Shown here: positions 1 to 64,000 of the stretch, in pieces | How positions within the stretch are numbered: the first letter of the stretch is position 1 | Layout of the letters: each line of letters starts with the position of its first letter | Assembly (NCBI RefSeq): GCF_050920415.1 | Contig: NZ_CP169309.1 | Length of the DNA stretch: 64,000 nt | DNA from: Escherichia coli | Lineage (GTDB): Bacteria; Pseudomonadota; Gammaproteobacteria; Enterobacterales; Enterobacteriaceae | Direction: 5' to 3' (one strand) | Program-made: the position numbers and the translations under genes | The notes under the pieces: generated by a model | Told to the model about the DNA's origin: nothing | Database searches by the model: none | What the model saw: the letters and a program-made list of their open reading frames with translations, nothing else

Positions 1-12801: not shown

Positions 12802-12877
12802 TACGTTAAAACGCACCTTATAACCAGTCTGGCACAGCGATGCAAGTTTTGCCGCCGCTTTCAGGCGGCAAAAAGTA

Positions 12878-13537
12878 TTACAAAACGCGAGTTGTCAAAG
12901 AATGTCCATCGAAAGTAACCGTCAGCTCATCACCGCTTTGCAAGGGGCCGACGCCATCAGGCGTGCCTGTCAGCACAACGTCACCGGCCTTGAGGGTAAA
13001 AAACTTGCTCATATAAGCGATCAGCGGAACGATTTTATGGATCATGTCCGCAGTCGTACCTTGCTGGCGTTGTTCGCCGTTGACGCTCAGGCCCAGCACT
13101 GTATTTTGCGGATCGCCGGTGAATTCCGCCGCTGGAATAAACCCGGATAGCGGACAAGAGTTATCAAACGCTTTGGCCTTTTCCCACGGCTGCCCGGCTT
13201 TCTTCATTTTTCCCTGAACATCACGCAATGTCAGATCGAGCGCCACGCCGTAACCGGCAATTGCTTTGCGGACATGCTCTTCCGTAGCCTGACGTAGCGT
13301 CGCGCCAATCAACACCGCTAGTTCGACTTCATGATGAACTGAACCGAAATCGGATGGGATCGCCAATGGCTGCCGCAGATCGCACAGTGCCGTCTCTGGT
13401 TTAATAAACAGCACTGGCTCTTCGGGCACTGCACTGCCCATCTCTTTAATATGTTTGGCATAGTTACTGCCAACACAGACTACTTTACTCACCGGATAAT
13501 CCAGCAGCGCACCTTGCCAGTTGTGATGTTGATACAT
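12878..13537 (-). CDS. ycgM: Fumarylacetoacetate-hydrolase-family protein YcgM
   Basis: ORF 12878..13594; start at internal ATG (MYQHHNWQG...) gives about 219 aa. Confidence 0.8.
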
Positions 13538-13607
13538 AACGTTCCCCTCACTTATCGTGGATATGAAAACCCGCGCCGACAAAGATAATGCCACCGCCGG
13601 ATATCGG

Positions 13608-13934
13608 TTATTTGTTAGTGTCGTCTGTTTTCTGCCCCATTATGGAAAGATGTTGCTTCAGCAAATCTTCGGGGGGTGGCGGTAACTGCAGATAGTAACC
13701 TTGCTCGGTTAATGCCAGTTTAACCTTCTCAATATCGGCATTGACCAATTTCTTCCGCCCATCCAGCGGCAGAATCATCGCTAACTGAGGCTGACCAAAA
13801 CCTTTCATCAGTTCCTCAGGAACACGCGAAAAATCGTCTTTTTTTTCGACATATAAATAGGTCTGGTCACGCTTGCTGCTTCGATAAATCACACAAAACA
13901 TACATTTACTCTTTAAAATGCCAGGTTTTGGCAT
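13608..13934 (-). CDS. ycgL: Small protein YcgL
   Basis: 108-aa ORF in conserved position. Confidence 0.75.
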
Positions 13935-14140
13935 AAGCTAACATCAATGAAACCCGCGCCACAAGCCAGCCAGCTGTAGATTTCTGCGGTTTGTTCAATC
14001 CATGCGCCCTTTATAAGTAATCCCCGGCAAGAATACCGCACCAGGATTTTACCGAATACAGGAAAGCCACTGGAATTCCCCCGTAAGGAATTGTTATATT
14101 ATAACAGTTCATCGTACTCATTCTGAACAGGAGACTACCT

Positions 14141-14542
14141 ATGAAAATCAAGAGCATCAGTAAGGGTGTATTGCTGCTTGCACTGCTAACCTCTACGAGC
14201 TTTGCTGCAGGTAAGAATGTCAATGTTGAGTTCAGAAAAGGTCATAGCAGCGCTCAGTACTCCGGCGAAATAAAGGGATATGATTACGATACATATACCT
14301 TCTATGCCAAAAAAGGCCAGAAAGTGCATGTGAGTATCTCTAATGAAGGCGCTGATACTTACCTCTTCGGACCAGGGATCGATGATTCTGTTGATTTATC
14401 CAGATATTCCCCAGAACTCGATAGTCACGGACAATACGCACTCCCAGCTTCTGGCAAATATGAGCTGCGTGTGCTGCAAACTCGAAATGACGCCCGTAAA
14501 AACAAAACTAAAAAATATAACGTTGATATTCAAATTAAGTAA
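14141..14542 (+). CDS. pliG: Periplasmic inhibitor of g-type lysozyme (YcgK/PliG)
   Basis: 133-aa ORF with signal peptide MKIKSISKGVLLLALLTSTSFA. Confidence 0.8.
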   Translation: MKIKSISKGVLLLALLTSTSFAAGKNVNVEFRKGHSSAQYSGEIKGYDYDTYTFYAKKGQKVHVSISNEGADTYLFGPGIDDSVDLSRYSPELDSHGQYALPASGKYELRVLQTRNDARKNKTKKYNVDIQIK

Positions 14543-14685
14543 ATGTCAATCGACGGGGACTCTCCCCGTCATAAACGTTATCGCCCCCACGCCTCTCTGT
14601 CGCTCAAGAGGTTAATGACGAATATAAAGAAGGCTATGCGACGACGAGCGGAAAATACAGAATAGAACATAATGTAAACAAGACA

Positions 14686-15054
14686 TCACTCACGACACAT
14701 AAATAACATCTTTGTGGTGGTTTGATTGATTTTCCCACTCCGCTGACCATCCATACCAAAATAACGATCATCACGACATAATTTTTCTTTAACATCGCAA
14801 AATACACCGTTAGAGAATGTAAATTGGCTGGGATCGTAGCCTTCTACTGATTGCAAGTTATCCGCAGCTTTTTCACCGAGATATTTCCTTGTTAACTCAG
14901 GGGAAATGCCATCTAAGTCAACACAAATATACGGGTCGCAAACAACGCCACACGCCGGCGATTGAAGTCCGCCGGCGTCATTTCCAGACGCCATTGATGA
15001 GAACATCATCCCCACACCTGACAATCCAATATAAAAAATACGCCTCATATTCAT
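14686..15054 (-). CDS. ycgJ: Secreted small protein YcgJ
   Basis: 122-aa ORF with N-terminal signal-like segment, Cys-rich. Confidence 0.75.
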   Translation of the reverse strand: MNMRRIFYIGLSGVGMMFSSMASGNDAGGLQSPACGVVCDPYICVDLDGISPELTRKYLGEKAADNLQSVEGYDPSQFTFSNGVFCDVKEKLCRDDRYFGMDGQRSGKINQTTTKMLFMCRE

Positions 15055-15573
15055 AGCACATCCTGAGAAACCAACCGTACAACACTTATGCTCATTTCAT
15101 CATCAACTCATAATCAAAACCGCTGACCTGGACGAGTTACGATGACCTGACAGAAGCATCAGACATCTTCTGCGGATTCTATGATAGAGCAATTCTTCAG
15201 CTGATATTAAGATAAAGGTGGCCGTCTTTTAATGGCGTTGAAAGAAATGGAAAGTTAAGAAAGCTTAGCGATGGTGAAAAAATATGCTTGCCTCAACACT
15301 GGATATTTAAACAGTTCTCATGAGATTGTCACGATTAGAGTGCAGAAAAAGGAAGGGTAATTAAGAACAATCAAAAGTACGACGGCAATAGGTTGATTGA
15401 CAAGGGTATTTTTTAAGCTATGAATCAGCGCCATTTATCACAGAATAGACTTTTACTCTGAATAAATGGGAGGGTGACTTGCCTCAATATAATCCAGACT
15501 ATAACATGCCTTATAGTCTTCGGAACATCATCGCGCGCTGGCGATGATTAATAGCTAATTGAGTAAGGCCAGG

Positions 15574-16269
15574 ATGTCAAACACGCCAATCGAGCTTAAA
15601 GGCAGTAGCTTCACTTTATCTGTGGTTCATCTGCATGAGGCAGAACCTAAGGTTATTCATCAGGCGCTGGAAGACAAAATCGCTCAGGCCCCCGCATTTT
15701 TAAAACATGCCCCTGTTGTACTCAACGTCAGTGCACTTGAAGACCCGGTAAACTGGTCAGCGATGCATAAGGCTGTTTCGGCAACCGGTTTGCGGGTTAT
15801 TGGCGTAAGTGGCTGCAAAGATGCGCAACTTAAAGCCGAAATTGAAAAGATGGGGCTGCCTATCCTGACGGAAGGAAAGGAAAAAGCGCCGCGTCCAGCT
15901 CCCGCACCGCAGGCTCCAGCGCAAAATACAACGTCGGTCACAAAAACGCGTTTAATAGATACCCCGGTGCGTTCCGGTCAGCGTATTTATGCTCCACAAT
16001 GTGATCTGATTGTTACAAGCCACGTTAGCGCTGGGGCCGAATTGATTGCCGATGGTAACATTCATGTTTATGGCATGATGCGCGGTCGTGCGCTGGCAGG
16101 GGCAAGTGGTGACCGGGAAACGCAAATATTTTGTACGAACCTGATGGCGGAACTGGTGTCCATCGCAGGTGAATACTGGCTGAGTGATCAAATCCCAGCA
16201 GAATTTTATGGCAAAGCAGCGCGACTACAGTTAGTCGAAAACGCTTTGACCGTTCAACCGTTAAATTGA
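15574..16269 (+). CDS. minC: Septum site-determining protein MinC
   Basis: [40 protein letters not shown]...; ATG 15574 with AAGG RBS. Confidence 0.95.
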
Positions 16270-16292
16270 TCCCTTTTTAACAAGGAATTTCT

Positions 16293-17105
16293 ATGGCACG
16301 CATTATTGTTGTTACTTCGGGCAAAGGGGGTGTTGGTAAGACAACCTCCAGCGCGGCCATCGCCACTGGTTTGGCCCAGAAGGGAAAGAAAACTGTCGTG
16401 ATAGATTTTGATATCGGCCTGCGTAATCTCGACCTGATTATGGGTTGTGAACGCCGGGTCGTTTACGATTTCGTCAACGTCATTCAGGGCGATGCAACGC
16501 TAAATCAGGCGTTAATTAAAGATAAGCGTACTGAAAATCTCTATATTCTTCCGGCATCGCAAACACGCGATAAAGATGCCCTTACCCGTGAAGGGGTCGC
16601 CAAAGTTCTTGATGATCTGAAAGCGATGGACTTTGAATTTATCGTTTGTGACTCCCCGGCAGGGATTGAAACCGGTGCGTTAATGGCACTCTATTTTGCA
16701 GACGAAGCCATTATTACCACCAACCCGGAAGTCTCCTCAGTACGCGACTCTGACCGTATTTTAGGCATTCTGGCGTCGAAATCACGCCGCGCAGAAAATG
16801 GCGAAGAGCCTATTAAAGAGCATCTGCTGTTAACGCGCTATAACCCAGGCCGCGTGAGCAGAGGTGACATGTTGAGCATGGAAGATGTGCTGGAGATCCT
16901 GCGCATCAAACTCGTCGGCGTGATTCCTGAGGATCAATCAGTATTGCGCGCCTCTAACCAGGGTGAACCGGTCATTCTCGACATTAACGCCGATGCGGGT
17001 AAAGCCTACGCAGATACCGTAGAACGTCTGTTGGGAGAAGAACGTCCTTTCCGCTTCATTGAAGAAGAGAAGAAAGGCTTCCTCAAACGCTTGTTCGGAG
17101 GATAA
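16293..17105 (+). CDS. minD: Septum site-determining ATPase MinD
   Basis: MARIIVVTSGKGGVGKTT Walker A; 270 aa. Confidence 0.95.
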   Translation: MARIIVVTSGKGGVGKTTSSAAIATGLAQKGKKTVVIDFDIGLRNLDLIMGCERRVVYDFVNVIQGDATLNQALIKDKRTENLYILPASQTRDKDALTREGVAKVLDDLKAMDFEFIVCDSPAGIETGALMALYFADEAIITTNPEVSSVRDSDRILGILASKSRRAENGEEPIKEHLLLTRYNPGRVSRGDMLSMEDVLEILRIKLVGVIPEDQSVLRASNQGEPVILDINADAGKAYADTVERLLGEERPFRFIEEEKKGFLKRLFGG

Positions 17106-17108
17106 GTT

Positions 17109-17375
17109 ATGGCATTACTCGATTTCTTTCTCTCGCGGAAGAAAAACACGGCCAACATTGCAAAAGAACGGCTGCAGATTATTGTTGCTGAACGCCGTCG
17201 CAGCGATGCTGAACCGCATTATCTACCGCAGTTGCGTAAAGATATTCTTGAGGTCATTTGTAAATACGTACAAATTGATCCTGAGATGGTAACCGTACAG
17301 CTTGAGCAAAAAGATGGCGATATTTCTATTCTTGAGCTGAACGTGACTTTACCGGAAGCTGAAGAGCTGAAATAA
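17109..17375 (+). CDS. minE: Cell division topological specificity factor MinE
   Basis: [31 protein letters not shown]...; 88 aa. Confidence 0.95.
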
Positions 17376-17401
17376 GCCCGCTGTAAAAGCGCATTTATCT
17401 T

Positions 17402-17435
17402 CAAGGCAGAGTCATCTCTGCCTTGAGTTTTTCAT
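17402..17435 (+). terminator. Intrinsic terminator downstream of minE
   Basis: CAAGGCAGAG-TCATC-TCTGCCTTG hairpin followed by AGTTTTT. Confidence 0.7.
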
Positions 17436-17704
17436 TCCTCTCATCCACGTTTAGTAAGCGCGGCGAGCATTCTTGCTGATGCGACGCATTGCTATTTCTC
17501 CCTCCCCCTTTACACCTTAATGCTGTTCCCATATACAGAACAAAATGTTTATGCCTGGTTGAGTAGATAACCTTATTGTTAGCATGGGTATACTGGGCGA
17601 TGATAACCCCGCAATTTCATTATTCATTGTTCTCCCATAGGATGAGGTTTCCCGCCGTAACTGGCGGGCTTTTTTTGCCTCAGCATTTTCCCTTGTAACA
17701 CCCT

Positions 17705-17735
17705 GTAAATGAAAACTGCGCCGAAGCGCAGTTTA
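17705..17735 (-). terminator. Hairpin downstream of the autotransporter gene
   Basis: AACTGCGC-CGAA-GCGCAGTT stem-loop with a U-rich tail on the minus strand. Confidence 0.45.
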
Positions 17736-17746
17736 ATTACTGATTG

Positions 17747-20700
17747 TCAGAACGACCAGTTCACACCAGCCACCGCGTTCCACGGGGATTCCACACTGGC
17801 ACCATGGCTATACCCCACCCCGAGATGCCCGCTTAACGAACTGCTGAATGAGGCTTTAATACCTGCCTGGTATATTCCACGTCTGCCCGACAAATCATTG
17901 ACAAAATTACCGTCATTATTCACTTTCACCCGGTTATCATCGACAAATTCTTTGCGCACAGCCGCCTTCAGCCACGGCTCTACTTCCATGCCGTTCCCCA
18001 GACGCATGTTGTAACTCAGCGTTGCGCCCAGTTCACGATATATACTGCGGGTATCGACTGATTTCGATTCCATACCATTGGATAAATGATATTCGGGGTT
18101 GTCAGCGGTTAACCCCGTTAACGATGCATACGGCGTCAGGTTCCAGTTACCATCGGTAAATCGCATCCCGGTTTCAATGTGACCGCCCAGCCCGTTGCTG
18201 CGATAACTGCCGTTGGCGGCTCCACCGCTGCTCATTTTACCGGCTACGTTACTTTCAAAGCGGTTCAGCTTCACGATACCGTCCAGATAGAAACCACTTT
18301 CATGTTCCCAGCTGACATAGCCCCCCAGAGAATAACTGCCCACACTGCCATGTCCTCCACGATCAAAACCGATATGTGAATGGGAATAACCCATAAAAGC
18401 GCCCAGCGTCGCAATCCCCTCAGGAATATCATTACGGCTATCGATCCCCACCGTCATTCCGGTCAGCGTCTGCTCAAACCCGGCACCCGCATCGGTGGTG
18501 ACATTATTACGGGTGTTATACGTCGTCCCCCAGACATTATTGTTGTGTGGACTCGCTTTCATTATGTTCAACCGCTCGCGAATACTGTTTAGCTCAGCAT
18601 CAAAGACCAACGGTAATGTTGCTGCCATATTGAGTACGGCTGCCGTAGAAGGCGTGATGCGTTTCTCCGGGACGGGTGTCGGCGTTGGATCGGGAGTCGG
18701 GTCTGGTTTCGGATCCGGTTTTGGGTCTGGTTTTGGATCCGGTTTCGGATTTGGGTTGGGGTCCGGGTTGGGTTTGACATCATTGGTCAGGTTCCAGTTG
18801 CTGTTGCCGTCGCTTTTCAGGACATACTCATAGGTCCCAAGATCAACGAAACCGCCGGTATTACCCAGCGTAAACGAAGCATCCCCTCCCCCTGTTTTCA
18901 CCAGCGTCATCGCGTCGTCAGACTGAGGGCTGACGCCGGTATCCTGAACAAAGATTTTAAAATTGCCAGTGGCGTTGTTGTTGACGACCAGTTGATCGCC
19001 CCGGGAGCCTGCAACGTTGGTATGCAGGTAGAAATTACCGCTGCCGGAAAGTTCACTGGTGGTCAGCGTATTGTAGATACCGTTAGTTGTGGCAGGCGCT
19101 GCTGTTTGTGCTGATAAATAAACATCACCGTCGTTGAGGAGCAAACTGTTTACTCTATATTCGCAGTTGCTGGTGCCTGCACAGGAATTATTGCTGTTAA
19201 GCCAGACACTGCCCCGGCTGGCAGCCGTCAGGTCGGCAAGCGTCGTATCGACGCCATTTCCGATAGTTAATGTCGCGCTATCGGTAATCCGGACCACCCC
19301 TTCAAGTTTAACTGGCGTAACATTATCCCGTGGCGTCATTAACGACAGGCTTCCTGTCGCGCCACTGACCGATGCATCCGCCAGCGTACCTGCGTAGACG
19401 ATTGCCGTCCCGCCAGCGACCTGTAGATCTTCTGCCCGGGCCAGAGCCTGAAACTCATCTTTTGACCGACCAAGGGTATATTGCCCACCGGAATTAACCT
19501 TTGTGGCGAAGTCCTGACCCAGGTTTTGCATTGCCCCACCGTTGCCAACCGTGGAATCGCGAGCTTCGGTACCTGCTAATACCAATAAATTACCGCCATT
19601 TTCCAGCAGCACATTGGTCGCTAAATTTCCGGCAATGGAAAAGGTGCCGTACTGGTGAGTACCGCTGATTTCAATACCGTTAGCCGTGCTCGTCTGGAGA
19701 GCGGCACCGCTGTTCTGGATGATATCTGTCGCTTTGCCATTATCGTTGACTGTCAGCGTACCGCCTTCATTAATCGTTGTTTTTACTGCCTCACCGTTAG
19801 CCGAAACTGTTTGTATTCCGCCGTCGTTAATCGTTGTCTCAGTCGCCACACCCTCGACGATTTGTTCACCGCCGGTAAGCATCGTGCCAGTCGCAGTGGC
19901 TTTTGTTTTGACGATCTCCCGTCCGCCCGCATTGACCTGTGTTTTGGCGGAAGTGGTGTCTGACTCCACGGTTAACACGCCGCCATTTGCCAGCAGGATA
20001 TTGTTCGCCGCATCCTGCTCGATGCTGAACGCGACGCCATCAGCGCGTGTCCCTGTGACCCGCGTCGCCCTGGTGGTTGCCACCAACGCGCCCTGGCTAC
20101 TCTGCTGTATCCCCGTAGCGCTGCCTTTCTCCCGCACATCGAGTGTGCCGCCGTCATTAAGTACCGAGTTTTCAGCCAGACCGCCCTCATTAACTACCTG
20201 TGAACCGCCATTAATAATGGAACCTTCCGTTGTCCCGTTTGCCATAATTTGTTGTAGGCCAGAGACGATATCGGTATTGATCGCCTTACCATAATTCTGA
20301 ACGGTTTGCGTGCCGCCTTTGATGTGCGTTTTATCTGTTGACCCACCATCAACAATTTGTTCACCACTTTCGATATTTGCCTCAGTGGCTAAACCATATA
20401 CCGTTTGCTTGCCACCTTTGATATTTGCTTTATCAGAAGTGGCACTGGCATATATTGTTTGGGTGCCCGCACTATTGAGTACAGTGCCAACATCTTTTCC
20501 ATAAACATCCATTTTGCCGTTGGCATTAATAATCGTATCAACTGCCCGGGAACCAGTAACGACTGTTAATGAGCCAGCGTTTTCCAGCACTACATTTTTA
20601 GCTTCTGAATTCCTGATGTAGAAAGCATCACCATAACTGTTGGTTCCTTCGATAAGTGTTCCGGAAGTCGTGGAAGCAATTAATGCGCCGCCGGATTGTT

Positions 20701-22438
20701 GCTCAACATGCTTAGCCTCACCACCGTCCTGAACCTCCAGAACGCCACCATTATTAAGTCTGGTGGTATCTGTTTTAGCCTCCTTCTGGACAATCAGCTT
20801 ACCGCCAGCATCAACGGTAGTATTTTTCGCCGTGGTTTTAGCCACTACCGTCAGTTCGCCGGTATTTTCCAGCACAACATAATTAGCCTCCCCTCCGGTA
20901 ATAGTGAAGTGAGAGAGCTTGTTGTATCCTTCAATATCAGTCCCTGCGCCCGTGTTGGCAACTAAAGCACTGCCCGTCTCCTGGTTAACCCCATGTGCGA
21001 TACCACCGGTATAGACAATCAGCGAGCCTCCGGCGCTAATATTGCTGCCAGTTGCCGTACCATCTTTCTCAACAACCTGCCGGCTCCCGGAGGAGATATT
21101 TGTCGTGTCAGCTTTCCCGCCGCTCTTGATATTTTGTGTTCCGCTGTTGATATTGGTTCCCGTGGCAATACCATGATTATTAATATTCTGTGTGCCACCA
21201 TTAATTATGGTATTTGTCGCGTTTCCGGCAACATCCATAACCCCGCCATTATCTATTCGGGTCGCATCAGCTTTAGCATTCGTTAAAACTGACATTGTTC
21301 CTTTATCTTTAATAACCGTCTTGTTTGCCGAACCATATGCGTTTATGTCTAAATGGCCACCGTTTTCCAGCAACACATTGTCTGCCACGTGATTGTGGAT
21401 GGAGAATGCCCCTTCACTATTCGTACCGCTCACCGTCGACCTGTCAGTCATTGCTTTTAAAGCCGCGCCATCGTGCTGGGTAACATTCGTTGCCGTACCC
21501 TCTCTAACATCAAGCACGCCACCGGAATATATTTCAATAACATTCGAGGTGCTCCTGCTATCAACAATTTGCGTCCCACCAGAATAGATCGTGGTAGTGT
21601 GCGCCGTTGACGTGTTTTGCAGCGTCTGCATTCCTCCATTTTTAATGGTGGTTATTTGTGCAGTGCTTGAATCAACATCCTGTCGACCACCATCTATTGT
21701 GGTGTCCAGCGCATGGCTCTTAATTGTTCTTTGGTCACCTCCATTTTTAATGATAGTGTTTTCTACAATACTCGAATCTACATACTGTCGGCCCCCATCT
21801 ATTGTTGTGTTCGTTGCCAGACTTCCTTGTGTGATGTTCTGAGAACCAGATGTATTTATCGTCGTACCGTCAACATGCCCCTGAGCTGTTACTGTTTGTT
21901 TACCACCATCAATGACAGTCCCGTTTGCTCTCCCTCCTTCGACGTATGAATTACCATTCTTAATTATCGTGCCATTGCTGGTACCATCCTTATAAATGTA
22001 CTGATTGCCACTCTCGATTAACGTGCCATTGCTGGTACCACCGTTATAAACTTGCTGATTGCCACTCGCGATTATCGTACCGCTAGAATTCCCACCATTA
22101 TAAATTACCTGTGTACCCCCATGAAGGATTGTATTATTAGCTTGCCCCTGATAATTGTTATGGTTTGCTACATCTTGTTGTCCACCCATTTCAATAATAC
22201 TTCCATTAGACACCCCACCAAATACAGTCTGGTGGCCGTGATTAATGATATGAGTATCATTAGTTGTCCCCCGTTCATCTACTATTTGCTCGCCATCCAC
22301 AGTTTCACCATTTACGATACCAGTAACGATTGATGTGAAAGCAGCCTCTCCAGGCTGGGCATATATCAAGGCAGATATCAATAAGGAAAGTACTGAACGG
22401 CGAAAATAATAGCGACTGGTCCTGTTCATAAATTTCAT
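17747..22438 (-). CDS. AIDA-I-type autotransporter adhesin: beta-helix repeat passenger, Pro-rich linker, C-terminal beta-barrel
   Basis: ORF 17747..22558; likely start at MKFMNRTSRYYFRRSVLSLLISALIYA (22438 or 22429) with GAGG RBS. Dozens of GGxQxV/NGT repeats, PNPDPNPNPKPDPKPDPKPDP linker, C-terminus ending ...NWSF typical of autotransporter barrels. Confidence 0.85.
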   Translation of the reverse strand: MKFMNRTSRYYFRRSVLSLLISALIYAQPGEAAFTSIVTGIVNGETVDGEQIVDERGTTNDTHIINHGHQTVFGGVSNGSIIEMGGQQDVANHNNYQGQANNTILHGGTQVIYNGGNSSGTIIASGNQQVYNGGTSNGTLIESGNQYIYKDGTSNGTIIKNGNSYVEGGRANGTVIDGGKQTVTAQGHVDGTTINTSGSQNITQGSLATNTTIDGGRQYVDSSIVENTIIKNGGDQRTIKSHALDTTIDGGRQDVDSSTAQITTIKNGGMQTLQNTSTAHTTTIYSGGTQIVDSRSTSNVIEIYSGGVLDVREGTATNVTQHDGAALKAMTDRSTVSGTNSEGAFSIHNHVADNVLLENGGHLDINAYGSANKTVIKDKGTMSVLTNAKADATRIDNGGVMDVAGNATNTIINGGTQNINNHGIATGTNINSGTQNIKSGGKADTTNISSGSRQVVEKDGTATGSNISAGGSLIVYTGGIAHGVNQETGSALVANTGAGTDIEGYNKLSHFTITGGEANYVVLENTGELTVVAKTTAKNTTVDAGGKLIVQKEAKTDTTRLNNGGVLEVQDGGEAKHVEQQSGGALIASTTSGTLIEGTNSYGDAFYIRNSEAKNVVLENAGSLTVVTGSRAVDTIINANGKMDVYGKDVGTVLNSAGTQTIYASATSDKANIKGGKQTVYGLATEANIESGEQIVDGGSTDKTHIKGGTQTVQNYGKAINTDIVSGLQQIMANGTTEGSIINGGSQVVNEGGLAENSVLNDGGTLDVREKGSATGIQQSSQGALVATTRATRVTGTRADGVAFSIEQDAANNILLANGGVLTVESDTTSAKTQVNAGGREIVKTKATATGTMLTGGEQIVEGVATETTINDGGIQTVSANGEAVKTTINEGGTLTVNDNGKATDIIQNSGAALQTSTANGIEISGTHQYGTFSIAGNLATNVLLENGGNLLVLAGTEARDSTVGNGGAMQNLGQDFATKVNSGGQYTLGRSKDEFQALARAEDLQVAGGTAIVYAGTLADASVSGATGSLSLMTPRDNVTPVKLEGVVRITDSATLTIGNGVDTTLADLTAASRGSVWLNSNNSCAGTSNCEYRVNSLLLNDGDVYLSAQTAAPATTNGIYNTLTTSELSGSGNFYLHTNVAGSRGDQLVVNNNATGNFKIFVQDTGVSPQSDDAMTLVKTGGGDASFTLGNTGGFVDLGTYEYVLKSDGNSNWNLTNDVKPNPDPNPNPKPDPKPDPKPDPKPDPTPDPTPTPVPEKRITPSTAAVLNMAATLPLVFDAELNSIRERLNIMKASPHNNNVWGTTYNTRNNVTTDAGAGFEQTLTGMTVGIDSRNDIPEGIATLGAFMGYSHSHIGFDRGGHGSVGSYSLGGYVSWEHESGFYLDGIVKLNRFESNVAGKMSSGGAANGSYRSNGLGGHIETGMRFTDGNWNLTPYASLTGLTADNPEYHLSNGMESKSVDTRSIYRELGATLSYNMRLGNGMEVEPWLKAAVRKEFVDDNRVKVNNDGNFVNDLSGRRGIYQAGIKASFSSSLSGHLGVGYSHGASVESPWNAVAGVNWSF
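18668..18779 (-). repeat. Tandem short coding repeat for the (PDPK/PNPD)n linker of the autotransporter
   Basis: Periodic GGATCCGGTTT/GGGTCTGGTTT units on the plus strand. Confidence 0.8.
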
Positions 22439-23032
22439 CCTCTGAAAAGTGAATACTGAGTAGCGGGTAAGCGACCTTAGCTCTGCTGCAACATCGGCCC
22501 ACAGGCACCAGACCAGGGGATTCATCCTTAAGAGACAGCGCAAGTGTATTGTGTTCACCGCTCATCAAAGACATCATGATGAAATGATGATATTCCGCAT
22601 AAGAAAGAGGCATTTTTAGACGCATCGCGCTGAAGTGTGGTTGAATAAAAATCAATCTTTTCAGATAAGACTGTCGTACTCTTATTTTGCGGAAATAAGG
22701 CCGTCGGCAAAGTAAAATGACTCACATAATTGTTTCTGATGAATATCTTCTACTCACATGAATATTACACAATAATATTGATGCATCAGATTATCTTACC
22801 TTTACAACATCACGTTAACAGCCAATGACACTTCTTGAATAAAAATATTGTCAATCAAAGAGTTATTTTTTATTTAAGATTATTCTCATTCAAGTAAAAG
22901 ACATAATTCCTATCATCACAGCCACGCTCATTTTGAATTATCTGAATAATAGCGAGCGTTCTTTAGTTAAGCAGGTCTTAATTGAAGACGAAATTATTGT
23001 GTGTGCAACTTACTTAATACCGGACATCTAAG

Positions 23033-23377
23033 TTGAAGAAAAAAATACTCGCCTTCGGGCTTATCTCAGCATTGCTCTGCTCCGCGCCAGCGATGGCGGA
23101 TATGAATCGCACCACAAAAGGTGCACTACTTGGTGCAGGCGTTGGTTTACTTACTGGCAATGGCGTTAATGGCGTACTGAAAGGTGCAGCTGTTGGCGCT
23201 GGCGTTGGTGCAGTAACAGAAAAAGGCCGCGACGGCAAAAATGCGCGCAAAGGTGCAAAAGTGGGTGCCGCCGTTGGTGCTGTCACTGGCGTTCTGACCG
23301 GCAATGGCCTTGAAGGGGCGATTAAAGGTGCCGTAATTGGCGGTACGGGTGGTGCAATTCTGGGTAAAATGAAATAA
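23033..23377 (+). CDS. ymgG: Glycine-zipper outer-membrane lipoprotein-like YmgG
   Basis: 114-aa ORF with signal peptide and GxxxG-rich repeats. Confidence 0.8.
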
Positions 23378-23386
23378 GGAATGATG

Positions 23387-23716
23387 ATGAAAAAATTTGC
23401 TTTACTGGCGGGTCTGTTTGTTTTCGCACCAATGACCTGGGCGCAGGACTACAATATTAAGAACGGTTTGCCGTCAGAAACCTATATTACTTGCGCAGAA
23501 GCCAACGAAATGGCAAAAACTGACAGCGCACAGGTTGCAGAAATTGTTGCGGTAATGGGTAATGCCAGCGTTGCCAGCCGTGATTTAAAAATTGAGCAAT
23601 CTCCGGAACTGAGCGCCAAAGTGGTAGAAAAACTGAACCAGGTTTGCGCTAAAGACCCGCAAATGCTGTTGATCACGGCAATTGATGACACCATGCGTGC
23701 TATCGGCAAAAAATAA
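23387..23716 (+). CDS. ymgD: Periplasmic protein YmgD
   Basis: MKKFALLAGLFVFAPMTWAQ signal peptide; about 109 aa. Confidence 0.8.
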   Translation: MKKFALLAGLFVFAPMTWAQDYNIKNGLPSETYITCAEANEMAKTDSAQVAEIVAVMGNASVASRDLKIEQSPELSAKVVEKLNQVCAKDPQMLLITAIDDTMRAIGKK

Positions 23717-23730
23717 TATTTCGTCTGTTA

Positions 23731-23760
23731 CCGCGTCGATTGATTCGACGCGGTGGTTGT
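23731..23760 (+). terminator. Hairpin downstream of ymgD
   Basis: CCGCGTCGA-TTGAT-TCGACGCGG stem-loop followed by a T-rich tract. Confidence 0.5.
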
Positions 23761-23891
23761 ATATAGTTCTACAATGAAACATCACACCCGCCAATACGCC
23801 CTCACAACAACAAGCAAAGCAATTTAATCGGCATTAAACCACAAGTACAACAATACTTATTACTATATAGCGGCTATAGCATAAAGAAAGA

Positions 23892-24110
23892 TTAGTGCTG
23901 ATCCCTGTGGCTAACGAGTTTTTCCCTTACTCGATTAACCAGATTGATCGCCAGCCAAACAAGGGCATTCAGCAAATTTATCGTCACAAGCACTTCTCCA
24001 AGCCCAGTACTGGGTTTTGCGATAAGGATGACCAGCAAGGTGATCAGCATAAATGCAATGGAAAAGATGATATAGAGAGTGAAATAATCCAGATTATTAC
24101 TATTGTTCAT
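23892..24110 (-). CDS. ymgF: Inner-membrane division-associated small protein YmgF
   Basis: MNNSNNLDYFTLYIIFSIAFMLITLLVILIA...; 72 aa from internal ATG 24110. Confidence 0.8.
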   Translation of the reverse strand: MNNSNNLDYFTLYIIFSIAFMLITLLVILIAKPSTGLGEVLVTINLLNALVWLAINLVNRVREKLVSHRDQH

Positions 24111-24241
24111 GCTACTAATGGCAATCCTGTCAAAACTTTCAAACAATTATAGCAAACAAAATAATGAACAATAGTAACAAGACGCAACGAGCTAATTAGC
24201 TGTCTATAATTACACCGCACCATGGTCTTAATGATCAATTT

Positions 24242-25765
24242 TTACTCAATCATAACCTTCACCTTCGGTTTAGAAAGGATAATTTTAACCAGGTCGATGT
24301 AGGTTACCGGTTTATAGAAATAATAACCCTGCTGAAATGTGATGTTGTTTTGATTCAGATAATCAAGCTGTTCTTTTGTTTCGACACCTTCAGCGACGAT
24401 ACTGATCGAAAGTTTACGCGCCAGATCCAGTACACAATCCAGAATCCTGGTTGATTCTGGGTCTGCATTGACACGACCAACAAAACTGTGATCAATTTTA
24501 ATATAATCAATATGCAGATCATGCAGATAAGAAAGCCCTGAATAGCCAGTACCAAAATCATCCAGTGCGATGACAAAACCATTTTCATGCAGAATGTTCA
24601 ACCGCTGAACCAGACTTTCATCAACATCTAATGATTCACGCTCGGTCACTTCCAGAACGAGGTTTAAATCGCGGCGGGTAAAACTGTCACGGAAAATTAA
24701 GCACTCGTCGACAAACGTCGGCGAAATAATATGCGAGGCACTAAAATTAATTCCGATATGAAAACCTTCCGGCAATTTACTCGCGATAGTGTTCATCTGT
24801 GTGACAACCTGATTCATCAGACTTTGTGTAAGCGGAACAATTAATCCAGATTTTTCAGCAAGTGGAATAAATGCCGCGGGTGAGATATATTTGCCGTGAG
24901 GTTGTTTCCAGCGGGCTAATACCTCAACTCCCCGCAATGACCCTTCCCGACCATTTACCACAGGTTGGTAAAAAGGGACAATCTCACCATTACTTATGGC
25001 CCGTCGCAGGACCTCTTCAGGCGTTGCGCTTTTATTAAAATACTTATCAAGCAGGTAGGCTGCGGCGCAGGCAATTAACAGAATGAATATCAAAACCCCT
25101 ACGCCATTATCGATAAGTCTGTAGAAGCTAAAGAATGGTGGTGGGTTAAAGATAATAGTGAAATGATATCTTGTGGAGTGAACCTTCTCAGTATAAGGAT
25201 AGTGTCCATTAAGCGTCATCACGTCACCGGTAGGTCCAATAATGTCATCCGCTACGCGTAATGCATACCTTACCCCTTTCAAGGGCACATTAAGCGCTCC
25301 ACGAATATGCTGATCACTTATCGTGACCAAAATACGCGTGTCTGCAAATTGGCTCTGATAGAGCAGGATAGGCAATCTATTGACGGTGTCGATTGCCGGA
25401 GCCAACAGTAAATTACTGTCAGGGAAAGCAGGAATACGAGACAGCAGGACTCGATTCCCCGGCAAGGATGTACACCAGACCATTCCGCGTTTGAGAATGA
25501 TGATTGTGCGCAAGTGAGGTTTCAGAGCTGCTTCAGTGCCAAGCTGATATTGCTCCTCGAGGTCGCATTCCTTCCCGGCAATGTTAACCGCCGCTTGAGT
25601 CGCCTGTGACGCTTCTTCAAGTATGTGATTGATATTGTTGACAGCATATCTCGCTCCCGCCGTATATGCTGCTTTTGCGGAATACCAAAGCTGGATATTC
25701 AAAATAGCGACACCGGTTATAAACAAGCATATCGCAACGAGGATGGGTATGAGTGTATTGCGCAT
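24242..25765 (-). CDS. pdeG: CSS-motif EAL-domain c-di-GMP phosphodiesterase (YcgG/PdeG)
   Basis: 507 aa; N-terminal TM plus periplasmic domain, C-terminal EAL domain. Confidence 0.85.
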   Translation of the reverse strand: MRNTLIPILVAICLFITGVAILNIQLWYSAKAAYTAGARYAVNNINHILEEASQATQAAVNIAGKECDLEEQYQLGTEAALKPHLRTIIILKRGMVWCTSLPGNRVLLSRIPAFPDSNLLLAPAIDTVNRLPILLYQSQFADTRILVTISDQHIRGALNVPLKGVRYALRVADDIIGPTGDVMTLNGHYPYTEKVHSTRYHFTIIFNPPPFFSFYRLIDNGVGVLIFILLIACAAAYLLDKYFNKSATPEEVLRRAISNGEIVPFYQPVVNGREGSLRGVEVLARWKQPHGKYISPAAFIPLAEKSGLIVPLTQSLMNQVVTQMNTIASKLPEGFHIGINFSASHIISPTFVDECLIFRDSFTRRDLNLVLEVTERESLDVDESLVQRLNILHENGFVIALDDFGTGYSGLSYLHDLHIDYIKIDHSFVGRVNADPESTRILDCVLDLARKLSISIVAEGVETKEQLDYLNQNNITFQQGYYFYKPVTYIDLVKIILSKPKVKVMIE

Positions 25766-26097
25766 TCGCTTGTCCCGGACTAAGGATTTTAATACATAAA
25801 ATGATGTTCATTCGCTCGTGCTGGCGTCTAAAGAGAGCATGGTAGAGAGCATAAGAAATATCCACGCCGAAGATAAAATTTTCTCCATCGTCATCTAACC
25901 TATTAATTATTGTGCTTAATGTGGGTAAAATTAAGCAAATCTGGCAGGATGTCAGACGTCAAGAATGGAGAACAATAGTTCTCCATTCTTGTTTAAACCC
26001 TGATATTCCGGATATATTAAGAAACATAACGACTTAAATTATTACTTTGCAACAGAATATGATACAGCTGATGGTAATTTTAAAACCTTACTCAGTT

Positions 26098-26346
26098 CTA
26101 AGAGAGCTCGGCTTCCCTGTCATTAATAATGACATCCGTTAGTGTTGTCTTATGCAATTCAATGTACTGCAAAATTTGCAGGTAGAGATCAGAAAGAATC
26201 ACACTCGTTTCATCTTTTAAACGCAAGCGTAAAGCCTGATCAATAATATGACTATTAACATACCCATGCGCCATGAACACCTCCCTCTCGAGATTTTTAA
26301 ATAAAGCACATTGAAAAATAAATCTCTCGGGAATTGAATTATTCAT
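26098..26346 (-). CDS. ymgC: Small regulatory protein YmgC
   Basis: 82-aa ORF in the ycgZ-ymgABC operon position. Confidence 0.8.
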   Translation of the reverse strand: MNNSIPERFIFQCALFKNLEREVFMAHGYVNSHIIDQALRLRLKDETSVILSDLYLQILQYIELHKTTLTDVIINDREAELS

Positions 26347-26466
26347 GTCAGCCTCGTAAAAATATCAATCCAATAGAATTATGCTGTGTATAGTCTAAGC
26401 GACAGACAAAAATAAGATGAATGAGTTTTCTATAAACTTATGCTAGTTATACTAAACAATAAAAAG

Positions 26467-26733
26467 TCACATATCATCAGCTGTGTATCGCAACACGATT
26501 TCCAGTGTTTTTCTAATCACATCAGCTTTGAGAATATCATTCGTTGTTTCCAGGGAGTGTATCAGACTTAAGATAATATTTTTATTATTAACATTATCTC
26601 CTGAAAGCATTAAATTGGTCACCGCCTGCCCTAATACAGCAGACTCTTCTTCTAACAAATTCCCCGAACTGCGAAAGTAACTTGATAACGCCTTATCAGT
26701 TATTGCGTTATGAATAGTAGTATCTTCAAGCAT
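26467..26733 (-). CDS. ariR: Connector protein AriR/YmgB (biofilm and acid-resistance regulator)
   Basis: 88-aa ORF; operon context. Confidence 0.85.
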
Positions 26734-26761
26734 GGTAACCTCTCATCTTACTTATGAAATT

Positions 26762-27034
26762 TTAATGTATTCTGTTTATTTTCTTACCATTGAATATACT
26801 TTTATTGTCAGCTATTGCTGCTCTTCTGTTAGGCCCTCCTGTATCACAGTTGCTAAAATCACGAATTATGCTATCAATTAAATCTCGTCGGAAGGCATTT
26901 TGTTCAACAGATTTCATTACGAGTAATTGCTTAATAAGAGTCTGCAACGAAAAATTTATCTTCATGCGTAATATCTGGAGCACCGCCTGGCCAGTAATTT
27001 CATGTTTTATACTTTCATTATCAGATGTCTTCAT
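26762..27034 (-). CDS. ymgA: Small protein YmgA
   Basis: 90-aa ORF; operon context. Confidence 0.8.
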   Translation of the reverse strand: MKTSDNESIKHEITGQAVLQILRMKINFSLQTLIKQLLVMKSVEQNAFRRDLIDSIIRDFSNCDTGGPNRRAAIADNKSIFNGKKINRIH

Positions 27035-27076
27035 AACGACTTCATAGTTAATCTGTCAAATAATCAGGCTGTCACA

Positions 27077-27313
27077 TTATTCAAAAAGCAACCCAATTAG
27101 TGAATTGTAGTGTTTCTGTTCCTCTTCCCCTGTCGCTTGCTCCAGTCGACAAAGAAGTTTGGTACAAAGCGACTTTCGACTCAGATTACGTCCATCTTTC
27201 AAAATTTCAGTCACAATTTCCCCGAGGGTTTCCTGCTGAGTAGGCAAGTTAGCTTTTGCAAAGTAACGAGTAATTGCCCCCGCAGAATCTGAAATCACTG
27301 AATTTTGCTGCAT
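27077..27313 (-). CDS. ycgZ: Small protein YcgZ
   Basis: 78-aa ORF, first gene of the ycgZ-ymgABC operon, divergent from bluF. Confidence 0.8.
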   Translation of the reverse strand: MQQNSVISDSAGAITRYFAKANLPTQQETLGEIVTEILKDGRNLSRKSLCTKLLCRLEQATGEEEQKHYNSLIGLLFE

Positions 27314-27367
27314 GCTACGCCTCTATTAAAAATGTTAAACGTTGTTAAGTGCAGTAACAATAGCAAA

Positions 27368-27389
27368 CTTGTACGAAATATGTGTACAG
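27368..27389. promoter_or_regulatory. TGTAC-N9-GTACA inverted repeat in the ycgZ promoter region (candidate BluR operator)
   Basis: CTTGTACGAAATATGTGTACAG lies 55-75 nt upstream of the ycgZ start. Confidence 0.45.
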
Positions 27390-27626
27390 AATGATAAATT
27401 ATTTTTTTGCAATTAGTGCTAACACCTATAAAACAATGAGATACGTAAAAATTATTTGCATCATTTGACTGACAACCTATACAAGATTCCAAACGAACTC
27501 ATCTTCAAATTTTTCCATCTTTCATCAATGTAAATAAATAGTTATGTTTTAGTATTAAAAGCAAGACACCAGAAGATATGTCTGTTACCGTCATACTCTC
27601 GCCTCGCCCATTACCCTGGACTATTA

Positions 27627-28838
27627 ATGCTTACTACCCTTATTTATCGTAGCCATATACGTGACGACGAACCTGTCAAAAAAATCGAAGAAATGGTTTC
27701 GATAGCAAATCGCAGAAACATGCGGTCTGACGTAACAGGGATTTTACTGTTTAATGGTTCACATTTTTTTCAACTTCTTGAAGGTCCGGAAGAACAGGTT
27801 CAAATGATTTATCGGGCCATATGCCAGGATCCACGGCACTATAATATCGTTGAACTGCTGTGCGATTACGCACCTGCTCGCCGTTTTGGCAAAGCAGGAA
27901 TGGAATTATTTGATTTGCGCCTCCACGAGCGCAATGACGTTTTACAGGCCGTACTCGACAAAGGCACCTCAAAATTTCAGCTAACTTATGATGACAGAGC
28001 GCTGCAATTTTTTCGTACTTTTGTTCTTTCAACTGAAAAATCAACCTATTTCGAGATTCCTGCCGAAGACTCCTGGCGTTTTATCGCTGACGGACCTGAT
28101 AAAGAACTTGATTCCTGTACCCTTTCACCAAATATAAACGACCACTTTGCCTTTCATCCTATTGTCGATCCTTTATCGCGGCGGATAATCGCTTTTGAAG
28201 CAATTGTTAAAGATAGGGAAGACAGCCCATCAGCCAGAGTGGTTGGGCAAAGCAATGACGGGGAAATCTACACAGCGGATCTCAAAAGTAAGGCACTTGC
28301 ATTCGCGATGGCACACGCACTTGAGCTCGGTGATAAAATGATTTCAATCAATCTATTACCTATGACCCTGGTTAACGAGCCTGACGCGGTCTCTTTTTTA
28401 CTTGATGAAATAAAGGCCAATGGTTTGGTGCCTGAACAAATTATCGTGGAATTTACTGAAAGTGAGGTCATATCTCGGTTTGATGAATTTGCCGATGCTG
28501 TTAAATCACTTAAGGCTACCGGTATGAGTGTAGCAATTGACCATTTTGGCACAGGTTTTGCCGGTTTGTTACTCCTGTCACGCTTCCAGCCTGACAGAAT
28601 TAAAATCAGTCAGGAATTGATTACCAATGTTCATAAAAGCGGGCCTCGGCAGGCAATTATTCAGGCGATCATAAAATGCTGTACATCACTTGAAATTCAA
28701 GTCTCTGCTATGGGTGTGGCAACACCAGAAGAGTGGATGTGGCTTGAATCTGCAGGAATTGAGATGTTTCAGGGAGATCTGTTTGCCAAAGCTAAATTGA
28801 ATGGTATCCCTTCAGTTGCGTGGCCGGAGAAAAAATAA
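27627..28838 (+). CDS. bluF: Blue-light sensor BLUF-EAL protein (YcgF/BluF)
   Basis: 403 aa; N-terminal BLUF motif (YRSHIRDD...LLFNGSHFFQLLEG) and degenerate EAL C-terminal domain. Confidence 0.9.
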   Translation: MLTTLIYRSHIRDDEPVKKIEEMVSIANRRNMRSDVTGILLFNGSHFFQLLEGPEEQVQMIYRAICQDPRHYNIVELLCDYAPARRFGKAGMELFDLRLHERNDVLQAVLDKGTSKFQLTYDDRALQFFRTFVLSTEKSTYFEIPAEDSWRFIADGPDKELDSCTLSPNINDHFAFHPIVDPLSRRIIAFEAIVKDREDSPSARVVGQSNDGEIYTADLKSKALAFAMAHALELGDKMISINLLPMTLVNEPDAVSFLLDEIKANGLVPEQIIVEFTESEVISRFDEFADAVKSLKATGMSVAIDHFGTGFAGLLLLSRFQPDRIKISQELITNVHKSGPRQAIIQAIIKCCTSLEIQVSAMGVATPEEWMWLESAGIEMFQGDLFAKAKLNGIPSVAWPEKK

Positions 28839-28957
28839 TTTTCAGCACATTATTTCACATGATTTCTGGAAATCATCGTGAAAATGAATACGTTATGTTT
28901 TAATTTAATCCACATTAAAAATAATGTTTTATCCAATTTAGCTGAAATCTTATTTAT

Positions 28958-28991
28958 ACTTTGTACAATTTTAGCGTATATTGTACAAAGT
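28958..28991. promoter_or_regulatory. Perfect 11-bp inverted repeat ACTTTGTACAA-N12-TTGTACAAAGT upstream of bluR (candidate MerR-type operator)
   Basis: Seen directly; a third GTGTACAG lies at 29003..29010; about 50 nt upstream of the bluR ATG. Confidence 0.5.
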
Positions 28992-29042
28992 ATTATTGGG
29001 TCGTGTACAGGCGACGGAGATTTATGAGCGCAAGGAGGAATT

Positions 29043-29774
29043 GTGGCTTATTACAGCATTGGTGATGTTGCTGAACGTTGCGGGATTAATCCTGTCACTC
29101 TCCGGGCTTGGCAACGCCGCTACGGTTTGTTAAAACCACAGCGCAGTGAAGGCGGACACCGACTCTTTGATGAAGAAGACATACAACGCATCGAAGAGAT
29201 CAAGCGTTGGATAAGTAATGGCGTCCCTGTAGGCAAAGTTAAAGCATTACTGGAAACCACCAGCCAGGATACGGAAGATGACTGGAGCCGCCTGCAAGAA
29301 GAGATGATGTCAATTCTTCGTATGGCTAATCCTGCCAAACTACGCGCGAGAATTATTTCACTGGGTCGAGAGTACCCGGTAGATCAATTGATTAATCATG
29401 TTTACCTTCCTGTTCGTCAGCGTCTCGTGCTTGATCACAACACCTCCCGCATTATGAGCAGTATATTTGACGGCGCATTAATTGAATACGCAGCAGCCTC
29501 ACTTTTCGAAATGCGCCGTAAGCCCGGTAAAGAAGCCATTCTAATGGCGTGGAATGTTGAAGAGAGAGCACGATTGTGGCTGGAAGCATGGCGTTTATCA
29601 TTGTCAGGATGGCATATTTCTGTCCTTGCTGATCCCATTGAATCGCCGCGCCCGGAACTGTTCCCGACGCAAACATTGATTGTCTGGACTGGCATGGCAC
29701 CAACGAGAAGGCAAAACGAACTATTACAACACTGGGGTGAGCAAGGTTATAACGTCATCTTTCATGCCCCCTAA
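29043..29774 (+). CDS. bluR: MerR-family repressor BluR (YcgE)
   Basis: 243 aa; N-terminal MerR HTH ([30 protein letters not shown]). Confidence 0.9.
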
Positions 29775-29994
29775 TTTCACCTTTATCCCGCCCCTTAGAC
29801 AGAATCTTATAATCTGAACCCACAACAGCGTTTGTACCGGAGCTGATCCGTTGCAAAATGCTCACCGGGAGAATTCAGGTAATCCCCCTTTCACACTTTG
29901 TACATATCACAGCCAAAGGACAGACCAGCTTGAAGTGAGAAAACCGATCGTGCACACTACGCACTCTCACAACTAACAAAAGGTTATTATCCTG

Positions 29995-30399
29995 ATGGAT
30001 CAGGTCGTTGTTTTTCAAAAGATGTTTGAAAAAGTGAGAAAAGAGCAAAACTTCTCCTGGTTTTATTCAGAATTAAAACATCACCGTATTGCACATTACA
30101 TTTATTATCTGGCTACGGATAACATCAGAATTATTACTCACGATGAAACAGTTTTGTTATTAAGAGGAAACCGTAGCCTGTTAAAAGTCAGTACAACCAA
30201 AAATCCAGAAAAAATTAAAGAGGCGGCATTGCTTCATATTTCTGGGAACTCTACATTTTGGGAGTATTGTACAACACTGGCAAGTGCTGGCGTTTTCCGC
30301 TGGGTAACCGATGTTAATAACAATAAACGCGGCTACTACGCTATTGATAATACGCTGTTGTATGTTGAAGATGTGGAAAATAACAAGCCATTAATCTAG
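29995..30399 (+). CDS. ycgX: DUF1398-family protein YcgX
   Basis: 134-aa ORF in conserved position. Confidence 0.8.
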   Translation: MDQVVVFQKMFEKVRKEQNFSWFYSELKHHRIAHYIYYLATDNIRIITHDETVLLLRGNRSLLKVSTTKNPEKIKEAALLHISGNSTFWEYCTTLASAGVFRWVTDVNNNKRGYYAIDNTLLYVEDVENNKPLI

Positions 30400-30594
30400 C
30401 AAAGTTTTAACACATAAGAGAACTATCATAATTCAGTAAAATAACAAAAAAGAGGTCTTTCTATGACTTATCAGAACTCCCTTTTTATTGTTATCCATAA
30501 TTGTTCAGCCGACCAATACTATAAATCTGACATTTGACATGCCTCCTTTGCCGTTCTGATACGTTACTTGTATTACAGTTATCAAACCCACAAA

Positions 30595-30662
30595 TACAAC
30601 GGGCGTGTTATATGCCCGTTCAATACTTAATAGGTATAGCGTTAACATATTCTTGATAGCAT
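30595..30662. repeat. Diverged duplicate of the icd 3' end plus terminator hairpin (icdC-like remnant); left boundary of the islet
   Basis: CAACGGGCGTGTTATATGCCCGTT (26/27 identical to the hairpin at 36911..36934) followed by TTAACATATTCTTGATAGCAT, which matches the last codons of icd. Confidence 0.65.
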
Positions 30663-31229
30663 GTATTGCATACCTCCAGCCTTAGAGTTATCTCCGGCTA
30701 ACTCCACCAAACATGGCTGCACACAGCCAGATAAGAACGCTTGCGCGCATCTGGATATCATACCGCTGCTGGAACTGTTTCTTAATCATCCTACCTTATT
30801 AGACCTATTCGATACTGGCCATTATGAAGGACGCAAAGTAAGCGCTTTTTATGCGTTTTTGCTGAGTTATCATCACGTTACCTTAATATTATCAGGAACG
30901 AGTTAACGCTGCTCATAACGGTCAAACCGATACTATAAAGCCCAATAATTGAAACCTTTTCATCATGTCAGGAAGATAGTCATCCTTATGATCTTTATAT
31001 AAAAAAGCCAACCATGGGGTTGGCAAAGTGGCACAAACCAGCATAAAAGCTATGCTTTGTTTACAAATCTTCTTTGAATTAAATATATATCGTCCTGACT
31101 AAACAGAACTAAAACGGAATGAATTATTTAATCATGTTACTAAATTTCATTTTGTTTAGCCTCTGTTGAGATCCCTTGTTTTAAATTTCATTTAGATAAA
31201 ATTCTTAATTAAATCCTTGGGAGTCAATT

Positions 31230-31490
31230 ATGTCTATGCAAAGTCAAGGAATGAACTTTGAAATGAACCTATACGCATATTTGAATAAATATGATAGTCG
31301 GCTTTCAGAAGAAAAACTTGCAATTGATAAGGCAGTTAGAGATTTATATCTTTGCAACGAACACGTGGATAACAAGAGCATTATACTGAAATTGCTCTCA
31401 TTTTTATCATCTGCTGATGACATTGTTGAAAAAGATATTATCAGGAATGCTTTGGAAGTGGTGCTTCTTTTTACATTAGACGATATTTAA
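31230..31490 (+). CDS. AriR/YmgB-family small protein (paralog)
   Basis: C-terminal half HVDNKSIILKLLSFLSSADDIVEKDIIRNALEVVLLFTLDDI aligns with AriR at 26467..26733 ([42 protein letters not shown]). Confidence 0.7.
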   Translation: MSMQSQGMNFEMNLYAYLNKYDSRLSEEKLAIDKAVRDLYLCNEHVDNKSIILKLLSFLSSADDIVEKDIIRNALEVVLLFTLDDI

Positions 31491-31737
31491 GTCATCTCAG
31501 GAGTTTTAATACACGAAGAGTGCCCGGATACTAGCGATTATATTCATATTTAATTATTAGTGCGGGGAAAGAGATTATGCATTGGCATATTTCTCTAACG
31601 TCCGTGATAGAAAAAAACTTTAAATATAAATAAAGAACAAACCACCTTTGCATTCAACCTCATCTGAGCTGACTATAGTACAAATTATATTGATATTCTT
31701 TATCAACATCATTGGAACAGAAGAATAAGGCGAAGAA

Positions 31738-32061
31738 ATGAAGTGTATAGTAATTGATACTGTAATACAACCTTCGTGTGGTATATATTTTTCAGTCATA
31801 TGGAGCGATATGAAAATGATCATTTGGTATCGTTCAAATATATTTCTCCCACCTGGCAGCATATTTACAGTTATTAAGTCAGGTATTATACTCGAGGATA
31901 AAGAATATCCGATCAGTATTTTTAACGTGGCGCTATTCAACAAAAATTTATGGAATTTAATCAAAAATAGTCAAGAGTGTCCTACAGAATCAAACAAAAT
32001 TACGAATAAATGCATGCATAAGCATTGCATTATGCAAATATGTCCACATGGTCTCAAGTAA
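31738..32061 (+). CDS. iraM: Anti-adaptor protein IraM-like (RssB inhibitor family)
   Basis: 107 aa; MKCIVIDTVIQPSCGIYFSVIWSDMKMIIWYRSNIFLPPGSIF... resembles IraM/YcgW by recall. Confidence 0.75.
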   Translation: MKCIVIDTVIQPSCGIYFSVIWSDMKMIIWYRSNIFLPPGSIFTVIKSGIILEDKEYPISIFNVALFNKNLWNLIKNSQECPTESNKITNKCMHKHCIMQICPHGLK

Positions 32062-32793
32062 TGGGGGTTATTTAACCTTCCCTATATGCTATAGATAAAT
32101 CTACCAAAAACTGCCCCTTCGTAGAGGGGCGCTATGATTTTGTTTTATTTGAAGGCATGGTGCTGAATGTATTCGTTGAATCCAGATTCAACACCTGAAG
32201 CTGCACTTAACCCATAATACTTGTTTCTGGTTCCTCTACCGAGTGGTCAAACAATGATATGTATGTGACGTCAGAGTTTATTTTTTTAGTGTTTAATGCT
32301 ATTAATTTAACGTAGTTACCTATCTTTTTTCTACCTTCTGAACTAACCTTAGGTTTCAACGTAACCGGCAGGAGGGGCTATCCCCAATCTTAAATTTTGC
32401 TGCCCGATTTGCTCAAGCCAAAGTTTTAATTTTACAACCTATAAACCTGAGTTAAATCAACCTCATGGTGCTGTCTGTTCCCGCTGTGGAACAAGACTCA
32501 CTGCAACATCTTGCATTCCTAAACTTCGCAGAAGGCGATGGGCAAAAACTGTACTGTAATGTTATTTCGATGTCTCTTATGGTAAATAGGAGGCATCGAG
32601 GCTAAGTGAGCAGCCTGCTTGCTTCTCAATCCTGGATACTATCAGCATTCACGCAGATGAAATGATGATATTTCGCGTAAGAAAGAGGCATTTTTTTATC
32701 AACTTCACATCGGAGATGGTAATAATCCTATGGGTCCAGTCCATATGAGGGGGCAACATACTATAAAATTCACAATCATAAATTAACTATATA

Positions 32794-34269
32794 TCAAGAA
32801 CGCCAAAAAAATCCTGAAAATAGTATAATAACAGGGTAAATTTCAAGTCGACCAAGAATCATAGCAATACACATGAGATATTTTGCAATATCATTAAGAA
32901 CACCGAATGAGGATGCGGTAGCCCCAAAACCCAGCCCCATATTATTAATGCATGCAGCGACTGTCGCAAATGATGTAAGGAAATCATATCCCATACCATT
33001 TAGCACCAGTATAAAAAACACTGTAAAGAAAGTATAAAGAAAAAAGAAACTCCATACAGACCTCATTACGCGGTCTGTAACAATCTTCCCTCCTACATTT
33101 ACACTAAGCAATGCTCTGGGATGAGAAAGCTGATTTATTTCGTGTTTACTTTGTTTAAAAAGTATAAGAAATCTAAGTGATTTAATTCCGCCGCACGTTG
33201 AGCCTATACATCCCCCAAAAAAACTTGACAGCAGCAAAAAAACTATCGTATGTGTGGGCCAGTTTGAATAATCCTGCGTAGCTAAACCATTATCAGTGAG
33301 CATGGAGCTAGCAAGAAAAAACGAATGAACAACACTTCCAGTTAAGTCATACATACCTATATGCCAGACCTGGAAAGAGGTAACAATGATAACACCTGAA
33401 GCTATTAACAAAAAGAAACGAAGTTCAACATCTCTGAGTAAGGGTTTTATTGTTTTCCTGCTTATAACAACATACCAAAGAGTGAAGTTGAAAGCCGATA
33501 ACAGAGAAAAAGAGCCCGCCACCAGTTCAATCAAATAATTATTGAAATAGCCGATACTCTCACTATGAGTTGAAAAACCGCCAAGAGAAACTGTAGAAAG
33601 TCCATGACAAATAGCATCAAACAAAGGCATTCCTGCAAGTCGATAACAAACAATACAAGCAATGCCTAATAAAGAATAAGTTATCCAAAGTGTCCGCGAC
33701 GTATCAGCCAAGCGTGGAGTCAGTTTGTCATCCTTAAATGGCCCTGGCATTTCTGACTGATAAAGTTTTGCACCACCAATACCCAATAATGGCAACACAG
33801 CAACTGCCAGAACAATAACCCCTAAACCGCCTATAAAATTTAATTGTGACCGGTAGAACAAATATGCCCGAGATAATGAACTGACATCATCAATTACTGT
33901 TGCTCCTGTTGTTGTTATTCCGGAAACCCCTTCAAACAGCGCGTCAGCAAACGTTAAATTAAGCTCTGAATCAATCCATAATGGAAATGCGCTAATAATA
34001 GAAAATAAAATCCAAAACATTACAATTATAATAAACCCATCACGGGTGCGTAATTGAATGCCAGATTTTTTAGTGGTATACCACGCTCCGCCACCAATAC
34101 AAAAAAATATAACAAAAGTAATAAAAAAAACGAACAAGCTTTTTTCTTTATAAAACAATGCTACAACCATTGGTGGTAACATTGAAAGACTATAGAGCCA
34201 GACCAAGAACCCACACATATGAGTTACAACTCTTACATGAGATGTATTCATATCCAAATGTTCTTTCAA
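32794..34269 (-). CDS. TrkH/TrkG-family potassium uptake membrane protein
   Basis: 491 aa, polytopic, with repeated selectivity-filter-like GxGxxxGG segments (GGLGVIVLAV..., STCGGIKS...). Confidence 0.75.
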   Translation of the reverse strand: MKEHLDMNTSHVRVVTHMCGFLVWLYSLSMLPPMVVALFYKEKSLFVFFITFVIFFCIGGGAWYTTKKSGIQLRTRDGFIIIVMFWILFSIISAFPLWIDSELNLTFADALFEGVSGITTTGATVIDDVSSLSRAYLFYRSQLNFIGGLGVIVLAVAVLPLLGIGGAKLYQSEMPGPFKDDKLTPRLADTSRTLWITYSLLGIACIVCYRLAGMPLFDAICHGLSTVSLGGFSTHSESIGYFNNYLIELVAGSFSLLSAFNFTLWYVVISRKTIKPLLRDVELRFFLLIASGVIIVTSFQVWHIGMYDLTGSVVHSFFLASSMLTDNGLATQDYSNWPTHTIVFLLLSSFFGGCIGSTCGGIKSLRFLILFKQSKHEINQLSHPRALLSVNVGGKIVTDRVMRSVWSFFFLYTFFTVFFILVLNGMGYDFLTSFATVAACINNMGLGFGATASSFGVLNDIAKYLMCIAMILGRLEIYPVIILFSGFFWRS

Positions 34270-35204
34270 TTATAACCACCTTACTGCAATGTCATGATTA
34301 TACTGTATAAATTTTAACTCTTCTTAGATCTTACTTCACTGGTCCTTATGAAACAATCAGCAAAATGAATCTTATTATAACACTGTTCGGTTATGTATTG
34401 TTGAGCCTTCCCGCTGGGCCTGCATCATTACAAGTCGCTCCCTATGGGGCTTTGTCGAATAAATAATTTTTCGGTAAGTATCCCCCTGAGCAGGTTGTAT
34501 CTTCAGGCAGTATGAACACTTTCTGGCATACCTACCTTCGTCATTATGTTCAGCGTATGCACCATGACCAAAGCCTCTGCAACCGGCCTATCATAATCTA
34601 GCAGCATCAGAGAACCTCAGAATAACTGTTTTACCCTGTTCATTGCCGTTTCCGCTATTGAGCGACGATTGTAATCTTTTGTCCATTTTCACCGGGAATT
34701 ACCCTCGGTCAATCGCTGATACGCGACTGCACAGTTACGGTCGGCATACTCACCGGGCCAGTAACCCGCTCCTTTTTGGGGTGGGATGAGCGCGCTGATT
34801 TTCACACGGCGCAGCTGCTCGTAACAGAGCCGAGAGGCGTAAACTCCGTCTGCTGCTGTCCTGATTTTTTGATGGGTTTGCCGGATTAATCCGGCTACAC
34901 CTCTACATCCGTTACGCTGAATGCTGAGGTCGCCCTTGGGAAGAAGGCATTGCTGACTTATACCAATCCGAAATCACCTCCTCGAGCAACCAGACAGGGA
35001 GGGGCCTCGGTTGATAAGAGCTCTGTTATTGATGTGCCAGTTGGTGATTCTAACTTTTGCTTTGTAACGGGACGAGCCGTGTTGGCAGATGATGTGTGGT
35101 CTGATCCTTAAACTCAGTAAAAGTACGATTTATTCAAAAAAGCCCCTCCACTATGATTTCGATTTAAGGGGCTGATGATTATGTAACGCGAATTTACCGG
35201 ATCC

Positions 35205-36590
<1,386 letters not shown>

Positions 36591-36908
36591 TCAGGGGGGT
36601 TGATATTCCGGATCGTGCCGTGTTTGCCCACGGCTCCCCCTGGAGAGCTGCAGACCTGTTTATTTAACTCGCACAGCGCCGGGGCCTGTCAGCAAACAGG
36701 GAGCATAACCGTCGTGCCATTAAACGCCAGACGGGAGATCATTATTATTTTATTAATACAGATCCGTTGCATTCCGGTCTTTACCGCAGTTTAAAAGAAA
36801 AGAGAATAGGGACTTAGGCAGTAGAGCAGTCATTGGACAGACCACACTACCCCAAACTAGCAGGGGAGTTTTGATAAAATTTTGATAACCGTTAGCAGGC
36901 TAACAAAA

Positions 36909-36976
36909 CACAACGGGCGTGTTATACGCCCGTTACAGTTTTTAACACATGCAGAAATTACATATTCTTGATGATC
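36909..36976. repeat. icd terminator hairpin plus icd 3' end; right-hand copy of the islet-flanking direct repeat
   Basis: CAACGGGCGTGTTATACGCCCGTT hairpin just downstream of the icd stop; matches 30595..30662. Confidence 0.65.
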
Positions 36977-38208
36977 GCATCACCAAACTCTGAACATTTC
37001 AGCAGCTTAGCGCCTTCCATCAGGCGTTCGAAATCATAGGTTACGGTCTTCGCATTGATTGCGCCTTCCATACCTTTAACAATCAGATCTGCGGCTTCAG
37101 TCCAGCCCATATGGCGCAGCATCATCTCAGCGGAGAGGATGATAGAGCCTGGGTTAACTTTGTCCTGACCAGCGTACTTCGGCGCAGTACCGTGGGTGGC
37201 TTCAAACAGCGCGCATTCGTCACCGATGTTTGCGCCTGGGGCGATACCGATACCGCCAACCTGCGCTGCCAGAGCATCAGAAATGTAGTCACCGTTGAGG
37301 TTCATACAGGCGATAACGTCGTATTCAGCCGGACGCAGCAGGATCTGTTGCAGGAATGCGTCAGCAATCACGTCTTTAATGACGATCTCTTTGCCGGTGT
37401 TCGGGTTTTTGACTTTCAGCCACGGGCCGCCGTCGATCAGTTCACCGCCAAACTCTTCACGCGCCAGCTGGTAACCCCAGTCTTTAAACGCGCCTTCGGT
37501 GAACTTCATGATGTTACCTTTGTGCACCAGGGTCACAGAGTCACGGTCGTTAGCAATTGCGTATTCGATCGCGGCACGAACCAGACGTTTGGTGCCTTCT
37601 TCCGAACACGGCTTGATACCGATACCGCAATGTTCCGGGAAGCGAATTTTCTTCACGCCCATCTCTTCACGCAGGAATTTAATCACTTTCTCAGCGTCGG
37701 CAGAATCAGCTTTCCATTCGATACCCGCATAAATGTCTTCCGAGTTTTCACGGAAGATAACCATATCGGTCAGTTCAGGATGTTTAACCGGGCTTGGGGT
37801 GCCCTGATAGTAACGTACCGGACGCAGGCAGATGTAGAGATCCAGTTCCTGGCGCAGAGCTACGTTGAGAGAACGAATACCGCCGCCAACCGGAGTGGTC
37901 AGAGGGCCTTTAATGGCAACGCGATATTCACGAATCAGATCAAGGGTTTCAGCAGGCAGCCAGACGTCCTGACCATAAACCTGTGTGGATTTTTCACCGG
38001 TGTAAATTTCCATCCAGGAGATTTTACGCTCGCCTTTATAGGCTTTCTCGACTGCAGCGTCGACCACTTTCAGCATGGCTGGGGTTACATCTACACCGAT
38101 TCCATCACCTTCAATGTAAGGGATAATCGGATTTTCAGGAACGTTGAGTTTGCCGTTTTGCAGGGTGATCTTCTTGCCTTGTGCCGGAACAACTACTTTA
38201 CTTTCCAT
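36958..38208 (-). CDS. icd: Isocitrate dehydrogenase (NADP)
   Basis: 416 aa, [38 protein letters not shown]...; intact, not prophage-interrupted. Confidence 0.95.
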
Positions 38209-38379
38209 TCACCTCTCCTTCGAGCGCTACTGGTTTGCTCGTCTGCCACCACGTTGCATATGCGTTTGCGTCCTGCGATACGGATGCTTTAGAGCAATTT
38301 TTTGTTAATGATTTGTAATTGGCTTGTCAATACTACCCTATTGTTTGCCGTCATGAAAGATGCGCGTTATTAGGCTATA

Positions 38380-39033
38380 ATGCGGCAATTCATAATCTCT
38401 GAAAATACCATGCAAAAAACTTCTTTTAGAAATCACCAGGTTAAGCGATTCAGCTCGCAACGTTCTACCAGGCGAAAACCTGAAAACCAGCCCACGCGTG
38501 TGATCCTGTTCAATAAACCCTACGATGTTCTTCCGCAGTTCACCGATGAAGCCGGACGCAAAACATTAAAAGAATTCATCCCGGTTCAGGGAGTGTATGC
38601 GGCAGGTCGTCTCGACCGCGACAGCGAAGGGTTACTGGTACTGACCAATAACGGCGCTTTGCAGGCGCGTTTAACCCAGCCGGGTAAACGTACCGGGAAA
38701 ATCTATTATGTACAGGTAGAAGGTATTCCCACACAAGACGCCCTTGAAGCGTTGCGCAATGGCGTAACCTTAAATGATGGCCCTACCCTGCCCGCAGGTG
38801 CGGAGATGGTTGAGGAGCCGGAATGGTTATGGCCCCGTAATCCGCCAATTCGTGAACGAAAAAGTATTCCCACCAGCTGGCTTAAGATCACCTTATATGA
38901 AGGACGTAATCGCCAGGTGCGCCGCATGACCGCCCATGTTGGTTTCCCCACGCTGCGACTGATTCGCTATGCGATGGGGGATTACTCTTTGGATAATCTT
39001 GCCAATGGCGAATGGCGAGAAGCGACAGATTAA
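38380..39033 (+). CDS. rluE: 23S rRNA pseudouridine synthase RluE
   Basis: 217 aa; conserved position next to icd. Confidence 0.85.
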
Positions 39034-39042
39034 GGATGCAAA

Positions 39043-40664
<1,622 letters not shown>

Positions 40665-40698
40665 TTATTATCTTTACTTAAACAAGGAAGCAGTGAAC

Positions 40699-41340
40699 GT
40701 GGCAAAGAATTACTATGACATCACCCTCGCCCTGGCCGGAATTTGTCAGTCGGCACGCCTGGTGCAACAACTCGCTCACCAGGGGCATTGTGATGCCGAT
40801 GCGCTACACGTCTCACTCAACAGTATTATCGATATGAACCCCAGCTCCACGCTGGCGGTTTTTGGTGGCAGCGAAGCTAACCTGCGCGTCGGGCTGGAAA
40901 CATTGCTCGGCGTGCTCAACGCCAGCAGTCGCCAGGGCTTAAATGCTGAGTTAACCCGCTACACCCTTAGCCTGATGGTGCTTGAGCGCAAACTTTCCTC
41001 AGCGAAAGGTGCGCTCGACACTCTGGGCAACCGCATCAACGGCCTGCAACGTCAGCTCGAACACTTCGATCTACAGTCCGAAACGCTGATGAGCGCGATG
41101 GCCGCTATTTATGTTGATGTGATTAGCCCGCTAGGCCCGCGCATTCAGGTCACCGGATCTCCTGCTGTACTGCAAAGCCCACAGGTGCAGGCGAAAGTCC
41201 GCGCCACCCTGCTGGCAGGCATTCGCGCCGCCGTGCTCTGGCACCAGGTCGGCGGCGGACGTCTGCAACTGATGTTTTCTCGTAATCGCCTGACCACTCA
41301 GGCAAAACAAATTCTTGCTCATTTAACCCCGGAGTTGTGA
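40699..41340 (+). CDS. hflD: Lysogenization regulator HflD
   Basis: GTG start with AAGGA RBS; (V)[28 protein letters not shown]; 213 aa. Confidence 0.85.
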
Positions 41341-42714
<1,374 letters not shown>

Positions 42715-42727
42715 GCCTCAAATCAGT

Positions 42728-42762
42728 GCCGGATGGCGATGCTGTCCGGCCTGCTTATTAAG
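42728..42762. repeat. REP-like palindromic element / terminator downstream of purB
   Basis: TGCCGGATGGCGATGCTGTCCGGCCTG imperfect palindrome of GCCGGATG type. Confidence 0.5.
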
Positions 42763-42806
42763 ATTATCCGCTTTTTATTTTTTCTCTTTACCTCCCCTCC
42801 CCGCTG

Positions 42807-42823
42807 GTTTATTTAATGTTTAC
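42807..42823 (+). promoter_or_regulatory. PhoP box (direct repeat GTTTAT-N5-GTTTAC) of the autoregulated phoPQ promoter
   Basis: GGTTTATTTAATGTTTAC about 60 nt upstream of the phoP ATG. Confidence 0.8.
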
Positions 42824-42882
42824 CCCCATAACGACATAATCGCGTTACACTATTTTAATAATTAAAACAGGGAGAATGAAAA

Positions 42883-43554
42883 ATGCGCGTACTGGTTGTT
42901 GAAGACAATGCGTTGTTACGTCACCATCTTAAAGTTCAGATTCAGGATGCTGGTCATCAGGTCGATGACGCAGAAGATGCCAAAGAAGCCGATTATTATC
43001 TCAATGAGCATTTACCGGATATTGCGATTGTCGATCTCGGTTTGCCTGACGAGGACGGTCTGTCATTGATTCGCCGCTGGCGCAGTAATGATGTTTCACT
43101 GCCGATTCTGGTATTAACCGCCCGTGAAAGCTGGCAGGACAAAGTCGAAGTATTAAGTGCTGGCGCTGATGATTACGTGACTAAACCGTTTCATATTGAA
43201 GAGGTGATGGCGCGAATGCAGGCATTAATGCGGCGTAATAGCGGTCTGGCTTCCCAGGTAATTTCGCTGCCACCGTTTCAGGTTGATCTCTCCCGCCGTG
43301 AGTTATCCATTAATGACGAAGTGATCAAACTGACCGCGTTCGAATACACCATTATGGAAACGTTGATACGCAATAATGGCAAAGTGGTCAGTAAAGATTC
43401 GTTAATGCTACAACTCTACCCGGATGCGGAGCTGCGGGAAAGTCATACCATAGATGTACTAATGGGACGTCTACGCAAAAAAATTCAAGCGCAGTATCCA
43501 CAAGAAGTGATTACCACCGTTCGCGGCCAGGGCTATCTGTTCGAATTGCGCTGA
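42883..43554 (+). CDS. phoP: Response regulator PhoP
   Basis: 223 aa, [40 protein letters not shown]... Confidence 0.95.
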
Positions 43555-45014
43555 TGAAAAAATTACTGCGTCTTTTTTTCCCGCTCTCGCTGCGGGTACG
43601 TTTTCTGTTAGCAACGGCAGCAGTAGTATTGGTGCTTTCGCTTGCCTACGGAATGGTCGCGCTGATCGGTTATAGCGTCAGTTTCGATAAAACTACGTTT
43701 CGGCTGTTACGTGGCGAGAGCAATCTGTTCTATACCCTTGCGAAGTGGGAAAATAATAAATTGCATGTCGAGTTACCCGAAAATATCGACAAGCAAAGCC
43801 CCACCATGACGCTAATTTATGATGAGAACGGGCAGCTTTTATGGGCGCAACGTGACGTGCCCTGGCTGATGAAAATGATCCAGCCTGACTGGCTGAAATC
43901 GAATGGTTTTCATGAAATTGAAGCGGATGTTAACGACACTAGCCTGTTACTGAGTGGAGATCACTCTATGCAGCAACAGTTGCAGGAAGTGCGGGAAGAT
44001 GATGACGACGCGGAGATGACCCACTCGGTGGCGGTAAACGTCTACCCGGCAACATCGCGGATGCCAAAGTTAACCATTGTGGTGGTGGATACCATTCCGG
44101 TGGAGCTAAAAAGTTCCTATATGGTCTGGAGCTGGTTTATCTATGTGCTCTCAGCCAATCTGCTGTTAGTGATCCCGCTGCTGTGGGTCGCCGCCTGGTG
44201 GAGTTTACGCCCCATCGAAGCCCTGGCAAAAGAAGTCCGCGAACTGGAAGAGCATAACCGCGAATTGCTCAATCCAGCCACAACGCGAGAACTGACCAGT
44301 CTGGTACGAAACCTGAACCGACTGTTAAAAAGTGAACGCGAACGTTACGACAAATATCGTACGACGCTCACCGACCTGACCCATAGTCTGAAAACGCCAC
44401 TGGCGGTGCTGCAAAGTACGCTGCGTTCTCTGCGTAGTGAGAAGATGAGCGTCAGTGATGCTGAGCCGGTGATGCTGGAGCAAATCAGCCGCATTTCACA
44501 GCAAATTGGCTACTACCTGCATCGTGCCAGTATGCGCGGTGGGACATTGCTTAGCCGCGAGCTGCATCCGGTCGCCCCTCTGTTGGACAATCTCACCTCG
44601 GCGCTGAACAAAGTGTATCAACGCAAAGGGGTCAATATCTCTCTCGATATTTCACCAGAGATCAGCTTTGTTGGTGAGCAGAACGATTTTGTCGAGGTGA
44701 TGGGCAACGTGCTGGATAACGCCTGTAAATATTGCCTCGAGTTTGTTGAAATTTCTGCAAGGCAAACCGACGAGCATCTCTATATTGTGGTCGAGGATGA
44801 TGGCCCCGGTATTCCATTAAGCAAACGAGAGGTGATTTTCGACCGGGGTCAACGGGTTGATACTTTACGCCCTGGGCAAGGTGTAGGGCTGGCGGTAGCC
44901 CGCGAAATCACCGAGCAATATGAAGGTAAAATCGTCGCCGGAGAGAGCATGCTGGGCGGTGCGCGGATGGAAGTGATTTTTGGTCGCCAGCATTCTGCGC
45001 CGAAAGATGAATAA
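43554..45014 (+). CDS. phoQ: Sensor histidine kinase PhoQ
   Basis: 486 aa; overlaps the phoP stop; two TM segments and HATPase C-terminus. Confidence 0.95.
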
Positions 45015-45089
45015 ATATGTCCATACTTCACGCATTACGTTAAGCATCCGTTATAATCGGTTGCAGATACCAGCCTGTGGATGCTTAAC

Positions 45090-46211
45090 ATGGAATACCA
45101 ACTCACTCTTAACTGGCCCGATTTTCTTGAACGTCACTGGCAGAAACGCCCGGTAGTGTTAAAACGCGGCTTTAATAATTTTATTGACCCGATCTCTCCA
45201 GACGAGTTGGCGGGTCTGGCGATGGAAAGCGAAGTCGACAGTCGACTGGTCAGTCATCAGGATGGCAAATGGCAGGTCAGCCACGGCCCGTTCGAAAGCT
45301 ACGATCATCTCGGTGAAACCAACTGGTCGTTACTGGTACAGGCAGTGAACCACTGGCATGAGCCGACCGCCTCGCTGATGCGGCCGTTCCGTGAACTACC
45401 AGACTGGCGTATTGATGACCTGATGATCTCTTTTTCCGTACCTGGCGGCGGCGTCGGCCCACATCTCGATCAGTACGACGTGTTTATCATTCAGGGTACC
45501 GGACGTCGTCGCTGGCGAGTGGGCGAAAAGCTGCAAATGAAACAGCACTGCCCGCACCCGGATCTGTTACAGGTCGATCCGTTCGAAGCCATCATCGATG
45601 AAGAGCTGGAGCCTGGCGATATCCTTTATATTCCGCCAGGATTCCCGCATGAAGGCTACGCGCTGGAAAATGCGATGAACTATTCCGTGGGTTTTCGCGC
45701 GCCAAATACGCGGGAACTGATTAGCGGATTTGCCGATTATGTGCTGCAACGTGAACTGGGCGGCAACTACTACAGCGATCCTGATGTTCCACCTCGCGCT
45801 CATCCTGCGGACGTTCTGCCGCAAGAGATGGATAAACTGCGTGAGATGATGCTCGAATTGATCAACCAGCCGGAACACTTTAAGCAATGGTTTGGCGAGT
45901 TTATATCCCAGTCACGCCATGAACTGGATATCGCGCCGCCAGAGCCGCCTTATCAGCCGGATGAAATCTACGATGCGCTGAAACAAGGTGATGTGCTGGT
46001 GCGCCTGGGTGGTCTGCGCGTATTGCGCATTGGCGACGACGTGTATGCCAATGGTGAGAAGATCGATTCCCCGCACCGTCCGGCACTGGATGCGCTCGCC
46101 AGCAACATTGCGCTGACCGCGGAGAATTTTGGCGATGCGCTGGAAGATCCGTCATTCCTCGCAATGCTCGCGGCGCTGGTCAATAGCGGATACTGGTTCT
46201 TCGAAGGGTAA
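45090..46211 (+). CDS. roxA: Ribosomal protein uL16 arginine hydroxylase (JmjC/cupin) RoxA/YcfD
   Basis: MEYQLTLNWPDFLERHWQKRPVVLKRGF...; 373 aa. Confidence 0.85.
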   Translation: MEYQLTLNWPDFLERHWQKRPVVLKRGFNNFIDPISPDELAGLAMESEVDSRLVSHQDGKWQVSHGPFESYDHLGETNWSLLVQAVNHWHEPTASLMRPFRELPDWRIDDLMISFSVPGGGVGPHLDQYDVFIIQGTGRRRWRVGEKLQMKQHCPHPDLLQVDPFEAIIDEELEPGDILYIPPGFPHEGYALENAMNYSVGFRAPNTRELISGFADYVLQRELGGNYYSDPDVPPRAHPADVLPQEMDKLREMMLELINQPEHFKQWFGEFISQSRHELDIAPPEPPYQPDEIYDALKQGDVLVRLGGLRVLRIGDDVYANGEKIDSPHRPALDALASNIALTAENFGDALEDPSFLAMLAALVNSGYWFFEG

Positions 46212-46225
46212 GTTTGGATTTAAGC

Positions 46226-46258
46226 CGGATGCGGCATCACATGCCGCATCCCTTTTCG
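46226..46258. terminator. Intrinsic terminator between convergent roxA and pepT
   Basis: GGATGCGGCAT-CACAT-ATGCCGCATCC hairpin followed by CTTTTC. Confidence 0.65.
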
Positions 46259-46259
46259 C

Positions 46260-47486
46260 TTACTTCCGTTGCGCCGTCAACTCGGCAATACGGACGATTA
46301 CCTGCACCGCTTTTTCCATACCTTCCAGAGTCACAAACTCATGCTTACCATGATAGTTGTAACCGCCAGTGAACAGGTTCGGGCACGGTAATCCCATAAA
46401 CGACAACTGCGCGCCGTCGGTACCGCCGCGGATCGGTTTCAGTTCCGGTTCAATATCGCAGTCACGCATCGCCTGCTGGGCGATATCGAGAATATGCGGA
46501 TGCTCAACCACTTTCTCGCGCATATTGTAGTAACTGTCTTCAATCACCAGTTCAATGTAGCAATCAGGATGTAACCCTTTGCCCACTTTTTTGGCGATCT
46601 CCATCATTTTACGTTTACGCGCTTCAAACTGTTTACGGTCGAAATCACGGATGATGTAGTGCATATCGGCCCGTTCAACGGTGCCTTTCATGCTCGCCAG
46701 GTGATAGAAACCTTCATAGCCTTCTGTCATTTCCGGGCTTTCATTTGCCGGAACTTCCGCATGAATACGTGCCGCCAGCGAAAGCGCATTTACCATCACT
46801 CCTTTCGCCGTGCCCGGGTGAACATTGTTACCGACAATTTTGATATTGACCGACGCGGCGTTGAAGTTTTCAAACTCCAGTTCGCCTACGCCACCACCAT
46901 CAACGGTGTAAGCCCAGCGGGCATCGAAGGCGTCAACATCAAAATGTTTCGCCCCTTTGCCCACTTCTTCATCCGGGGTAAAGGCGACGCGAATATCACC
47001 ATGCGGAATGTTTTTTTGTTGTAATACCGCCAGCGCGGTCATGATTTCTGCAATACCTGCTTTGTCATCGGCACCTAACAAGGTTTTACCATCGGTGGTA
47101 ATCAGCGTCTGACCCAGTAGCTGATGCAGCACCGGGAACATAACCGGTGATAAAACTTCATCGCCGATACCCAGCGCAATATCGCCACCGCGATAGTTTT
47201 CAACAATTTGCGGATTCACATTTTTGCCGCTGCAATCCGGTGAGGTATCCACATGAGAAATAAAGCCAATCGCCGGGATATCGCCAGGGACGTTAGCCGG
47301 TAACGTCGCCATCAAAGTGCCCTTCTCACTTAAGGTCACATTGATAAGCCCCATCTCTTCGAGCTGCTCTTTCAGCAGATGCAATAACTTCCATTGGCCT
47401 TCCGTGCTGGGAACCTGTCTCACCCCTGCCTTTGATTGGGTATCCAGAGACACGTAGTTCAAAAATCGCTCAAGTAGTTTATCCAT
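46260..47486 (-). CDS. pepT: Peptidase T (tripeptide aminopeptidase)
   Basis: ORF 46260..47528; start at [21 protein letters not shown]. Confidence 0.9.
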
Positions 47487-47735
47487 GTAGTCACCCTCAC
47501 TTTTTGTGACAACATTATTAAGAAGCAAGAAAAGACAAATATTGCGTCAGGTCACTTTTAGCCCTGCAAGCGGGAATATTTATCAGCATTACCTTAATGA
47601 ATATAAAGCTAAGCCAGTAATTCACAACAAAGATTGGCGATTCAAGCGGTTTGCCGTAGAATTACCGCCCTCATTAAGAGTCACCAAGGTGGTTAACCAC
47701 AAACCCCGCATCGGTAAGCCATCCGTTGCGTTTAC

Positions 47736-48872
47736 ATGGGACAGAGTAAAAAATTGAATAAACAACCGAGTTCGCTTTCACCGCTGGTGCAATTGGCGGG
47801 AATTCGCAAATGCTTTGATGGTAAAGAGGTCATTCCCCAGCTGGATCTGACTATCAACAATGGCGAGTTCCTCACGCTGCTTGGCCCTTCTGGCTGCGGT
47901 AAAACAACCGTTCTTCGCCTGATTGCAGGTCTGGAAACTGTTGATTCCGGACGCATCATGCTGGATAACGAGGACATCACCCACGTTCCGGCGGAAAACC
48001 GCTATGTGAACACTGTTTTCCAAAGCTACGCACTTTTCCCCCACATGACCGTGTTCGAAAATGTGGCCTTTGGGTTGCGCATGCAAAAAACCCCCGCTGC
48101 TGAAATTACGCCCCGCGTGATGGAAGCCCTGCGGATGGTGCAGCTGGAAACCTTCGCTCAACGTAAACCGCATCAGCTTTCTGGTGGTCAACAGCAACGC
48201 GTCGCCATTGCTCGCGCGGTGGTTAACAAGCCTCGTCTGTTGTTGCTGGATGAGTCGCTCTCAGCGCTGGATTACAAACTGCGCAAGCAAATGCAGAACG
48301 AGCTGAAAGCGTTACAGCGTAAGCTTGGCATTACATTCGTGTTCGTAACTCACGACCAGGAAGAAGCACTTACCATGTCGGACAGGATTGTGGTGATGCG
48401 CGATGGTCGCATTGAGCAAGACGGCACGCCGCGTGAAATCTACGAAGAGCCGAAAAACCTGTTTGTTGCTGGGTTTATCGGTGAAATCAATATGTTTAAT
48501 GCCACGGTCATCGAACGTCTCGACGAGCAGCGCGTACGCGCCAACGTTGAAGGCCGCGAGTGTAATATCTACGTTAACTTCGGCGTTGAACCGGGGCAAA
48601 AACTGCATGTTCTGCTGCGCCCGGAAGACTTACGTGTTGAAGAGATTAACGACGACAACCACGCCGAAGGGCTGATTGGTTACGTTCGCGAGCGTAATTA
48701 CAAAGGCATGACGCTGGAGTCGGTTGTTGAGCTGGAAAATGGCAAGATGGTGATGGTCAGCGAATTCTTCAATGAAGACGATCCTGACTTTGACCACTCT
48801 CTCGACCAAAAAATGGCCATTAATTGGGTAGAAAGCTGGGAGGTCGTACTGGCTGATGAAGAACACAAGTAA
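47736..48872 (+). CDS. potA: Spermidine/putrescine ABC transporter ATPase PotA
   Basis: 378 aa; Walker [10 protein letters not shown] and ABC signature LSGGQQQR. Confidence 0.95.
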
Positions 48873-49719
48873 GTTCCAGAATGTAGTGATTGTCACTATT
48901 GTCGGTTGGCTTGTGTTGTTTGTCTTTCTGCCCAACCTGATGATCATTGGCACCAGCTTTTTGACCCGCGACGACGCCAGTTTCGTCAAAATGGTCTTTA
49001 CGCTGGATAACTACACGCGTCTGCTCGATCCGCTCTATTTTGAAGTGCTATTGCACTCGCTGAATATGGCGCTGATCGCCACCCTCGCCTGCCTGGTGCT
49101 GGGCTATCCCTTTGCCTGGTTTCTGGCGAAGCTGCCACACAAGGTGCGTCCGCTGCTGCTGTTTCTGCTGATTGTTCCGTTCTGGACCAACTCATTGATT
49201 CGTATCTACGGGCTGAAAATTTTCCTCAGCACCAAAGGCTATCTCAACGAGTTTTTGCTCTGGCTGGGCGTTATCGATACACCAATTCGCATCATGTTCA
49301 CGCCCAGTGCGGTGATAATCGGTCTGGTTTACATTCTGCTGCCGTTTATGGTGATGCCGCTGTACTCCAGTATCGAAAAACTGGATAAGCCGTTGCTTGA
49401 GGCGGCGCGCGATCTCGGTGCCAGCAAGTTGCAGACCTTTATCCGCATCATTATCCCACTGACGATGCCGGGAATTATTGCCGGATGTCTGCTGGTAATG
49501 CTGCCAGCGATGGGCCTGTTCTATGTGTCCGACCTGATGGGCGGTGCGAAAAACCTGCTGATCGGTAACGTCATCAAGGTACAGTTCCTCAATATTCGTG
49601 ACTGGCCGTTTGGTGCAGCCACCAGCATTACGCTGACTATCGTAATGGGCCTGATGTTGCTGGTTTACTGGCGCGCTTCTCGTCTGCTGAATAAGAAGGT
49701 GAGCGAAATAGGTGATTAA
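48856..49719 (+). CDS. potB: Spermidine/putrescine ABC transporter permease PotB (3' end possibly re-formed at a prophage junction)
   Basis: 287-aa membrane permease overlapping the potA stop; no potC follows, phage genes do. Confidence 0.85.
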
Positions 49720-49894
49720 TCCTTTATATTCAATGAAATAAGTGCACTTTTTAATATCTTGATTGCTTAAAGCAACAATGTTGTGGGTTTCATCAAAATC
49801 AATCAGTTACGTTCTAGTTTTGGAGAATGTTTTTTTAGGCTTTTTGTTAAAGGTTGTTATGCATAGACTCAATTAATAACCCTTGCCCTGCAGC

Positions 49895-49926
49895 CTCTCC
49901 CCGACAATTCCAATTGTCGGGGAGAG
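49895..49926. other. Near-perfect 15-bp-arm palindrome between potB and the phage tfa-like gene
   Basis: CTCTCCCCGACAATT-CC-AATTGTCGGGGAGAG; no flanking T-run. Confidence 0.5.
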
Positions 49927-49953
49927 CTTCGAACGCTAGTCGCAGCTAATCTA

Positions 49954-50526
49954 TTAGCAAATGCCAAACGCTCGAATTGAAGCCAAGTCATCCAGATTAT
50001 TCAGTTGTTCCTTCATCTCCCGCTGGCGTTCGTGGATTTTAAATCCCTCCGCCACCATGGCCACCATCATGGCATCGTTCAGCGCAATAAGTTTCTCCCT
50101 GGTCAGTACGACGTTGTTATTATCCGCATCAGTCCAGAAAAAACCCTCCGGAAGCAGTCCGGCCTGTGCTGCTGCAACCACGGGGGCAAGGCGTGACTGC
50201 GAGGTTTTTCCGCCATCAAAACGACGGCCATCAAACGTGAAAATAAACTCAACGTTTTCCTGACTGTCGCGCCATGCCTCAATTTCCCGCCTTTTGGCAT
50301 CCTTTGCCGCTGCAATAAGTTCCGGCGTGACGGTGAACGGGGCGATTTCGCCCCATTTCCCGCTTTGCAGCTCCTGCCAGATGTGCTGGCCTGTCGGGGC
50401 CATATCATCCTGTATGGCAGTATACAGGGCGAACTCCGTTTCACCTTCAAATAACACCTCGCAGTCAACCGCACCATTTTCAAGATAATGTGCGTTTCTG
50501 ATACCTTTCACCGCTCTGATTTTCAT
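49954..50526 (-). CDS. Putative tail fiber assembly/chaperone-like protein (positional call)
   Basis: ORF 49954..50541 directly downstream of and overlapping the tail fiber gene; not recognisably lambda Tfa. Confidence 0.45.
   Translation of the reverse strand: MKIRAVKGIRNAHYLENGAVDCEVLFEGETEFALYTAIQDDMAPTGQHIWQELQSGKWGEIAPFTVTPELIAAAKDAKRREIEAWRDSQENVEFIFTFDGRRFDGGKTSQSRLAPVVAAAQAGLLPEGFFWTDADNNNVVLTREKLIALNDAMMVAMVAEGFKIHERQREMKEQLNNLDDLASIRAFGIC

Positions 50527-64000: not shown

What the first reader, a model, noticed from the sequence alone, without database searches (positions are those of the whole stretch)
17747..22438. Intact AIDA-type autotransporter of about 1560 aa between minE and ymgG, with a slippage-prone Pro-Asp-Lys linker repeat
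By recall, K-12 carries only autotransporter pseudogene remnants in the minE-ymgG-ymgD-pdeG interval; here one large ORF is uninterrupted, with signal peptide, beta-helix repeats, a PNPDPNPNPKPDPKPDPKPDP linker encoded by short tandem DNA repeats (18668..18779), and a beta-barrel. The linker repeat is a potential site of length variation.
Basis: partly seen in the sequence, partly recalled or inferred. Interest (0 to 1): 0.45.

Follow-up and report, generated by a model that had tools for sequence, protein, structure and literature searches.

The report
Intact ancestor of K-12 ycgI autotransporter
This is a complete surface-adhesin (autotransporter) gene at a spot where ordinary E. coli keeps only a 344-base stump; it survives only in the rare "cryptic clade I" lineage, is a sister copy of the known ypjA/ehaD gene, and is otherwise an ordinary member of a well-known protein family.

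Summary
One uninterrupted minus-strand ORF (17747..22438, 1563 aa; likely start 22429, 1560 aa) lies between minE and ymgG. It has a signal peptide, an AIDA-repeat beta-helix, a pertactin-type autochaperone, a 35-aa Pro-X linker and a C-terminal barrel.

It is the intact orthologue of the K-12 pseudogene ycgI. K-12/BL21 carry a clean 4367-bp deletion of 18092..22458, and 4533 of 5426 complete genomes share that junction.

The full-length gene occurs in 18 of 5426 genomes. These are exactly the 18 that carry the published cryptic-clade-I marker gene, which also lies in this window. Sixteen of the 18 copies are intact.

The gene is a paralogue of ypjA/ehaD, which clade I also keeps. The first ~380 codons are locus-specific (80% nt identity to ypjA). 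The remaining 3.55 kb is 99-99.7% identical between the two loci, which indicates gene conversion.

The linker has the same length in all 18 orthologues. Across ypjA alleles it varies in 6-bp steps, so it is not a phase switch.

Adhesion/biofilm function is inferred from YpjA/EhaD and was not tested. Verdict: a new member of a known kind, of modest interest.

The parts
17747..22438 (-). Complete autotransporter CDS. It is 1563 aa from the ATG at 22438; the probable true start is the ATG at 22429 (1560 aa). The stop codon is 17747-17749.
   Evidence: ORF list; PGAP CDS in the identical record NZ_CP169399.1; no internal stops.
22340..22438 (-). Sec signal peptide, aa 1 to about 33: MKFMNRTSRYYFRRSVLSLLISALIYAQPGEAA.
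   Evidence: A basic n-region, a hydrophobic core with Kyte-Doolittle peak 2.5 at aa 16-26, and an A-x-A-like end. AlphaFold2 gives a helix at aa 16-25 with low pLDDT before aa 31. SignalP was not run.
21299..22339 (-). Locus-specific N-terminal head of the passenger, aa 34-380, a beta-helix.
   Evidence: It is 99-100% identical among the min-locus copies but only 80-81% identical to any ypjA. Identity of 99% or more is found only in the 18 clade-I genomes. AlphaFold2 pLDDT is 88 and the model is all-beta. The best Foldseek matches are Ag43 (7KOH, 4KH3) and TibA (4Q1Q).
21963..22078 (-). 54-bp (18-aa, one beta-helix rung) tandem duplication inside the head.
   Evidence: Tandem Repeats Finder: period 54, 2.1 copies, score 183. 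One 54-bp unit is absent from both ypjA alleles compared.
18785..21298 (-). Shared beta-helix stalk, aa 381-1218. It carries the AIDA repeats and ends in the pertactin-type autochaperone (aa 1096-1218, window 18785..19153).
   Evidence: Pfam AIDA and Pertactin hits; PDB sequence matches to Ag43, TibA and pertactin.
18668..18775 (-). Pro-X dipeptide linker, aa 1222-1257, encoded by imperfect 6/12/24-bp repeats.
   Evidence: Tandem Repeats Finder. Length is invariant in 18 orthologues. Across ypjA alleles it varies by -18, 0, +6, +12 or +30 bp.
17750..18667 (-). Translocator: the linker helix plus the 12-strand beta-barrel. PF03797 covers aa 1302-1541 (window 17816..18535). The protein ends ...GVNWSF.
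   Evidence: Pfam; TIGR01414; PDB sequence matches to the Vag8 and BrkA barrels; C-terminal Phe.
18092..22458 (.). The 4367-bp segment that is deleted in E. coli sensu stricto (K-12/BL21 type).
   Evidence: blastn of the window against BL21: both breakpoints map to L001 position 6691. The junction is found in 4533 of 5426 genomes. The endpoints share only 1 nt of microhomology.
17747..18091 (-). The part that survives in K-12 as the pseudogene ycgI (last 344 bp of the barrel).
   Evidence: 95.6% identity to the BL21 ycgI.
22439..22810 (-). A+T-rich upstream region, homologous to the region upstream of ypjA. It presumably holds the promoter.
   Evidence: Homology with ypjA ends near 22810. The whole 22439..23032 intergenic region is 36.9% G+C. 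One sigma-70-like site at 22818..22790 is no more than chance would give.
17775..21300 (-). Tract homogenised with the ypjA copy of the same lineage (gene-conversion tract; boundaries approximate).
   Evidence: Identity between the two loci within clade I is 98.9-99.7%, against 96% to K-12 ypjA. Only 6 synonymous codon differences occur in 1183 codons, against 72 in the 380 head codons. The sliding comparison shows the transition.

Best explanation
**What it is.** This is the intact orthologue of the K-12 pseudogene ycgI, retained in Escherichia cryptic clade I. It is a classical (type Va) autotransporter of the AIDA-I/Ag43/TibA beta-helix class and a paralogue of ypjA/ehaD.

**Mechanism (inferred from the family).**
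- The signal peptide takes the protein through Sec.
- The C-terminal barrel is inserted in the outer membrane by BAM.
- The passenger is threaded out, and its folding is nucleated by the pertactin-type autochaperone.
- The result is a roughly 1200-residue beta-helix held away from the barrel by a rigid Pro-X spacer.
- The likely role is surface adhesion or biofilm formation, as reported for over-expressed YpjA/EhaD.

**Evolution (shown here).**
- The gene predates the split between clade I and E. coli sensu stricto.
- E. coli sensu stricto lost it through one 4367-bp deletion.
- Clade I keeps both this gene and ypjA.
- The two loci share a stalk, linker and barrel kept nearly identical by gene conversion.
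- Each locus keeps its own N-terminal head of about 350 residues.
For: **Architecture.**

**Orthology with ycgI.** The deletion in BL21 is precise, and both flanks are collinear with the window. The upstream 400 bp is locus-specific: the window is 89.7% identical to the BL21 min locus but about 85% to ypjA upstream.

**Paralogy with ypjA.**
- 89% aa identity over the full length.
- ypjA is present at its own locus in the same genome and in 16 of the 18 genomes listed.
- It is intact in the two other clade-I strains examined.

**Lineage.**
- The full-length locus occurs in 18 of 5426 genomes.
- The same 18 genomes rank top for flanking housekeeping DNA.
- The same 18 carry the published clade-I marker gene, whose PCR primers match this window exactly.
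- EC42405 and 2013C-4282 are named clade-I strains in PMC10100065.

**Intactness.** 16 of 18 copies are intact.

**Gene conversion.**

**Function of relatives.** YpjA/EhaD is linked to adhesion and biofilm in PMC3796261, PMC4076661 and PMC9289746.
Against: - No expression, secretion or adhesion data exist for this gene.
- Two of the 18 orthologues are disrupted: a 43-bp deletion in EC42405, and a +2 insertion in a C-run in 24A16CRGN010 that may be a sequencing error. The gene is therefore dispensable in at least one strain.
- No outgroup species could be examined. "Ancestral" therefore rests only on the K-12-type remnant.
- The conversion tract was inferred from identity patterns in three clade-I genomes, not from a formal recombination test.
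Confidence: 0.82

Rival explanations
1. The gene is intact but silent and decaying. It would be an H-NS-silenced cryptic adhesin under little selection that merely has not yet been lost in clade I.
For: - Two of the 18 copies are disrupted.
- The upstream region is 36.9% G+C.
- No promoter match stands above chance.
- E. coli sensu stricto lost the gene without apparent cost.
- From general knowledge of Roux et al. 2005, cited in PMC3796261: K-12 ypjA gives phenotypes only when over-expressed.
Against: - Sixteen of 18 copies from four continents keep a 4.7-kb frame open.
- One protein, WP_250777696.1, is identical in seven genomes.
- The head is 99% or more conserved.
- Differences between orthologues are few, so dN/dS is uninformative.
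Confidence: 0.25
2. Re-creation rather than retention. The common ancestor would already have had the K-12-type deletion. Clade I would then have rebuilt a full gene by recombination with a foreign ypjA-type allele, using the homologous 344-bp stump and upstream region as arms.
For: - Both flanks of the deletion are homologous to ypjA flanks.
- Gene conversion between the loci evidently occurs.
- ypjA heads are themselves diverse (85-98%).
- Three ypjA alleles have a head 90.7% identical to this one.
Against: - No ypjA allele in 5426 genomes carries this head at more than 90.7% identity.
- This account needs two events (deletion, then repair) where one suffices.
- The deletion junction is absent from all 18 clade-I genomes.
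Confidence: 0.08
3. The Pro-X linker repeat is a contingency (slippage) locus that rapidly varies protein length or expression.
For: - The DNA is an imperfect tandem repeat.
- Five length classes are seen among ypjA-family alleles.
Against: - The linker is an identical 105 bp in all 18 orthologues and in 3 clade-I ypjA copies; only three point substitutions were seen.
- All variants differ by multiples of 6 bp, so the frame is never lost.
- The units are imperfect, which suppresses slippage.
Confidence: 0.03
4. Assembly artefact: a chimera of ypjA reads laid over the ycgI stump.
For: The source assembly has many annotated frameshifts, which suggests homopolymer errors.
Against: - The same structure appears in 18 independent assemblies.
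- The head sequence exists nowhere at the ypjA locus.
- ypjA is separately assembled in the same genomes.
Confidence: 0.01

Closest known systems
YpjA / EhaD (E. coli b2647; EHEC EhaD)
   Same: - Same architecture and length class.
- 89% aa identity over the full length.
- About 96% nt identity over the last 3.55 kb to K-12 ypjA, and 99% or more to clade-I ypjA.
- The upstream 370 bp is homologous.
- Same linker type.
   Different: - Different chromosomal locus: minE-ymgG rather than next to the ssrA island and ileY, about 1.75 Mb away.
- The N-terminal ~350 residues are only about 80% identical at nt level, with 54-bp rung indels.
- PGAP does not give it the YpjA/EhaD name.
ycgI pseudogene of E. 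coli K-12
   Same: Same locus and orientation. ycgI is the last 344 bp of this gene, and the upstream flank is collinear.
   Different: ycgI lacks 4367 bp: the start codon, the whole passenger, the linker and most of the barrel.
Self-associating autotransporters Ag43, TibA and AIDA-I
   Same: - Beta-helix passenger of about 19-residue AIDA/strand-loop-strand repeats (TIGR04415: 7 stretches).
- Best sequence and fold matches in the PDB.
- Pertactin-type autochaperone and PF03797 barrel.
   Different: - Scores are far below the equivalog cut-offs: Ag43 333 against 1200, AIDA-I 277 against 1200.
- No heptosyltransferase gene (aah/tibC type) is annotated in the window.
- Self-association has not been tested.
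YcgH (autotransporter pseudogene between ymgD and ymgF in K-12/BL21)
   Different: An unrelated gene at a different position. It is absent from this window without trace: there is no blastn match, and 131 unrelated bp lie at 23755..23885.

Membership tests
Classical (type Va) autotransporter | N-terminal Sec signal peptide | tested here: met
   Sequence inspection and hydropathy; AlphaFold2 helix at aa 16-25 followed by an ordered passenger from aa 34. No dedicated predictor was run.
Classical (type Va) autotransporter | C-terminal 12-strand beta-barrel translocator ending in an aromatic residue | tested here: met
   PF03797 E 4.6e-46; TIGR01414 324 bits against a cut-off of 16; Vag8/BrkA barrel matches; terminal Phe.
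Classical (type Va) autotransporter | Single polypeptide with the passenger between signal peptide and barrel; autochaperone before the linker | tested here: met
   One ORF; Pertactin PF03212 at aa 1096-1218, E 2e-45.
Classical (type Va) autotransporter | Passenger is actually exported to the cell surface | not testable with these tools
   Needs expression plus protease-shaving or immunofluorescence.
AIDA-I-type / SAAT beta-helix adhesins | Right-handed beta-helix built of AIDA (about 19-aa) repeats | tested here: met
   At least 8 significant PF16168 hits and TIGR04415. The AlphaFold2 model of aa 1-450 is all-beta with pLDDT 88. Foldseek probability is 1.0 to Ag43 and TibA.
AIDA-I-type / SAAT beta-helix adhesins | Cell-cell self-association (aggregation) | not testable with these tools
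   Needs a settling or aggregation assay.
AIDA-I-type / SAAT beta-helix adhesins | Dedicated heptosyltransferase (Aah/TibC) encoded next to the adhesin | tested here: not met
   The neighbours are minE and ymgG. No glycosyltransferase is annotated anywhere in the 64-kb window. The rest of the genome was not searched.
AIDA-I or Ag43 proper (NCBIfam equivalogs) | Score above the curated cut-off of NF033176 or NF033177 | tested here: not met
   277 and 333 bits against cut-offs of 1200.
YpjA/EhaD orthologue | Located at the ypjA locus (between the ssrA island and pinH'-ypjCB-ileY) | tested here: not met
   The gene lies between minE and ymgG. The genome has a separate ypjA at the canonical locus.
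YpjA/EhaD orthologue | Near-identity along the whole protein, including the N-terminal passenger | tested here: not met
   The head is 80-81% identical at nt level to all ypjA alleles compared. The best of 5426 genomes reaches 90.7%.
ycgI orthologue (intact form) | Same flanks, and collinear with both sides of the K-12 deletion | tested here: met
Simple-sequence contingency locus | Repeat number differs among close relatives and can shift the reading frame | tested here: not met
   The linker is 105 bp in all 18 orthologues. Family-wide variants are all multiples of 6 bp.

The most novel reading that the evidence does not exclude
Clade I maintains a two-locus, modular adhesin pair. One stalk-linker-barrel cassette is kept identical at two sites 1.75 Mb apart by recurrent gene conversion, while each site preserves a different N-terminal head and therefore, presumably, a different binding specificity. 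The min-locus copy would also be a second perfectly clade-I-diagnostic locus, one that pangenome screens merging paralogues could not see.
Probability: 0.45. Interest if true: 0.45.

Novelty: new member of a known kind. Interest (0 to 1): 0.3.

Why it matters
**The K-12 pseudogene.** The result gives ycgI a full-length ancestor. It dates the loss of that gene to a single deletion shared by most E. coli sensu stricto.

**Clade-I typing.** The gene adds a surface adhesin to the few features that separate cryptic clade I from E. coli proper; clade I is a reported emerging source of STEC/ETEC-type pathogens (PMC10100065). In complete genomes the head sequence (window 21400..22438) is as specific as the published clade-I PCR marker, 18/18 against 0/5408.

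**Adhesin evolution.** The pattern of a homogenised stalk and barrel with distinct heads is a tidy natural example of modular adhesin evolution.

None of this changes how autotransporters are understood.

Tried and rejected
**Outgroup searches that failed.**
- The search for homologous proteins with the head and with the full protein returned only fragments shorter than 1300 aa, with no context.
- Looking up contigs that encode the identical MinE gave ten K-12-type contexts only.
- Exact look-up of three orthologue proteins found none in the collection.

The ancestral state in other Escherichia species is therefore untested.

**A reciprocal-loss idea, rejected.** I considered that the strain's own ypjA was a true pseudogene, so that one paralogue survived at each locus in different lineages. 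I rejected this for three reasons:
- The two frameshifts are single-base losses in G5/G6 runs.
- The assembly has many annotated frameshifts.
- ypjA is intact in two other clade-I strains.

**Other negatives.**
- The 6-bp length difference between the window and the other orthologues lies at about 21343..21348, not in the linker.
- The promoter scan gave nothing above chance.
- A literature search for an intact ycgI found nothing.

Full report
**1. Observation**

The window holds one long minus-strand ORF, 17747..22558 mechanically. The ATG at 22438 gives 1563 aa. The next ATG, at 22429, lies 9 nt after a GAGG, matches the YpjA start, and is the start PGAP uses (1560 aa, WP_332832721.1, "AIDA repeat-containing protein").

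The window is 100% identical to E. coli MFDS1022581, NZ_CP169399.1.

The domain order is as follows:
- signal peptide, aa 1 to about 33;
- AIDA repeats, aa ~68-985;
- Pertactin-type autochaperone, aa 1096-1218;
- Pro-rich linker, aa 1222-1257;
- PF03797 barrel, aa 1302-1541, with a terminal Phe.

Tandem Repeats Finder confirms the repeat nature of the linker DNA at 18685..18773.

**2. Relation to K-12**

Aligning the window to BL21(DE3) shows two changes.
- Window 18092..22458 (4367 bp) is missing. Both edges map to one BL21 position, which leaves the last 344 bp of the barrel. That remnant is the annotated pseudogene ycgI.
- BL21 has 3060 bp containing the frameshifted ycgH between ymgD and ymgF. 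The window has 131 unrelated bp there (23755..23885).

The deletion endpoints share only 1 nt. A 301-bp probe across the BL21 junction matches with at least 80% cover in 4533 of 5426 complete genomes. The deletion is therefore a single old event inherited by most E. coli sensu stricto, and the rest show further erosion. The small ORFs ymgI and ymgJ lie in the retained upstream region, not in the deleted part.

**3. Which lineage keeps the gene**

The full-length locus occurs in 18 of 5426 genomes. Three independent results tie these 18 to cryptic clade I.
- They rank as the top 18 for the neighbouring housekeeping DNA, window 11000..17400 (97.1-100%, against 96.8% or less for all others).
- Two of them, EC42405 and 2013C-4282, are named cryptic clade I strains in Okuno et al. 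2023 (PMC10100065).
- That paper's clade-I-specific PCR primers both match this window exactly, at 35238..35257 and 35618..35637. They lie inside a 1368-bp hypothetical gene at 35205..36572. That gene is present in exactly the same 18 genomes.

The window therefore comes from cryptic clade I. In complete genomes, the intact gene and clade I coincide 18/18 against 0/5408.

Sixteen of the 18 copies are annotated intact. EC42405 has a 43-bp deletion near 20090. 24A16CRGN010 has two extra C in a C-run near 18385.

**4. Paralogy with ypjA/ehaD**

Apart from the 18 clade-I genomes, the best match elsewhere for the gene is ypjA (82-90% cover, 93-95% nt). Against K-12 YpjA the protein is 89% identical end to end. 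Homology runs from about 17775 to about 22810, so it includes roughly 370 bp upstream.

The source genome has its own ypjA at the canonical place (ileY-ypjCB-pinH'-ypjA-ssrA prophage). That copy carries two single-base losses in G5/G6 runs. These are probably sequencing errors, because the assembly has many annotated frameshifts. ypjA is intact in clade-I strains 2013C-4282 and R32_14_1F, and 16 of the 18 genomes list it.

**5. Mosaic pattern**

| Region | Min-locus copies vs each other | Min-locus vs ypjA | Source |
|---|---|---|---|
| Head, first 1.14 kb (22438..21300) | 99-100% | 80-81% to every ypjA | |
| Remaining 3.55 kb | 98.9-99.7% (all clade-I copies of both loci) | 96% to K-12 ypjA | |
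| Upstream 400 bp | 89.7% (window vs BL21 min locus) | about 85% | |

Additional observations on these regions:
- ypjA heads are 85-98% identical among themselves.
- Between the paralogues, the 380 head codons show 72 synonymous and 87 non-synonymous codon differences. The other 1183 codons show 6 and 8.
- Such a drop in synonymous change cannot be explained by purifying selection.
- Because the upstream region is locus-specific, the duplication predates the split between clade I and E. coli.
- The near-identity of the tail therefore indicates gene conversion, or a very recent replacement, within clade I.
- The head is found at 99% or more only in the 18 genomes. Three ypjA alleles reach 90.7%, and the rest are at 83% or less.
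- Length differences between the paralogues are 54- or 51-bp units, that is, whole beta-helix rungs, at about 22074, 21704 and 21651. One of these matches the 54-bp tandem repeat at 21963..22078.

**6. The linker**

All 18 orthologues and three clade-I ypjA copies have a 105-bp linker, and only three single substitutions were seen. K-12 ypjA has 111 bp.

In 60 evenly spaced records out of 2525, the span matching a 341-bp query fell into five classes:

| Span (bp) | Rows |
|---|---|
| 341 | 19 |
| 347 | 30 |
| 353 | 8 |
| 323 | 1 |
| 371 | 1 |

The linker is thus a slowly evolving, in-frame length polymorphism, not a switch.

**7. Structure and mechanism**

An AlphaFold2 model of aa 1-450, built from a 9-sequence alignment, has pLDDT 88 and is all-beta from aa 34. 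Foldseek's best matches are the Ag43 and TibA beta-helices (E 1e-14 to 4e-11). Sequence matches to solved structures are Ag43, TibA and an AidA-I family adhesin for the passenger, pertactin for the autochaperone, and Vag8/BrkA for the barrel.

The protein is below the NCBIfam cut-offs for Ag43 and AIDA-I. No heptosyltransferase gene is annotated in the window.

The secretion route (Sec, BAM, passenger threading, autochaperone-nucleated folding) is inferred from the family. A role in adhesion or biofilm is inferred from reports on YpjA/EhaD (PMC3796261, PMC4076661, PMC9289746). Nothing about expression is known. The upstream region is 36.9% G+C, and no promoter match exceeds chance.

**8. Limits**

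No outgroup species could be examined. "Ancestral" therefore rests on the K-12 remnant and on parsimony. Rebuilding of a deleted locus by recombination with a foreign ypjA allele is not excluded. I rate it unlikely, because no such head exists among 5426 genomes.

**9. Verdict**

The locus is a new, unnamed member of a well-known family, with a clear lineage distribution and a clear example of concerted evolution between paralogues. It is of modest interest.

Noticed in passing
window 35205..36572 (minus strand); primers at 35238..35257 and 35618..35637: The 1368-bp gene published as the only cryptic-clade-I-specific marker (PMC10100065) lies in this window, about 13 kb from the autotransporter. 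Both PCR primers match exactly. The gene occurs in exactly the same 18 of 5426 genomes. It sits with trkG (32794..34251) and a transposase remnant (34503..34892) between iraM and icd.
   Followed up: yes
window 23755..23885: The ycgH autotransporter pseudogene, a 3.06-kb stretch between ymgD and ymgF in BL21/K-12, is absent without trace. It is replaced by 131 bp with no similarity to it. Whether this reflects an insertion in E. coli or a deletion in clade I is unknown.
   Followed up: partly
L015 18764..23435 (NZ_CP169399.1 1173764..1178435): The strain's own ypjA is annotated as two pseudogene pieces. The only defects are single-base losses in a G5 and a G6 run. Many phage genes in this assembly are also annotated as frameshifted, so these are probably homopolymer sequencing errors.
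   Followed up: partly
H261-H263 (ypjA of strains OkiPb01695, PapM-32-1, PapRG-04-4): Three E. coli sensu stricto ypjA alleles carry an N-terminal head 90.7% identical to the min-locus head; all other alleles are at 83% or less. This may be a mosaic or intermediate allele produced by exchange between the two loci.
   Followed up: no
window 11222..12133: hlyE (haemolysin E) is intact here, whereas it is frameshifted in BL21.
   Followed up: no
window ~49954..64000; IS2 at 54461..55689: A lambdoid prophage tail module lies next to potB. Its host-specificity J gene is split by IS2, and several genes are annotated as frameshifted.
   Followed up: no
L013 (JAIJJM010000485.1, Collinsella sp. MAG): A 2.5-kb contig binned as Collinsella encodes an autotransporter passenger 76% identical to this protein. 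It is most likely mis-binned enterobacterial DNA.
   Followed up: no
window 90..1499: A 470-aa hypothetical protein (WP_001363897.1) lies next to dadX. It was not examined.
   Followed up: no
window ~21343..21348: The window's copy has 6 extra bp (GACATAAACGCA against GACGTA) relative to the 8 other min-locus orthologues aligned and to its own ypjA (all 17 others share the shorter CDS length), but it matches K-12 ypjA. A cluster of SNPs lies around the site, which suggests a small patch of exchange.
   Followed up: partly

What the first reader, a model, noticed from the sequence alone, without database searches (positions are those of the whole stretch)
22578..22617. 40-bp element repeated at two distant accessory loci, each encoding the start of a small ORF (MPLSYA-E/K-YHHFI) on the minus strand
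GATGAAATGATGATATT(C/T)CGC(A/G)TAAGAAAGAGGCATTTTT occurs at 22578..22617, in the leader region of the autotransporter, and at 32656..32695, downstream of the TrkH-like gene, with 38/40 identity; flanks are unrelated. On the minus strand both copies start with ATG and encode MPLSYA(E/K)YHHFI. This could be a small-protein start, a protein-binding site, or an end remnant of a mobile element.
Basis: seen in the sequence. Interest (0 to 1): 0.55.

Follow-up and report, generated by a model that had tools for sequence, protein, structure and literature searches.

The report
Orphan scrap of an autotransporter leader
The 40-base repeat is real. One copy is an ordinary part of the upstream region of a large E. 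coli adhesin (autotransporter) gene, and the other is most likely a dead 40-base leftover of that region stranded in a decayed prophage island, not a small gene or a mobile element.

Summary
The repeat is confirmed: 22578-22617 and 32656-32695, 38/40 identical, same orientation, none expected by chance, flanks unrelated.

**Copy 1** is not a free-standing element. It lies inside the ~380-bp 5' flank of a 5-kb autotransporter cassette (window 17741-22810). E. coli carries this cassette at two loci, ycgI/ymgJ and ypjA, and about 5,290 of 5,426 complete genomes hold the sequence, at a median of two places per genome. Its ATG starts a 39-codon ORF that RefSeq labels "ATPase". That ORF has no longer homologue. 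Its start codon varies (ATG, GTG, ATA), it has no Shine-Dalgarno sequence, and frameshifted variants exist. Substitutions fall 15/12/8 on codon positions 1/2/3, so it shows no coding constraint.

**Copy 2** exists in only 18 of 5,426 genomes. It sits in a 4.8-kb island (32099-36906) between iraM and icd that holds a Rac-like trkG, a lambdoid nin-region scrap and an IS scrap. No promoter, terminator, Rfam match or stable RNA fold was found at either copy. The 40-mer never occurs outside the cassette elsewhere.

The best reading is a non-functional relic or ectopic patch of the cassette leader. Interest is low.

The parts
22578..22617 (-). Copy 1 of the 40-mer. It is an internal part of the 5' flank (leader) of the autotransporter cassette.
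   Evidence: It is collinear with the homologous flank of K-12 ypjA and of the K-12 ymgJ/ycgI locus.
32656..32695 (-). Copy 2 of the 40-mer. It is an orphan fragment with unrelated flanks, 98 nt beyond the trkG stop codon.
   Evidence: The locus is present in only 18 of 5,426 E. coli genomes.
17747..22429 (-). Intact AIDA-repeat (YpjA/EhaD-like) autotransporter gene at the locus that is the ycgI pseudogene in K-12.
   Evidence: PGAP annotation of the 100%-identical genome NZ_CP169399.1. It is 90.5% identical over 5,079 nt to K-12-type ypjA loci.
22430..22810 (-). 5' flank of the cassette, shared between the ycgI/ymgJ locus and the ypjA locus. The element lies 193-232 nt inside its upstream edge.
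   Evidence: It is 88% identical over 414 nt to K-12 L004 8698-9111.
22497..22613 (-). The 39-codon ORF equivalent (MPLSYAEYHHFI...), annotated by PGAP as an 'ATPase' pseudogene. In this lineage the stop is lost and the ORF runs on to 22305.
   Evidence: No coding-type substitution pattern.
22555..22725 (-). Local 56-codon ORF covering the ymgJ region. The K-12 YmgJ frame (C-terminus KKCLFLMRDIIISS, encoded by the element) is broken here by a stop and a frameshift.
32626..32691 (-). It is unrelated to copy 1 after codon 12.
   Evidence: Translation.
32649..32759 (-). 36-codon ORF that reads copy 2 in the K-12 YmgJ frame (...KKCLFLTRNIIISSA*). It has no Shine-Dalgarno sequence and no family match, and is probably a chance ORF.
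32099..36906 (.). Lineage-specific 4.8-kb island between iraM and the icd terminator. It holds a Rac-like trkG, a lambdoid nin-region scrap (32503-32607), an IS/transposase scrap (34503-34892) and a 458-aa phage-like ORF (35205-36581). Copy 2 lies inside it.
   Evidence: Boundaries relative to K-12 are. Its distribution in 18 genomes is. The nin scrap is and the PHROG hits.
32794..34251 (-). trkG. Homology to Rac trkG (84%) runs on to about 32745, which is 49 nt past the stop.

Best explanation
Copy 1 is simply the resident upstream (leader) DNA of a YpjA/EhaD-type autotransporter cassette. E. coli carries this cassette at two loci, and in this lineage the leader stretch of the two copies has been homogenised by gene conversion. 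Its ATG-led small ORFs are by-products of that non-coding leader. They include the 39-codon 'ATPase' ORF and, in K-12-like strains, the C-terminus of YmgJ in another frame.

Copy 2 is a non-functional 40-bp orphan of the same leader, embedded in a decayed lambdoid (Rac/e14-like) prophage island between icd and iraM. The most likely route (inferred) starts from a prophage that ended '...trkG ... tfa-pin-leader-autotransporter' facing iraM. Two deletions then removed everything but 40 bp of the leader.

What is shown: the homology relations, the distribution, the island's prophage debris and the lack of coding or regulatory signatures. What is inferred: the deletion history. The stated confidence of 0.7 covers this specific relic route; a non-functional orphan by either route (this one or the ectopic-patch rival) is about 0.9.
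For: - **Cassette membership of copy 1.** The sequence is collinear with the K-12 ypjA flank at 88% over 414 nt. It is present in 5,287 of 5,426 genomes, at a median of two places per genome. Every viral-contig and genome-collection hit is a ypjA or ycgI locus.
- **Rarity of copy 2.** Copy 2 occurs in only 18 of 5,426 genomes, all carrying the same island.
- **The island is prophage debris.** It holds a Rac-like trkG, a scrap matching the nin region of an Stx1 prophage, an IS scrap and an ORF with PHROG hits.
- **The cassette is linked to prophage ends.** In K-12, the pinH invertase relic abuts the ypjA leader. In L019 the order is J-lom-stf-tfa relic-pin relic-leader-autotransporter, and the pin/leader junction is homologous to the K-12 junction.
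- **Geometry.** The order trkG then element, and their shared strand, match what is expected for a prophage right end facing iraM, as e14's pinE end does in K-12.
- **No function-type signal.** There is no promoter or terminator consensus and no Rfam match. RNA folding z-scores are +1.0 and +1.7. There are no Pfam or NCBIfam hits.
- **No coding constraint.** Codon positions 1/2/3 carry 15/12/8 mutations and the start codon is variable.
- **Not specially conserved.** The element is 93% identical on average, the rest of the leader 94-95%, and orthologous comparisons go both ways.
- **Concerted evolution.** The leader is 188/188 identical between the two cassettes of this lineage, while the DNA upstream is 156/196.
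Against: - Only 40 bp survive, and no other cassette, pin or tfa scrap was found in the island. The two-deletion history therefore needs breakpoints 40 bp apart and is not directly documented.
- No genome with an intermediate state was found in 5,426 complete genomes, IMG/VR or JGI metagenomes.
- The prophage-borne arrangement of L019 occurs in one draft assembly only. No complete genome holds at least 80% of it. It could equally be a prophage that recombined with the chromosomal pinH relic.
- Copy 2 shows no variation among 5 genomes of the lineage. Only about 1 change was expected, so this neither supports nor excludes constraint.
- No expression data could be consulted.
Confidence: 0.7

Rival explanations
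1. Copy 2 is a non-functional ectopic patch. The 40 bp were copied from one of the resident cassettes, by template switching or illegitimate recombination, into the junction formed when the trkG island was assembled. No third cassette ever existed there.
For: Copy 2 is closest (38/40) to this lineage's own two leader copies, which are identical to each other in the element. No other cassette relic lies in the island. The upstream boundary falls in an A-run that could serve as microhomology. An indel polymorphism sits 2 nt from the element edge.
Against: Insertions of short filler DNA from a locus 10 kb away are rare in enterobacteria. The two substitutions, and the fact that copy 2 is fixed in all 18 genomes, show it is not recent. 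The matching order and orientation with trkG would then be coincidence.
Confidence: 0.2
2. The 40-mer is a functional cis module kept in both places. It could be the translation-initiation region of a short regulatory or leader ORF (MPLSYA...), or the binding site of a regulator or sRNA that controls the autotransporter.
For: The ATG is preceded by an A-rich tract in both copies. The 39-codon length is kept in most E. coli. Between paralogues the leader is more similar than the DNA upstream of it. The element is AT-rich with ATGAT repeats that loosely recall Fur-type hexamers; this resemblance is from memory and was not scored.
Against: The start codon is ATG, GTG or ATA, and there is no Shine-Dalgarno sequence. 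Substitutions on codon positions 1/2/3 number 15/12/8, and both frameshifted and stop-loss variants exist. Copy 2 precedes no gene and faces the 3' end of iraM. At the ymgJ locus the leader is less conserved than the upstream DNA between orthologues. The high similarity between paralogues is explained by gene conversion, with 188/188 identity in this lineage. There is no promoter consensus.
Confidence: 0.08
3. The 40-mer is the terminal remnant, or the att or target-site duplication, of a mobile element (IS, MITE, REP or integrative island), and the two direct copies bracket the 10-kb segment between them.
For: The copies are direct repeats 10,078 bp apart. The region shows other insertion scars, including the duplicated icd terminator hairpin 30592-30620 / 36906-36934 and IS scraps.
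Against: The bracketed segment runs from ymgI to iraM, the same genes that lie at this locus in K-12, and has no integrase. Copy 1 is collinear on both sides with the ypjA flank, so it is not a junction. The element lies about 200 bp inside the cassette edge. It is never found outside the cassette in about 5,400 genomes, 100,044 species representatives, IMG/VR, phage or plasmid collections. There are no inverted repeats.
Confidence: 0.02

Closest known systems
5' flank of the E. coli ypjA (EhaD-type) autotransporter and its paralogue at the ymgJ-ycgI locus
   Same: Copy 1 is collinear with it at 88-92% identity. It contains the 3' end of ymgJ and the RefSeq 39-aa hypothetical or 'ATPase' ORF.
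   Different: In this lineage the autotransporter at the ycgI locus is intact, the YmgJ frame is broken, and the 39-codon ORF has lost its stop. Copy 2 shares only 40 bp with this flank.
Gene and prophage relics such as pinH, icdC and the ycgI pseudogene in K-12
   Same: They are short surviving pieces of once longer units, left by deletion inside decaying prophage or island DNA, with sharp homology boundaries and no function.
   Different: Copy 2 is much shorter (40 bp) and non-coding. Its parent unit at that site is inferred, not observed.
Dispersed short repeats (REP/BIME, IS ends, MITEs)
   Same: Short sequence repeated at distant intergenic sites.
   Different: There are only two or three copies per genome. 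All but one sit at a fixed position inside the same cassette. The element has no palindromic or inverted-repeat structure and is not spread beyond E. coli.
Small proteins annotated in E. coli K-12 (YmgJ, 61 aa, b4594)
   Same: In K-12 the element encodes the last 14 residues of YmgJ (KKCLFLMRDIIISS*). The copy-2 36-codon ORF ends ...KKCLFLTRNIIISSA* in the same frame.
   Different: The rest of the copy-2 ORF is unrelated and gets no Pfam or NCBIfam match. The YmgJ frame is interrupted in window copy 1 and at the ypjA locus.

Membership tests
Translated small-protein gene under selection | Conserved start codon with a ribosome-binding site | tested here: not met
   The start codon is ATG in most sequences, GTG in L002 and L019, and ATA in L026. 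No GGAG-like motif lies 5-12 nt upstream in any copy.
Translated small-protein gene under selection | Substitutions concentrated at third codon positions, with reading frame and length kept | tested here: not met
   In 14 distinct leaders, codon positions 1/2/3 carry 15/12/8 mutations. Frameshifted and truncated variants exist, and the stop is lost in this lineage. The copy-2 ORF shares only 12 codons.
Translated small-protein gene under selection | Experimental evidence of translation | not testable with these tools
   The one initiation-site table held is cut off early; the part read lists coordinates of only about 17-33 kb, so the absence of entries is uninformative.
ATPase (the RefSeq/PGAP product name) | Homology to a full-length ATPase or a nucleotide-binding domain | tested here: not met
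   All 25 homologues among 5.8 billion proteins are 36-104 aa and there is no long relative. There is no NCBIfam hit. The name is an annotation artefact.
IS / MITE / REP dispersed repeat | Many copies in varied genomic contexts | tested here: not met
   The median is 2 places per genome and the maximum is 3. All are at the ymgJ/ycgI or ypjA cassette, apart from this orphan.
IS / MITE / REP dispersed repeat | Terminal inverted repeats or palindromic structure, and target-site duplication | tested here: not met
   The repeat finder reported no inverted-repeat pair involving the element. The RNA fold is no better than shuffled sequence.
att sites of an integrative element | Direct repeats bracket an accessory segment that carries an integrase | tested here: not met
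   The bracketed 10 kb runs from ymgI to iraM, the genes that K-12 also carries at this locus, and has no integrase. Copy 1 is not a junction.
YpjA/EhaD autotransporter cassette 5' flank | Collinear homology on both sides, extending into the autotransporter gene | tested here: met
   This is met for copy 1. Copy 2 shares the 40-42 bp only, and its flanks are unrelated, so it is an orphan fragment and not a cassette.
YmgJ family (Pfam PF28592) | Full-length similarity to YmgJ | tested here: not met
   The copy-2 36-aa ORF has no Pfam hit even at E of 10 or less, though I did not check that the Pfam library used includes this recent family. The window copy-1 YmgJ frame carries a stop and a frameshift.
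Known non-coding RNA (Rfam) | Covariance-model match | tested here: not met
   There is no match at either copy in 22000-33200 at E of 1 or less.

The most novel reading that the evidence does not exclude
The first 40 nt of the autotransporter leader could be a self-contained functional module. It might be the initiation region of a short regulatory upstream ORF, or an operator for a regulator of YpjA-type adhesins. In that case the copy beyond trkG is retained because it still recruits ribosomes or that regulator.
Probability: 0.06. Interest if true: 0.4.

Novelty: already known. Interest (0 to 1): 0.1.

Why it matters
It matters little biologically. The result removes a candidate small gene or regulatory site, and it shows that the RefSeq "ATPase" label on this 39-codon ORF is an artefact. 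As a side product it documents three things:
- YpjA-type autotransporter cassettes sit next to prophage invertase relics.
- The leader regions of the two cassettes evolve in concert in this lineage.
- The icd-iraM interval is a recurrent landing and decay site for prophage DNA.

If the small residual chance of function were real, it would point to a leader-ORF or operator control of a silent adhesin family.

Tried and rejected
- **Full-length "ATPase" parent gene.** Searched 5.8 billion proteins and found only ORFs of 36-104 aa.
- **Dispersed repeat.** Genome representatives gave 2 hits, both E. coli DNA in contaminated or mis-binned contigs. IMG/VR gave 10 hits, all ypjA loci beside CP4-57. 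The phage collection gave none. The 'plasmid' hits all show the ymgJ/ypjA-locus annotation, and three of the records are chromosome-sized.
- **Longer homology around copy 2.** Alignment with shuffles found none. Distant BLAST of 32062-32900 found only trkG and a nin-region scrap.
- **Search for a donor or intermediate.** I searched the right-flank 23-mer in IMG/VR and metagenomes, the copy-2 variant in metagenomes, and a looser variant in IMG/VR. All returned nothing.
- **Structured RNA or known sRNA.** No support.
- **Promoter or terminator in the element.** No consensus match.
- **Constraint on copy 2 within the lineage.** There were 0 changes in 40 bp among 5 genomes, but only about 1 was expected, so this is uninformative.
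- **Leader under purifying selection.** Rejected. Orthologous comparisons go both ways, and the similarity between paralogues is explained by conversion.
- **Literature.** Nothing useful on ymgJ or ypjA leader function. Hemm 2008 is not held. The ribosome-profiling supplement is truncated.

Full report
**1. Observation**

The 40-mer occurs exactly twice in the window, at 22578-22617 and 32656-32695. Both copies are on the same strand and 38/40 positions match. Shuffled sequence gave no matches. The sequence on either side is unrelated: local alignments of 60-300 nt flanks score no better than shuffles.

**2. Context**

The window is an E. coli chromosome segment, 100% identical to strain MFDS1022581 over the stretches compared. 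The gene order is as follows.
- minCDE
- an intact 1,560-aa AIDA-repeat autotransporter (17747-22429, minus strand), at the site of the K-12 ycgI pseudogene
- the ymgJ/ymgI region
- ymgG, ymgD, ymgF and pdeG, then on through bluF, bluR and ycgX to iraM (31738-32061)
- copy 2
- trkG (32794-34251, minus strand)
- a transposase scrap, a 458-aa ORF, and icd

Compared with K-12, the stretch 32099-36906 is an extra island inserted between iraM and the icd terminator.

**3. What copy 1 is**

The segment 22400-23050 is found in 5,382 of 5,426 complete E. coli genomes. A 56-nt probe centred on the element finds a median of two places per genome. In K-12 the two places are the ymgJ-ycgI locus and the 5' flank of ypjA, the latter matching at 88% over 414 nt.

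The paralogous block spans the whole autotransporter plus about 380 bp upstream (window 17741-22810, 90.5% identical over 5,079 nt to K-12-type ypjA loci). The element lies 193-232 bp inside the upstream edge of this cassette and 149-188 nt before the autotransporter ATG.

Three minus-strand reading frames cross the element.
- **The 39-codon ORF.** RefSeq calls it "ATPase" or a hypothetical protein.
- **The K-12 YmgJ frame.** Its last 14 residues, KKCLFLMRDIIISS*, are encoded by the element.
- **A third frame.** The local 56-codon ORF uses this one.

The name "ATPase" has no basis. All 25 database relatives are 36-104 aa, and no family model matches.

**4. Is the small ORF a gene?**

I compared fourteen distinct leader sequences from both loci and several lineages.
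- The start codon is ATG, GTG or ATA.
- There is no Shine-Dalgarno motif.
- This lineage has lost the stop (CGA in place of TGA).
- Protein clusters include frameshifted forms.
- Inferred mutations fall 15, 12 and 8 on codon positions 1, 2 and 3. That is no third-position excess in this frame, and no clear periodicity in any frame.

The YmgJ frame is interrupted in window copy 1 and at the ypjA locus.

**5. Is the element a conserved non-coding module?**

Mean pairwise identity is 93% for the element and 94-95% for the rest of the leader. The DNA upstream is 88%.

That contrast comes largely from concerted evolution. In this lineage the 188 nt from the element to the autotransporter ATG are 188/188 identical between the ycgI-locus and ypjA-locus cassettes. 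The adjacent upstream DNA is only 156/196 identical, and the block that runs on into the first 400 nt of the coding region is 83.5% identical overall.

Between orthologues at the ymgJ locus the leader is actually less conserved than the upstream DNA. No sigma-70 promoter or terminator consensus falls in either copy. There is no Rfam match. The RNA folds are no more stable than shuffles, with z-scores of +1.0 and +1.7.

**6. What copy 2 is**

The copy-2 locus exists in only 18 of 5,426 genomes. These are the same genomes that match copy 1 at 99% or better, and the rest of the island has the same distribution.

The island is prophage debris.
- trkG is 84% identical to the Rac prophage trkG, with homology ending 49 nt past the stop.
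- The stretch 32503-32607 matches an intergenic piece of the nin region of an Stx1 lambdoid prophage.
- There is a transposase pseudogene.
- The 458-aa ORF hits only PHROG families of unknown function.

The autotransporter cassette is itself tied to prophage ends. In K-12 the invertase relic pinH abuts the ypjA leader. In one draft genome (L019) the order is J-lom-stf-tfa relic-pin relic-leader-autotransporter, with a pin/leader junction homologous to the K-12 one.

On the minus strand the order trkG then element, facing iraM, is the order and orientation expected for the right end of such a prophage. In K-12 the right end of e14 (pinE-mcrA) likewise faces iraM.

I therefore read copy 2 as a 40-bp survivor of a third, prophage-borne cassette. 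This history is inferred. No other cassette scrap lies in the island, and no intermediate genome was found. The L019 arrangement is absent from all complete genomes.

A simple ectopic patch copied from a resident cassette is the main alternative. Both readings make copy 2 non-functional. Within the lineage copy 2 shows no variation among five genomes, but only about one change was expected.

**7. Rejected readings**

The element is not an IS, MITE or REP repeat.
- It never occurs outside the cassette apart from this orphan.
- It has no inverted repeats.
- Outside E. coli genomes it was found only in two contigs that are themselves E. coli DNA, and none of the 100,044 species representatives matched the exact pattern. 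The phage collection held no match at all.

The two copies are also not att sites. The 10 kb between them holds the genes that K-12 carries at this locus and no integrase, and copy 1 is not a junction.

**8. Verdict**

The repeat is real, but its explanation is ordinary. One copy is resident leader DNA of a duplicated adhesin cassette. The other is a relic or patch in a decayed prophage island. About 6-8% is left for a functional initiation region or operator. Interest is low.

Noticed in passing
window 30592-30620 and 36906-36934: The icd terminator hairpin (AAAYACAACGGGCGTGTTATAYGCCCGTT) is present twice as a direct repeat, 27/29 identical. The two copies bracket the ymgB-like gene, iraM and the trkG island. 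K-12 shows the same duplication around its shorter iraM segment. This suggests that iraM arrived by insertion at the icd terminator.
   Followed up: partly
window 22430-22617 versus L031 (ypjA locus of strain N96, same lineage): The 188-nt leader is 188/188 identical between the two paralogous autotransporter cassettes of this lineage. The upstream DNA is 156/196 identical, and the block running into the first 400 nt of coding sequence is 83.5% identical overall. This is a short gene-conversion tract and shows concerted evolution of the leaders.
   Followed up: yes
window 22497-22613 (minus strand): RefSeq/PGAP names this 39-codon ORF 'ATPase', and here 'ATPase, incomplete'. All database relatives are 36-104 aa and no ATPase homology exists. 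It is a propagated misannotation.
   Followed up: yes
window 17747-22429, and 23716-23892: The autotransporter at the K-12 ycgI pseudogene locus is intact here (1,560 aa, 90.5% identical to ypjA). The ycgH autotransporter gene that lies between ymgD and ymgF in K-12-like strains is absent.
   Followed up: partly
L019 7262-8185 and K-12 L004 8728-9305: The ypjA-type cassette abuts a truncated pin (DNA invertase) gene. In one draft genome this follows the J-lom-stf-tfa genes of a lambdoid prophage. The adhesin cassette therefore looks like prophage-end cargo, or an insertion into a prophage invertase gene.
   Followed up: partly
window 22555-22759: The K-12 small protein gene ymgJ (61 aa, now Pfam PF28592) is not intact in this lineage, where it has an in-frame stop and a frameshift. 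It is also not intact upstream of ypjA. This raises doubt that YmgJ is a conserved functional protein.
   Followed up: partly
window 35205-36581 (minus strand): A 458-aa ORF in the island has an internal 474-bp-spaced repeat (35922-35970 / 36396-36444, 73% identical) and only weak hits to PHROG families of unknown function. It is found in just the 18 genomes of this lineage.
   Followed up: partly
window about 49900-57100: Lambdoid prophage tail genes are present: a 1,232-aa gpJ-like ORF at 53362-57060, lom at 52695-53294, and tail fibre and assembly genes at 49954-52636. They are 86-92% identical to the prophage in L019.
   Followed up: no

What the first reader, a model, noticed from the sequence alone, without database searches (positions are those of the whole stretch)
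27368..27389. Related TGTAC-N9-GTACA inverted repeat in the ycgZ-bluF divergent promoter region
CTTGTACGAAATATGTGTACAG shares the TGTACA half-site with the bluR-upstream palindrome and lies just upstream of ycgZ, the known target operon of BluR. A shared half-site at both locations argues for a common regulator motif.
Basis: partly seen in the sequence, partly recalled or inferred. Interest (0 to 1): 0.45.

Follow-up and report, generated by a model that had tools for sequence, protein, structure and literature searches.

The report
Known BluR operator in ycgZ promoter
This short inverted repeat is the already mapped DNA site where the E. coli repressor BluR sits on the promoter of the ycgZ biofilm-control operon, so it is real and functional but not new.

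Summary
The sequence is exactly as described: CTTGTACGAAATATGTGTACAG at 27368-27389, with TGTAC-N9-GTACA at 27370-27388, 57-75 nt upstream of the ycgZ start codon on the minus strand.

It is the published BluR operator. Tschowri et al. 2012 (PMC3509220) footprinted BluR on the K-12 ycgZ promoter. They described a protected GTACA...GTACA repeat overlapping a TGTAC...GTACA palindrome, covering the -35 and spacer. Point mutations in it abolished binding and derepressed ycgZ.

The window is identical to K-12 across this promoter core. These are the only GTACA/TGTAC words in the intergenic region. The BluR DNA-binding domain is also identical to K-12.

A 5-bp-arm inverted repeat alone is no more than chance. 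The support comes from the hexamer:
- In 43 syntenic ycgZ/bluF/bluR loci, 39 carry a TGTACA pair (N7 or N8, at most 1 mismatch) upstream of ycgZ.
- None of 1874 background windows does.
- E. coli has a slightly degenerate copy.

The shared half-site upstream of bluR is also real and conserved, but at a different spacing (17-20 bp versus 13). No paper I could search tests binding there.

Verdict: confirmed, interpretation supported, already known. The only possibly new parts are BluR autoregulation and the variable hexamer spacing.

The parts
27370..27388 (.). BluR operator of the ycgZ promoter. On the + strand it reads TGTACgaaatatgTGTACA; in ycgZ sense TGTACAcatatttcGTACA. It spans about -38 to -20 relative to the ycgZ transcription start.
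   Evidence: Sequence. Published DNase I footprint and mutagenesis on the identical K-12 sequence. Identity to K-12. Only GTACA/TGTAC words in the intergenic region. Cross-genus conservation.
27383..27388 (.). Promoter-distal hexamer TGTACA, a perfect palindrome that overlaps the -35 element.
   Evidence: Positions 1-6 of the cross-species matrix are 33-34 of 34 conserved.
27370..27375 (.). Promoter-proximal hexamer, cGTACA in ycgZ sense (TGTACg on +), a 5/6 match that lies in the promoter spacer.
   Evidence: In the matrix the first base of this hexamer is the least conserved hexamer position (T in 25 of 34). The Escherichia/Citrobacter group has C, G or A there.
27381..27386 (-). Probable -35 hexamer TACACA of PycgZ. 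This is my assignment from the published 18-bp spacer.
   Evidence: The 18-bp spacer and a start site 36 nt upstream of the ATG are published. Sequence. The boxed hexamers are only in the paper's figure, which is not held.
27357..27365 (-). Extended -10 element TGcTATTGT of PycgZ, with C at -13 as in sigma-S-type promoters.
   Evidence: Kettles 2019 describes an extended -10 and sigma-38 determinants at this promoter.
27349..27350 (-). ycgZ-ymgABC transcription start, carried over from K-12.
   Evidence: The start is 36 nt upstream of the ATG, and the marbox centre lies 62 bp upstream of it. The two give 27349 and 27350.
27405..27419 (-). MarA binding site (marbox) GCACTAATTGCAAAA, centred near -62.
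   Evidence: Kettles 2019 gives the consensus GCAHWWWWTGYYAAA and the position. The window matches 14 of 15 positions and is identical to K-12 here.
27077..27313 (-). ycgZ, first gene of the BluR-repressed ycgZ-ymgA-ariR-ymgC operon.
27627..28838 (+). bluF, the BLUF-EAL anti-repressor that releases BluR from the operator.
   Evidence: Function.
29043..29774 (+). bluR, the MlrA-type MerR-like repressor. Domains: MerR_1 4-71, MlrA_helical 81-154, MlrA_C 162-238.
   Evidence: It differs from K-12 BluR only at residues 141, 152 and 237, so the DNA-binding domain is identical.
28956..28993 (.). Its two TGTACA hexamers are 20 bp apart and span about -27 to -2 of the published bluR start.
   Evidence: bluR start site 54 nt upstream of the start codon. 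Hexamer pair conserved in most syntenic loci. Binding not tested.
27478..27483 (-). Third, distal hexamer, TGTATA in this lineage and K-12. It sits at the position where most other genera have a solitary TGTACA, about 100 bp upstream of the operator.
   Evidence: It is part of TTGTATAG(A), which Shimada et al. noted as RcdA-box-like.

Best explanation
The element is the operator of BluR (YcgE), an MlrA-type MerR-like repressor, in the sigma-S/sigma-70 promoter of ycgZ-ymgA-ariR-ymgC. BluR binds two GTACA-containing half-sites, 13 bp apart start to start. The distal one (TGTACA) overlaps the -35 hexamer and the proximal one (cGTACA) lies in the 18-bp spacer. Bound BluR bends the DNA and keeps RNA polymerase off the promoter. 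Under blue light and low temperature, BluF binds BluR and releases it, which derepresses the operon; its small proteins then act through the Rcs phosphorelay on curli and colanic acid. MarA bound at about -62 adds sigma-70-specific activation. Shown in K-12, and carried over here by sequence identity: binding, footprint, loss of repression on mutation, start site and marbox. Inferred: that occlusion of the -35 and spacer is the repression mechanism, and that the protein reads the site as a dyad rather than as a direct repeat.
For: (1) Tschowri 2012 reports a DNase I footprint of tag-free BluR on PycgZ. It covers GTACA...GTACA overlapping TGTAC...GTACA across the -35 and spacer, with two hypersensitive sites. 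Point mutations in both half-sites reduce or abolish EMSA binding, and they derepress ycgZ::lacZ as much as bluR::cat does. (2) The window is identical to K-12 from the marbox through the -10, apart from one base in the A-tract between the marbox and the operator. The only GTACA/TGTAC words in either intergenic region are at this site. (3) With the published start site (36 nt upstream of the ATG) and 18-bp spacer, the operator falls at -38..-20, as the paper says. (4) BluR here has a DNA-binding domain identical to K-12 and the MerR_1 + MlrA_helical + MlrA_C architecture. (5) Phylogenetic footprint: 31 of 43 syntenic loci, from at least 15 named genera, have an exact TGTAC-N9-GTACA upstream of ycgZ. 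39 of 43 have a TGTACA pair (N7 or N8) with at most 1 mismatch, against 0 of 1874 background windows. (6) TGTACA density is 8.2/kb in this intergenic region and 0.20/kb in the rest of the loci. It is 0.21/kb around bluF genes that lack bluR and ycgZ. (7) The operator is invariant in three divergent E. coli alleles sampled from 4881 genomes that carry the region.
Against: Nothing contradicts it. Limits: the footprint figure is not held, so the exact protected bases come from the text, not from the gel. Binding was measured in K-12, not in this lineage. The inverted repeat alone is statistically unremarkable. RcdA has also been footprinted in this spacer and may share the site. The authors left open whether BluR reads the site as an inverted or a direct repeat, and my data do not settle it.
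Confidence: 0.93

Rival explanations
1. The site is, also or instead, a binding site of the TetR-type regulator RcdA (YbjK). Its box is TTGTnnACA, and its best site is the palindrome TTGTGTACAttTGTACACAA.
For: Genomic SELEX recovered the ycgF-ycgZ spacer 6 times. DNase I footprinting gave a 36-nt and a 26-nt protected band in this spacer, with RcdA boxes 'in tandem'. The window's aTGTGTACA (27380-27388, + strand) matches 8 of 9 bases of the RcdA palindrome arm TTGTGTACA.
Against: There is no exact TTGTNNACA in the intergenic region. The sequence of the 36-nt footprint is only in a figure that is not held, so overlap with the operator cannot be verified. RcdA was reported to affect ycgF (bluF) expression, not ycgZ. 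The cross-genus pattern tracks bluR and ycgZ. RcdA would be a co-occupant, not a replacement, because BluR binding is shown directly.
Confidence: 0.2
2. Same protein, different reading. BluR recognises the site as a head-to-tail direct repeat (GTACA-N8-GTACA) through flexibly tethered DNA-binding domains, as CarH does, and not as a classical MerR dyad.
For: Tschowri 2012 notes both readings. The closest solved relatives of the BluR DNA-binding domain are CarH (5c8d and related entries), 3whp and the CarA domain 2jml, not the coiled-coil metal sensors. BluR has helical and C-terminal domains in place of the short MerR dimerisation helix. Hexamer spacing varies with context: 13-14 upstream of ycgZ, 17-20 upstream of bluR, 19 at Pantoea-type ycgZ genes and 18 at csgD. 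That is hard to fit to one rigid dimer. From my own knowledge, CarH binds tandem 11-bp direct repeats.
Against: In most genera both hexamers are full TGTACA palindromes, so the two readings cannot be told apart. The outer flanks are dyad-symmetric (T at position 0 in 23 of 34, A at position 20 in 22 of 34). A 6-N7-6 layout matches classical one-dimer MerR operators such as CueR (my own knowledge).
Confidence: 0.3
3. The site is a target of the paralogue MlrA, as cross-talk, rather than specifically of BluR.
For: MlrA and BluR differ at only four residues in the helix-turn-helix, and BluR binds the MlrA site at csgD weakly. The csgD MlrA box carries the same hexamer: TGTGCA-N12-TGTACA, verified in L086.
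Against: The MlrA box spacing is 18 bp start to start, against 13 here. A bluR knockout alone fully derepresses ycgZ, and operator mutations derepress it to the same extent. No report of MlrA acting at ycgZ was found.
Confidence: 0.07
4. It is a chance inverted repeat, or an RNA hairpin or terminator, with no protein-binding role.
For: 5-bp-arm inverted repeats are as common in shuffled sequence.
Against: Published footprint and mutagenesis. Conservation in 39 of 43 loci against 0 of 1874 background windows. The site lies upstream of the start site, so PycgZ does not transcribe it. Folding z-scores are only -1.0 and -1.4, and no terminator-like site is found.
Confidence: 0.01

Closest known systems
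BluR (YcgE) operator in the E. coli K-12 ycgZ promoter (Tschowri, Lindenberg and Hengge 2012, Mol Microbiol 85:893; PMC3509220)
   Same: It is the same element. The operator and the promoter core around it match K-12, with one substitution in the A-tract between the marbox and the operator. Position is the same (-35 plus spacer), the flanking genes are the same, and the repressor's DNA-binding domain is identical.
   Different: Nothing in the element itself. The surrounding locus belongs to a divergent allele, about 93% identical to K-12 over 2 kb; only 9 E. coli records are 99% or more identical.
MlrA box upstream of csgD, AAAGTTGTACA(12N)TGCACAATTTT (Ogasawara et al. 2010, as quoted in PMC3509220)
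   Same: It shares the GTACA/TGTACA half-site, is bound by a paralogous MlrA-type MerR-like protein, and BluR binds it weakly. The sequence was verified in an E. coli contig, L086 912-935.
   Different: The hexamers are 18 bp apart start to start, against 13 here. It lies far upstream of the core promoter and mediates activation. The ycgZ site overlaps the -35 and spacer and mediates repression only.
Classical MerR-family operators (MerR merO 7-4-7, CueR copA 7-7-7; from my own knowledge)
   Same: A roughly 19-bp dyad inside a promoter with a longer than optimal spacer (18 bp). A 6-N7-6 layout like the CueR site. DNA distortion is indicated by the hypersensitive sites.
   Different: The operator is shifted upstream onto the -35 instead of centred in a 19-20-bp spacer. 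BluR is not known to activate. Release is by a protein anti-repressor (BluF), not by a ligand-induced DNA twist.
CarA/CarH operators with the CarS anti-repressor (Myxococcus, Thermus)
   Same: The closest solved DNA-binding domains. The repressors respond to light. Tschowri 2012 names CarS-CarA as the functional analogue, an anti-repressor that competes with operator DNA.
   Different: The sequence motifs are unrelated. CarH senses light itself through B12. Only residues 3-85 of BluR match CarH by sequence.
RcdA box TTGTnnACA (Shimada et al. 2012, PMC3535384)
   Same: Overlapping sequence vocabulary (TTGTGTACA), and RcdA binds this same spacer.
   Different: It is a TetR-family protein. There is no exact box here, and the footprint position cannot be checked.

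Membership tests
BluR operator of PycgZ (Tschowri 2012) | Contains the footprinted motif: GTACA...GTACA direct repeat overlapping a TGTAC...GTACA palindrome | tested here: met
   In ycgZ sense the site reads TGTACAcatatttcGTACA. These are the only such words in the intergenic region, in both the window and K-12.
BluR operator of PycgZ (Tschowri 2012) | Same sequence as the K-12 fragment that was footprinted and mutated | tested here: met
   The pairwise alignment is identical from the marbox to the -10 except for one base in the A-tract between the marbox and the operator. The operator itself is identical.
BluR operator of PycgZ (Tschowri 2012) | Half-sites overlap the -35 and the spacer of the ycgZ promoter | tested here: met
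   With the published start site (36 nt upstream of the ATG) and 18-bp spacer, the operator spans -38..-20, the -35 is at 27386..27381 and the spacer at 27380..27363. The hexamer assignment is mine.
BluR operator of PycgZ (Tschowri 2012) | Cognate repressor BluR and anti-repressor BluF encoded at the locus | tested here: met
   bluF and bluR are adjacent. The BluR DNA-binding domain is identical to K-12. Pfam finds MerR_1 + MlrA_helical + MlrA_C.
BluR operator of PycgZ (Tschowri 2012) | BluR physically binds and represses in this strain | not testable with these tools
   This needs EMSA, a footprint or a reporter assay. It is inferred from sequence identity with K-12.
MlrA box (csgD type) | Two (T)TGTACA-like hexamers separated by 12 nt, with AT-rich flanks | tested here: not met
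   The half-site is shared, but the gap is 7 nt here against 12 at csgD.
MlrA box (csgD type) | Located far upstream of the core promoter and mediates activation | tested here: not met
   The site overlaps the -35 and spacer, and the literature shows repression only.
Classical MerR-family operator | Dyad-symmetric 18-22-bp site | tested here: met
   A 19-bp site with 5-bp perfect arms in E. coli and 6-bp arms (TGTACA-N7-TGTACA) in 21 of 43 syntenic loci.
Classical MerR-family operator | Centred between -35 and -10 of a promoter with a 19-20-bp spacer, where the regulator activates by DNA distortion | tested here: not met
   The spacer is 18 bp and the site is shifted onto the -35. BluR is described as a repressor only.
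RcdA box | Match to TTGTnnACA inside the RcdA-protected region | tested here: inconclusive
   There is no exact match in the intergenic region. The site matches 8 of 9 bases of the palindrome arm TTGTGTACA.

The most novel reading that the evidence does not exclude
The TGTACA hexamer is the recognition unit of the BluR/MlrA family and is used at context-specific spacings: 13-14 bp upstream of ycgZ in Enterobacteriaceae, 17-20 bp over the bluR promoter, 19 bp at Pantoea/Erwinia-type ycgZ genes and 18 bp at csgD. That would imply flexibly tethered, CarH-like DNA-binding domains rather than a rigid MerR dimer. It would also imply that the conserved pair bracketing the bluR -10 (about -27 to -2) makes BluR repress its own gene, or lets MlrA control it. 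I found no paper describing such a feedback loop in the blue-light circuit. A third conserved hexamer about 100 bp upstream of the ycgZ operator might add looping or control of bluF.
Probability: 0.4. Interest if true: 0.4.

Novelty: already known. Interest (0 to 1): 0.12.

Why it matters
For the scan, this is a true positive that re-finds a textbook-level regulatory site from sequence alone, so it adds no new biology. The site is the switch through which blue light and cold (BluF/BluR), sigma-S and MarA control the Ymg/Rcs pathway, and so the choice between curli biofilm and colanic acid. The comparative work adds some value. It shows the operator is an old, widely conserved TGTACA-N7-TGTACA element and that E. 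coli carries a degenerate version. It also shows that the same hexamer marks the bluR promoter at a different, conserved spacing. That gives a concrete, testable prediction of BluR autoregulation and bears on how MlrA-type proteins read DNA.

Tried and rejected
1. Inverted-repeat statistics alone. The number of 5-bp-arm repeats in the intergenic region equals the shuffle expectation, so I dropped this as evidence and used hexamer enrichment and conservation instead.
2. RNA hairpin or terminator. Folding z-scores are -1.0 and -1.4 and no terminator-like site is found. Rejected.
3. Simple sigma-70 promoter scan of 27250-27700. It found nothing, which fits a weak -35 and a sigma-S-type extended -10 promoter. 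I used the published start sites instead.
4. Exact RcdA box search (TTGTNNACA). There is no hit in the intergenic region, and the RcdA footprint sequence could not be obtained from the text.
5. Tschowri et al. 2009 (Genes Dev), tried by DOI and by a PMC id recalled from memory. It is not held, so its data on ycgE expression could not be checked.
6. Literature searches for BluR autoregulation, a BluR ChIP or SELEX data set, or MlrA acting at bluR. Nothing relevant turned up.
7. Deciding between the direct-repeat and inverted-repeat readings from the cross-species matrix. It cannot be decided, because TGTACA is its own reverse complement.

Full report
**Observation.** Window 27368-27389 reads CTTGTACGAAATATGTGTACAG. 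The core TGTAC-N9-GTACA occupies 27370-27388 and is the only such match in the 64-kb window.
- ycgZ at 27313..27077 on the minus strand, followed by ymgA, ariR and ymgC
- bluF at 27627..28838 on the plus strand
- bluR at 29043..29774 on the plus strand

These come from ORFs and from RefSeq annotation of matching E. coli records. The element lies 57-75 nt upstream of the ycgZ ATG. The locus is a divergent E. coli allele: 100% identical to strain MFDS1022581 and about 93% to K-12 over 2 kb.

**Is it more than chance?** As an inverted repeat, no. The 313-bp intergenic region contains 5 perfect 5-bp-arm repeats with 5-15 nt spacers, and shuffles give 5.8. The repeat finder at a 6-nt seed does not list this pair. 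The signal is in the word TGTACA. Four of the window's ten copies lie in the 517 bp of the ycgZ-bluF and bluF-bluR intergenic regions, where 0.08 are expected (P = 1.7e-6).

**What it is.** Tschowri, Lindenberg and Hengge 2012 (PMC3509220) footprinted purified BluR on the K-12 ycgZ promoter. [quoted passage not shown] Point mutations in the half-sites reduced or abolished binding in EMSA. [quoted passage not shown]

In ycgZ sense the window reads TGTACAcatatttcGTACA. The window is identical to K-12 from the marbox through the -10, apart from one base in the A-tract between the marbox and the operator. In both sequences these are the only GTACA/TGTAC words in the intergenic region. The published description can therefore only refer to this site.

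**Promoter anatomy.** The paper places the ycgZ start site 36 nt upstream of the ATG and gives an 18-bp spacer. Kettles et al. 2019 place the MarA box 62 bp upstream of the start. Carried over to the window, this gives:

| Feature | Window coordinates (minus strand) |
|---|---|
| Transcription start | about 27349-27350 |
| Extended -10, TGcTATTGT | 27365..27357 |
| Spacer | 27380..27363 |
| -35, TACACA | 27386..27381 |
| Marbox, GCACTAATTGCAAAA | 27419..27405 |

The operator then spans about -38 to -20. The hexamer assignments are mine, because the figures are not held.

**The repressor.** BluR in the window differs from K-12 BluR only at residues 141, 152 and 237, so its DNA-binding domain is identical. 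Pfam finds MerR_1, MlrA_helical and MlrA_C.

**Comparative test.** A scan of one genome per species with BluF returned 80 loci. With the two E. coli records that makes 82 loci, of which 43 have the arrangement ycgZ divergent from bluF-bluR.
- 31 of 43 have an exact TGTAC-N9-GTACA upstream of ycgZ.
- 21 have a perfect TGTACA-N7-TGTACA, 5 a perfect N8 pair and 13 an N7 pair with one mismatch.
- In all, 39 of 43 have a pair with at most 1 mismatch, against 0 of 1874 background windows.

In the 34-sequence N7 matrix the hexamer positions are 33-34 of 34 conserved. The exception is the first base of the proximal hexamer (T in 25 of 34), which is the position that is C in E. coli. E. coli therefore carries a slightly degenerate copy of an older TGTACA-N7-TGTACA operator.

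TGTACA density is 8.2/kb in the ycgZ-bluF intergenic region and 10.3/kb in the bluF-bluR region, against 0.20/kb in the rest of these loci. Around bluF genes that lack bluR and ycgZ it is 0.21/kb. The operator is unchanged in three divergent E. coli alleles sampled from 4881 genomes that carry the region.

**Mechanism.** Shown in K-12 and carried over by identity: BluR binds this operator and represses ycgZ-ymgABC. BluF binds BluR in a light-dependent manner and releases it. The promoter is sigma-S dependent and is also used by sigma-70, with MarA activating from about -62. Inferred: repression works by occluding the -35 and spacer.

Not settled is how the protein reads the site. Its 6-N7-6 layout resembles one-dimer MerR operators such as the CueR site (my own knowledge). 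However, the nearest solved DNA-binding domains are those of CarH and CarA. Hexamer spacing also varies with context, which would suit flexibly tethered domains better than a rigid dimer.

**The shared half-site at bluR.** The bluR promoter carries ATACTTTGTACAAT-N10-ATTGTACAAAGTAT at 28956-28993, with a third TGTACA at 29004. With the published bluR start 54 nt upstream of the start codon, the two hexamers sit at about -27..-22 and -7..-2 and bracket the -10 (TATATT, 28977-28982).

A hexamer pair at 17-20 bp start to start, most often 19, lies 56-88 nt upstream of bluR in most syntenic loci. This resembles the MlrA box at csgD, which I verified as TGTGCA-N12-TGTACA, 18 bp start to start, in an E. 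coli contig. Two caveats apply: the geometry differs from the ycgZ site, and I found no report of BluR or MlrA binding there or of bluR autoregulation. Tschowri 2009 is not held.

**Rivals.**
- RcdA, a TetR-type regulator, was selected on this spacer and footprinted in it. Its box vocabulary overlaps (TTGTGTACA). There is no exact box here, and the footprint sequence is not in the text. It may share the site with BluR but cannot replace it.
- MlrA cross-binding is possible but unsupported at ycgZ.
- Chance and RNA-structure readings are excluded by the published mutagenesis, by conservation and by weak folding.

**Verdict.** The element is already known: it is the BluR operator of PycgZ. Interest is low. 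What remains possibly new is the conserved, differently spaced hexamer pair on the bluR promoter, which predicts autoregulation, and the spacing dimorphism across genera.

Noticed in passing
window 28956-29009: The bluR promoter carries a 14-nt-arm perfect palindrome, ATACTTTGTACAAT-N10-ATTGTACAAAGTAT. Its two TGTACA hexamers bracket the -10 of the published bluR start, and a third TGTACA lies at 29004-29009. A hexamer pair 17-20 bp apart is conserved upstream of bluR in most of the 43 syntenic loci. This predicts BluR autorepression or MlrA control. No report of either was found.
   Followed up: partly
window 27478-27483 (- strand); L003-L080, about -171 to -184 from the ycgZ ATG: A third, solitary TGTACA is conserved about 100 bp upstream of the ycgZ operator in most genera, and some genera have two or three there. 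E. coli and the window have TGTATA at the homologous position, inside the TTGTATAG(A) that Shimada 2012 flagged as RcdA-box-like.
   Followed up: partly
L051, L054, L066, L069, L073, L075, L076, L078, L079, L081 (upstream of ycgZ homologues): In these Pantoea, Erwinia and Siccibacter loci, ycgZ homologues not next to bluR carry TGTACA-N13-TGTACA (19 bp start to start) in front of a TATAAC -10. They also have a conserved marbox-like TAGCACTTTTTGCAAAAA. So the long spacing seen at bluR promoters also occurs at ycgZ promoters.
   Followed up: partly
L003-L080, last 110 nt before ycgZ: There are two operator placements. In Escherichia and Citrobacter, and in L032, L045 and L011, the proximal hexamer ends 7 nt before the -10. 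In most other genera it ends 15 nt before a TATAAC -10. The whole operator therefore sits about 8 bp further upstream there, and the proximal rather than the distal hexamer overlaps the -35.
   Followed up: no
L085 (E. coli OkiPb01684, NZ_AP042519.1 1707148-1707438): An IS1A element is inserted a few bases upstream of the BluR operator. It replaces the marbox and upstream promoter DNA but leaves the operator and the -10 intact.
   Followed up: no
window 27050-29100: This bluF-bluR-ycgZ allele is rare. Only 9 of 4985 matching E. coli records are 99% or more identical, and nearly all others are 90-95%. In the identical strain bluF is annotated 'diguanylate phosphodiesterase' rather than BluF. 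Twelve matches are on plasmids.
   Followed up: no
window 29043-29771 (BluR protein): By sequence, the closest solved structures to the BluR DNA-binding domain are the light-dependent B12 repressor CarH (5c8d and related entries), 3whp and the CarA domain 2jml. The metal-sensing MerR proteins score lower. The match covers residues 3-85 only.
   Followed up: no
window 27405-27419 (- strand) and L003-L082: The MarA box (GCACTAATTGCAAAA in the window) has recognisable counterparts of the form TAGCAYTTTTTGCWAAAA upstream of ycgZ in many genera, which suggests that Mar/Sox/Rob input to this operon is old.
   Followed up: no

What the first reader, a model, noticed from the sequence alone, without database searches (positions are those of the whole stretch)
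28958..28991. Perfect TGTACA-containing inverted repeat upstream of bluR
ACTTTGTACAA-N12-TTGTACAAAGT is an 11-bp perfect inverted repeat about 50 nt upstream of the bluR ATG, with a third TGTACA shortly after. MerR-family proteins bind palindromes within their promoters, so this is a candidate BluR autoregulatory operator.
Basis: seen in the sequence. Interest (0 to 1): 0.5.

Follow-up and report, generated by a model that had tools for sequence, protein, structure and literature searches.

The report
Conserved self-operator in bluR promoter
A perfect 14-bp inverted repeat carrying the DNA motif recognised by BluR and its paralogue MlrA sits on the E. coli bluR core promoter and is conserved in front of this regulator family's genes across many genera, so it is very probably an unreported (auto)regulatory operator, which is an ordinary kind of element but a new link in the blue-light/biofilm circuit.

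Summary
The arms are 14 bp (ATACTTTGTACAAT 28956-28969 / ATTGTACAAAGTAT 28980-28993), 10 nt apart, and the bluR start codon is GTG. With the published bluR transcription start (54 nt upstream, window 28989), the repeat spans -33..+5. Its two TGTACA hexamers lie at -27..-22 and -7..-2, flanking and touching the -10 (TATATT).

TGTACA/GTACA is the motif footprinted for BluR at the ycgZ promoter and for MlrA at csgD. An exact TGTACA-N10-15-TGTACA pair lies upstream of the regulator gene in 65 of 81 loci from many genera (0.01 expected). These include Erwiniaceae mlrA positional orthologues that have no bluF, so the box travels with the regulator gene and predates the mlrA/bluR duplication.

Within E. 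coli the arms are near-invariant while adjacent intergenic DNA varies.

The spacing (N14; family mode N13) resembles the MlrA box (N12), not BluR's own ycgZ operator (N7, conserved everywhere). So BluR autorepression is the best reading (about 0.6), but MlrA cross-regulation remains open. A hairpin/terminator, an RcdA box and known RNAs were rejected. No paper I could read reports this operator. It is a new member of a known kind, of moderate interest.

The parts
28956..28969 (.). Left arm of the perfect 14-bp inverted repeat (ATACTTTGTACAAT), -33..-20 relative to the bluR TSS
28980..28993 (.). Right arm of the inverted repeat (ATTGTACAAAGTAT), -9..+5; contains the bluR TSS
28962..28967 (.). 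Hexamer 1, TGTACA, at -27..-22 in the promoter spacer
   Evidence: conserved across genera
28982..28987 (.). Hexamer 2, TGTACA, at -7..-2; in most other genera the equivalent TTGTAC serves as the probable -35
29004..29009 (.). Hexamer 3, TGTACA, at +16..+21; polymorphic in E. coli (TGTAGA); occupies the position of the ancestral -10 (TAnnnT) of other genera
28977..28982 (+). bluR -10 hexamer TATATT (-12..-7), lying in the repeat's inner spacer and sharing its last T with hexamer 2
   Evidence: TSS from PMC3509220
28953..28958 (+). Probable bluR -35 hexamer TTTATA (18-bp spacer), abutting or overlapping the left arm
   Evidence: consensus scan only
28989..28989 (+). bluR transcription start site (primer extension in K-12, 54 nt upstream of the start codon; K-12 is identical here with no indels)
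29043..29774 (+). bluR (ycgE) CDS with GTG start; domains are MerR wHTH, MlrA_helical and MlrA_C
27627..28838 (+). bluF (ycgF) CDS, the BluR antagonist; it has its own promoter
27370..27388 (-). Known BluR operator in the ycgZ promoter: TGTACA-N7-CGTACA on the ycgZ strand, at -39..-34 and -26..-21. This is the reference for BluR-type spacing

Best explanation
The repeat is an operator for the MlrA/BluR family that lies across the sigma70 core promoter of bluR. Most likely it is bound by BluR itself and gives negative autoregulation.

Mechanism proposed:
- Two (possibly three) wHTH domains of a BluR oligomer contact the TGTACA hexamers at -27..-22 and -7..-2, with a facultative third at +16..+21.
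- Occupancy covers the -10 hexamer and the start site and blocks RNA polymerase.
- When BluF (blue light, low temperature) strips BluR from DNA, bluR is derepressed together with ycgZ-ymgABC. The resulting rise in BluR re-imposes repression, which is a feedback/adaptation loop.

Shown here or in published work:
- the repeat and its position relative to the published TSS;
- identity of its core with the footprinted BluR and MlrA motif;
- conservation of the hexamer pair in front of bluR and mlrA orthologues across genera and within E. coli.

Inferred, not shown:
- that a protein binds here in E. coli, and that the protein is BluR;
- that the effect is repression;
- the feedback logic.
For: 1. 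The 14-bp perfect arms are far beyond chance.
2. The TSS 54 nt upstream of the start codon (PMC3509220) maps to 28989. K-12 is identical across this region. The -10 TATATT then falls exactly at -12..-7 and the repeat spans -33..+5.
3. BluR footprints on GTACA/TGTAC motifs at PycgZ. MlrA binds AAAGTTGTACA(12N)TGCACAATTTT at csgD, and BluR also shifts the csgD fragment. The K-12 csgD box was verified as TGTGCA-N12-TGTACA.
4. An exact TGTACA-N10-15-TGTACA pair lies within 200 nt upstream of the regulator gene in 65 of 81 loci. Shuffles give 0.01, and only one such pair occurs elsewhere in 666 kb of locus sequence. The right hexamer ends 54-55 nt before the start codon in most loci, and flanking sequence is unconserved.
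5. The box accompanies the regulator gene in two different genomic contexts: bluF-bluR in Enterobacteriaceae, and mlrA positional orthologues next to yehW-yehX-osmF in Erwiniaceae. That is the classical signature of autoregulation.
6. In the Lelliottia/Huaxiibacter group of loci (L049, L052, L058, L069) the bluR upstream site is TATACA-N7-TGTACA, which is the BluR-type spacing.
7. Extra downstream GTACA hexamers occur in 12 of 31 distinct bluR promoters but in 1 of 37 mlrA-orthologue promoters.
8. Within E. coli, the 38-bp repeat is perfect in 4594 records. The sampled variants hit only the inner spacer or the third hexamer. The adjacent 71 bp of the same intergenic region is identical in only 18 records.
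9. The BluR model matches full-length CarH, a regulator whose several wHTH domains bind multipartite operators. That makes a 20-bp hexamer separation structurally plausible.
Against: - There are no binding or expression data for this site. None of the papers I could read mentions BluR autoregulation, and the 2009 paper with the ycgE::lacZ fusions was not available.
- The hexamer spacing (N14) differs from BluR's validated operator (N7, conserved in all 33 PycgZ regions examined) and resembles the MlrA box.
- BluR's affinity for the N12 csgD box is lower than for PycgZ.
- Some bluR orthologues (Pseudescherichia, L019/L024/L034) lack the box.
- E. coli mlrA itself has lost the box, so self-regulation is not obligatory in this family.
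- In most genera the right hexamer coincides with the probable -35, so part of its conservation may reflect promoter function rather than operator function.
Confidence: 0.6

Rival explanations
1. The box is an MlrA site rather than a BluR site. MlrA, the sigmaS- and c-di-GMP-controlled activator of csgD, binds the bluR promoter and cross-regulates its paralogue. At -33..+5 that would repress bluR and so derepress ycgZ-ymgAB, coupling the curli cascade to the Ymg/Rcs branch.
For: The spacing and layout are MlrA-box-like: N14 here, N12-13 in orthologues, N12 at csgD, with an A-rich spacer shared by csgD and many family sites. The same N13 box sits in front of mlrA positional orthologues in Erwiniaceae, so it is ancestrally an MlrA-type site. 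BluR's own validated operator is N7.
Against: E. coli MlrA does not keep the box at its own gene. The DNA-binding domains of BluR and MlrA differ at only four HTH residues, and BluR binds the csgD box, so an MlrA-type box does not exclude BluR. bluR-specific remodelling (N7-type sites, extra hexamers) points to BluR. MlrA acts as an activator from far upstream at csgD, not as a core-promoter repressor. No data show that MlrA affects bluR.
Confidence: 0.17
2. In E. coli the hexamers are an evolutionary relic or plain promoter architecture. The right TTGTAC is the ancestral -35, and the pair persists by descent and promoter constraints. No regulator occupies it in E. coli.
For: In 47 of 62 distinct sites a TAnnnT lies exactly 17 bp after TTGTAC, so the right hexamer doubles as a -35. 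E. coli has shifted its -10/TSS upstream, so the ancestral logic may be broken. The third hexamer is polymorphic.
Against: After the promoter shift neither hexamer is a -35 or -10 element in E. coli. Yet both hexamers and the lineage-specific 14-bp arms are perfect in about 92% of E. coli genomes, and the sampled variants avoid the arms. The left hexamer has no promoter role in any lineage but is as conserved as the right one. A perfect palindrome extended to 14 bp is not expected of a decaying relic.
Confidence: 0.1
3. The repeat acts as RNA: a hairpin at the 3' end of bluF read-through transcripts, serving as a terminator or stabiliser that insulates bluR from bluF transcription.
For: The RNA hairpin is stable (-16.9 kcal/mol, z = -5.8). 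bluF and bluR are separate transcripts, and no canonical terminator was found between them.
Against: The stem is AU-rich with a 10-nt loop, and the tail is TATTGGG rather than a U-tract. bluR mRNA starts inside the right arm, so it cannot form the hairpin. Across genera only T-TGTACA-A is conserved, loops are 11-14 nt, and flank complementarity beyond 3 nt is at shuffle level. The same box occurs where no bluF lies upstream. There is no Rfam match.
Confidence: 0.05
4. A different regulator with a similar motif binds here, for example the TetR-type RcdA (box TTGTnnACA), which already targets the ycgF/ycgZ spacer and csgD.
For: RcdA sites such as TTGTGTACAttTGTACACAA contain TGTACA, and RcdA regulates bluF. 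An H-NS mark is reported in the bluF/bluR spacer.
Against: TTGTACAAA does not fit TTGTnnACA (sequence). RcdA genomic SELEX listed the ycgF/ycgZ spacer but not the bluF/bluR spacer. Linkage of the box to mlrA/bluR genes across families argues for the cognate regulator.
Confidence: 0.05

Closest known systems
MlrA box at the csgD promoter (Ogasawara et al. 2010; quoted in PMC3509220 and PMC9662190)
   Same: Two inverted TGTACA-type hexamers with T/A flanks (TTGTACA...TGTACAA), separated by more than one helical turn. The spacer is A/T-rich, and it is recognised by the MlrA/BluR type of wHTH. BluR also binds the csgD box in vitro.
   Different: The spacer is 14 nt rather than 12 (family mode 13). 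The site lies on the core promoter (-33..+5) instead of far upstream of the csgD promoter. Both hexamers are perfect and the arms extend to 14 bp. The expected outcome is repression, not activation. Binding by MlrA is untested.
BluR operator in the ycgZ promoter (Tschowri et al. 2012, PMC3509220)
   Same: Same GTACA/TGTACA recognition motif and same locus. It overlaps core promoter elements, and one hexamer sits at about -26/-22 in both promoters.
   Different: The ycgZ hexamers are 7 nt apart (13 bp start to start) at -39..-21, and that spacing is conserved in all genera examined. The bluR pair is 14 nt apart (20 bp start to start) and reaches the start site.
Classical MerR-type autoregulation and operators (MerR, CueR, SoxR: one dyad centred in a 19-20-bp -35/-10 spacer)
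   Same: A MerR-family wHTH protein, a palindrome inside its own promoter region, and a slightly long spacer (18 bp).
   Different: The dyad centre is at about -14.5, not about -23. The element is 38 bp long rather than roughly 18-22 bp. The regulator has MlrA_helical and MlrA_C domains and matches CarH rather than compact MerR dimers.
CarH/CarA/LitR operators (MerR-type wHTH plus helical bundle plus Rossmann-like module; multipartite operators over -35/-10; the antirepressor CarS parallels BluF)
   Same: Three-domain architecture (Foldseek E about 1e-9 to full-length CarH). Repression works by occluding the promoter, with several recognition elements spread over about 26-40 bp. An antagonist protein removes the repressor (comparison made in PMC3509220).
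   Different: CarH binds 11-bp direct repeats as a B12-dependent tetramer (my own knowledge of entry 5C8E; not tested here). Here the elements are palindromic hexamers in inverted arrangement, no cofactor is known, and the oligomeric state of BluR on DNA is unknown.

Membership tests
MlrA box (MlrA/BluR-family operator) | Two TGTACA-like hexamers in inverted arrangement with T...A flanks | tested here: met
   TTGTACAA at 28961-28968 and 28981-28988. The consensus of 35 non-redundant family sites is TTGTACAA-N11-TTGTACAA.
MlrA box (MlrA/BluR-family operator) | 12-nt spacer between the hexamers, as at csgD | tested here: not met
   14 nt in E. coli bluR. Orthologues have N13 (55), N12 (7), N14 (2) and N11 (1). 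csgD is N12. This is a spacing variant.
MlrA box (MlrA/BluR-family operator) | Bound by MlrA (footprint or EMSA) | not testable with these tools
   No binding data for this site were found in the papers I could read.
BluR operator (as defined at PycgZ) | GTACA/TGTAC motifs contacted by BluR | tested here: met
   The motif is present three times. The motif definition comes from the footprint and mutagenesis in PMC3509220.
BluR operator (as defined at PycgZ) | Hexamers 7-8 nt apart (13-14 bp start to start) | tested here: not met
   PycgZ is N7/8 in the window and all 33 orthologous regions. bluR upstream is N14. Only an imperfect TGTACA-N7-CGTATA sub-site exists here, and it is neither conserved in Citrobacter nor fixed in E. 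coli.
BluR operator (as defined at PycgZ) | Overlaps core promoter elements of the regulated gene | tested here: met
   The repeat spans -33..+5 relative to the published TSS.
BluR operator (as defined at PycgZ) | BluR binding that is released by BluF | not testable with these tools
   Needs EMSA or footprinting with purified proteins.
Autoregulatory operator (comparative-genomics criterion) | The candidate site co-occurs with the regulator gene across taxa regardless of neighbouring genes | tested here: met
   65 of 81 loci, in both the bluF-bluR and the mlrA/yehW contexts.
Classical MerR-type operator | A single dyad of about 18-22 bp centred in a 19-20-bp -35/-10 spacer | tested here: not met
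   38-bp element, dyad centre about -14.5, 18-bp spacer.
Rho-independent terminator | GC-rich stem, short loop and a U-tract | tested here: not met
   3 G-C pairs out of 14, a 10-nt loop and a TATTGGG tail. It was not called by the scan, and the hairpin is not conserved.
RcdA box | TTGTnnACA | tested here: not met
   TTGTACAAA mismatches at position 8. The bluF/bluR spacer is absent from the RcdA SELEX lists.

The most novel reading that the evidence does not exclude
The TGTACA-N13-TGTACA box is the ancestral self-operator of the whole MlrA/BluR (CarH-like) family. In most genera it is centred near -41, with its right half doubling as the -35. In the Escherichia lineage a 1-bp longer spacer created a new -10 (TATATT) inside the box. 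That shifted the start site about 27 nt upstream and turned the box into a -10/+1-occluding autorepressor site. BluR would then read two operator geometries, N7 at ycgZ and N13/14 at its own gene. This implies a flexible multi-wHTH oligomer like CarH and gives the blue-light pathway a built-in negative feedback.
Probability: 0.3. Interest if true: 0.55.

Novelty: new member of a known kind. Interest (0 to 1): 0.4.

Why it matters
BluF/BluR/Ymg/Rcs is the model blue-light and cold-signalling pathway of E. coli, and it feeds into curli and biofilm control. BluR is currently described only as the repressor of ycgZ-ymgABC.

An operator on bluR's own promoter would add a feedback loop that sets the BluR:BluF ratio and the dynamics and adaptation of the light response. 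If MlrA binds it, it would be a direct wire between the curli cascade and the Ymg/Rcs branch.

The comparative data also give a family-wide motif definition (TTGTACAA-N13-TTGTACAA, against N7 at ycgZ). That definition can be used to predict MlrA/BluR regulons in other Enterobacterales. It also poses a concrete structural question: how does one CarH-like regulator read two spacings? None of this overturns current models. It is a testable refinement.

Tried and rejected
- Terminator/hairpin reading. The fold is stable, but the tail is poor, the loop is long and the bluR mRNA starts inside the arm. Cross-genus flank complementarity beyond 3 nt is no better than shuffled. Rejected as the conserved function.
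- RcdA box. The pattern does not fit, and there is no SELEX peak in this spacer.
- Known RNA families. None in 26000-31000 at E <= 1, apart from a meaningless snoRNA hit inside bluR.
- Hidden BluR-type N7 sub-site. TGTACA-N7-CGTATA (28962-28980) mirrors E. coli's own PycgZ operator (TGTACA-N7-CGTACA). However, it is absent in Citrobacter and altered in a natural E. coli allele (GCGTAT>GCATAT). I kept it only as a weak possibility.
- mlrA autoregulation in E. coli. There is no hexamer pair upstream of K-12 mlrA.
- Direct evidence in the literature. Tschowri 2009 is not held. Tschowri 2012, Duval 2017, the Salmonella BrfS paper, the V. cholerae MlrA paper, the MerR-family site-correlation paper and the TF-titration paper say nothing about BluR autoregulation. 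The supplements of the 139-TF ChIP-seq compendium are not held.
- Alternative promoter. An RpoD-SELEX paper lists a 'constitutive promoter' pick (TTTAAA-16-AATAAT) and an H-NS mark in this spacer. It is a computational hexamer assignment about 60 nt upstream of the primer-extension TSS. I did not use it for mapping.

Full report
**1. What is in the sequence**

The window is E. coli. It is 100% identical to strain MFDS1022581 and about 96-98% identical to most other E. coli over 28700-29200. The local gene order is ariR, ymgA and ycgZ on the minus strand, then bluF (27627-28838) and bluR (29043-29774, GTG start) on the plus strand.

The reported palindrome is real and longer than described. The arms are 14 nt and perfectly complementary: ATACTTTGTACAAT at 28956-28969 and ATTGTACAAAGTAT at 28980-28993, with 10 nt between them. 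A third TGTACA lies at 29004-29009.

- Single TGTACA hexamers are not enriched in the window (10 found, 12.5 expected).
- Pairs 8-20 nt apart occur only here (2 found, 0.03 expected).
- Only three perfect close-spaced inverted repeats of 14 bp or more exist in the 64 kb.

**2. Position relative to the promoter**

Tschowri et al. 2012 mapped the bluR 5' end by primer extension to 54 nt upstream of the start codon. They showed that bluR, bluF and ycgZ have separate promoters, and they state that bluR is sigma70-dependent.

K-12 is identical to the window from upstream of the repeat to the GTG, with no indels. The start site therefore maps to 28989. With that start:

- the -10 TATATT (28977-28982) falls exactly at -12..-7;
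- a weak -35, TTTATA, lies 18 bp upstream;
- the repeat spans -33..+5, with hexamers at -27..-22, -7..-2 and +16..+21.

Any protein occupying the arms would cover the -10 and the start site.

**3. What the motif is**

The same paper footprinted BluR on the ycgZ promoter. The protected site carries GTACA...GTACA and TGTAC...GTACA motifs, and their mutation abolishes binding and repression. The paper quotes the MlrA site at csgD as AAAGTTGTACA(12N)TGCACAATTTT. It also showed that BluR binds the csgD fragment more weakly than it binds PycgZ.

I verified the K-12 csgD box as TGTGCA-N12-TGTACA. I located the ycgZ operator in the window at 27370-27388. It reads TGTACA-N7-CGTACA on the ycgZ strand, at -39..-34 and -26..-21.

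The hexamer upstream of bluR is thus the recognition element of this regulator pair. RcdA's box, TTGTnnACA, does not fit.

**4. Comparative test**

Using a BluR alignment I retrieved 80 loci from species-representative genomes.

- About 39 loci keep the ariR-ycgZ / bluF-bluR synteny.
- The remaining 41 (Pantoea, Erwinia, Mixta, Izhakiella) lack bluF. Nearly all of them are followed by yehW-yehX-osmF, the context of E. coli mlrA, so they are mlrA positional orthologues. Their proteins are nevertheless closer to BluR (62-67% identity) than to E. coli MlrA (52-57%).

An exact TGTACA-N10-15-TGTACA pair lies within 200 nt upstream of the regulator gene in 65 of 81 loci. Shuffles give 0.01, and only one pair occurs elsewhere in 666 kb of locus sequence. 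The spacing is N13 in 55 loci, N12 in 7, N14 in 2 and N11 in 1. In most loci the right hexamer ends 54-55 nt before the start codon, and the surrounding sequence is unconserved.

The non-redundant consensus is TTGTACAA-nnAAAAAnnAn-TTGTACAA.

The box therefore travels with the regulator gene through two different genomic contexts and predates the mlrA/bluR duplication. That is the standard comparative signature of an autoregulatory operator. E. coli mlrA itself has lost the box.

**5. The complication: spacing**

In the window and all 33 orthologous ycgZ promoters examined, the BluR operator is TGTACA-N7/8-TGTACA. Upstream of bluR the spacing is N11-14.

The own-promoter box is therefore MlrA-box-like and differs from BluR's validated operator. 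This is why the identity of the binding protein stays open.

Points that favour BluR:
- BluR binds the N12 csgD box.
- The Lelliottia/Huaxiibacter group of loci (L049, L052, L058, L069) has a TATACA-N7-TGTACA site upstream of bluR, which is the BluR-type spacing.
- Extra downstream GTACA hexamers occur in 12 of 31 distinct bluR promoters but in only 1 of 37 mlrA-orthologue promoters.

Points that favour MlrA, or both proteins:
- the spacing itself;
- the ancestry of the box as an MlrA-type site.

**6. A promoter shift**

In 47 of 62 distinct family sites a TAnnnT hexamer lies exactly 17 bp after TTGTAC. In most genera the right hexamer is therefore probably the -35, and the dyad is centred near -41.

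E. coli and Citrobacter lack that -10. E. coli has its third TGTACA there. E. coli also has the best inner -10 of all sites (TATATT, 5/6), which agrees with its experimentally mapped, more upstream start site.

So in E. coli the same box lies over -10/+1. The promoter assignments for the other genera are inferences from sequence only.

**7. Variation within E. coli**

- The 71 bp covering the promoter, the repeat and the third hexamer is identical in 4202 of 4971 records.
- The adjacent 71 bp of the same intergenic region is identical in only 18 records, and megablast could match it in only 1972.
- The 38-bp repeat is perfect in 4594 records.
- Of 4969 records matching 28950-28999, 377 carry one mismatch.

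The three variant alleles I inspected change the inner spacer (GCGTAT>GCATAT, TTTTAG>TTTCAG) or the third hexamer (TGTACA>TGTAGA). None changes the arms. Three alleles is a small sample.

**8. Could it be RNA?**

The hairpin is stable (-16.9 kcal/mol, z = -5.8). Several points argue against RNA as the conserved function:

- The bluR mRNA starts inside the right arm.
- The tail is not U-rich, and the terminator scan does not call it.
- In other genera only T-TGTACA-A is conserved, with 11-14-nt loops.
- Flank complementarity beyond 3 nt is at shuffle level.
- No Rfam family matches.

A minor role at the 3' end of bluF read-through transcripts cannot be excluded.

**9. Protein architecture**

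BluR consists of MerR_1 (residues 4-71), MlrA_helical (81-154) and MlrA_C (162-238).

- Its DNA-binding domain is closest by sequence to CarH/LitR.
- An AlphaFold model (pLDDT 80.8) matches full-length CarH across all three domains (Foldseek E about 1e-9). Its C-terminal part matches CarH-type B12-binding modules (TM about 0.5).

A compact MerR coiled-coil dimer would not easily span hexamers 20 bp apart. A CarH-like oligomer that displays several wHTH domains plausibly could. This is an analogy, not a demonstration.

**10. Verdict**

Operator status is strongly supported by position, motif identity and phylogenetic footprinting.

BluR autorepression is the most likely mechanism (about 0.6). 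MlrA cross-regulation is the main rival.

I found no report of this operator or of BluR autoregulation in the papers available to me.

The element is a new instance, and a spacing variant, of a known operator type in a well-studied circuit. It is a useful and readily testable finding of moderate interest.

Noticed in passing
L018-L080 (Erwiniaceae loci), about 60-110 nt upstream of the TGTACA pair, e.g. L027 3851-3900: A second conserved palindrome-like element, (C)TCTCATATATGAGA(T), often with a partial upstream copy (CCTCTCAT...GGGAA), lies upstream of the mlrA-orthologue box in Pantoea, Erwinia and Mixta. Its binding factor is unknown. It may belong to the divergent neighbour.
   Followed up: no
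window 29004-29009: The third TGTACA is polymorphic in E. coli (TGTAGA in AH21H052, PMV-1 and 22KM0354). It sits exactly where other genera have the probable -10 (TAnnnT) of the ancestral promoter.
   Followed up: partly
L083 9780-9800 (K-12 mlrA upstream): E. coli mlrA has only a lone TGCACA followed by an A-rich tract (TGCACAAAAAACGGGCAAAAC). This may be a relic of the family self-box, which E. coli mlrA has otherwise lost.
   Followed up: partly
window 27395-27440 and the ycgZ-bluF spacers of L001-L077: A conserved TAGCACTTTTTGCTAAA-like element lies upstream of the ycgZ operator in many genera. It corresponds to the published MarA marbox at about -62 of PycgZ.
   Followed up: yes
L049, L052, L058, L069 (Lelliottia/Huaxiibacter group), about 60-80 nt upstream of bluR: Here the bluR upstream site is TATACA-N7-TGTACA, the ycgZ-type spacing, instead of N13. 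A further TGTACA lies 40-75 nt upstream. This suggests lineage-specific remodelling of the self-operator.
   Followed up: partly
L019, L024, L034 (Pseudescherichia vulneris, Escherichia sp. ESNIH1, UBA7338): The bluF-bluR gap is only about 65 nt and carries no TGTACA pair. bluR is probably co-transcribed with bluF there, so the self-box has been lost in that lineage.
   Followed up: no
window 25960-25991: A perfect 14-bp inverted repeat, CAAGAATGGAGAAC-N4-GTTCTCCATTCTTG, lies downstream of the ymgC end of the ycgZ-ymgABC operon. It is probably that operon's terminator.
   Followed up: no
window 28898-28925: An RpoD-holoenzyme SELEX study assigns a 'constitutive promoter' (TTTAAA-16-AATAAT) and an H-NS mark to the bluF/bluR spacer. 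That is about 60 nt upstream of the primer-extension start, so there may be a second bluR promoter or H-NS silencing relevant to cold induction.
   Followed up: no
Proteins of L018-L080 compared with K-12 MlrA (L083 9867-10598): The mlrA positional orthologues of Erwiniaceae are more similar to E. coli BluR (62-67%) than to E. coli MlrA (52-57%). This implies accelerated divergence of enterobacterial MlrA after the duplication.
   Followed up: partly

What the first reader, a model, noticed from the sequence alone, without database searches (positions are those of the whole stretch)
31230..32061. Paired small regulators in the islet: an AriR/YmgB paralog next to an IraM-like anti-adaptor
The 86-aa ORF is clearly homologous in its C-terminal half to AriR encoded about 5 kb away, and lies immediately upstream of an IraM-like gene (a family that inhibits RssB-mediated RpoS turnover). 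Two connector-type small proteins side by side suggest an accessory stress-signalling module, possibly co-regulated.
Basis: partly seen in the sequence, partly recalled or inferred. Interest (0 to 1): 0.5.

Follow-up and report, generated by a model that had tools for sequence, protein, structure and literature searches.

The report
AriR-like gene heading the iraM unit
A rare E. coli lineage keeps a small AriR/YmgB-family regulator gene just upstream of the stress gene iraM, apparently behind the same magnesium-sensing (PhoP-type) promoter; most E. coli, K-12 included, have deleted it, so this is a real but fairly ordinary and already annotated gene.

Summary
The 86-aa ORF (31230-31490, +) is a real YmgB/AriR-family gene. 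It is 40% identical to the window's AriR over 73 residues (E=2e-17), matches Pfam PF10798 (E=6e-14), and its model fits AriR structure 2OXL (TM 0.94). dN/dS against diverged alleles is 0.13-0.15. The next gene (31738-32061) is IraM above NCBI's curated cut-off.

RefSeq already annotates both, so their identity is not new.

What the tools add:
- **Promoter.** A PhoP box (TGTTTAgcctcTGTTGA, 31153-31169) sits 12 nt before a TAAATT -10, upstream of the ORF rather than of iraM. phoP's own promoter in this window has the same layout.
- **Unit boundaries.** No intrinsic terminator separates the ORF from iraM; one follows iraM.
- **Deletion in K-12.** K-12 has the homologous promoter and the first ~19 codons, then an ~425-bp deletion ending 21 nt before iraM. 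This junction is in 3,884 of 5,426 complete E. coli genomes; the intact gene is in 29.
- **Origin.** The gene is a deep, E. coli-only branch of the family, not a recent copy of the nearby ariR.

My best reading is a PhoP-driven two-gene unit. Transcription, PhoP dependence and protein function are inferred, not shown. I classify it as a new member of a known kind, of modest interest.

The parts
31100..31116 (-). Weak reversed PhoP-box-like site (CGTTTTAGTTCTGTTTA, 2 mismatches), about 37 bp upstream of the main box
   Evidence: Found. The block CTAAACAGAACTAAAACG is nearly invariant across five diverged alleles. Two-mismatch sites are common in the window (31 found against 16 expected), so this one is weak on its own.
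31153..31169 (+). PhoP box TGTTTAgcctcTGTTGA, one mismatch to (T/G)GTTTA-N5-(T/G)GTTTA
   Evidence: The strict pattern gives 3 hits in 64 kb against 0.08 expected, and one of the three is phoP's own promoter. TGTTTA and the TTGA of the second half-site are invariant in all alleles, including K-12. The same TGTTGA second half-site occurs in the shf promoter, which bound PhoP in EMSA and was examined by DNase I footprinting in Shigella (PMC5775216).
31182..31187 (+). Predicted -10 hexamer TAAATT, 12 nt after the PhoP box
   Evidence: Read from the sequence. The 12-nt spacing matches the phoP promoter in this window, GGTTTATTTAATGTTTA-12 nt-CATAAT. The hexamer is invariant across alleles. The transcription start was not mapped; this is an inference.
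31219..31223 (+). Shine-Dalgarno GGGAG, 6 nt before the ATG
   Evidence: Read from the sequence.
31230..31490 (+). 86-aa YmgB/AriR-family gene (RefSeq WP_001354918.1)
   Evidence: Identity and fold. dN/dS is 0.13-0.15 against 84-aa alleles at dS 0.8-0.9. All invariant family columns are kept, including R72, which corresponds to AriR R74.
31491..31737 (+). 247-nt spacer with no intrinsic terminator, poorly conserved
   Evidence: No terminator or sigma-70 promoter hit on the + strand. It is 62-65% identical between alleles, against 80% for the ORF. Fold z-score is -1.8. No Rfam family matches. A weak reversed PhoP-like site lies at 31627-31643.
31738..32061 (+). iraM, a divergent allele (72% aa identity to K-12 IraM)
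   Evidence: NCBIfam match at 144.5 bits against a cut-off of 121. Allele identities. dN/dS is 0.19-0.26. Ten of the 13 RssB-contact residues reported for the IraM-RssB structure are identical, and the other three are similar substitutions (one search compared).
32112..32141 (+). Intrinsic terminator after iraM (stem-loop TGCCCCTTCGTAGAGGGGCG plus a T-rich tail)
26467..26733 (-). ariR (ymgB), the canonical paralogue in the ycgZ-ymgA-ariR-ymgC operon

Best explanation
The 86-aa ORF is a functional small helical protein of the YmgB/AriR family, and it is the first gene of a two-gene unit, ORF86-iraM.

**Proposed mechanism.** The unit is driven by a PhoP-box promoter: box at 31153-31169, -10 at 31182-31187, and a predicted 5'UTR of about 35 nt. 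Transcription reads through a 247-nt spacer into iraM and stops at the terminator at 32112-32131. Low Mg2+, acid or antimicrobial-peptide signals sensed by PhoQ/PhoP would then produce two small regulators together. One is IraM, which sequesters RssB and stabilises RpoS. The other is an AriR-like protein. By analogy with AriR, it most likely binds a signalling enzyme: the RcsC kinase domain, which would activate Rcs, and/or the SpoT TGS/helical region, which would raise ppGpp.

**Evolution.** The arrangement is ancestral at this locus. A single ~425-bp deletion (corresponding to window ~31292-31716) removed most of the gene and the spacer. This produced the K-12-type allele, in which the same promoter drives iraM directly.

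**What is shown.** Gene reality and family membership, purifying selection, the PhoP-box geometry, the absence of an intrinsic terminator, and the deletion relationship to K-12.

**What is inferred.** PhoP dependence in this strain, co-transcription, and the protein's molecular target.
For: **Gene and family.**
- 40% identity to AriR, E=2e-17.
- Pfam PF10798, E=6e-14.
- Sequence match to 2OXL, E=6e-11.
- AF2 model with pLDDT 85 and four helices; it superposes on 2OXL_A at TM 0.94 and rmsd 0.6 A.
- It keeps all 7 invariant and 7 near-invariant family columns, including R72. This corresponds to AriR R74, which is required for SpoT binding (PMC10704370).

**Selection.**
- dN/dS is 0.13-0.15 at dS ~0.8-0.9 against the 84-aa alleles.
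- The ORF is 80% identical at the DNA level, while the adjacent spacer is 62-65%.

**Promoter.**
- The strict PhoP-box pattern occurs 3 times in the window against 0.08 expected. One of the three is phoP's own promoter, which has the same 12-nt box-to-(-10) spacing.
- The box and the -10 are conserved across all alleles.
- iraM is known to be PhoP-induced in E. coli (reviews PMC10948607 and PMC11825808). The Shigella homologue ycgW is 11-fold down in a phoPQ deletion (PMC5775216).

**Operon.**
- Same strand, no intrinsic terminator in between, and a terminator after iraM.
- The ORF-~245 bp-iraM layout is kept in two allele lineages about 25% diverged at the DNA level.

**Deletion.**
- K-12 has the homologous promoter and the first ~19 codons, then joins 21 nt upstream of the iraM ATG.
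- Three diverged deletion alleles share the identical junction.
- The junction is present in 3,884 of 5,426 genomes, against 29 with the intact gene.
Against: - No transcript, transcription-start or protein data exist for this allele.
- I could not retrieve the primary papers that mapped the K-12 iraM promoter and PhoP site. Equating that site with the box seen here rests on homology and on my memory of those papers.
- A 247-nt untranslated spacer is long for an operon. It could allow Rho-dependent termination or hold a separate iraM promoter. A weak reversed PhoP-like site (31627-31643) and a TATAGT (~31665) are there.
- The gene is dispensable. It is lost in about 72% of genomes, and truncated variants exist (P0018, P0019, P0034).
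- The family's usual 'LE' motif reads 'LS' here, and the branch is long. The target may therefore differ from AriR's.
- The ORF is outside the ycgZ-ymgAB operon, whose other products form a complex with AriR (PMC6900184).
Confidence: 0.6

Rival explanations
1. The two genes are separate transcription units. ORF86 is monocistronic from the PhoP-box promoter. iraM is transcribed from its own promoter inside the 247-nt spacer, possibly also PhoP-responsive through the reversed site at 31627-31643.
For: - The spacer is long, at 247 nt.
- A reversed PhoP-like site with 2 mismatches lies at 31627-31643, about 95 nt upstream of iraM.
- A TATAGT lies ~21 nt downstream of that site (read).
- iraM has its own AAGG ribosome-binding site.
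Against: - The consensus scan finds no sigma-70-like promoter on the + strand of the spacer.
- Two-mismatch PhoP sites are common by chance (31 found against 16 expected).
- The TATAGT is not conserved in the 84-aa alleles, and the spacer as a whole is only 62-65% conserved.
- In K-12-type alleles the whole spacer is deleted, yet iraM is still PhoP-induced according to the literature. The upstream promoter is therefore sufficient.
Confidence: 0.25
2. ORF86 is a dispensable relic on its way to loss. It may still be translated in some strains but has no meaningful function there. The important element is only the promoter that it donates to iraM.
For: - The intact gene is in only 29 of 5,426 complete genomes, while the deletion allele is in 3,884.
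- Truncated or frameshifted versions exist in databases (P0018, P0019, P0034).
- It is AT-rich, H-NS-type DNA. An H-NS site is recorded in the K-12 iraM-ycgX spacer (PMC3946193).
Against: - dN/dS is 0.13-0.15 over dS ~0.9, with 22.5 of 202 nonsynonymous sites changed against about 25 of 50 synonymous sites.
- Every invariant family residue is retained in both allele lineages.
- The ORF is more conserved than the flanking spacer.
- A good SD sequence and an intact frame are present in the four alleles sequenced here.
Confidence: 0.1
3. ORF86 acts at the DNA or nucleoid level, like Hha, modulating H-NS silencing of the islet rather than binding a signalling enzyme.
For: From memory, the original AriR structure paper likened YmgB to Hha; I could not retrieve that paper. 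The locus is AT-rich.
Against: - Foldseek against the PDB returns only 2OXL as a meaningful hit, with no Hha/YmoA entries among the matches.
- Later experimental work assigns AriR protein partners, RcsC-HK and SpoT (PMC6900184; PMC10704370; PMC11709261).
Confidence: 0.05

Closest known systems
AriR (YmgB) of E. coli, PDB 2OXL, Pfam PF10798
   Same: - Same family by HMM, pairwise alignment and predicted fold.
- Similar size, 86 against 88 aa.
- Conserved NK-IIL...D..R..LE.V..T.DD signature, including the SpoT-contact arginine.
- Same chromosomal neighbourhood, 4.5 kb away.
   Different: - Only 40% identical, on a separate long branch and not sister to AriR.
- Not in the BluR-repressed ycgZ-ymgABC operon; it sits behind a PhoP-box promoter and next to iraM.
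- The family's 'LE' motif is replaced by 'LS'.
- Found only in E. coli and only in about 0.5% of complete genomes.
K-12 iraM locus (PhoP-induced anti-adaptor gene, b1160)
   Same: - Homologous promoter, PhoP box and iraM coding sequence.
- Same position between ycgX and icd.
   Different: - K-12 lacks about 425 bp, covering most of the AriR-like gene and the spacer. It keeps a 22-codon remnant whose stop overlaps the iraM ATG.
- The window IraM is only 72% identical to K-12 IraM.
- K-12 has e14 inserted beyond iraM, whereas the window has trkG, an IS remnant and a 458-aa ORF.
IraL of UPEC CFT073 / Shigella (IraM paralogue; PMC4045071)
   Same: Same PF11183 / IraM-IraL-RssC family of RssB anti-adaptors, restricted to Escherichia/Shigella, with RssC in Salmonella.
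   Different: - IraL-type proteins are 111 aa and 62-64% identical to the window protein.
- They lie in a different context: the potB island, or a prophage in E. albertii (L006).
- No AriR-like gene lies upstream of them.
PhoP-dependent connector genes such as pmrD and safA-type small connectors
   Same: A small protein made under one two-component system that acts on another signalling protein. IraM itself has a PmrD-like fold (bioRxiv 10.1101/2023.01.07.523045).
   Different: ORF86 has an all-helical YmgB fold unrelated to PmrD, and its target is unknown.

Membership tests
YmgB/AriR family (Pfam PF10798) | Significant match to the family HMM | tested here: met
   PF10798 matches residues 28-85 over model positions 2-59 of 59, E=6.4e-14.
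YmgB/AriR family (Pfam PF10798) | Homology to E. coli AriR and its solved structure | tested here: met
   BLASTP gives 40% identity over 73 aa, E=2e-17. phmmer against 2OXL gives E=6.3e-11.
YmgB/AriR family (Pfam PF10798) | Three-helix core fold of 2OXL | tested here: met
   The AF2 model has pLDDT 85. Foldseek against 2oxl_A gives TM(target) 0.94 and rmsd 0.6 A over 60 columns. This is a predicted model, not an experimental structure.
YmgB/AriR family (Pfam PF10798) | Conserved signature residues, including the arginine equivalent to AriR R74 | tested here: met
   I52, L55, D69, R72, L75, D84 and D85 are invariant. E28, N48, K49, L59, E76, V78 and T82 are near-invariant. All are present.
YmgB/AriR family (Pfam PF10798) | Homodimerisation; binding to RcsC-HK and/or SpoT; Rcs activation or ppGpp accumulation | not testable with these tools
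   These were shown for AriR only (PMC6900184, PMC10704370, PMC11709261).
ycgZ-ymgABC operon member (BluR/BluF-controlled) | Located in the operon downstream of the BluR-repressed ycgZ promoter | tested here: not met
   The ORF lies beyond bluR and ycgX, on the opposite strand to ycgZ-ymgA-ariR, and has its own promoter region.
IraM anti-adaptor family (NCBIfam NF007393 / Pfam PF11183), for the neighbouring gene | HMM score above the curated cut-off | tested here: met
   144.5 bits against a cut-off of 121, covering residues 1-107. Homologues carry PF11183.
IraM anti-adaptor family (NCBIfam NF007393 / Pfam PF11183), for the neighbouring gene | Conservation of RssB-contact residues (clusters I-III of the IraM-RssB structure) | tested here: met
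   I4, I6, W22, K26, I42, C14, F18, W30 and I61 are identical. The changes are T13S, Y62F, H63N and I64V, all similar substitutions (one search compared with the gapless alignment).
IraM anti-adaptor family (NCBIfam NF007393 / Pfam PF11183), for the neighbouring gene | Binds RssB and stabilises RpoS | not testable with these tools
   Needs RpoS half-life and two-hybrid assays.
PhoP-activated promoter | PhoP box (T/G)GTTTA-N5-(T/G)GTTTA at the -35 position, about 12 nt before a -10 hexamer | tested here: met
   TGTTTAgcctcTGTTGA (1 mismatch) + 12 nt + TAAATT. The phoP promoter in the same window reads GGTTTATTTAATGTTTA + 12 nt + CATAAT.
PhoP-activated promoter | PhoP binding and PhoP/low-Mg2+-dependent transcription | not testable with these tools
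   Known for K-12 iraM from the literature only. Not tested for this allele.
Bicistronic operon ORF86-iraM | Same strand, no terminator between the genes, terminator after the second gene | tested here: met
Bicistronic operon ORF86-iraM | A single transcript spanning both genes | not testable with these tools
   No expression data are available. The 247-nt gap leaves the question open.

The most novel reading that the evidence does not exclude
The ancestral iraM locus was a PhoP-controlled two-connector operon. Its first product, an AriR-like protein, feeds PhoQ/PhoP signals into a second pathway (Rcs phosphorelay and/or SpoT-dependent ppGpp) in parallel with IraM-mediated RpoS stabilisation. 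A single ancient deletion fixed in about 72% of E. coli rewired this output. It also left a 22-codon leader ORF whose stop overlaps the iraM start (ATGA), so that iraM translation in K-12 is coupled to a previously unrecognised remnant peptide.
Probability: 0.25. Interest if true: 0.5.

Novelty: new member of a known kind. Interest (0 to 1): 0.3.

Why it matters
- IraM is one of the three classic anti-adaptors that set RpoS levels in E. coli, and its PhoP control is textbook material. If the promoter used by K-12 iraM originally belonged to an AriR-like gene that most strains have deleted, that explains the long, odd iraM leader.
- It predicts a remnant leader ORF overlapping the iraM start in K-12.
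- It identifies natural strains in which PhoP may switch on a second small regulator together with IraM. Those strains give a simple comparative system (intact against deleted allele) for asking how small 'connector' proteins are gained and lost in stress networks.
- The gene itself belongs to a known family and is already annotated, so the gain is incremental.

Tried and rejected
- **Recent tandem or segmental duplicate of ariR: rejected.** The ORF86 clade is monophyletic in 40 of 40 bootstraps, sits on a long branch, and is not sister to E. coli AriR. Identity to AriR is only 40%.
- **Phage moron origin for ORF86: no support.** There is no PHROG family and no tblastn hit in 50,697 phage records. 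Its neighbours iraM, ycgX and trkG do match PHROGs.
- **The pair present in other species: not found.** A genome-contig scan with an IraM profile returned only E. albertii, in a prophage context with no AriR-like gene upstream, plus a contaminant-like 558-bp contig. Protein searches returned only E. coli for the ORF86 subfamily.
- **Structured RNA or known sRNA in the 247-nt spacer: not supported.** Fold z-score is -1.8, there is no Rfam hit, and conservation is 62-65%.
- **Independent sigma-70 promoter in the spacer: none found** by the consensus scan. It cannot be fully excluded.
- **Primary papers for the K-12 iraM promoter and PhoP site, and the AriR structure paper: not held** in the library (Bougdour 2008, Eguchi 2011, Thomason 2015 TSS table, Lee 2007). 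I found no paper linking an AriR-like gene to iraM.
- **Genomic context of the nearest non-E. coli relative (P0039):** it gave only a 1.4-kb contig with two YmgB-family genes, which was uninformative.

Full report
**1. What the window is**

The window is E. coli chromosome, 100% identical over the tested 2.4 kb to strain MFDS1022581 (NZ_CP169399.1). The local gene order, with strands in brackets, is:
- pdeG(-), ymgC(-), ariR 26467-26733(-), ymgA(-), ycgZ(-)
- bluF(+), bluR(+), ycgX 29995-30399(+)
- ORF86 31230-31490(+), iraM 31738-32061(+)
- trkG(-), an IS remnant, a 458-aa hypothetical(-), icd(-)

Against K-12 the flanks are 96-97% identical and the ycgZ...ycgX block is 91.7% identical. The promoter-ORF86-iraM cassette is only 74-80% identical where it aligns at all. 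The cassette has 31-32% GC.

**2. Checking the observation**

- The ORF is exactly where stated. It has a GGGAG Shine-Dalgarno sequence 6 nt before the ATG.
- It aligns to the window's AriR at 40% identity and 64% positives over 73 ungapped residues, E=2e-17. That is residues 14-86, more than the 'C-terminal half'.
- Pfam YmgB/AriR (PF10798) matches at E=6.4e-14, and PDB 2OXL (AriR) at E=6.3e-11.
- An AlphaFold2 model built on a 29-sequence family alignment has mean pLDDT 85 and four helices. It superposes on 2OXL_A with TM 0.94 and rmsd 0.6 A.
- The neighbouring gene passes NCBI's curated IraM model at 144.5 bits against a cut-off of 121.
- RefSeq already annotates the pair as 'biofilm development regulator YmgB/AriR family protein' (WP_001354918.1) followed by iraM.

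**3. Is it a real gene?**

A homologue exists in 29 of 5,426 complete E. coli genomes, always between ycgX and iraM. There are at least two deeply diverged allele types:
- the 86-aa window type, in 18 genomes;
- an 84-aa type, about 75% identical in protein.

Between the two types dS is 0.8-0.9 and dN is 0.12, so dN/dS is 0.13-0.15. For iraM the same comparison gives 0.19-0.26. The ORF is 80% identical at the DNA level, while the spacer next to it is 62-65%.

All seven invariant and seven near-invariant family columns are retained. One of them is R72, the equivalent of AriR R74, whose R74G change abolishes SpoT binding (PMC10704370).

This is the signature of a translated gene under purifying selection. 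It is nevertheless dispensable. Most strains lack it, and a few database entries are truncated.

**4. Where does it sit in the family?**

A search of 1.84 billion cluster representatives found one full-length cluster for this subfamily plus short fragment entries. All other relatives are at most 45% identical over the matched stretch. All named members are E. coli.

In a neighbour-joining tree the ORF86 clade is monophyletic in 40 of 40 bootstraps and sits on a long branch. It has no stable sister and is not paired with E. coli AriR. So it is not a recent copy of the nearby ariR.

It has no phage homologues. Its neighbours iraM, ycgX and trkG do fall into phage protein families.

**5. Regulation**

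- The strict pattern KGTTTA-N5-KGTTKA occurs three times in the 64-kb window, against 0.08 expected.
- One hit is phoP's own autoregulated promoter: 42806-42822, GGTTTATTTAATGTTTA, then 12 nt, then CATAAT, then phoP.
- Another is TGTTTAgcctcTGTTGA at 31153-31169, followed by 12 nt and TAAATT (31182-31187). It lies upstream of ORF86, not of iraM.
- The geometry matches the phoP control.
- The TGTTGA second half-site also occurs in the Shigella shf promoter, which bound PhoP in EMSA and was examined by footprinting (PMC5775216).
- The first half-site TGTTTA, the TTGA core of the second half-site and the -10 are invariant in all five alleles aligned.
- Inside the 247-nt spacer there is only a 2-mismatch reversed site, 31627-31643. 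At that stringency 31 sites occur against 16 expected.
- No intrinsic terminator lies between the ORF and iraM; a clear one follows iraM at 32112-32131.
- The spacer shows no convincing RNA structure (z=-1.8) and no Rfam match.

**6. Relation to K-12**

K-12 has the homologous upstream region: TGTTTAacatcCATTGA, 12 nt, TAAATT. It then has an ATG and about 19 codons that align with the start of the 84/86-aa gene. After that it jumps to 21 nt upstream of the iraM ATG. The missing segment corresponds to window ~31292-31716, about 425 bp.

Three diverged deletion alleles (K-12, EC21, 98232) share the identical junction, which argues for a single event. The junction is present in 3,884 of 5,426 genomes.

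Because the deletion alleles retain a truncated N-terminus, the ribosome-binding region and the promoter of the gene, the intact arrangement is the ancestral state.

iraM is known to be induced by PhoQ/PhoP (reviews). The Shigella homologue is 11-fold down in a phoPQ deletion. In K-12-type alleles the only PhoP-box-like element upstream of iraM is this one. I could not retrieve the primary mapping papers, so identifying the mapped site with this box is an inference.

**7. Best explanation**

I read this as a PhoP-box promoter driving an ORF86-iraM unit. Under PhoP-activating conditions the cell would make IraM together with an AriR-like helical protein.

- **IraM.** It acts as an RssB anti-adaptor. 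Ten of the 13 RssB-contact residues reported for K-12 IraM are identical here, and the other three are similar substitutions.
- **The AriR-like protein.** For AriR itself the documented activities are binding to the RcsC histidine-kinase domain with Rcs activation (PMC6900184; PMC11709261) and binding to SpoT with ppGpp accumulation (PMC10704370). ORF86 keeps the critical arginine.

A reasonable guess is that ORF86 binds one of these partners or a related one. That step is purely by analogy, and I give it about 0.3. The gene's reality and family membership I put at about 0.95, PhoP control at about 0.65, and co-transcription at about 0.6.

**8. Rivals**

- **Two separate transcription units, with an iraM promoter in the spacer (0.25).** The long gap and the weak reversed site favour it. 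Against it are the absence of a recognisable promoter, the poor conservation of the spacer, and the sufficiency of the upstream promoter in K-12.
- **A functionless relic (0.1).** The rarity of the gene favours it. The low dN/dS and the fully conserved family signature argue against it.
- **An Hha-like nucleoid role (0.05).** There is no fold-level support for it.

**9. Comparison with the known, and novelty**

It is a member of the YmgB/AriR family on every testable criterion. It is not part of the BluR-controlled ycgZ-ymgABC operon.

The neighbouring IraM is a third lineage: 72% identical to K-12 IraM and 62-64% to IraL-type proteins. The IraL paper reported that all iraM matches it then found in sequenced genomes were at least 95% identical to K-12 iraM (PMC4045071).

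I found no paper mentioning an AriR-like gene at the iraM locus. What is new is therefore the evolutionary and regulatory reading: an ancestral PhoP-driven pair, a deletion in most E. coli, and a remnant leader ORF overlapping the iraM start. The kind of gene is not new.

Verdict: new member of a known kind, interest about 0.3.

Noticed in passing
L002 18001-18069 (minus strand) = NC_000913.3 1,212,000-1,212,068: K-12 keeps an unannotated 22-codon remnant of the AriR-like gene (MQNQEINILMNHIKYRGIRHNK). Its TGA stop overlaps the iraM ATG (ATGA), an arrangement typical of translational coupling. The frame is open with the same junction in two other diverged alleles (EC21, 98232).
   Followed up: partly
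window 31738-32061: This IraM is a third lineage: 72% aa identity to K-12 IraM and 62-64% to the 111-aa IraL-type proteins. An earlier survey reported that all the iraM matches it found were at least 95% identical to K-12 iraM. The RssB-contact residues are mostly conserved.
   Followed up: partly
window 32100-36900: A 4.8-kb insert lies between iraM and icd. It holds trkG (which is in the Rac prophage in K-12), an IS903-like transposase remnant (~34450-35150) and a 458-aa hypothetical protein (35205-36581, minus) with obvious internal repeats. In the other ORF-bearing alleles iraM is only ~100 bp from icd. K-12 has prophage e14 at this position.
   Followed up: partly
window 42806-42822: The perfect PhoP box GGTTTATTTAATGTTTA, 12 nt before CATAAT, just upstream of phoP. 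This is the autoregulated phoPQ promoter and served as an internal positive control.
   Followed up: yes
window 17546-17562: A third strong PhoP-box-like match (TGTTTATGCCTGGTTGA, + strand) lies downstream of minE and faces the 3' end of the autotransporter gene. It has no obvious target gene.
   Followed up: no
window 49700-64000: Collinearity with K-12 ends inside the pot operon at 49701. Beyond it are lambdoid prophage tail genes on the minus strand: tail fibre, central tail fibre J (1232 aa) and tape measure (859 aa). This is a prophage at the potB site, which is the site that carries iraL in CFT073. No second iraM/iraL copy is in the window.
   Followed up: partly
window 23886-30630: The pdeG-ymgC-ariR-ymgA-ycgZ-bluF-bluR-ycgX block is only 91.7% identical to K-12, against 96-97% for the flanking core genes. 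Synonymous divergence is high (ariR dS 0.22-0.32, ycgX dS 0.46) but the proteins are conserved. The whole neighbourhood is unusually polymorphic.
   Followed up: partly
window 17747-22558 (minus strand): An intact 1603-aa AIDA-type autotransporter occupies the place where K-12 has only the ycgH pseudogene.
   Followed up: no
window 36864-36942: A sub-threshold Rfam match to the 3' part of STnc150 (36.8 bits against a gathering score of 60), just downstream of the icd stop codon and overlapping the last 15 nt of the gene (icd is 36958-38208 on the minus strand), near the e14 attachment region.
   Followed up: no

What the first reader, a model, noticed from the sequence alone, without database searches (positions are those of the whole stretch)
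32794..34269. TrkH/TrkG-family K+ uptake gene as islet cargo
A 491-aa polytopic protein with TrkH-type repeated pore segments lies inside the AT-rich islet, far from the core trkH locus. In K-12 the paralog trkG is prophage cargo (Rac); this copy sits at a different accessory site, suggesting repeated horizontal capture of Trk transporters.
Basis: partly seen in the sequence, partly recalled or inferred. Interest (0 to 1): 0.5.

Follow-up and report, generated by a model that had tools for sequence, protein, structure and literature searches.

The report
Stranded prophage trkG potassium transporter gene
This is the already-known E. coli potassium-uptake gene trkG, normally carried by the Rac prophage, left here without a phage as an intact, still-selected gene beside icd, so it is the same phage cargo at a new address rather than a new transporter capture.

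Summary
The ORF is real: 32794-34269 on the minus strand, 491 aa from a TTG, or 485 aa from the ATG at 34251 that PGAP uses. It is trkG. It is 96.5% identical in protein and about 90.8% in DNA to K-12 Rac TrkG, but only 40% identical to core TrkH. All pore-loop glycines, the D3 gating loop, R468 and the Na+-activation residue D327 are conserved. It lies in a 4.8-kb AT-rich insertion in the icd-iraM spacer, which is not the Rac site, and this allele occurs in only 18 of 5,426 complete E. coli genomes. The idea of repeated capture is not supported. The gene still has the last ~65 nt of the phage lysis gene Rz and the same leader directly upstream, as in Rac and in all 48 viral contigs that include upstream DNA. 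The two alleles are also each other's closest relatives. Rz is cut off by a decayed IS903-like element with no target duplication, and no other phage genes remain. Purifying selection is strong between the alleles (dN/dS 0.04) and within the islet lineage (16 synonymous to 4 non-synonymous changes, P=1e-7). This is a known gene: a stranded, domesticated phage moron. Interest is low.

The parts
32794..34251 (-). trkG coding sequence, 485 aa. An alternative TTG start at 34269 gives 491 aa.
   Evidence: 96.5% aa and 90.8% nt identity to K-12 Rac trkG. PGAP annotates it as TrkG, WP_001360580.1. It passes TIGR00933, and phrog_1916 scores 1016 bits. Pore glycines G116, G224/225, G322 and G439, the GGCIGSTCGGIK loop, R468 and D327 are all conserved.
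34252..34377 (-). trkG leader / intergenic region shared with Rac. It contains the AAGGTGG SD-like motif before the TTG at 34269.
   Evidence: 117 of 128 aligned bases are identical to K-12 Rac. An 18-bp deletion removes the Rz stop region.
34378..34447 (-). Truncated 3' end of a phage Rz (spanin/endopeptidase) gene; dead and frameshifted.
   Evidence: tblastn with BL21 Rac Rz finds RERLVMMQAQ...AQQYITEQC, Rz residues ~130-152. DNA homology to Rac runs up to 34442 in every locus compared.
34448..35144 (.). IS903-like (IS5-family) relic. Both terminal inverted repeats are present, ~360 bp is deleted internally, and there is no 9-bp target duplication.
   Evidence: ~79% identity to IS903B in two pieces that span a full 1,057-bp element. 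The IRs GGCTTTGTCGAATAAATAA and CGATTTATTCAAAAAAGCC and the flanks TCCCTATGG and CCTCCACTA were read directly. PGAP calls it a transposase pseudogene.
35205..36572 (-). Orphan 455-aa protein of unknown function with internal repeats. It is part of the islet and is not phage-like.
   Evidence: No Pfam or NCBIfam match. It belongs to an E. coli-only family. A 513-aa paralog is a single-gene insertion between fadH and ygjK. Internal direct repeats were found.
36582..36804 (-). Upstream (promoter) region that belongs to the 455-aa orphan gene cassette.
   Evidence: ~80% identical to DNA at ~660-675 kb in genomes that carry the 513-aa paralog near 680 kb. I infer this is the region upstream of the paralog; the hit itself was not inspected.
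36869..36915 (.). Short stretch like the attL side of e14, just beyond the icd terminator, at the icd edge of the islet.
   Evidence: 96-98% identical to K-12 1196416-1196462, which lies 43-89 bp past the icd stop inside e14.
32745..32793 (-). 3' flank of trkG shared with Rac; the end of the cassette.
   Evidence: Homology to every Rac-type locus ends at 32745. 35 of 48 bases are identical.
32099..32744 (.). Orphan non-coding DNA between the trkG cassette and iraM.
   Evidence: No match in the phage collection, K-12 or Rac-like loci at the protein level. Only a 40-bp repeat is shared with the ymgJ region.
31738..32061 (+). iraM, the left chromosomal border of the islet.
   Evidence: NF007393 scores 144.5 bits against a cutoff of 121. 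80% nt identity to K-12 iraM, with homology ending at 32098.
36958..38208 (-). icd, the right chromosomal border. Its last 165 bp is the e14/phage 21 attachment target.
   Evidence: In L063 an e14-like prophage displaces exactly window 36958-37122 together with the islet.

Best explanation
The gene is trkG, the phage-borne paralog of the TrkH K+ channel/transporter subunit. By homology it forms the four-repeat (M1-P-M2)x4 pore. In K-12, TrkG works with the core cytoplasmic gating ring TrkA and the ATP-binding protein SapD/TrkE. It mediates Na+-dependent K+ uptake and is partly silenced by H-NS (PMC9898762). Here it survives as a stranded moron. A lambdoid, Rac-like phage lineage acquired trkG once, immediately downstream of its lysis gene Rz. 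A copy of that Rz'-leader-trkG cassette ended up in the icd-iraM spacer, a hot spot for mobile DNA next to the e14/phage 21 attachment site. An IS903-like element cut off Rz, and every other phage gene is gone. The transporter gene stayed intact under purifying selection in the lineage that carries it. Shown here: the gene's identity, intact motifs, the Rz junction, the IS truncation, the islet borders, its rarity, and selection. Inferred: transport activity and its partners, and the route of arrival, which could be in-place prophage decay or IS-mediated relocation.
For: Identity: 96.5% aa to K-12 TrkG and 40% to TrkH. It passes TIGR00933 and fails the TrkH equivalog. It aligns end to end with solved TrkH, with all filter glycines, the D3M2b loop and R468 conserved. 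D327 is present (PMC9898762). Phage origin: the Rz 3' remnant and leader lie upstream exactly as in K-12 and BL21 Rac. Rz is upstream of trkG in all 48 IMG/VR loci with upstream DNA, in all 10 phage records and in the Rac-type plasmid copies. Single origin: the window and Rac alleles are sisters in a neighbour-joining tree, and the next relative is a chromosomal E. fergusonii gene at 79%. Stranding: the IS903-like relic abuts Rz and has no target duplication. The insertion is a clean 4,808 bp in the icd-iraM spacer. No other phage genes were found. Selection: dN/dS is 0.043 against Rac. Within 10 unbiased islet genomes there are 16 synonymous and 4 non-synonymous sites, pN/pS 0.075, binomial P=1.2e-7. 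All copies are intact, and trkG has fewer variable sites per kb (13.7) than the flanking relics (21-31). The same gene order is seen in all 10 contexts of the exact protein.
Against: No transport assay exists for this allele. Two substitutions (A329S, S330N) lie next to D327; S330 is one of the residues reported to contact D327 (PMC9898762), although N330 is also the state in the nearest outgroups. No promoter stood out above chance. No intact phage carrying this allele was found in the phage collection, IMG/VR or complete E. coli genomes, so the donor is unknown. The islet lies outside the e14 att core, and its other gene (455 aa) is not phage-like. In-place decay of an icd-integrated prophage is therefore not demonstrated.
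Confidence: 0.85

Rival explanations
1. Independent capture: a Trk transporter gene was acquired at the icd-iraM site in an event separate from the one that placed trkG in Rac.
For: The chromosomal site differs. Synonymous divergence from the Rac allele is large, dS 0.44. No phage genes other than the Rz fragment remain. Chromosomal, non-phage trkG-clade genes exist in relatives such as E. fergusonii.
Against: The Rz 3' end and about 125 bp of leader are shared with Rac-type phages, which an independent capture from a bacterial chromosome would not bring along. The two alleles are sisters at 96.5% aa, against at most 79% for every other relative.
Confidence: 0.04
2. In-place decay: a lambdoid phage carrying trkG integrated at icd through an e14/phage 21-type site, then lost everything except Rz'-trkG through IS-mediated and other deletions.
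For: An e14 attL-like stretch of ~47 bp lies at the icd edge. Rz'-trkG has the orientation expected for a lambdoid prophage whose integrase end faces icd. The IS903-like relic has no target duplication, which is typical of an adjacent deletion. No second copy of the icd 3' end is present.
Against: The icd 3' end and terminator are of the chromosomal (icdC) type. The islet starts about 50 bp after the icd stop, outside the att core. When e14 integrates, it displaces the islet along with icdC (L063). The 455-aa gene and its upstream region form an orphan cassette that is also found as a single-gene insertion elsewhere.
Confidence: 0.4
3. IS-mediated relocation: an IS903-like element inserted in Rz of a Rac-like prophage elsewhere. 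It then carried the adjacent Rz'-trkG segment into the icd-iraM spacer by transposition, cointegrate resolution or recombination.
For: The IS end abuts the truncated Rz exactly, and the flanks do not match. The islet is a patchwork of unrelated pieces: the orphan gene cassette, the IS relic, the trkG cassette and orphan DNA. The insertion lies outside the phage att core.
Against: Only one IS copy is present, with no second copy or IS end beyond trkG. The 646 bp downstream of the cassette matches no phage or IS.
Confidence: 0.4
4. The gene is a decaying, non-functional relic, retained only because too little time has passed.
For: Everything around it is dead: Rz', the IS relic and orphan DNA. 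In K-12, trkG is partly silenced by H-NS and contributes less than TrkH (PMC9898762).
Against: All 14 copies examined are intact. Polymorphism within the lineage is 16 synonymous to 4 non-synonymous (P=1.2e-7), and site diversity is lower than in the flanking relics. The lineage has accumulated about 4.8% synonymous polymorphism since the shared IS/Rz scars formed, which is ample time for decay.
Confidence: 0.06

Closest known systems
TrkG of the E. coli K-12 cryptic prophage Rac (b1363; Na+-dependent K+ transporter)
   Same: Both are 485 aa with no gaps and are 96.5% identical. The pore glycines, gating loop, R468 and D327 are the same. The upstream Rz 3' end and leader, the 49-bp 3' flank and the low GC content (37%) are also shared.
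   Different: The chromosomal site is the icd-iraM spacer rather than Rac at ttcA. No surrounding prophage remains. Rz is truncated by an IS903-like relic. DNA divergence is about 9%, with dS 0.44. There are 17 aa substitutions, including A329S and S330N next to D327. This allele is in 18 of 5,426 complete genomes, against about 1,530 for the Rac type.
TrkH (core E. coli b3849; solved Vibrio parahaemolyticus TrkH 3PJZ, TrkH-TrkA 4J9U)
   Same: Same family and architecture, with a full-length alignment and conserved filter glycines, D3M2b loop and C-terminal Arg.
   Different: Only 40% identical. It fails the TrkH equivalog model, scoring 448 against a cutoff of 866. TrkH is a GC-normal core gene (53% GC) and is Na+-independent (PMC9898762).
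Chromosomal TrkG-clade genes of other Enterobacterales (E. fergusonii, Citrobacter, Pectobacterium, Enterobacter, Serratia and others)
   Same: Same TrkG subclade at 61-79% identity. Many are 486-491 aa, with an N-terminal extension that matches the TTG-start form.
   Different: They sit in non-phage contexts, for example porin-trkG-hchA-mtfA in E. fergusonii, with no Rz upstream.
Lambdoid phage morons downstream of the lysis cassette (for example lambda bor; recalled from general knowledge, not tested here)
   Same: A host-benefit gene inserted between Rz and the packaging genes, with its own leader. In Rac the order is essD-rrrQ-Rz-trkG-ynaK.
   Different: Here the phage around the moron has been lost, apart from about 65 nt of Rz.
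KtrB (Ktr system membrane subunit)
   Same: Same superfamily fold, with a distant match at E=5.6e-9.
   Different: Very distant in sequence; this gene is not a Ktr member.

Membership tests
TrkH/TrkG family K+ uptake protein (TIGR00933 / PF02386) | Whole-protein score above the curated family cutoff | tested here: met
   TIGR00933 scores 406.3 bits against a cutoff of 331.15. PF02386 is recorded for the protein and its cluster.
TrkH/TrkG family K+ uptake protein (TIGR00933 / PF02386) | Four M1-P-M2 repeats, each with the selectivity-filter glycine | tested here: met
   The alignment to solved TrkH (3PJZ/4J9U) covers residues 7-485. TTTG116AT, SLG224G225FS, TDNG322LA and NNMG439LG align with the TrkH filter motifs.
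TrkH/TrkG family K+ uptake protein (TIGR00933 / PF02386) | Intramembrane gating loop in D3M2b and the conserved Arg in D4M2 | tested here: met
   FFGGCIGSTCGGIKSLR aligns with FIGGCAGSTGGGMKVIR, and GR468LEI aligns with GRLEI.
TrkH/TrkG family K+ uptake protein (TIGR00933 / PF02386) | K+ uptake activity that depends on TrkA and, for TrkG, SapD/TrkE | not testable with these tools
   This needs complementation and uptake assays. trkA and sapD lie outside the window.
TrkG subclade (ortholog of K-12 Rac TrkG) | Closest relative is K-12 TrkG rather than TrkH or another clade | tested here: met
   96.5% identity to TrkG, 79% to the next relative and 40% to TrkH. It is sister to the Rac alleles in the NJ tree.
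TrkG subclade (ortholog of K-12 Rac TrkG) | Asp five residues after the third pore glycine (D327), implicated in Na+ activation | tested here: met
   G322 and D327 are present, but the neighbouring residues are changed, A329S and S330N (PMC9898762).
TrkH equivalog (NF008020, core TrkH ortholog) | Score above the equivalog cutoff | tested here: not met
   448 bits against a cutoff of 866.
Prophage moron (cargo inside a prophage) | Located between Rz and the packaging/structural genes of a recognisable prophage | tested here: not met
   Only about 65 nt of Rz remain upstream. There are no integrase, terminase, head or tail genes in 32099-36906. Its origin as a moron is inferred from the retained junction.
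Prophage moron (cargo inside a prophage) | Shares the phage-side junction sequence with bona fide prophage copies | tested here: met
   The Rz 3' end and leader are shared with Rac, phage records and IMG/VR contigs.
e14/phage 21-type insertion at the icd att site | Element bounded by a duplicated icd 3' end (attL/attR), with the crossover 165 bp from the icd stop | tested here: not met
   There is a single icd 3' end. The islet starts about 50 bp after the icd stop. An e14-like prophage displaces icdC together with the islet in L063. Only about 47 bp of e14 attL-like DNA is present.

The most novel reading that the evidence does not exclude
A phage-derived TrkG allele has been fully domesticated. 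After every other phage gene was lost, it became a stably inherited, selected chromosomal gene in one E. coli lineage, where it is the only trkG copy. The allele is anciently diverged (dS 0.44), and its changes next to D327 (A329S, S330N) could alter its Na+ activation or ion selectivity compared with K-12 TrkG.
Probability: 0.12. Interest if true: 0.3.

Novelty: already known. Interest (0 to 1): 0.15.

Why it matters
The significance is modest. It corrects the reading from "repeated capture" to "one capture, then relocation and loss of the phage". It is also a clean small example of a phage moron outliving its phage: the transporter gene stays under purifying selection while the lysis gene and the IS next to it decay. 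It documents a second, deeply diverged trkG allele lineage at a fixed chromosomal address, which could serve as a natural variant for studying Na+-dependent gating in TrkG. It does not reveal a new kind of system.

Tried and rejected
1. I searched for this allele inside an intact phage. The phage collection (10 hits), plasmids, IMG/VR (49 loci) and 5,426 complete E. coli genomes hold only the Rac-type allele (~89-91% nt) outside the 18 islet genomes. The donor was not found.
2. I looked for phage remnants in the rest of the islet. Six-frame translations of 32098-32745, 34443-35204 and 35205-36957 gave no tblastn hit against about 50 Rac-like loci. The 3' orphan DNA has no match in the phage collection. 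tblastn with YnaK and YdaY found nothing credible.
3. An apparent extension of the Rz similarity to 34494 was rejected, because that DNA is the IS903-like inverted repeat.
4. I first read the islet as a prophage relic integrated at the e14 att site. I downgraded this after L063 showed that the islet lies outside the att core and that the e14-like stretch is only about 47 bp.
5. The 455-aa neighbour has no Pfam or NCBIfam match and only weak PHROG hits. Its homologs are E. coli-only hypothetical proteins, so no function can be assigned.
6. The promoter scan gave no signal above shuffled controls, so no promoter is claimed.
7. Rfam gave only a partial STnc150 hit below the gathering score, at the icd terminator.
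8. The identity profile against K-12 showed no clean gradient of divergence around the islet, so I make no claim of introgression.
9. The divergent IMG/VR alleles L043 and L046 (92-93% in tblastn) turned out to be frameshifted pseudogenes and were not used as evidence.

Full report
Observation. The ORF scan finds one uninterrupted frame at 32794..34269 on the minus strand, 491 aa from a TTG. The window is 100% identical to E. coli MFDS1022581 (NZ_CP169399.1). There PGAP annotates the same frame from the ATG at 34251 as "Trk system potassium transporter TrkG", 485 aa. The neighbourhood is AT-rich. trkG has 37.3% GC and 29% GC3, compared with 51% GC for icd and 48.9% for the window. The start codon cannot be settled here. 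AAGGTGG lies 6 nt before the TTG, and many TrkG-clade homologs are 491 aa with an aligned N-terminal extension. K-12 and PGAP use the ATG.

What the gene is. The protein is 468/485 (96.5%) identical, without gaps, to K-12 TrkG of the Rac prophage. It is 40% identical to K-12 TrkH. It passes the TrkH-family model TIGR00933 (406 bits against a cutoff of 331) and fails the TrkH equivalog (448 against 866). It hits a phage protein family, phrog_1916, at 1016 bits. Against solved structures it aligns over residues 7-485 with Vibrio TrkH (3PJZ, 4J9U) at E=1e-118, and only distantly with KtrB. The four pore-loop glycines (G116, G224/225, G322, G439) are conserved, as are the D3M2b loop (GGCIGSTCGGIK) and the C-terminal GR468LE arginine. 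D327 is also present. A 2022 study implicated this residue in Na+ activation of K-12 TrkG. The same study showed TrkG to be a Na+-dependent K+ transporter with Na+ uptake activity that is partly repressed by H-NS (PMC9898762). Two of the 17 substitutions (A329S, S330N) lie next to D327. N330 is also the state in the nearest outgroups.

Where it is. The gene lies between iraM (31738-32061, +) and icd (36958-38208, -). In K-12 this interval holds prophage e14, which integrates 165 bp from the icd stop (PMC6379469). K-12 trkG itself lies in Rac at ttcA, in the order Rz-trkG-ynaK. Comparison with K-12 shows that chromosomal homology ends at 32098 on the iraM side and resumes at 36907 on the icd side. 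The islet is therefore a clean 4,808-bp insertion in the ~100-bp icd-iraM spacer, and it replaces 13 bp of that spacer.

Anatomy of the islet. Homology to Rac covers only 32745-34442.
- Upstream of the ATG lies the same leader as in Rac, with 117 of 128 bases identical. Beyond it is the last ~65 nt of the phage lysis gene Rz (RERLVMMQAQ..AQQYITEQC), frameshifted and lacking its stop because of an 18-bp deletion.
- Rz is cut off by an IS903-like element at 34448-35144, about 79% identical to IS903B. Both inverted repeats are present and ~360 bp is deleted internally. The 9-bp flanks do not match (TCCCTATGG and CCTCCACTA), which suggests an IS-mediated deletion or rearrangement rather than a simple insertion.
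- Next comes a 455-aa orphan gene (35205-36572) with internal repeats and no family assignment. A paralog of it is a single-gene insertion between fadH and ygjK in other strains. Its upstream region (36582-36804) appears to travel with it.
- Only ~47 bp (36869-36915) resemble the attL side of e14.
- The 646 bp between the trkG cassette and iraM matches nothing.

Is this an independent capture? No. Rz lies directly upstream of trkG in K-12 and BL21 Rac. The same holds in all 10 phage records, in the Rac-type plasmid copies, and in all 48 IMG/VR loci that include upstream DNA, most with the same 141-bp gap. The window keeps that junction. In a search of 5.8 billion proteins, the window and Rac alleles fall in one 90% cluster. 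The next relatives are 79% (E. fergusonii) and 78% (Citrobacter) identical, followed by a broad Enterobacterales TrkG clade at 61-75%. A neighbour-joining tree places the window and Rac alleles as sisters. The E. fergusonii gene sits in a non-phage chromosomal context, porin-trkG-hchA-mtfA. This fits a single capture of an enterobacterial trkG by a lambdoid phage, before the two E. coli alleles diverged (dS 0.44).

How it got here. This part is inferred. There are two routes that I cannot separate. The first is in-place decay of a lambdoid prophage at icd. The e14-like scar, the orientation of Rz'-trkG and the IS relic without a target duplication support it. The second is IS-mediated relocation of an Rz'-trkG segment into a spacer that collects mobile DNA. 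Against the first route, the icd 3' end and its terminator are of the chromosomal (icdC) type. In one genome (L063) an e14-like prophage has integrated into icd and displaced exactly window 36958-37122 together with the islet, so the islet lies outside the att core. No intact phage carrying this allele was found.

Is it functional? Selection says yes. Between the alleles, dN/dS is 0.043. The exact protein is recorded in 1,067 index blocks, and all 10 contexts shown have the order icd-455aa-trkG-iraM, at 99.0-99.4% identity across the locus. In 10 complete genomes chosen without regard to protein sequence, every copy is intact. There are 16 synonymous and 4 non-synonymous polymorphic sites (pN/pS 0.075; binomial P=1.2e-7). 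Variable sites are rarer in trkG (13.7 per kb) than in the IS relic (21.5) or the orphan DNA (31). All these genomes share the IS and Rz scars, so this selection acted after the phage was lost. The window genome has a single trkG place. Transport activity, dependence on TrkA and SapD, and H-NS control are inferred from K-12 TrkG and were not tested.

Distribution. trkG of any type is present in 1,550 of 5,426 complete E. coli genomes. This allele and islet are in 18 (0.33%), all chromosomal. The Rac-type allele also occurs on 15 plasmid records in that collection.

Verdict. The reading of the gene as accessory cargo is right, and the inference of repeated capture is not supported. The gene is already known and already annotated as TrkG. 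What is new is minor: a second, deeply diverged allele at a fixed address next to icd, surviving as a domesticated moron after its phage was lost. Interest is low (0.15).

Noticed in passing
window 35205-36572 (-), with upstream region 36582-36804: A 455-aa orphan protein with two internal ~465-495-bp repeats and a C-terminal ~189-bp repeat. It has no Pfam or NCBIfam match and belongs to an E. coli-only family. A 513-aa paralog (~60% identity) is a single-gene insertion between fadH and ygjK in roughly 236 complete genomes. The function and mobility mechanism of this one-gene cassette are unknown.
   Followed up: partly
window ~49900-64000 (-): A lambdoid prophage tail region lies directly after potB, where K-12 has potC, so a prophage is integrated at potB/potC. 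It comprises tape measure, tail proteins L/K/I, J, Lom and a tail fibre. An IS2 interrupts the J gene, and several genes are frameshifted. It has the same transcriptional orientation as the Rz'-trkG cassette, about 13 kb away.
   Followed up: no
window ~17747-22429 (-): An intact 4,683-bp gene for an AIDA-repeat autotransporter. At this position K-12 has only the ycgH pseudogene.
   Followed up: no
window 30630-32061: The region between ycgX and iraM differs from K-12. It holds an extra YmgB/AriR-family gene (31230-31490). iraM is only ~80% identical in DNA to K-12 iraM, although it still passes the IraM family model.
   Followed up: partly
window 36864-36942 (+): A partial Rfam hit to the Salmonella Hfq-binding sRNA STnc150 (36.8 bits, gathering score 60, model positions 186-263 of 267). 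It overlaps the icd terminator and the e14-like stretch.
   Followed up: no
window 32656-32695 and 22578-22617: A 40-bp repeat (95% identical) is shared between the orphan DNA downstream of trkG and the ymgJ region. The same short sequence occurs at the ymgJ locus of most E. coli genomes.
   Followed up: no
window 90-1499 (+): A 469-aa hypothetical protein lies next to dadX where K-12 has cvrA. Homology to K-12 begins only at window 1426.
   Followed up: no
loci L043 (9614-11071) and L046 (9169-10626), IMG/VR contigs: In some Rac-like prophages trkG is a frameshifted pseudogene, with the ORF ending after 60-74 codons. The moron is therefore not always maintained.
   Followed up: partly
locus L070 7001-8458 (E. 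fergusonii GCA_052538815.1): The closest non-E. coli relative of TrkG (79% aa, GC 42%) is a chromosomal gene between two porin genes and hchA/mtfA, with no phage genes nearby. It may represent the kind of locus from which phages captured trkG.
   Followed up: partly

Follow-up and report, generated by a model that had tools for sequence, protein, structure and literature searches.

The window analysed here, a 64,000-nucleotide stretch of Escherichia coli DNA (contig NZ_CP169309.1), contains a junction between the host gene potB and the tail-fibre genes of a lambda-like prophage. The stop codon of potB ends at 49719 and that of a minus-strand tail-fibre assembly-like gene (tfa) lies at 49954, so that the two are separated by 234 bp, as reported in a first-pass annotation. 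The features of the region are as follows (asterisks in peptide sequences denote stop codons).

48856..49719, plus strand: potB, spermidine/putrescine ABC transporter permease (open reading frame; PGAP annotation of the identical sequence in NZ_CP169399.1)
49688..49701, plus strand: att core TGAATAAGAAGGTG, 14 bp, crossover region (identity at three sites; one copy in the window)
49702..49719, plus strand: replacement potB 3′ end, phage, AGC GAA ATA GGT GAT TAA = SEIGD* (alignments and translations)
49702..49930, plus strand: phage att arm on the tail-fibre side, P arm in lambda naming (aligns with the attP arm of L006 and L008 and the attR of strains 361 and GN4738)
49752..49764, minus strand: predicted IHF-consensus match AATCAAGATATTA, consensus WATCAANNNNTTR (consensus scan)
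49797..49809, plus strand: predicted IHF-consensus match AATCAATCAGTTA (consensus scan; kept in all three arm types compared)
49818..49826, plus strand: candidate arm-type integrase-binding site TTTTGGAGA (sole exact TTTTGGRGA in the 64 kb; invariant across arm types)
49895..49926, no strand assigned: perfect 15-bp inverted repeat CTCTCCCCGACAATT / AATTGTCGGGGAGAG (outer edge of the conserved arm)
49954..50541, minus strand: tail-fibre assembly-like gene (tfa; DUF4376 according to PGAP), 195 aa (PHROG 1141, E = 3e-82; PGAP places the start at 50526)
50480..52636, minus strand: stf, side tail-fibre gene, 718 aa (PHROG 2636, E = 6e-169, residues 3–677 of 718)
52695..53294, minus strand: lom, Ail/Lom outer-membrane protein, 199 aa (PHROG 108, E = 4e-106)
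53362..57060, minus strand: host-specificity protein J, 1232 aa (open reading frame and annotation of a near-identical genome; intact in the window)

Alignment of potB with the unoccupied potB-potC locus of K-12, a check proposed in the first-pass annotation, reveals the 14-bp att core. Homology to K-12 stops at 49701, within potB, and the crossover therefore lies 18–32 bp upstream of 49720, where the annotation had begun its interval. Its placement of a prophage junction beside potB stands, with the junction identified as attR, but the true boundary is inside potB, at the core (49688–49701). The core sequence TGAATAAGAAGGTG is identical at the window junction, in attL of E. coli MFDS1022581 (NZ_CP169399.1; L001 and L002 are parts of this genome), in attL of the prophage records L004 and L005, in attB of K-12, and in three attP contigs; the copy at the int-potC junction is at L002 29328–29341. 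It encodes the residues (L)NKKV near the end of PotB, and AAGGTG, the Shine-Dalgarno sequence of potC, is within it.

The K-12 locus has no intergenic DNA: the core is followed by GAA CTC GAA TGA (ELE*) and the potB stop codon overlaps the potC start (ATGA). In the window, potB is host sequence up to 49701 and its final five codons and stop are from the phage, such that SEIGD* (five phage codons) stands in place of ELE* (three host codons) and potB stays open and full-length. The suspicion that the PotB C-terminus was phage-derived is thus borne out by the comparison of NKKV-ELE* in K-12 with NKKV-SEIGD* in the window, and by attP contigs that carry the same kind of tail (SELDD*) after the core; the PotB end is not identical to that of the prophage-free state, since unoccupied K-12 ends in ELE*. 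The reading frame of the interrupted potB is restored by phage DNA adjacent to the core, which is the defining property of 3′-end-replacing prophages. At least three arm types can be distinguished, each with its own PotB tail (SEIGD*, SELDD* or ATEIDN*) and all providing 5–6 codons plus a stop; in the ATEIDN* type the core is only 12 bp (TGAATAAGAAGG). The variant PotB is probably functional, because a short open tail is kept by three phage lineages and the insertion is tolerated in 30% of genomes. For annotation purposes, a potB allele ending in SEIGD, SELDD or ATEIDN is a marker of an occupied att site.

The 234-bp interval singled out in the first-pass annotation is the phage att arm itself, and similarity between the arm types ends just past the hairpin at its outer edge. 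The IHF consensus WATCAANNNNTTR has 11 matches in the 64 kb, two of which are within the arm. Three tandem copies of TTTTGGRGA are located between int and the core in a relative (L002 29249–29280), and the reconstructed attP contains four sites in 417 nt, as compared with 10 sites with up to one mismatch in the whole window, counting both strands. The att arms therefore contain both arm-type Int and IHF motifs, as sequence motifs only, to which Int and IHF are predicted to bind. A consensus scan of 49500–50200 for sigma-70 promoters returns a single promoter-like site, inside tfa and outside the arm, and this is no more than is found in shuffled sequences.

The inverted repeat is predicted to fold into a hairpin of about -27 to -30 kcal/mol (z = -5.3 to -6.1), whose position is kept in L006, L008, strain 361 and GN4738, i.e. 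in two of the three arm types. In L006 a U-G pair extends the stem on the int-sense RNA strand, although this is a hint only. There is no T-run on either side of the hairpin and a terminator scan does not flag it, and a search of Rfam gives only sub-threshold noise and no family. The hairpin may be an RNA 3′-end or processing element, and it could equally be a 3′-end element of the convergent tail-fibre operon. The hairpin arms were also considered as additional arm-type sites, but this was dropped as they share only a 6-mer with the motif.

The stf open reading frame overlaps that of tfa by 62 nt, and the identical sequence in MFDS1022581 is recorded as frameshifted by PGAP. The side tail fibre may be defective, given this flag and a profile match that covers residues 3–677 of the 718 in stf. 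No b-region genes are present between the arm and tfa in the window, in agreement with the first-pass annotation, which had noted the lack of such cargo between the tail-fibre genes and the junction; relatives at the same site do carry cargo there. L006 has two open reading frames between the arm and the tail-fibre genes, strains 361 and GN4738 have a SAM-dependent methyltransferase gene and fragments of tail-fibre genes, and in the O157-like ERL06-2503 (L009 3160–5700) the cargo consists of espK, which codes for a type III effector, and a fragment of nleB. In phages with the same core in two clinical isolates, from blood and urine (L010, L011 3390–4600), the SAM-dependent methyltransferase gene is located directly past the att arm and is flanked by fragments of tail-fibre assembly genes.

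The window ends inside the prophage, and the far junction, int and potC were read from relatives that are 99.99% and 98.7% identical. The nearest is MFDS1022581, which is 99.99% identical over window positions 29300–54450 and 99.7% identical over 54445–64000, the sole structural difference being an IS2 element inside J that the window does not have. None of 5,426 complete genomes is identical to the window; the best match, at 99.8%, differs by the IS2 insertion. The MFDS1022581 prophage has the order potB / tfa-stf-lom-J-tail-head-terminase-lysis-stx2g-tRNAs-Q ... dicA/dicC-dicB-exo-xis-int / potC-potD, with 49,215 bp between its two core copies, including the 1.3-kb IS2. This layout agrees with the lambdoid prophage junction proposed in the first-pass annotation. 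The second nearest genome, GB089 (98.7% identical over a 15-kb query), has the same layout and an identical integrase (WP_000074979.1) but no stx; the window itself stops in the tail genes, and stx2g is on the prophage of the nearest relative. The prophage in MFDS1022581 shows some decay, with the IS2 in J (L001 25162–26390) and a tape-measure gene flagged as frameshifted (L001 31500–34077). The window counterparts are intact, both J (break point 54445–54450; 1232 aa) and the tape-measure gene (59463–62042; 859 aa). As these two open reading frames are intact, the window derives from a distinct, less decayed relative outside the 5,426 complete genomes.

The relative's integrase, 44.8% identical to lambda Int, combines an N-terminal lambda Arm DNA-binding domain (PF09003, 7e-21) with a tyrosine recombinase domain (PF00589, 3e-17), and xis lies upstream of its gene. 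A tyrosine integrase with an arm-binding domain and an excisionase are thus encoded beside att, as judged from the relative's genes. The same core is found at both prophage ends, with attL read in relatives, and once at the unoccupied site.

The window lacks potC, as the first-pass annotation had noted: a blastn search of the 64 kb with K-12 potC and potD returns nothing for potD and, for potC, no more than a weak match to its paralogue potB. The annotation had also anticipated another prophage end with a displaced potC and a displaced potB 3′ fragment. The first of these is found in the nearest relatives, beyond the point at which the window ends within the prophage, and potC there is displaced by about 48–49 kb. 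The potB fragment exists in the relatives as well, but it is only 12 nt (GAACTCGAATGA, ELE*), with its last 4 nt overlapping the potC start codon, and potC is moved rather than truncated. At attL the native GAACTCGAATG comes after the core, and potC keeps its own Shine-Dalgarno sequence and start codon in both of the nearest genomes, where it is 167 bp downstream of the int stop codon and on the same strand. A consensus scan for sigma-70 promoters in the 520 bp upstream of potC at attL finds none. The phage base before the core at attL is an A (L002 29327–29353; also in L004 and L005), which creates an ATG and a mini-ORF, ATG AAT AAG AAG GTG GAA CTC GAA TGA (MNKKVELE*), the stop of which overlaps the potC start as the potB stop does in the unoccupied site. 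The mini-ORF has no evident Shine-Dalgarno sequence upstream, and it could preserve translational coupling to potC.

Two prophages with the same integrase and site differ in the cargo between Q and the lysis genes: one has stx2g with tRNA-Arg/Arg/Ile (L002 9546–11123), and the other (L012 28633–28786) has tRNA-Thr/Gly, a TerB-family gene and an iraM-like gene downstream of Q, and no stx. The gene content points to modular replacement of this region. At a separate location in the window (~32800–38200, corresponding to L001 3495–8909), beside icd, where K-12 carries the e14 prophage, the annotation of the near-identical genome lists a hypothetical protein, a transposase fragment and a copy of trkG; beyond them come iraM, an ariR-family gene, ycgX and bluR. 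On this gene content, the icd site may hold a different element or a decayed one.

Phage DNA containing both arms around an unbroken core was sought in IMG/VR using a 19-mer (int-side TTA, the core, and AG), and three contigs match (L006–L008); an exact 30-mer of the predicted attP has no match in IMG/VR, and a megablast search with the arm (49706–50000) of 50,697 phage records has none either. In all three contigs the int 3′ end, an attL-type int-proximal arm, the core, AGCGAATTAGATGATTAA (SELDD*) and an arm homologous to window positions 49702–49930 follow one another without interruption, and L006 extends on one side through two b-region open reading frames into tfa and stf, and on the other through int into xis and exo. 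In the contigs the arm is of another allele than in the window (SELDD* versus SEIGD*, with arms roughly 87% identical), so the contiguous arm-core-arm sequence joining the two prophage ends is seen in a related, non-identical allele. Because these contigs carry a homologous tail directly after the core, adjoining int, the replacement tail is evidently phage DNA. They come from isolate-genome assemblies and may represent tandem-prophage junctions rather than free phage DNA, although in either case the junction is P-O-P′. Two further records, ON470612 and ON470619, were rejected as attP evidence, as they were extracted as prophages together with potC, potD and further host genes and therefore contain attL only; their integrase is 99.2% identical to that of the nearest genomes.

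The interval is very probably the attR junction, on the J and tail-fibre side, of a lambda-like prophage integrated by tyrosine-integrase site-specific recombination, with a phage-supplied potB end and a displaced potC. It is a textbook lambda-type attR at a published and very often occupied site, and is in this sense already known. We attach next to no credence to the reading in which SEIGD is an ordinary host potB allele and the prophage sits in intergenic DNA without any 3′-end replacement. PGAP does annotate the 287-aa product as plain PotB with a RefSeq WP accession, and potB has the same length in occupied genomes of all three arm types, but K-12 has no intergenic DNA at which to insert (the ATGA overlap), the similarity to K-12 gives out within potB, at 49701, contiguous attP contigs have the post-core sequence next to int, and the tail varies with the arm type (SEIGD*, SELDD* or ATEIDN*). 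It is also very improbable that the junction arose by deletion or illegitimate rearrangement, with potC lost along with the b region rather than displaced. The junction is exactly at the att core and is followed by canonical arm homology for ~230 bp to the hairpin, and potC-potD is intact beside int in both nearest genomes, even though b-region cargo that is present in relatives is not found here and the window stops short of the other prophage end. Loss of b genes between the hairpin and tfa as an event of its own is possible and compatible with integration at attR as described.

A third alternative accepts the integration but regards the prophage as defective and fixed in place, no longer capable of excision or particle formation, and the junction as a lasting part of the operon. 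This is a possibility of some substance, although we consider it unlikely. The PGAP frameshift flag on stf and its incomplete profile match (residues 3–677 of 718) are in its favour, as are the flagged tape-measure and large terminase genes of MFDS1022581 and the IS2 in its J; however, the window has J (1232 aa) and the tape measure (859 aa) as uninterrupted open reading frames, the annotation of both relatives gives int and xis as intact, and the variable presence of PP_potB in O157:H7 clade 8 suggests repeated gain or loss (PMC9997748).

Under the favoured reading of a site-specific attR, recombination between attP and attB at the 14-bp core splits potABCD. The arm that adjoins the tail-fibre genes supplies potB with five codons and a stop (SEIGD* for ELE*). 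On the potC side, as read in the nearest relatives, the core is regenerated ahead of potC, keeping the Shine-Dalgarno sequence and ATG but cutting potC off from the potA promoter. Expression of potCD would then likely come from read-through of the int/early-left operon or from a weak promoter, as no promoter is found in the 520 bp before potC. A more speculative proposal is that the att arm acts as a regulatory swap for the polyamine-uptake operon, in which the potAB mRNA would come to end, or be processed, at the hairpin, potCD, with their own ribosome-binding site, would be expressed only by read-through from prophage early-left/int transcription, and in the free phage the hairpin would act in a sib-like manner on int mRNA. 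We regard this as improbable; if true, roughly 30% of E. coli strains would have their spermidine uptake coupled to the state of a prophage. How the potAB-potCD split bears on polyamine uptake in lysogens is a modest question common to all occupied sites, and is not specific to this window.

The frequency of occupancy was estimated with a 301-bp K-12 probe centred on the potB-potC junction, compared with 5,425 complete E. coli genomes. The probe is intact in 3,800 of these and split at the core in ~1,625 (30%), and where it is split it breaks at query positions 128 and 139–142, which are the core edges. The arm type of the window is present in 610 genomes (at least 80% of the junction probe). 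There are 11–13 matches to the potB or potB-potC probes on records classed as plasmids, and it appears that some plasmids, or records so classed, carry pot genes.

Several publications name the site. As cited in PMC8065619, potC is listed among the Stx-phage insertion sites of Steyert et al. 2012 (PMC3491183), and the Stx2g phage of the O2:H25 strain 7V and Stx2 phages of O113:H21 are reported at this site (PMC3491183, PMC9453080). The integrases of phages at potC are reported to be of a single, highly homologous type (PMC9453080), potC is a known target in O157:H7 (PMC11052207), PP_potB is variably present in O157:H7 clade 8 (PMC9997748), and Phi-CFT073-potB is named as a prophage (PMC4632033). 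The main text of these papers names the site but describes neither the 14-bp core nor the replacement of the PotB tail, nor the preservation of the potC start. For a site that hosts Stx2g and other Stx phages, this core defines the limits of the prophage exactly.

The prophage described here does not differ in kind from the published prophages of the potB/potC site: the chromosomal site is the same and the nearest genome carries stx2g there. The shared integrase type of the published potC phages has its parallel in integrases that are identical in the two nearest genomes and 99.2% identical in the two prophage records.

The resemblance to lambda includes the gene order J-lom-stf-tfa-(b)-att-int-xis-exo with xis upstream of int, and the arrangement of the att arms, with three tandem arm-type repeats on the int-proximal side, at least one on the distal side, and IHF-consensus sites in the arm. 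The counterparts in lambda are P′1–P′3 on the int-proximal side and P1/P2 on the distal side. The core sequence and target are different, since the lambda core lies between gal and bio, outside genes, and the core described here is inside potB; the lambda arm-site consensus differs from TTTTGGRGA, and lambda has a large b region where the window phage has none. In lambda, sib/tI is a retroregulatory hairpin beyond the att arm, and the position of the stable, conserved hairpin ~200 bp past the core, away from int and in the path of int-sense transcripts, is similar, as is its separation from int after integration. The arm hairpin differs in having no T-run, and the likeness is one of position.

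Phage 21 and e14 are examples of 3′-end-replacing integration, at icd, where about 50 codons are duplicated with mostly synonymous changes. In these prophages, as in Rac at TtcA, the att region likewise carries a substitute gene end, and the gene that receives it, as with potB, is open and presumably functional after integration; Rac is reported to change TtcA (PMC4632033). The potB/potC site departs from the icd type in that only three host codons are exchanged, for five of the phage, whose sequence does not copy that of the host. It differs also in that the core holds the ribosome-binding site of the next gene, potC, and integration therefore splits an operon and not only one gene.

Follow-up and report, generated by a model that had tools for sequence, protein, structure and literature searches.

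A conserved palindrome at the attachment-site boundary of lambda-like prophages in Escherichia coli potB

Introduction

How does a prophage that splits a host operon end the host transcript that it has truncated? The question is raised by prophages in potB, which leave potAB on one side of the phage genome and potCD on the other. The gene is already known as an integration locus from the literature on CFT073, which carries Phi-CFT073-potB (PMC4632033), and on O157 strains, where another potB prophage, PP_potB, has been described in clade 8 (PMC9997748).

At one such junction, within the 64-kb stretch of E. coli DNA analysed here (the window), a preliminary description had pointed to a strong palindrome lying between potB and the phage genes. 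It placed several readings side by side: a protein-binding site near att, a rho-independent structure serving a different transcript, or a REP-like insulator. Here we set out the anatomy of this junction, the folding of the palindrome, its variants in related prophages and its resemblance to known phage elements, and we weigh the explanations that these observations leave.

Results

A lambda-like prophage in the 3' end of potB

To the left of the junction the window carries pepT (- strand), potA (+ strand) and potB (+ strand). To the right, all on the - strand, follow the tail-fibre assembly gene tfa (DUF4376), a tail-fibre gene and lom. According to the gene map, the prophage is inserted in the 3' end of potB (48856..49719, + strand) and rebuilds its C-terminus: the last codons and the stop codon are supplied by phage DNA (49702-49719), and the protein in the lysogen ends in ...NKKVSEIGD instead of the native ...NKKVELE. 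The last late gene of the phage, tfa (49954..50541, - strand), is convergent with potB, and in the lysogen the potB transcript heads towards the palindrome.

The window is 100% identical to E. coli GB089 across the compared stretches. The GB089 prophage is about 48 kb long and lambda-like (Rac-like), with the gene order potC, int (- strand), xis, exo, then Q, the lysis genes, terminase, J, lom, stf and tfa, followed by the hairpin and potB. The 3' end of its int gene is thus directed at att.

The insertion divides potABCD, with potA-potB on one side (window 48856-49719) and potC-potD some 48 kb off (NZ_CP013663.1, contig L004, 1-2235). There, potC-potD lie directly downstream of int and in the same orientation. 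We found no terminator-like site between the int stop codon and potC, so expression of potCD in the lysogen may depend on a promoter in the prophage or in the att arm.

The attachment site and its arms

Comparison of attR, in the window, with attL, in contig L004, identifies the att core as TGAATAA-G-AAGGTG at 49688..49701. The junction on the int side reads TGAATAA-A-AAGGTG, and the G/A difference between the two cores places the crossover in TGAATAA. In intact attP forms the core region carries TGAATAAGAAGGTGA.

Beyond the core lies the distal, P-type arm (49702..49894), which is phage DNA and is about 76-86% conserved among 48 potB-junction genomes. It holds a single copy of a putative Int arm-type site, GTTTTGGAGA (49817..49826, + strand), which is invariant in all relatives; counted from 49690, where the AATAAGAAGGTG core match begins, it sits at +127 bp. 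Near int, three tandem copies occur in the same orientation, at -83, -70 and -59 from 49690. This layout resembles that of lambda P'1-3 and of the P1/P2 Int arm-type sites, and we infer from it that the GTTTTGGAGA copies are arm-type sites for Int. The palindrome starts at +205 from the same core match, about 70 bp outside the outermost of these sites.

The distal arm also contains a short palindrome, AAGTGCACTT (49737-49752), about 45 bp from the core. The sequence there differs in the 80%-identity group of relatives, so it is probably not functional.

A perfect palindrome without a U-tract

The palindrome (49895..49926) reads CTCTCCCCGACAATT-CC-AATTGTCGGGGAGAG: two 15-nt arms that are 100% complementary and stand 2 nt apart, 27 nt from the tfa stop codon. 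An inverted-repeat search ranks it as the longest perfect inverted repeat in the window, ahead of two with 14-nt arms (25960 and 28956). The window contains the full pattern a single time, and 100 shuffles gave no match.

Both strands are predicted to fold. The minimum-free-energy structure of the palindrome pairs 13 of the 15 arm positions in + strand RNA and 14 in - strand RNA, each time around a 4-nt loop. For a 65-nt segment that includes the hairpin the folding energy is -28.5 kcal/mol (+) or -33.2 kcal/mol (-), and the 141-nt context of the hairpin is more stable than shuffled sequences (z = -4.3 and -5.1, respectively).

The stem-loop, G+C-rich and 13-14 pairs long, has the first hallmark of an intrinsic terminator and lacks the second, a U run, taken here as U in at least five of the eight positions immediately 3' of the stem. 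The bases 3' of the stem are CTTCGAACGC (+) and GCTGCAGGGC (-), the tails scored were CUUCGAACGC (+) and GCUGCAGGGC (-), and a terminator scan at the palindrome returned no hairpin followed by a T-run on either strand. The preliminary description was therefore right in both respects, the 15-bp perfect arms without a U-tract at a potB-prophage junction and the conclusion that this is no classical intrinsic terminator.

Directly 3' of the stem on the + strand is a tail, CTTC[A/G]A[A/G]C[A/G]C (49927..49936), that is conserved among relatives; homology to relatives with other tfa modules stops after it. Scanned against Rfam at E<=10, the stretch 49000-50600 gave chance-level matches alone, for instance to miRNA and lncRNA models.

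Several other structures were seen in the window. On the - strand, 49927-49976 is predicted to form a second stem-loop, UUCGAGCGUUUGG...CUAGCGUUCGAA, overlapping the stop codon of tfa and, in the direction of tfa transcription, directly preceding the main hairpin; judged by eye, it is partly retained in STEC316 and not in the CFSAN029787-type variant. The two palindromes with 14-nt arms (25960-25991 and 28956-28993) are both in the host part. The first listed is CAAGAATGGAGAAC-AATA-GTTCTCCATTCTTG followed by TTTAAAC; the other, ATACTTTGTACAAT-(10 nt)-ATTGTACAAAGTAT, is AT-rich and more operator-like in look.

Variants at related junctions keep the stem

A related distal arm at potB is present in 679 of 5,426 complete E. 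coli genomes. The preliminary description had suggested looking for the palindrome at other prophage junctions, and the search turned up the motif or a compensated variant at related potB junctions, while junctions at other integration sites with the same tfa lack it. The form seen in the window is shared by 21 E. coli genomes. STEC316 has CTCTCCCCGACTATT-CC-AATAGTCGGGGAGAG, in which an A:T pair has become T:A by a change on both sides (CAATT/AATTG to CTATT/AATAG), and strain M8 has CCTCCCCGACTATT-GG-AATGGTCGGGGAGG. Another form, CCTCCCCGACTAT-CTGA-ATGGTCGGGGAGG, occurs in 935 genomes and is found in H10407, in the ST131 genomes returned by the search and in one Stx1a phage. CFSAN029787 and UMNF18 carry GCCCTCCCAAC-(loop of about 9 nt)-GTCGGGAGGGC.

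When 10 distinct variants from the same spot were aligned, 96% of the cells in the 13 pairs were paired, compared with 42-60% in a control in which the partner column was slid. Compensatory changes, on both sides of the pair, affect 4 of the 13 pairs; the sample consists of 10 related sequences, and we take the covariation as supporting evidence and not as proof. Conservation is higher in the stem core CCCCGAC/GTCGGGG and in the tail CTTCAAGCAC than in the flanking sequence. This core is conserved beyond structural need, which could reflect sequence-specific recognition or merely recent common ancestry. The palindrome is thus a real, non-random and conserved structural element, for which a role is sensible but unproven.

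Searches with the window form and with the H10407-type form (21 and 935 genomes) found one hairpin locus per genome; the window form is reported at two places per genome since the palindrome matches itself on both strands. Outside complete genomes, a search of the phage collection in 'near' mode returned no match, and in 'distant' mode a single Stx1a phage record with the potB-junction form. Among viral contigs, the pattern TCCCCGAC-N4-12-GTCGGGGA gave about 120 matches, nearly all of them unrelated hairpins and many of them ordinary terminators; it was too unspecific to be informative, with contig L071 the sole family member among the matches. The arm-site pattern TCTRGTTTTGGAGAAWGNTTTTT, searched in species-representative genomes, gave four chance matches (cyanobacteria and others) and no relatives.

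Some copies lie elsewhere. The H10407-type hairpin with its flanks was found on plasmids at 6 of 938 places; the plasmid-borne copies could be phage-plasmids or captured prophage ends. Strain 2009C-3133 (contig L011, NZ_CP013025.1, 4991361-4994493) has the same distal arm, hairpin and tfaR away from potB, about 630 bp from cdtA-cdtB, which encode cytolethal distending toxin, and the sequence to the left of the core differs. The prophage may have entered a secondary site here, or it may be a rearranged one that carries cdt.

The hairpin follows the attachment site and not the late genes

The palindrome adjoins both the att arm and the end of the late operon, and comparison of related prophages indicates to which of these modules it belongs. 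Prophages in potB keep the hairpin beside differing terminal genes: the DUF4376 tfa, another tfa family, truncated tfa fragments or tfaR. In UMNF18 a late-control gene lies just past the tail-fibre gene, and in H10407-type prophages even the 60 bp on the att side of the hairpin cannot be aligned with the window. Conversely, a prophage integrated at yecD/E has a tfa that is 98.6% identical, followed by a different att arm without a comparable hairpin; the best hairpin at that junction reaches -11 to -14 kcal/mol, against -27 to -28 kcal/mol at potB.

In contig L213, at another host site, a related distal arm is found without this hairpin. Instead, about 40 nt further on, the contig carries a canonical intrinsic terminator (ACGTGCCC...GGGCACG, then TTTTTT) that is oriented from att into the phage and has a T-run on one side only. 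The persistence of the hairpin beside changing terminal genes, its absence at yecD/E and the terminator of L213 lead us to assign it to the att/int module. They suggest a need, at this position, for something that ends transcripts coming across att.

The same comparisons bear on the view that the hairpin serves the late operon alone, as a 3'-end stabiliser or terminator acting on the - strand downstream of tfa, and that its link to att is a by-product of its place at the prophage end. The hairpin does follow the tfa stop codon by only 27 nt, the - strand fold at least equals the + strand fold in the window and surpasses it by 7-9 kcal/mol in CFSAN029787 and UMNF18, and the second - strand stem-loop stands directly upstream. 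An explanation confined to the late operon fits poorly with the nearly identical tfa at yecD/E that does without a comparable hairpin, and with the retention of the hairpin beside unrelated or truncated tfa modules. The - strand also lacks a U-tract, the L213 terminator at the equivalent place faces the opposite way, and the commonest variant has U.G wobbles that would turn into A.C mismatches on the - strand. We consider this explanation possible but unlikely.

As to which strand does the work, the variant groups disagree. Those of M8 (L006), the H10407 type (L008) and L187, and the stem base of UMNF18 (L003), have U.G pairs on the + strand, which RNA tolerates and which correspond to A.C mismatches on the - strand; folding of these variants favours the + strand by 1-4 kcal/mol. 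The CFSAN029787 (L002) and UMNF18 (L003) variants favour the - strand by 7-9 kcal/mol, and the window's own hairpin folds slightly better there. Wobble pairs and folding energies thus give a mixed picture, and the working strand is ambiguous; lying between convergent units, a perfect palindrome could well work for both of them.

Topology on the circular phage and comparison with lambda

In the IMG/VR contigs L164, L186 and L187 the int stop codon, the three arm sites, the core, the distal arm and the hairpin are contiguous, as expected of an intact attP; L206 has the same arrangement and ends short of the hairpin. With the 3' end of int directed at att, int-sense transcription in the excised circle would continue over the core and the distal arm into the palindrome (the + strand of the window). 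On the circle the hairpin lies about 390 nt past the int stop codon, and a scan of the interval from that codon to the hairpin, distal arm included, found no terminator-like site. Both the prophage map and the intact attP contigs place the hairpin across the attP core from int, and integration separates the two.

This topology recalls the tI/sib region of phage lambda. In lambda, the tI hairpin CATTAGCGCAAG...CTTGCGCTAATTTTTTG directly follows the annotated 'int 1' (P1) site, across the core from int (NC_001416). In both phages the hairpin stands immediately outside the distal (P) arm, and in both the int-sense transcript can cover the site only when the phage is not integrated. The distance to the core is about 205-220 bp here and about 170 bp for lambda tI (NC_001416), and the hairpin is the stronger one here (-27 against -19 kcal/mol). 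Lambda sib, at that position, lowers the production of Int from pL read-through transcripts (PMC2951348, PMC5300877).

The two elements differ in other respects. The palindrome has no U-tract, hence it is no intrinsic terminator of the tI type, and no likeness to the lambda sequence was apparent by eye, nor did the 'distant' BLAST search of the phage collection bring up more than the Stx1a record. Folding of the reconstructed int-sense attP RNA gave a local stem of 12-13 pairs alone, with no extended duplex, so that a lambda-like RNase III substrate is not evident. A search of xis for the cII-type pI motif (TTGCN6TTGC) found none, and the regulatory logic of lambda may therefore not apply. Finally, the hairpin adjoins the last late gene, with no b region in between, and is therefore shared with the convergent late operon. 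The lambda element is matched in position and topology, and the match fails for the intrinsic terminator and for sequence homology.

These points decide how far the analogy can be carried. In its strictest form, a special case of an RNA hairpin belonging to the att module, the element would be a true retroregulator of the lambda sib type: read-through xis-int RNA would be cut by RNase III, the int message would decay from its 3' end, and, with the site separated from int by integration, induced prophages would make Int freely. Besides the shared placement across the core, just outside the distal arm, a perfect duplex of about 14 bp without a U-tract means that transcripts should read through it, as this mechanism supposes. 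Typical E. coli RNase III substrates are longer than this stem. The short stem, with no extended duplex predicted, the missing tI-type terminator within the hairpin, the lack of lambda sib similarity or of an Rfam match and the xis gene free of a cII/pI-type motif all weigh against it, and we regard a true sib as quite doubtful.

Binding-site and repeat explanations

The palindrome might work as double-stranded DNA that a dimeric protein binds at the attP edge; candidates would be a regulator of the phage, a factor accessory to recombination or a nucleoid protein of the host. Perfect 15-bp symmetry beside a recombination site would suit such a role, as would a stem core and tail (CTTCAAGCAC) conserved above their flanks. 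Half-site spacing is not fixed, however, since the arms of the relatives are 2, 4 or about 9 nt apart; the arms of CFSAN029787 and UMNF18 (GCCCTCCCAAC) differ in sequence yet stay complementary, and the commonest variant has asymmetric T/G arms. No arm-type motif is matched in the palindrome, about 70 bp beyond the last such site. Variable loops together with compensated stems favour a folded strand over a DNA site for a dimer, and we judge a protein-binding palindrome very unlikely. Of the earlier suggestion of a protein-binding site near att, the proximity to att stands and the protein binding is not supported.

We also considered whether GGAGAG in the right arm echoes the arm-type motif TTTTGGAGAG, and rejected the idea: the likeness extends over 6 nt only, and the CFSAN029787 and UMNF18 variants do not have it.

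A REP/BIME-like or miniature mobile repeat, or a functionless chance palindrome, shares with the element its extragenic place at an operon end and a palindromic, G+C-rich stem, but is next to impossible given a single copy in the window and one locus per genome (on which copy number REP or MITE identity was rejected), the lack of a REP consensus and of an Rfam match, the location in phage and not host DNA, the failure of any shuffle to reproduce the palindrome and its conservation at the same position, with compensatory changes, in diverged prophages.

Discussion

The reading that best accommodates these observations, and to which we give an even chance, is that the palindrome forms a hairpin of the att/int module of a lambda-like prophage in potB, one that defines RNA 3' ends or serves as an insulator. 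Most likely it is an ordinary transcript-end hairpin of the sort that lambda-like phages have at the boundary of attP, rather than an element of a new kind. The anatomy, the topology, the conserved structure with its compensatory changes and the link to the att module are observed; RNA as the active form, the strand that matters most and the biochemical mechanism we infer.

On this account of a transcript-end hairpin, three transcripts would meet the same structure. In the circular phage, the xis-int transcript would cross attP and reach the hairpin as its distal end. In the lysogen, where the hairpin is cut off from int, read-through from potA-potB would reach the stem before entering the tail-fibre genes (tfa/stf) in antisense. 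The convergent late transcript from tfa would fold the same hairpin, given the perfect palindrome, and could thereby be capped as well. The hairpin would in this way set RNA 3' ends and insulate two convergent units from each other. Two of the earlier suggestions come close to this picture. The rho-independent structure on a different transcript agrees well with a hairpin that faces transcripts crossing att, int in the circle and potAB in the lysogen. The REP-like insulator between potB and the phage genes survives as an insulator; its REP-like part falls with the single copy and the lack of an Rfam match.

The hairpin would most likely block 3'-to-5' exonucleases, mark a site of RNA processing, or terminate transcription weakly or with the help of a factor. 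The missing U-tract favours these three over a classical intrinsic terminator and, holding for either strand, means that termination is not to be assumed. Protective hairpins without a U-tract stand at the 3' ends of Rho-terminated or processed transcripts that have been trimmed back to a stable stem. The element described here is like them in its stable, G+C-rich stem just past a stop codon and between convergent genes; it differs in that it is inherited with the phage att module and not with the upstream gene. Bidirectional intrinsic terminators offer a further parallel, in that a palindromic stem between convergent transcription, here potB or int-sense on one side and tfa on the other, folds on both strands. 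The A-tract and T-tract that flank such terminators are absent here.

A more elaborate possibility is a dual-use boundary element that depends on the state of integration. In the free phage it would provide retroregulation of int without a terminator, through processing or decay at the U-tract-less stem; in the lysogen it would end the truncated and rebuilt potAB message and shield the tail-fibre genes, and the conserved stem would be read by a specific factor. We think this combination improbable and offer it as speculation.

If the transcript-end reading is right, prophages that integrate in potB carry their own lambda tI/sib-like boundary element, built without a U-tract. Of 5,426 complete E. 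coli genomes, roughly 680-935 have such prophages, among them H10407 and the ST131 genomes returned here, and the group extends to a Stx1a-converting phage. The locus would then provide a second natural example for how integration-dependent control of an integrase evolves. On present evidence, it amounts to a modest refinement of textbook phage biology, of use mainly for annotating prophage ends and the limits of attP.

Related integrases are also found next to other downstream regions. In the IMG/VR contigs L194, L196 and L204, integrases with 98-99% identity in the best-matching segment precede an unrelated sequence, which carries another U-tract-poor hairpin, AAAACCCCGG-CATCAA-CCGGGGTTCGG, about 70 nt past the int stop codon. 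These regions may represent a different att specificity with its own int-proximal hairpin.
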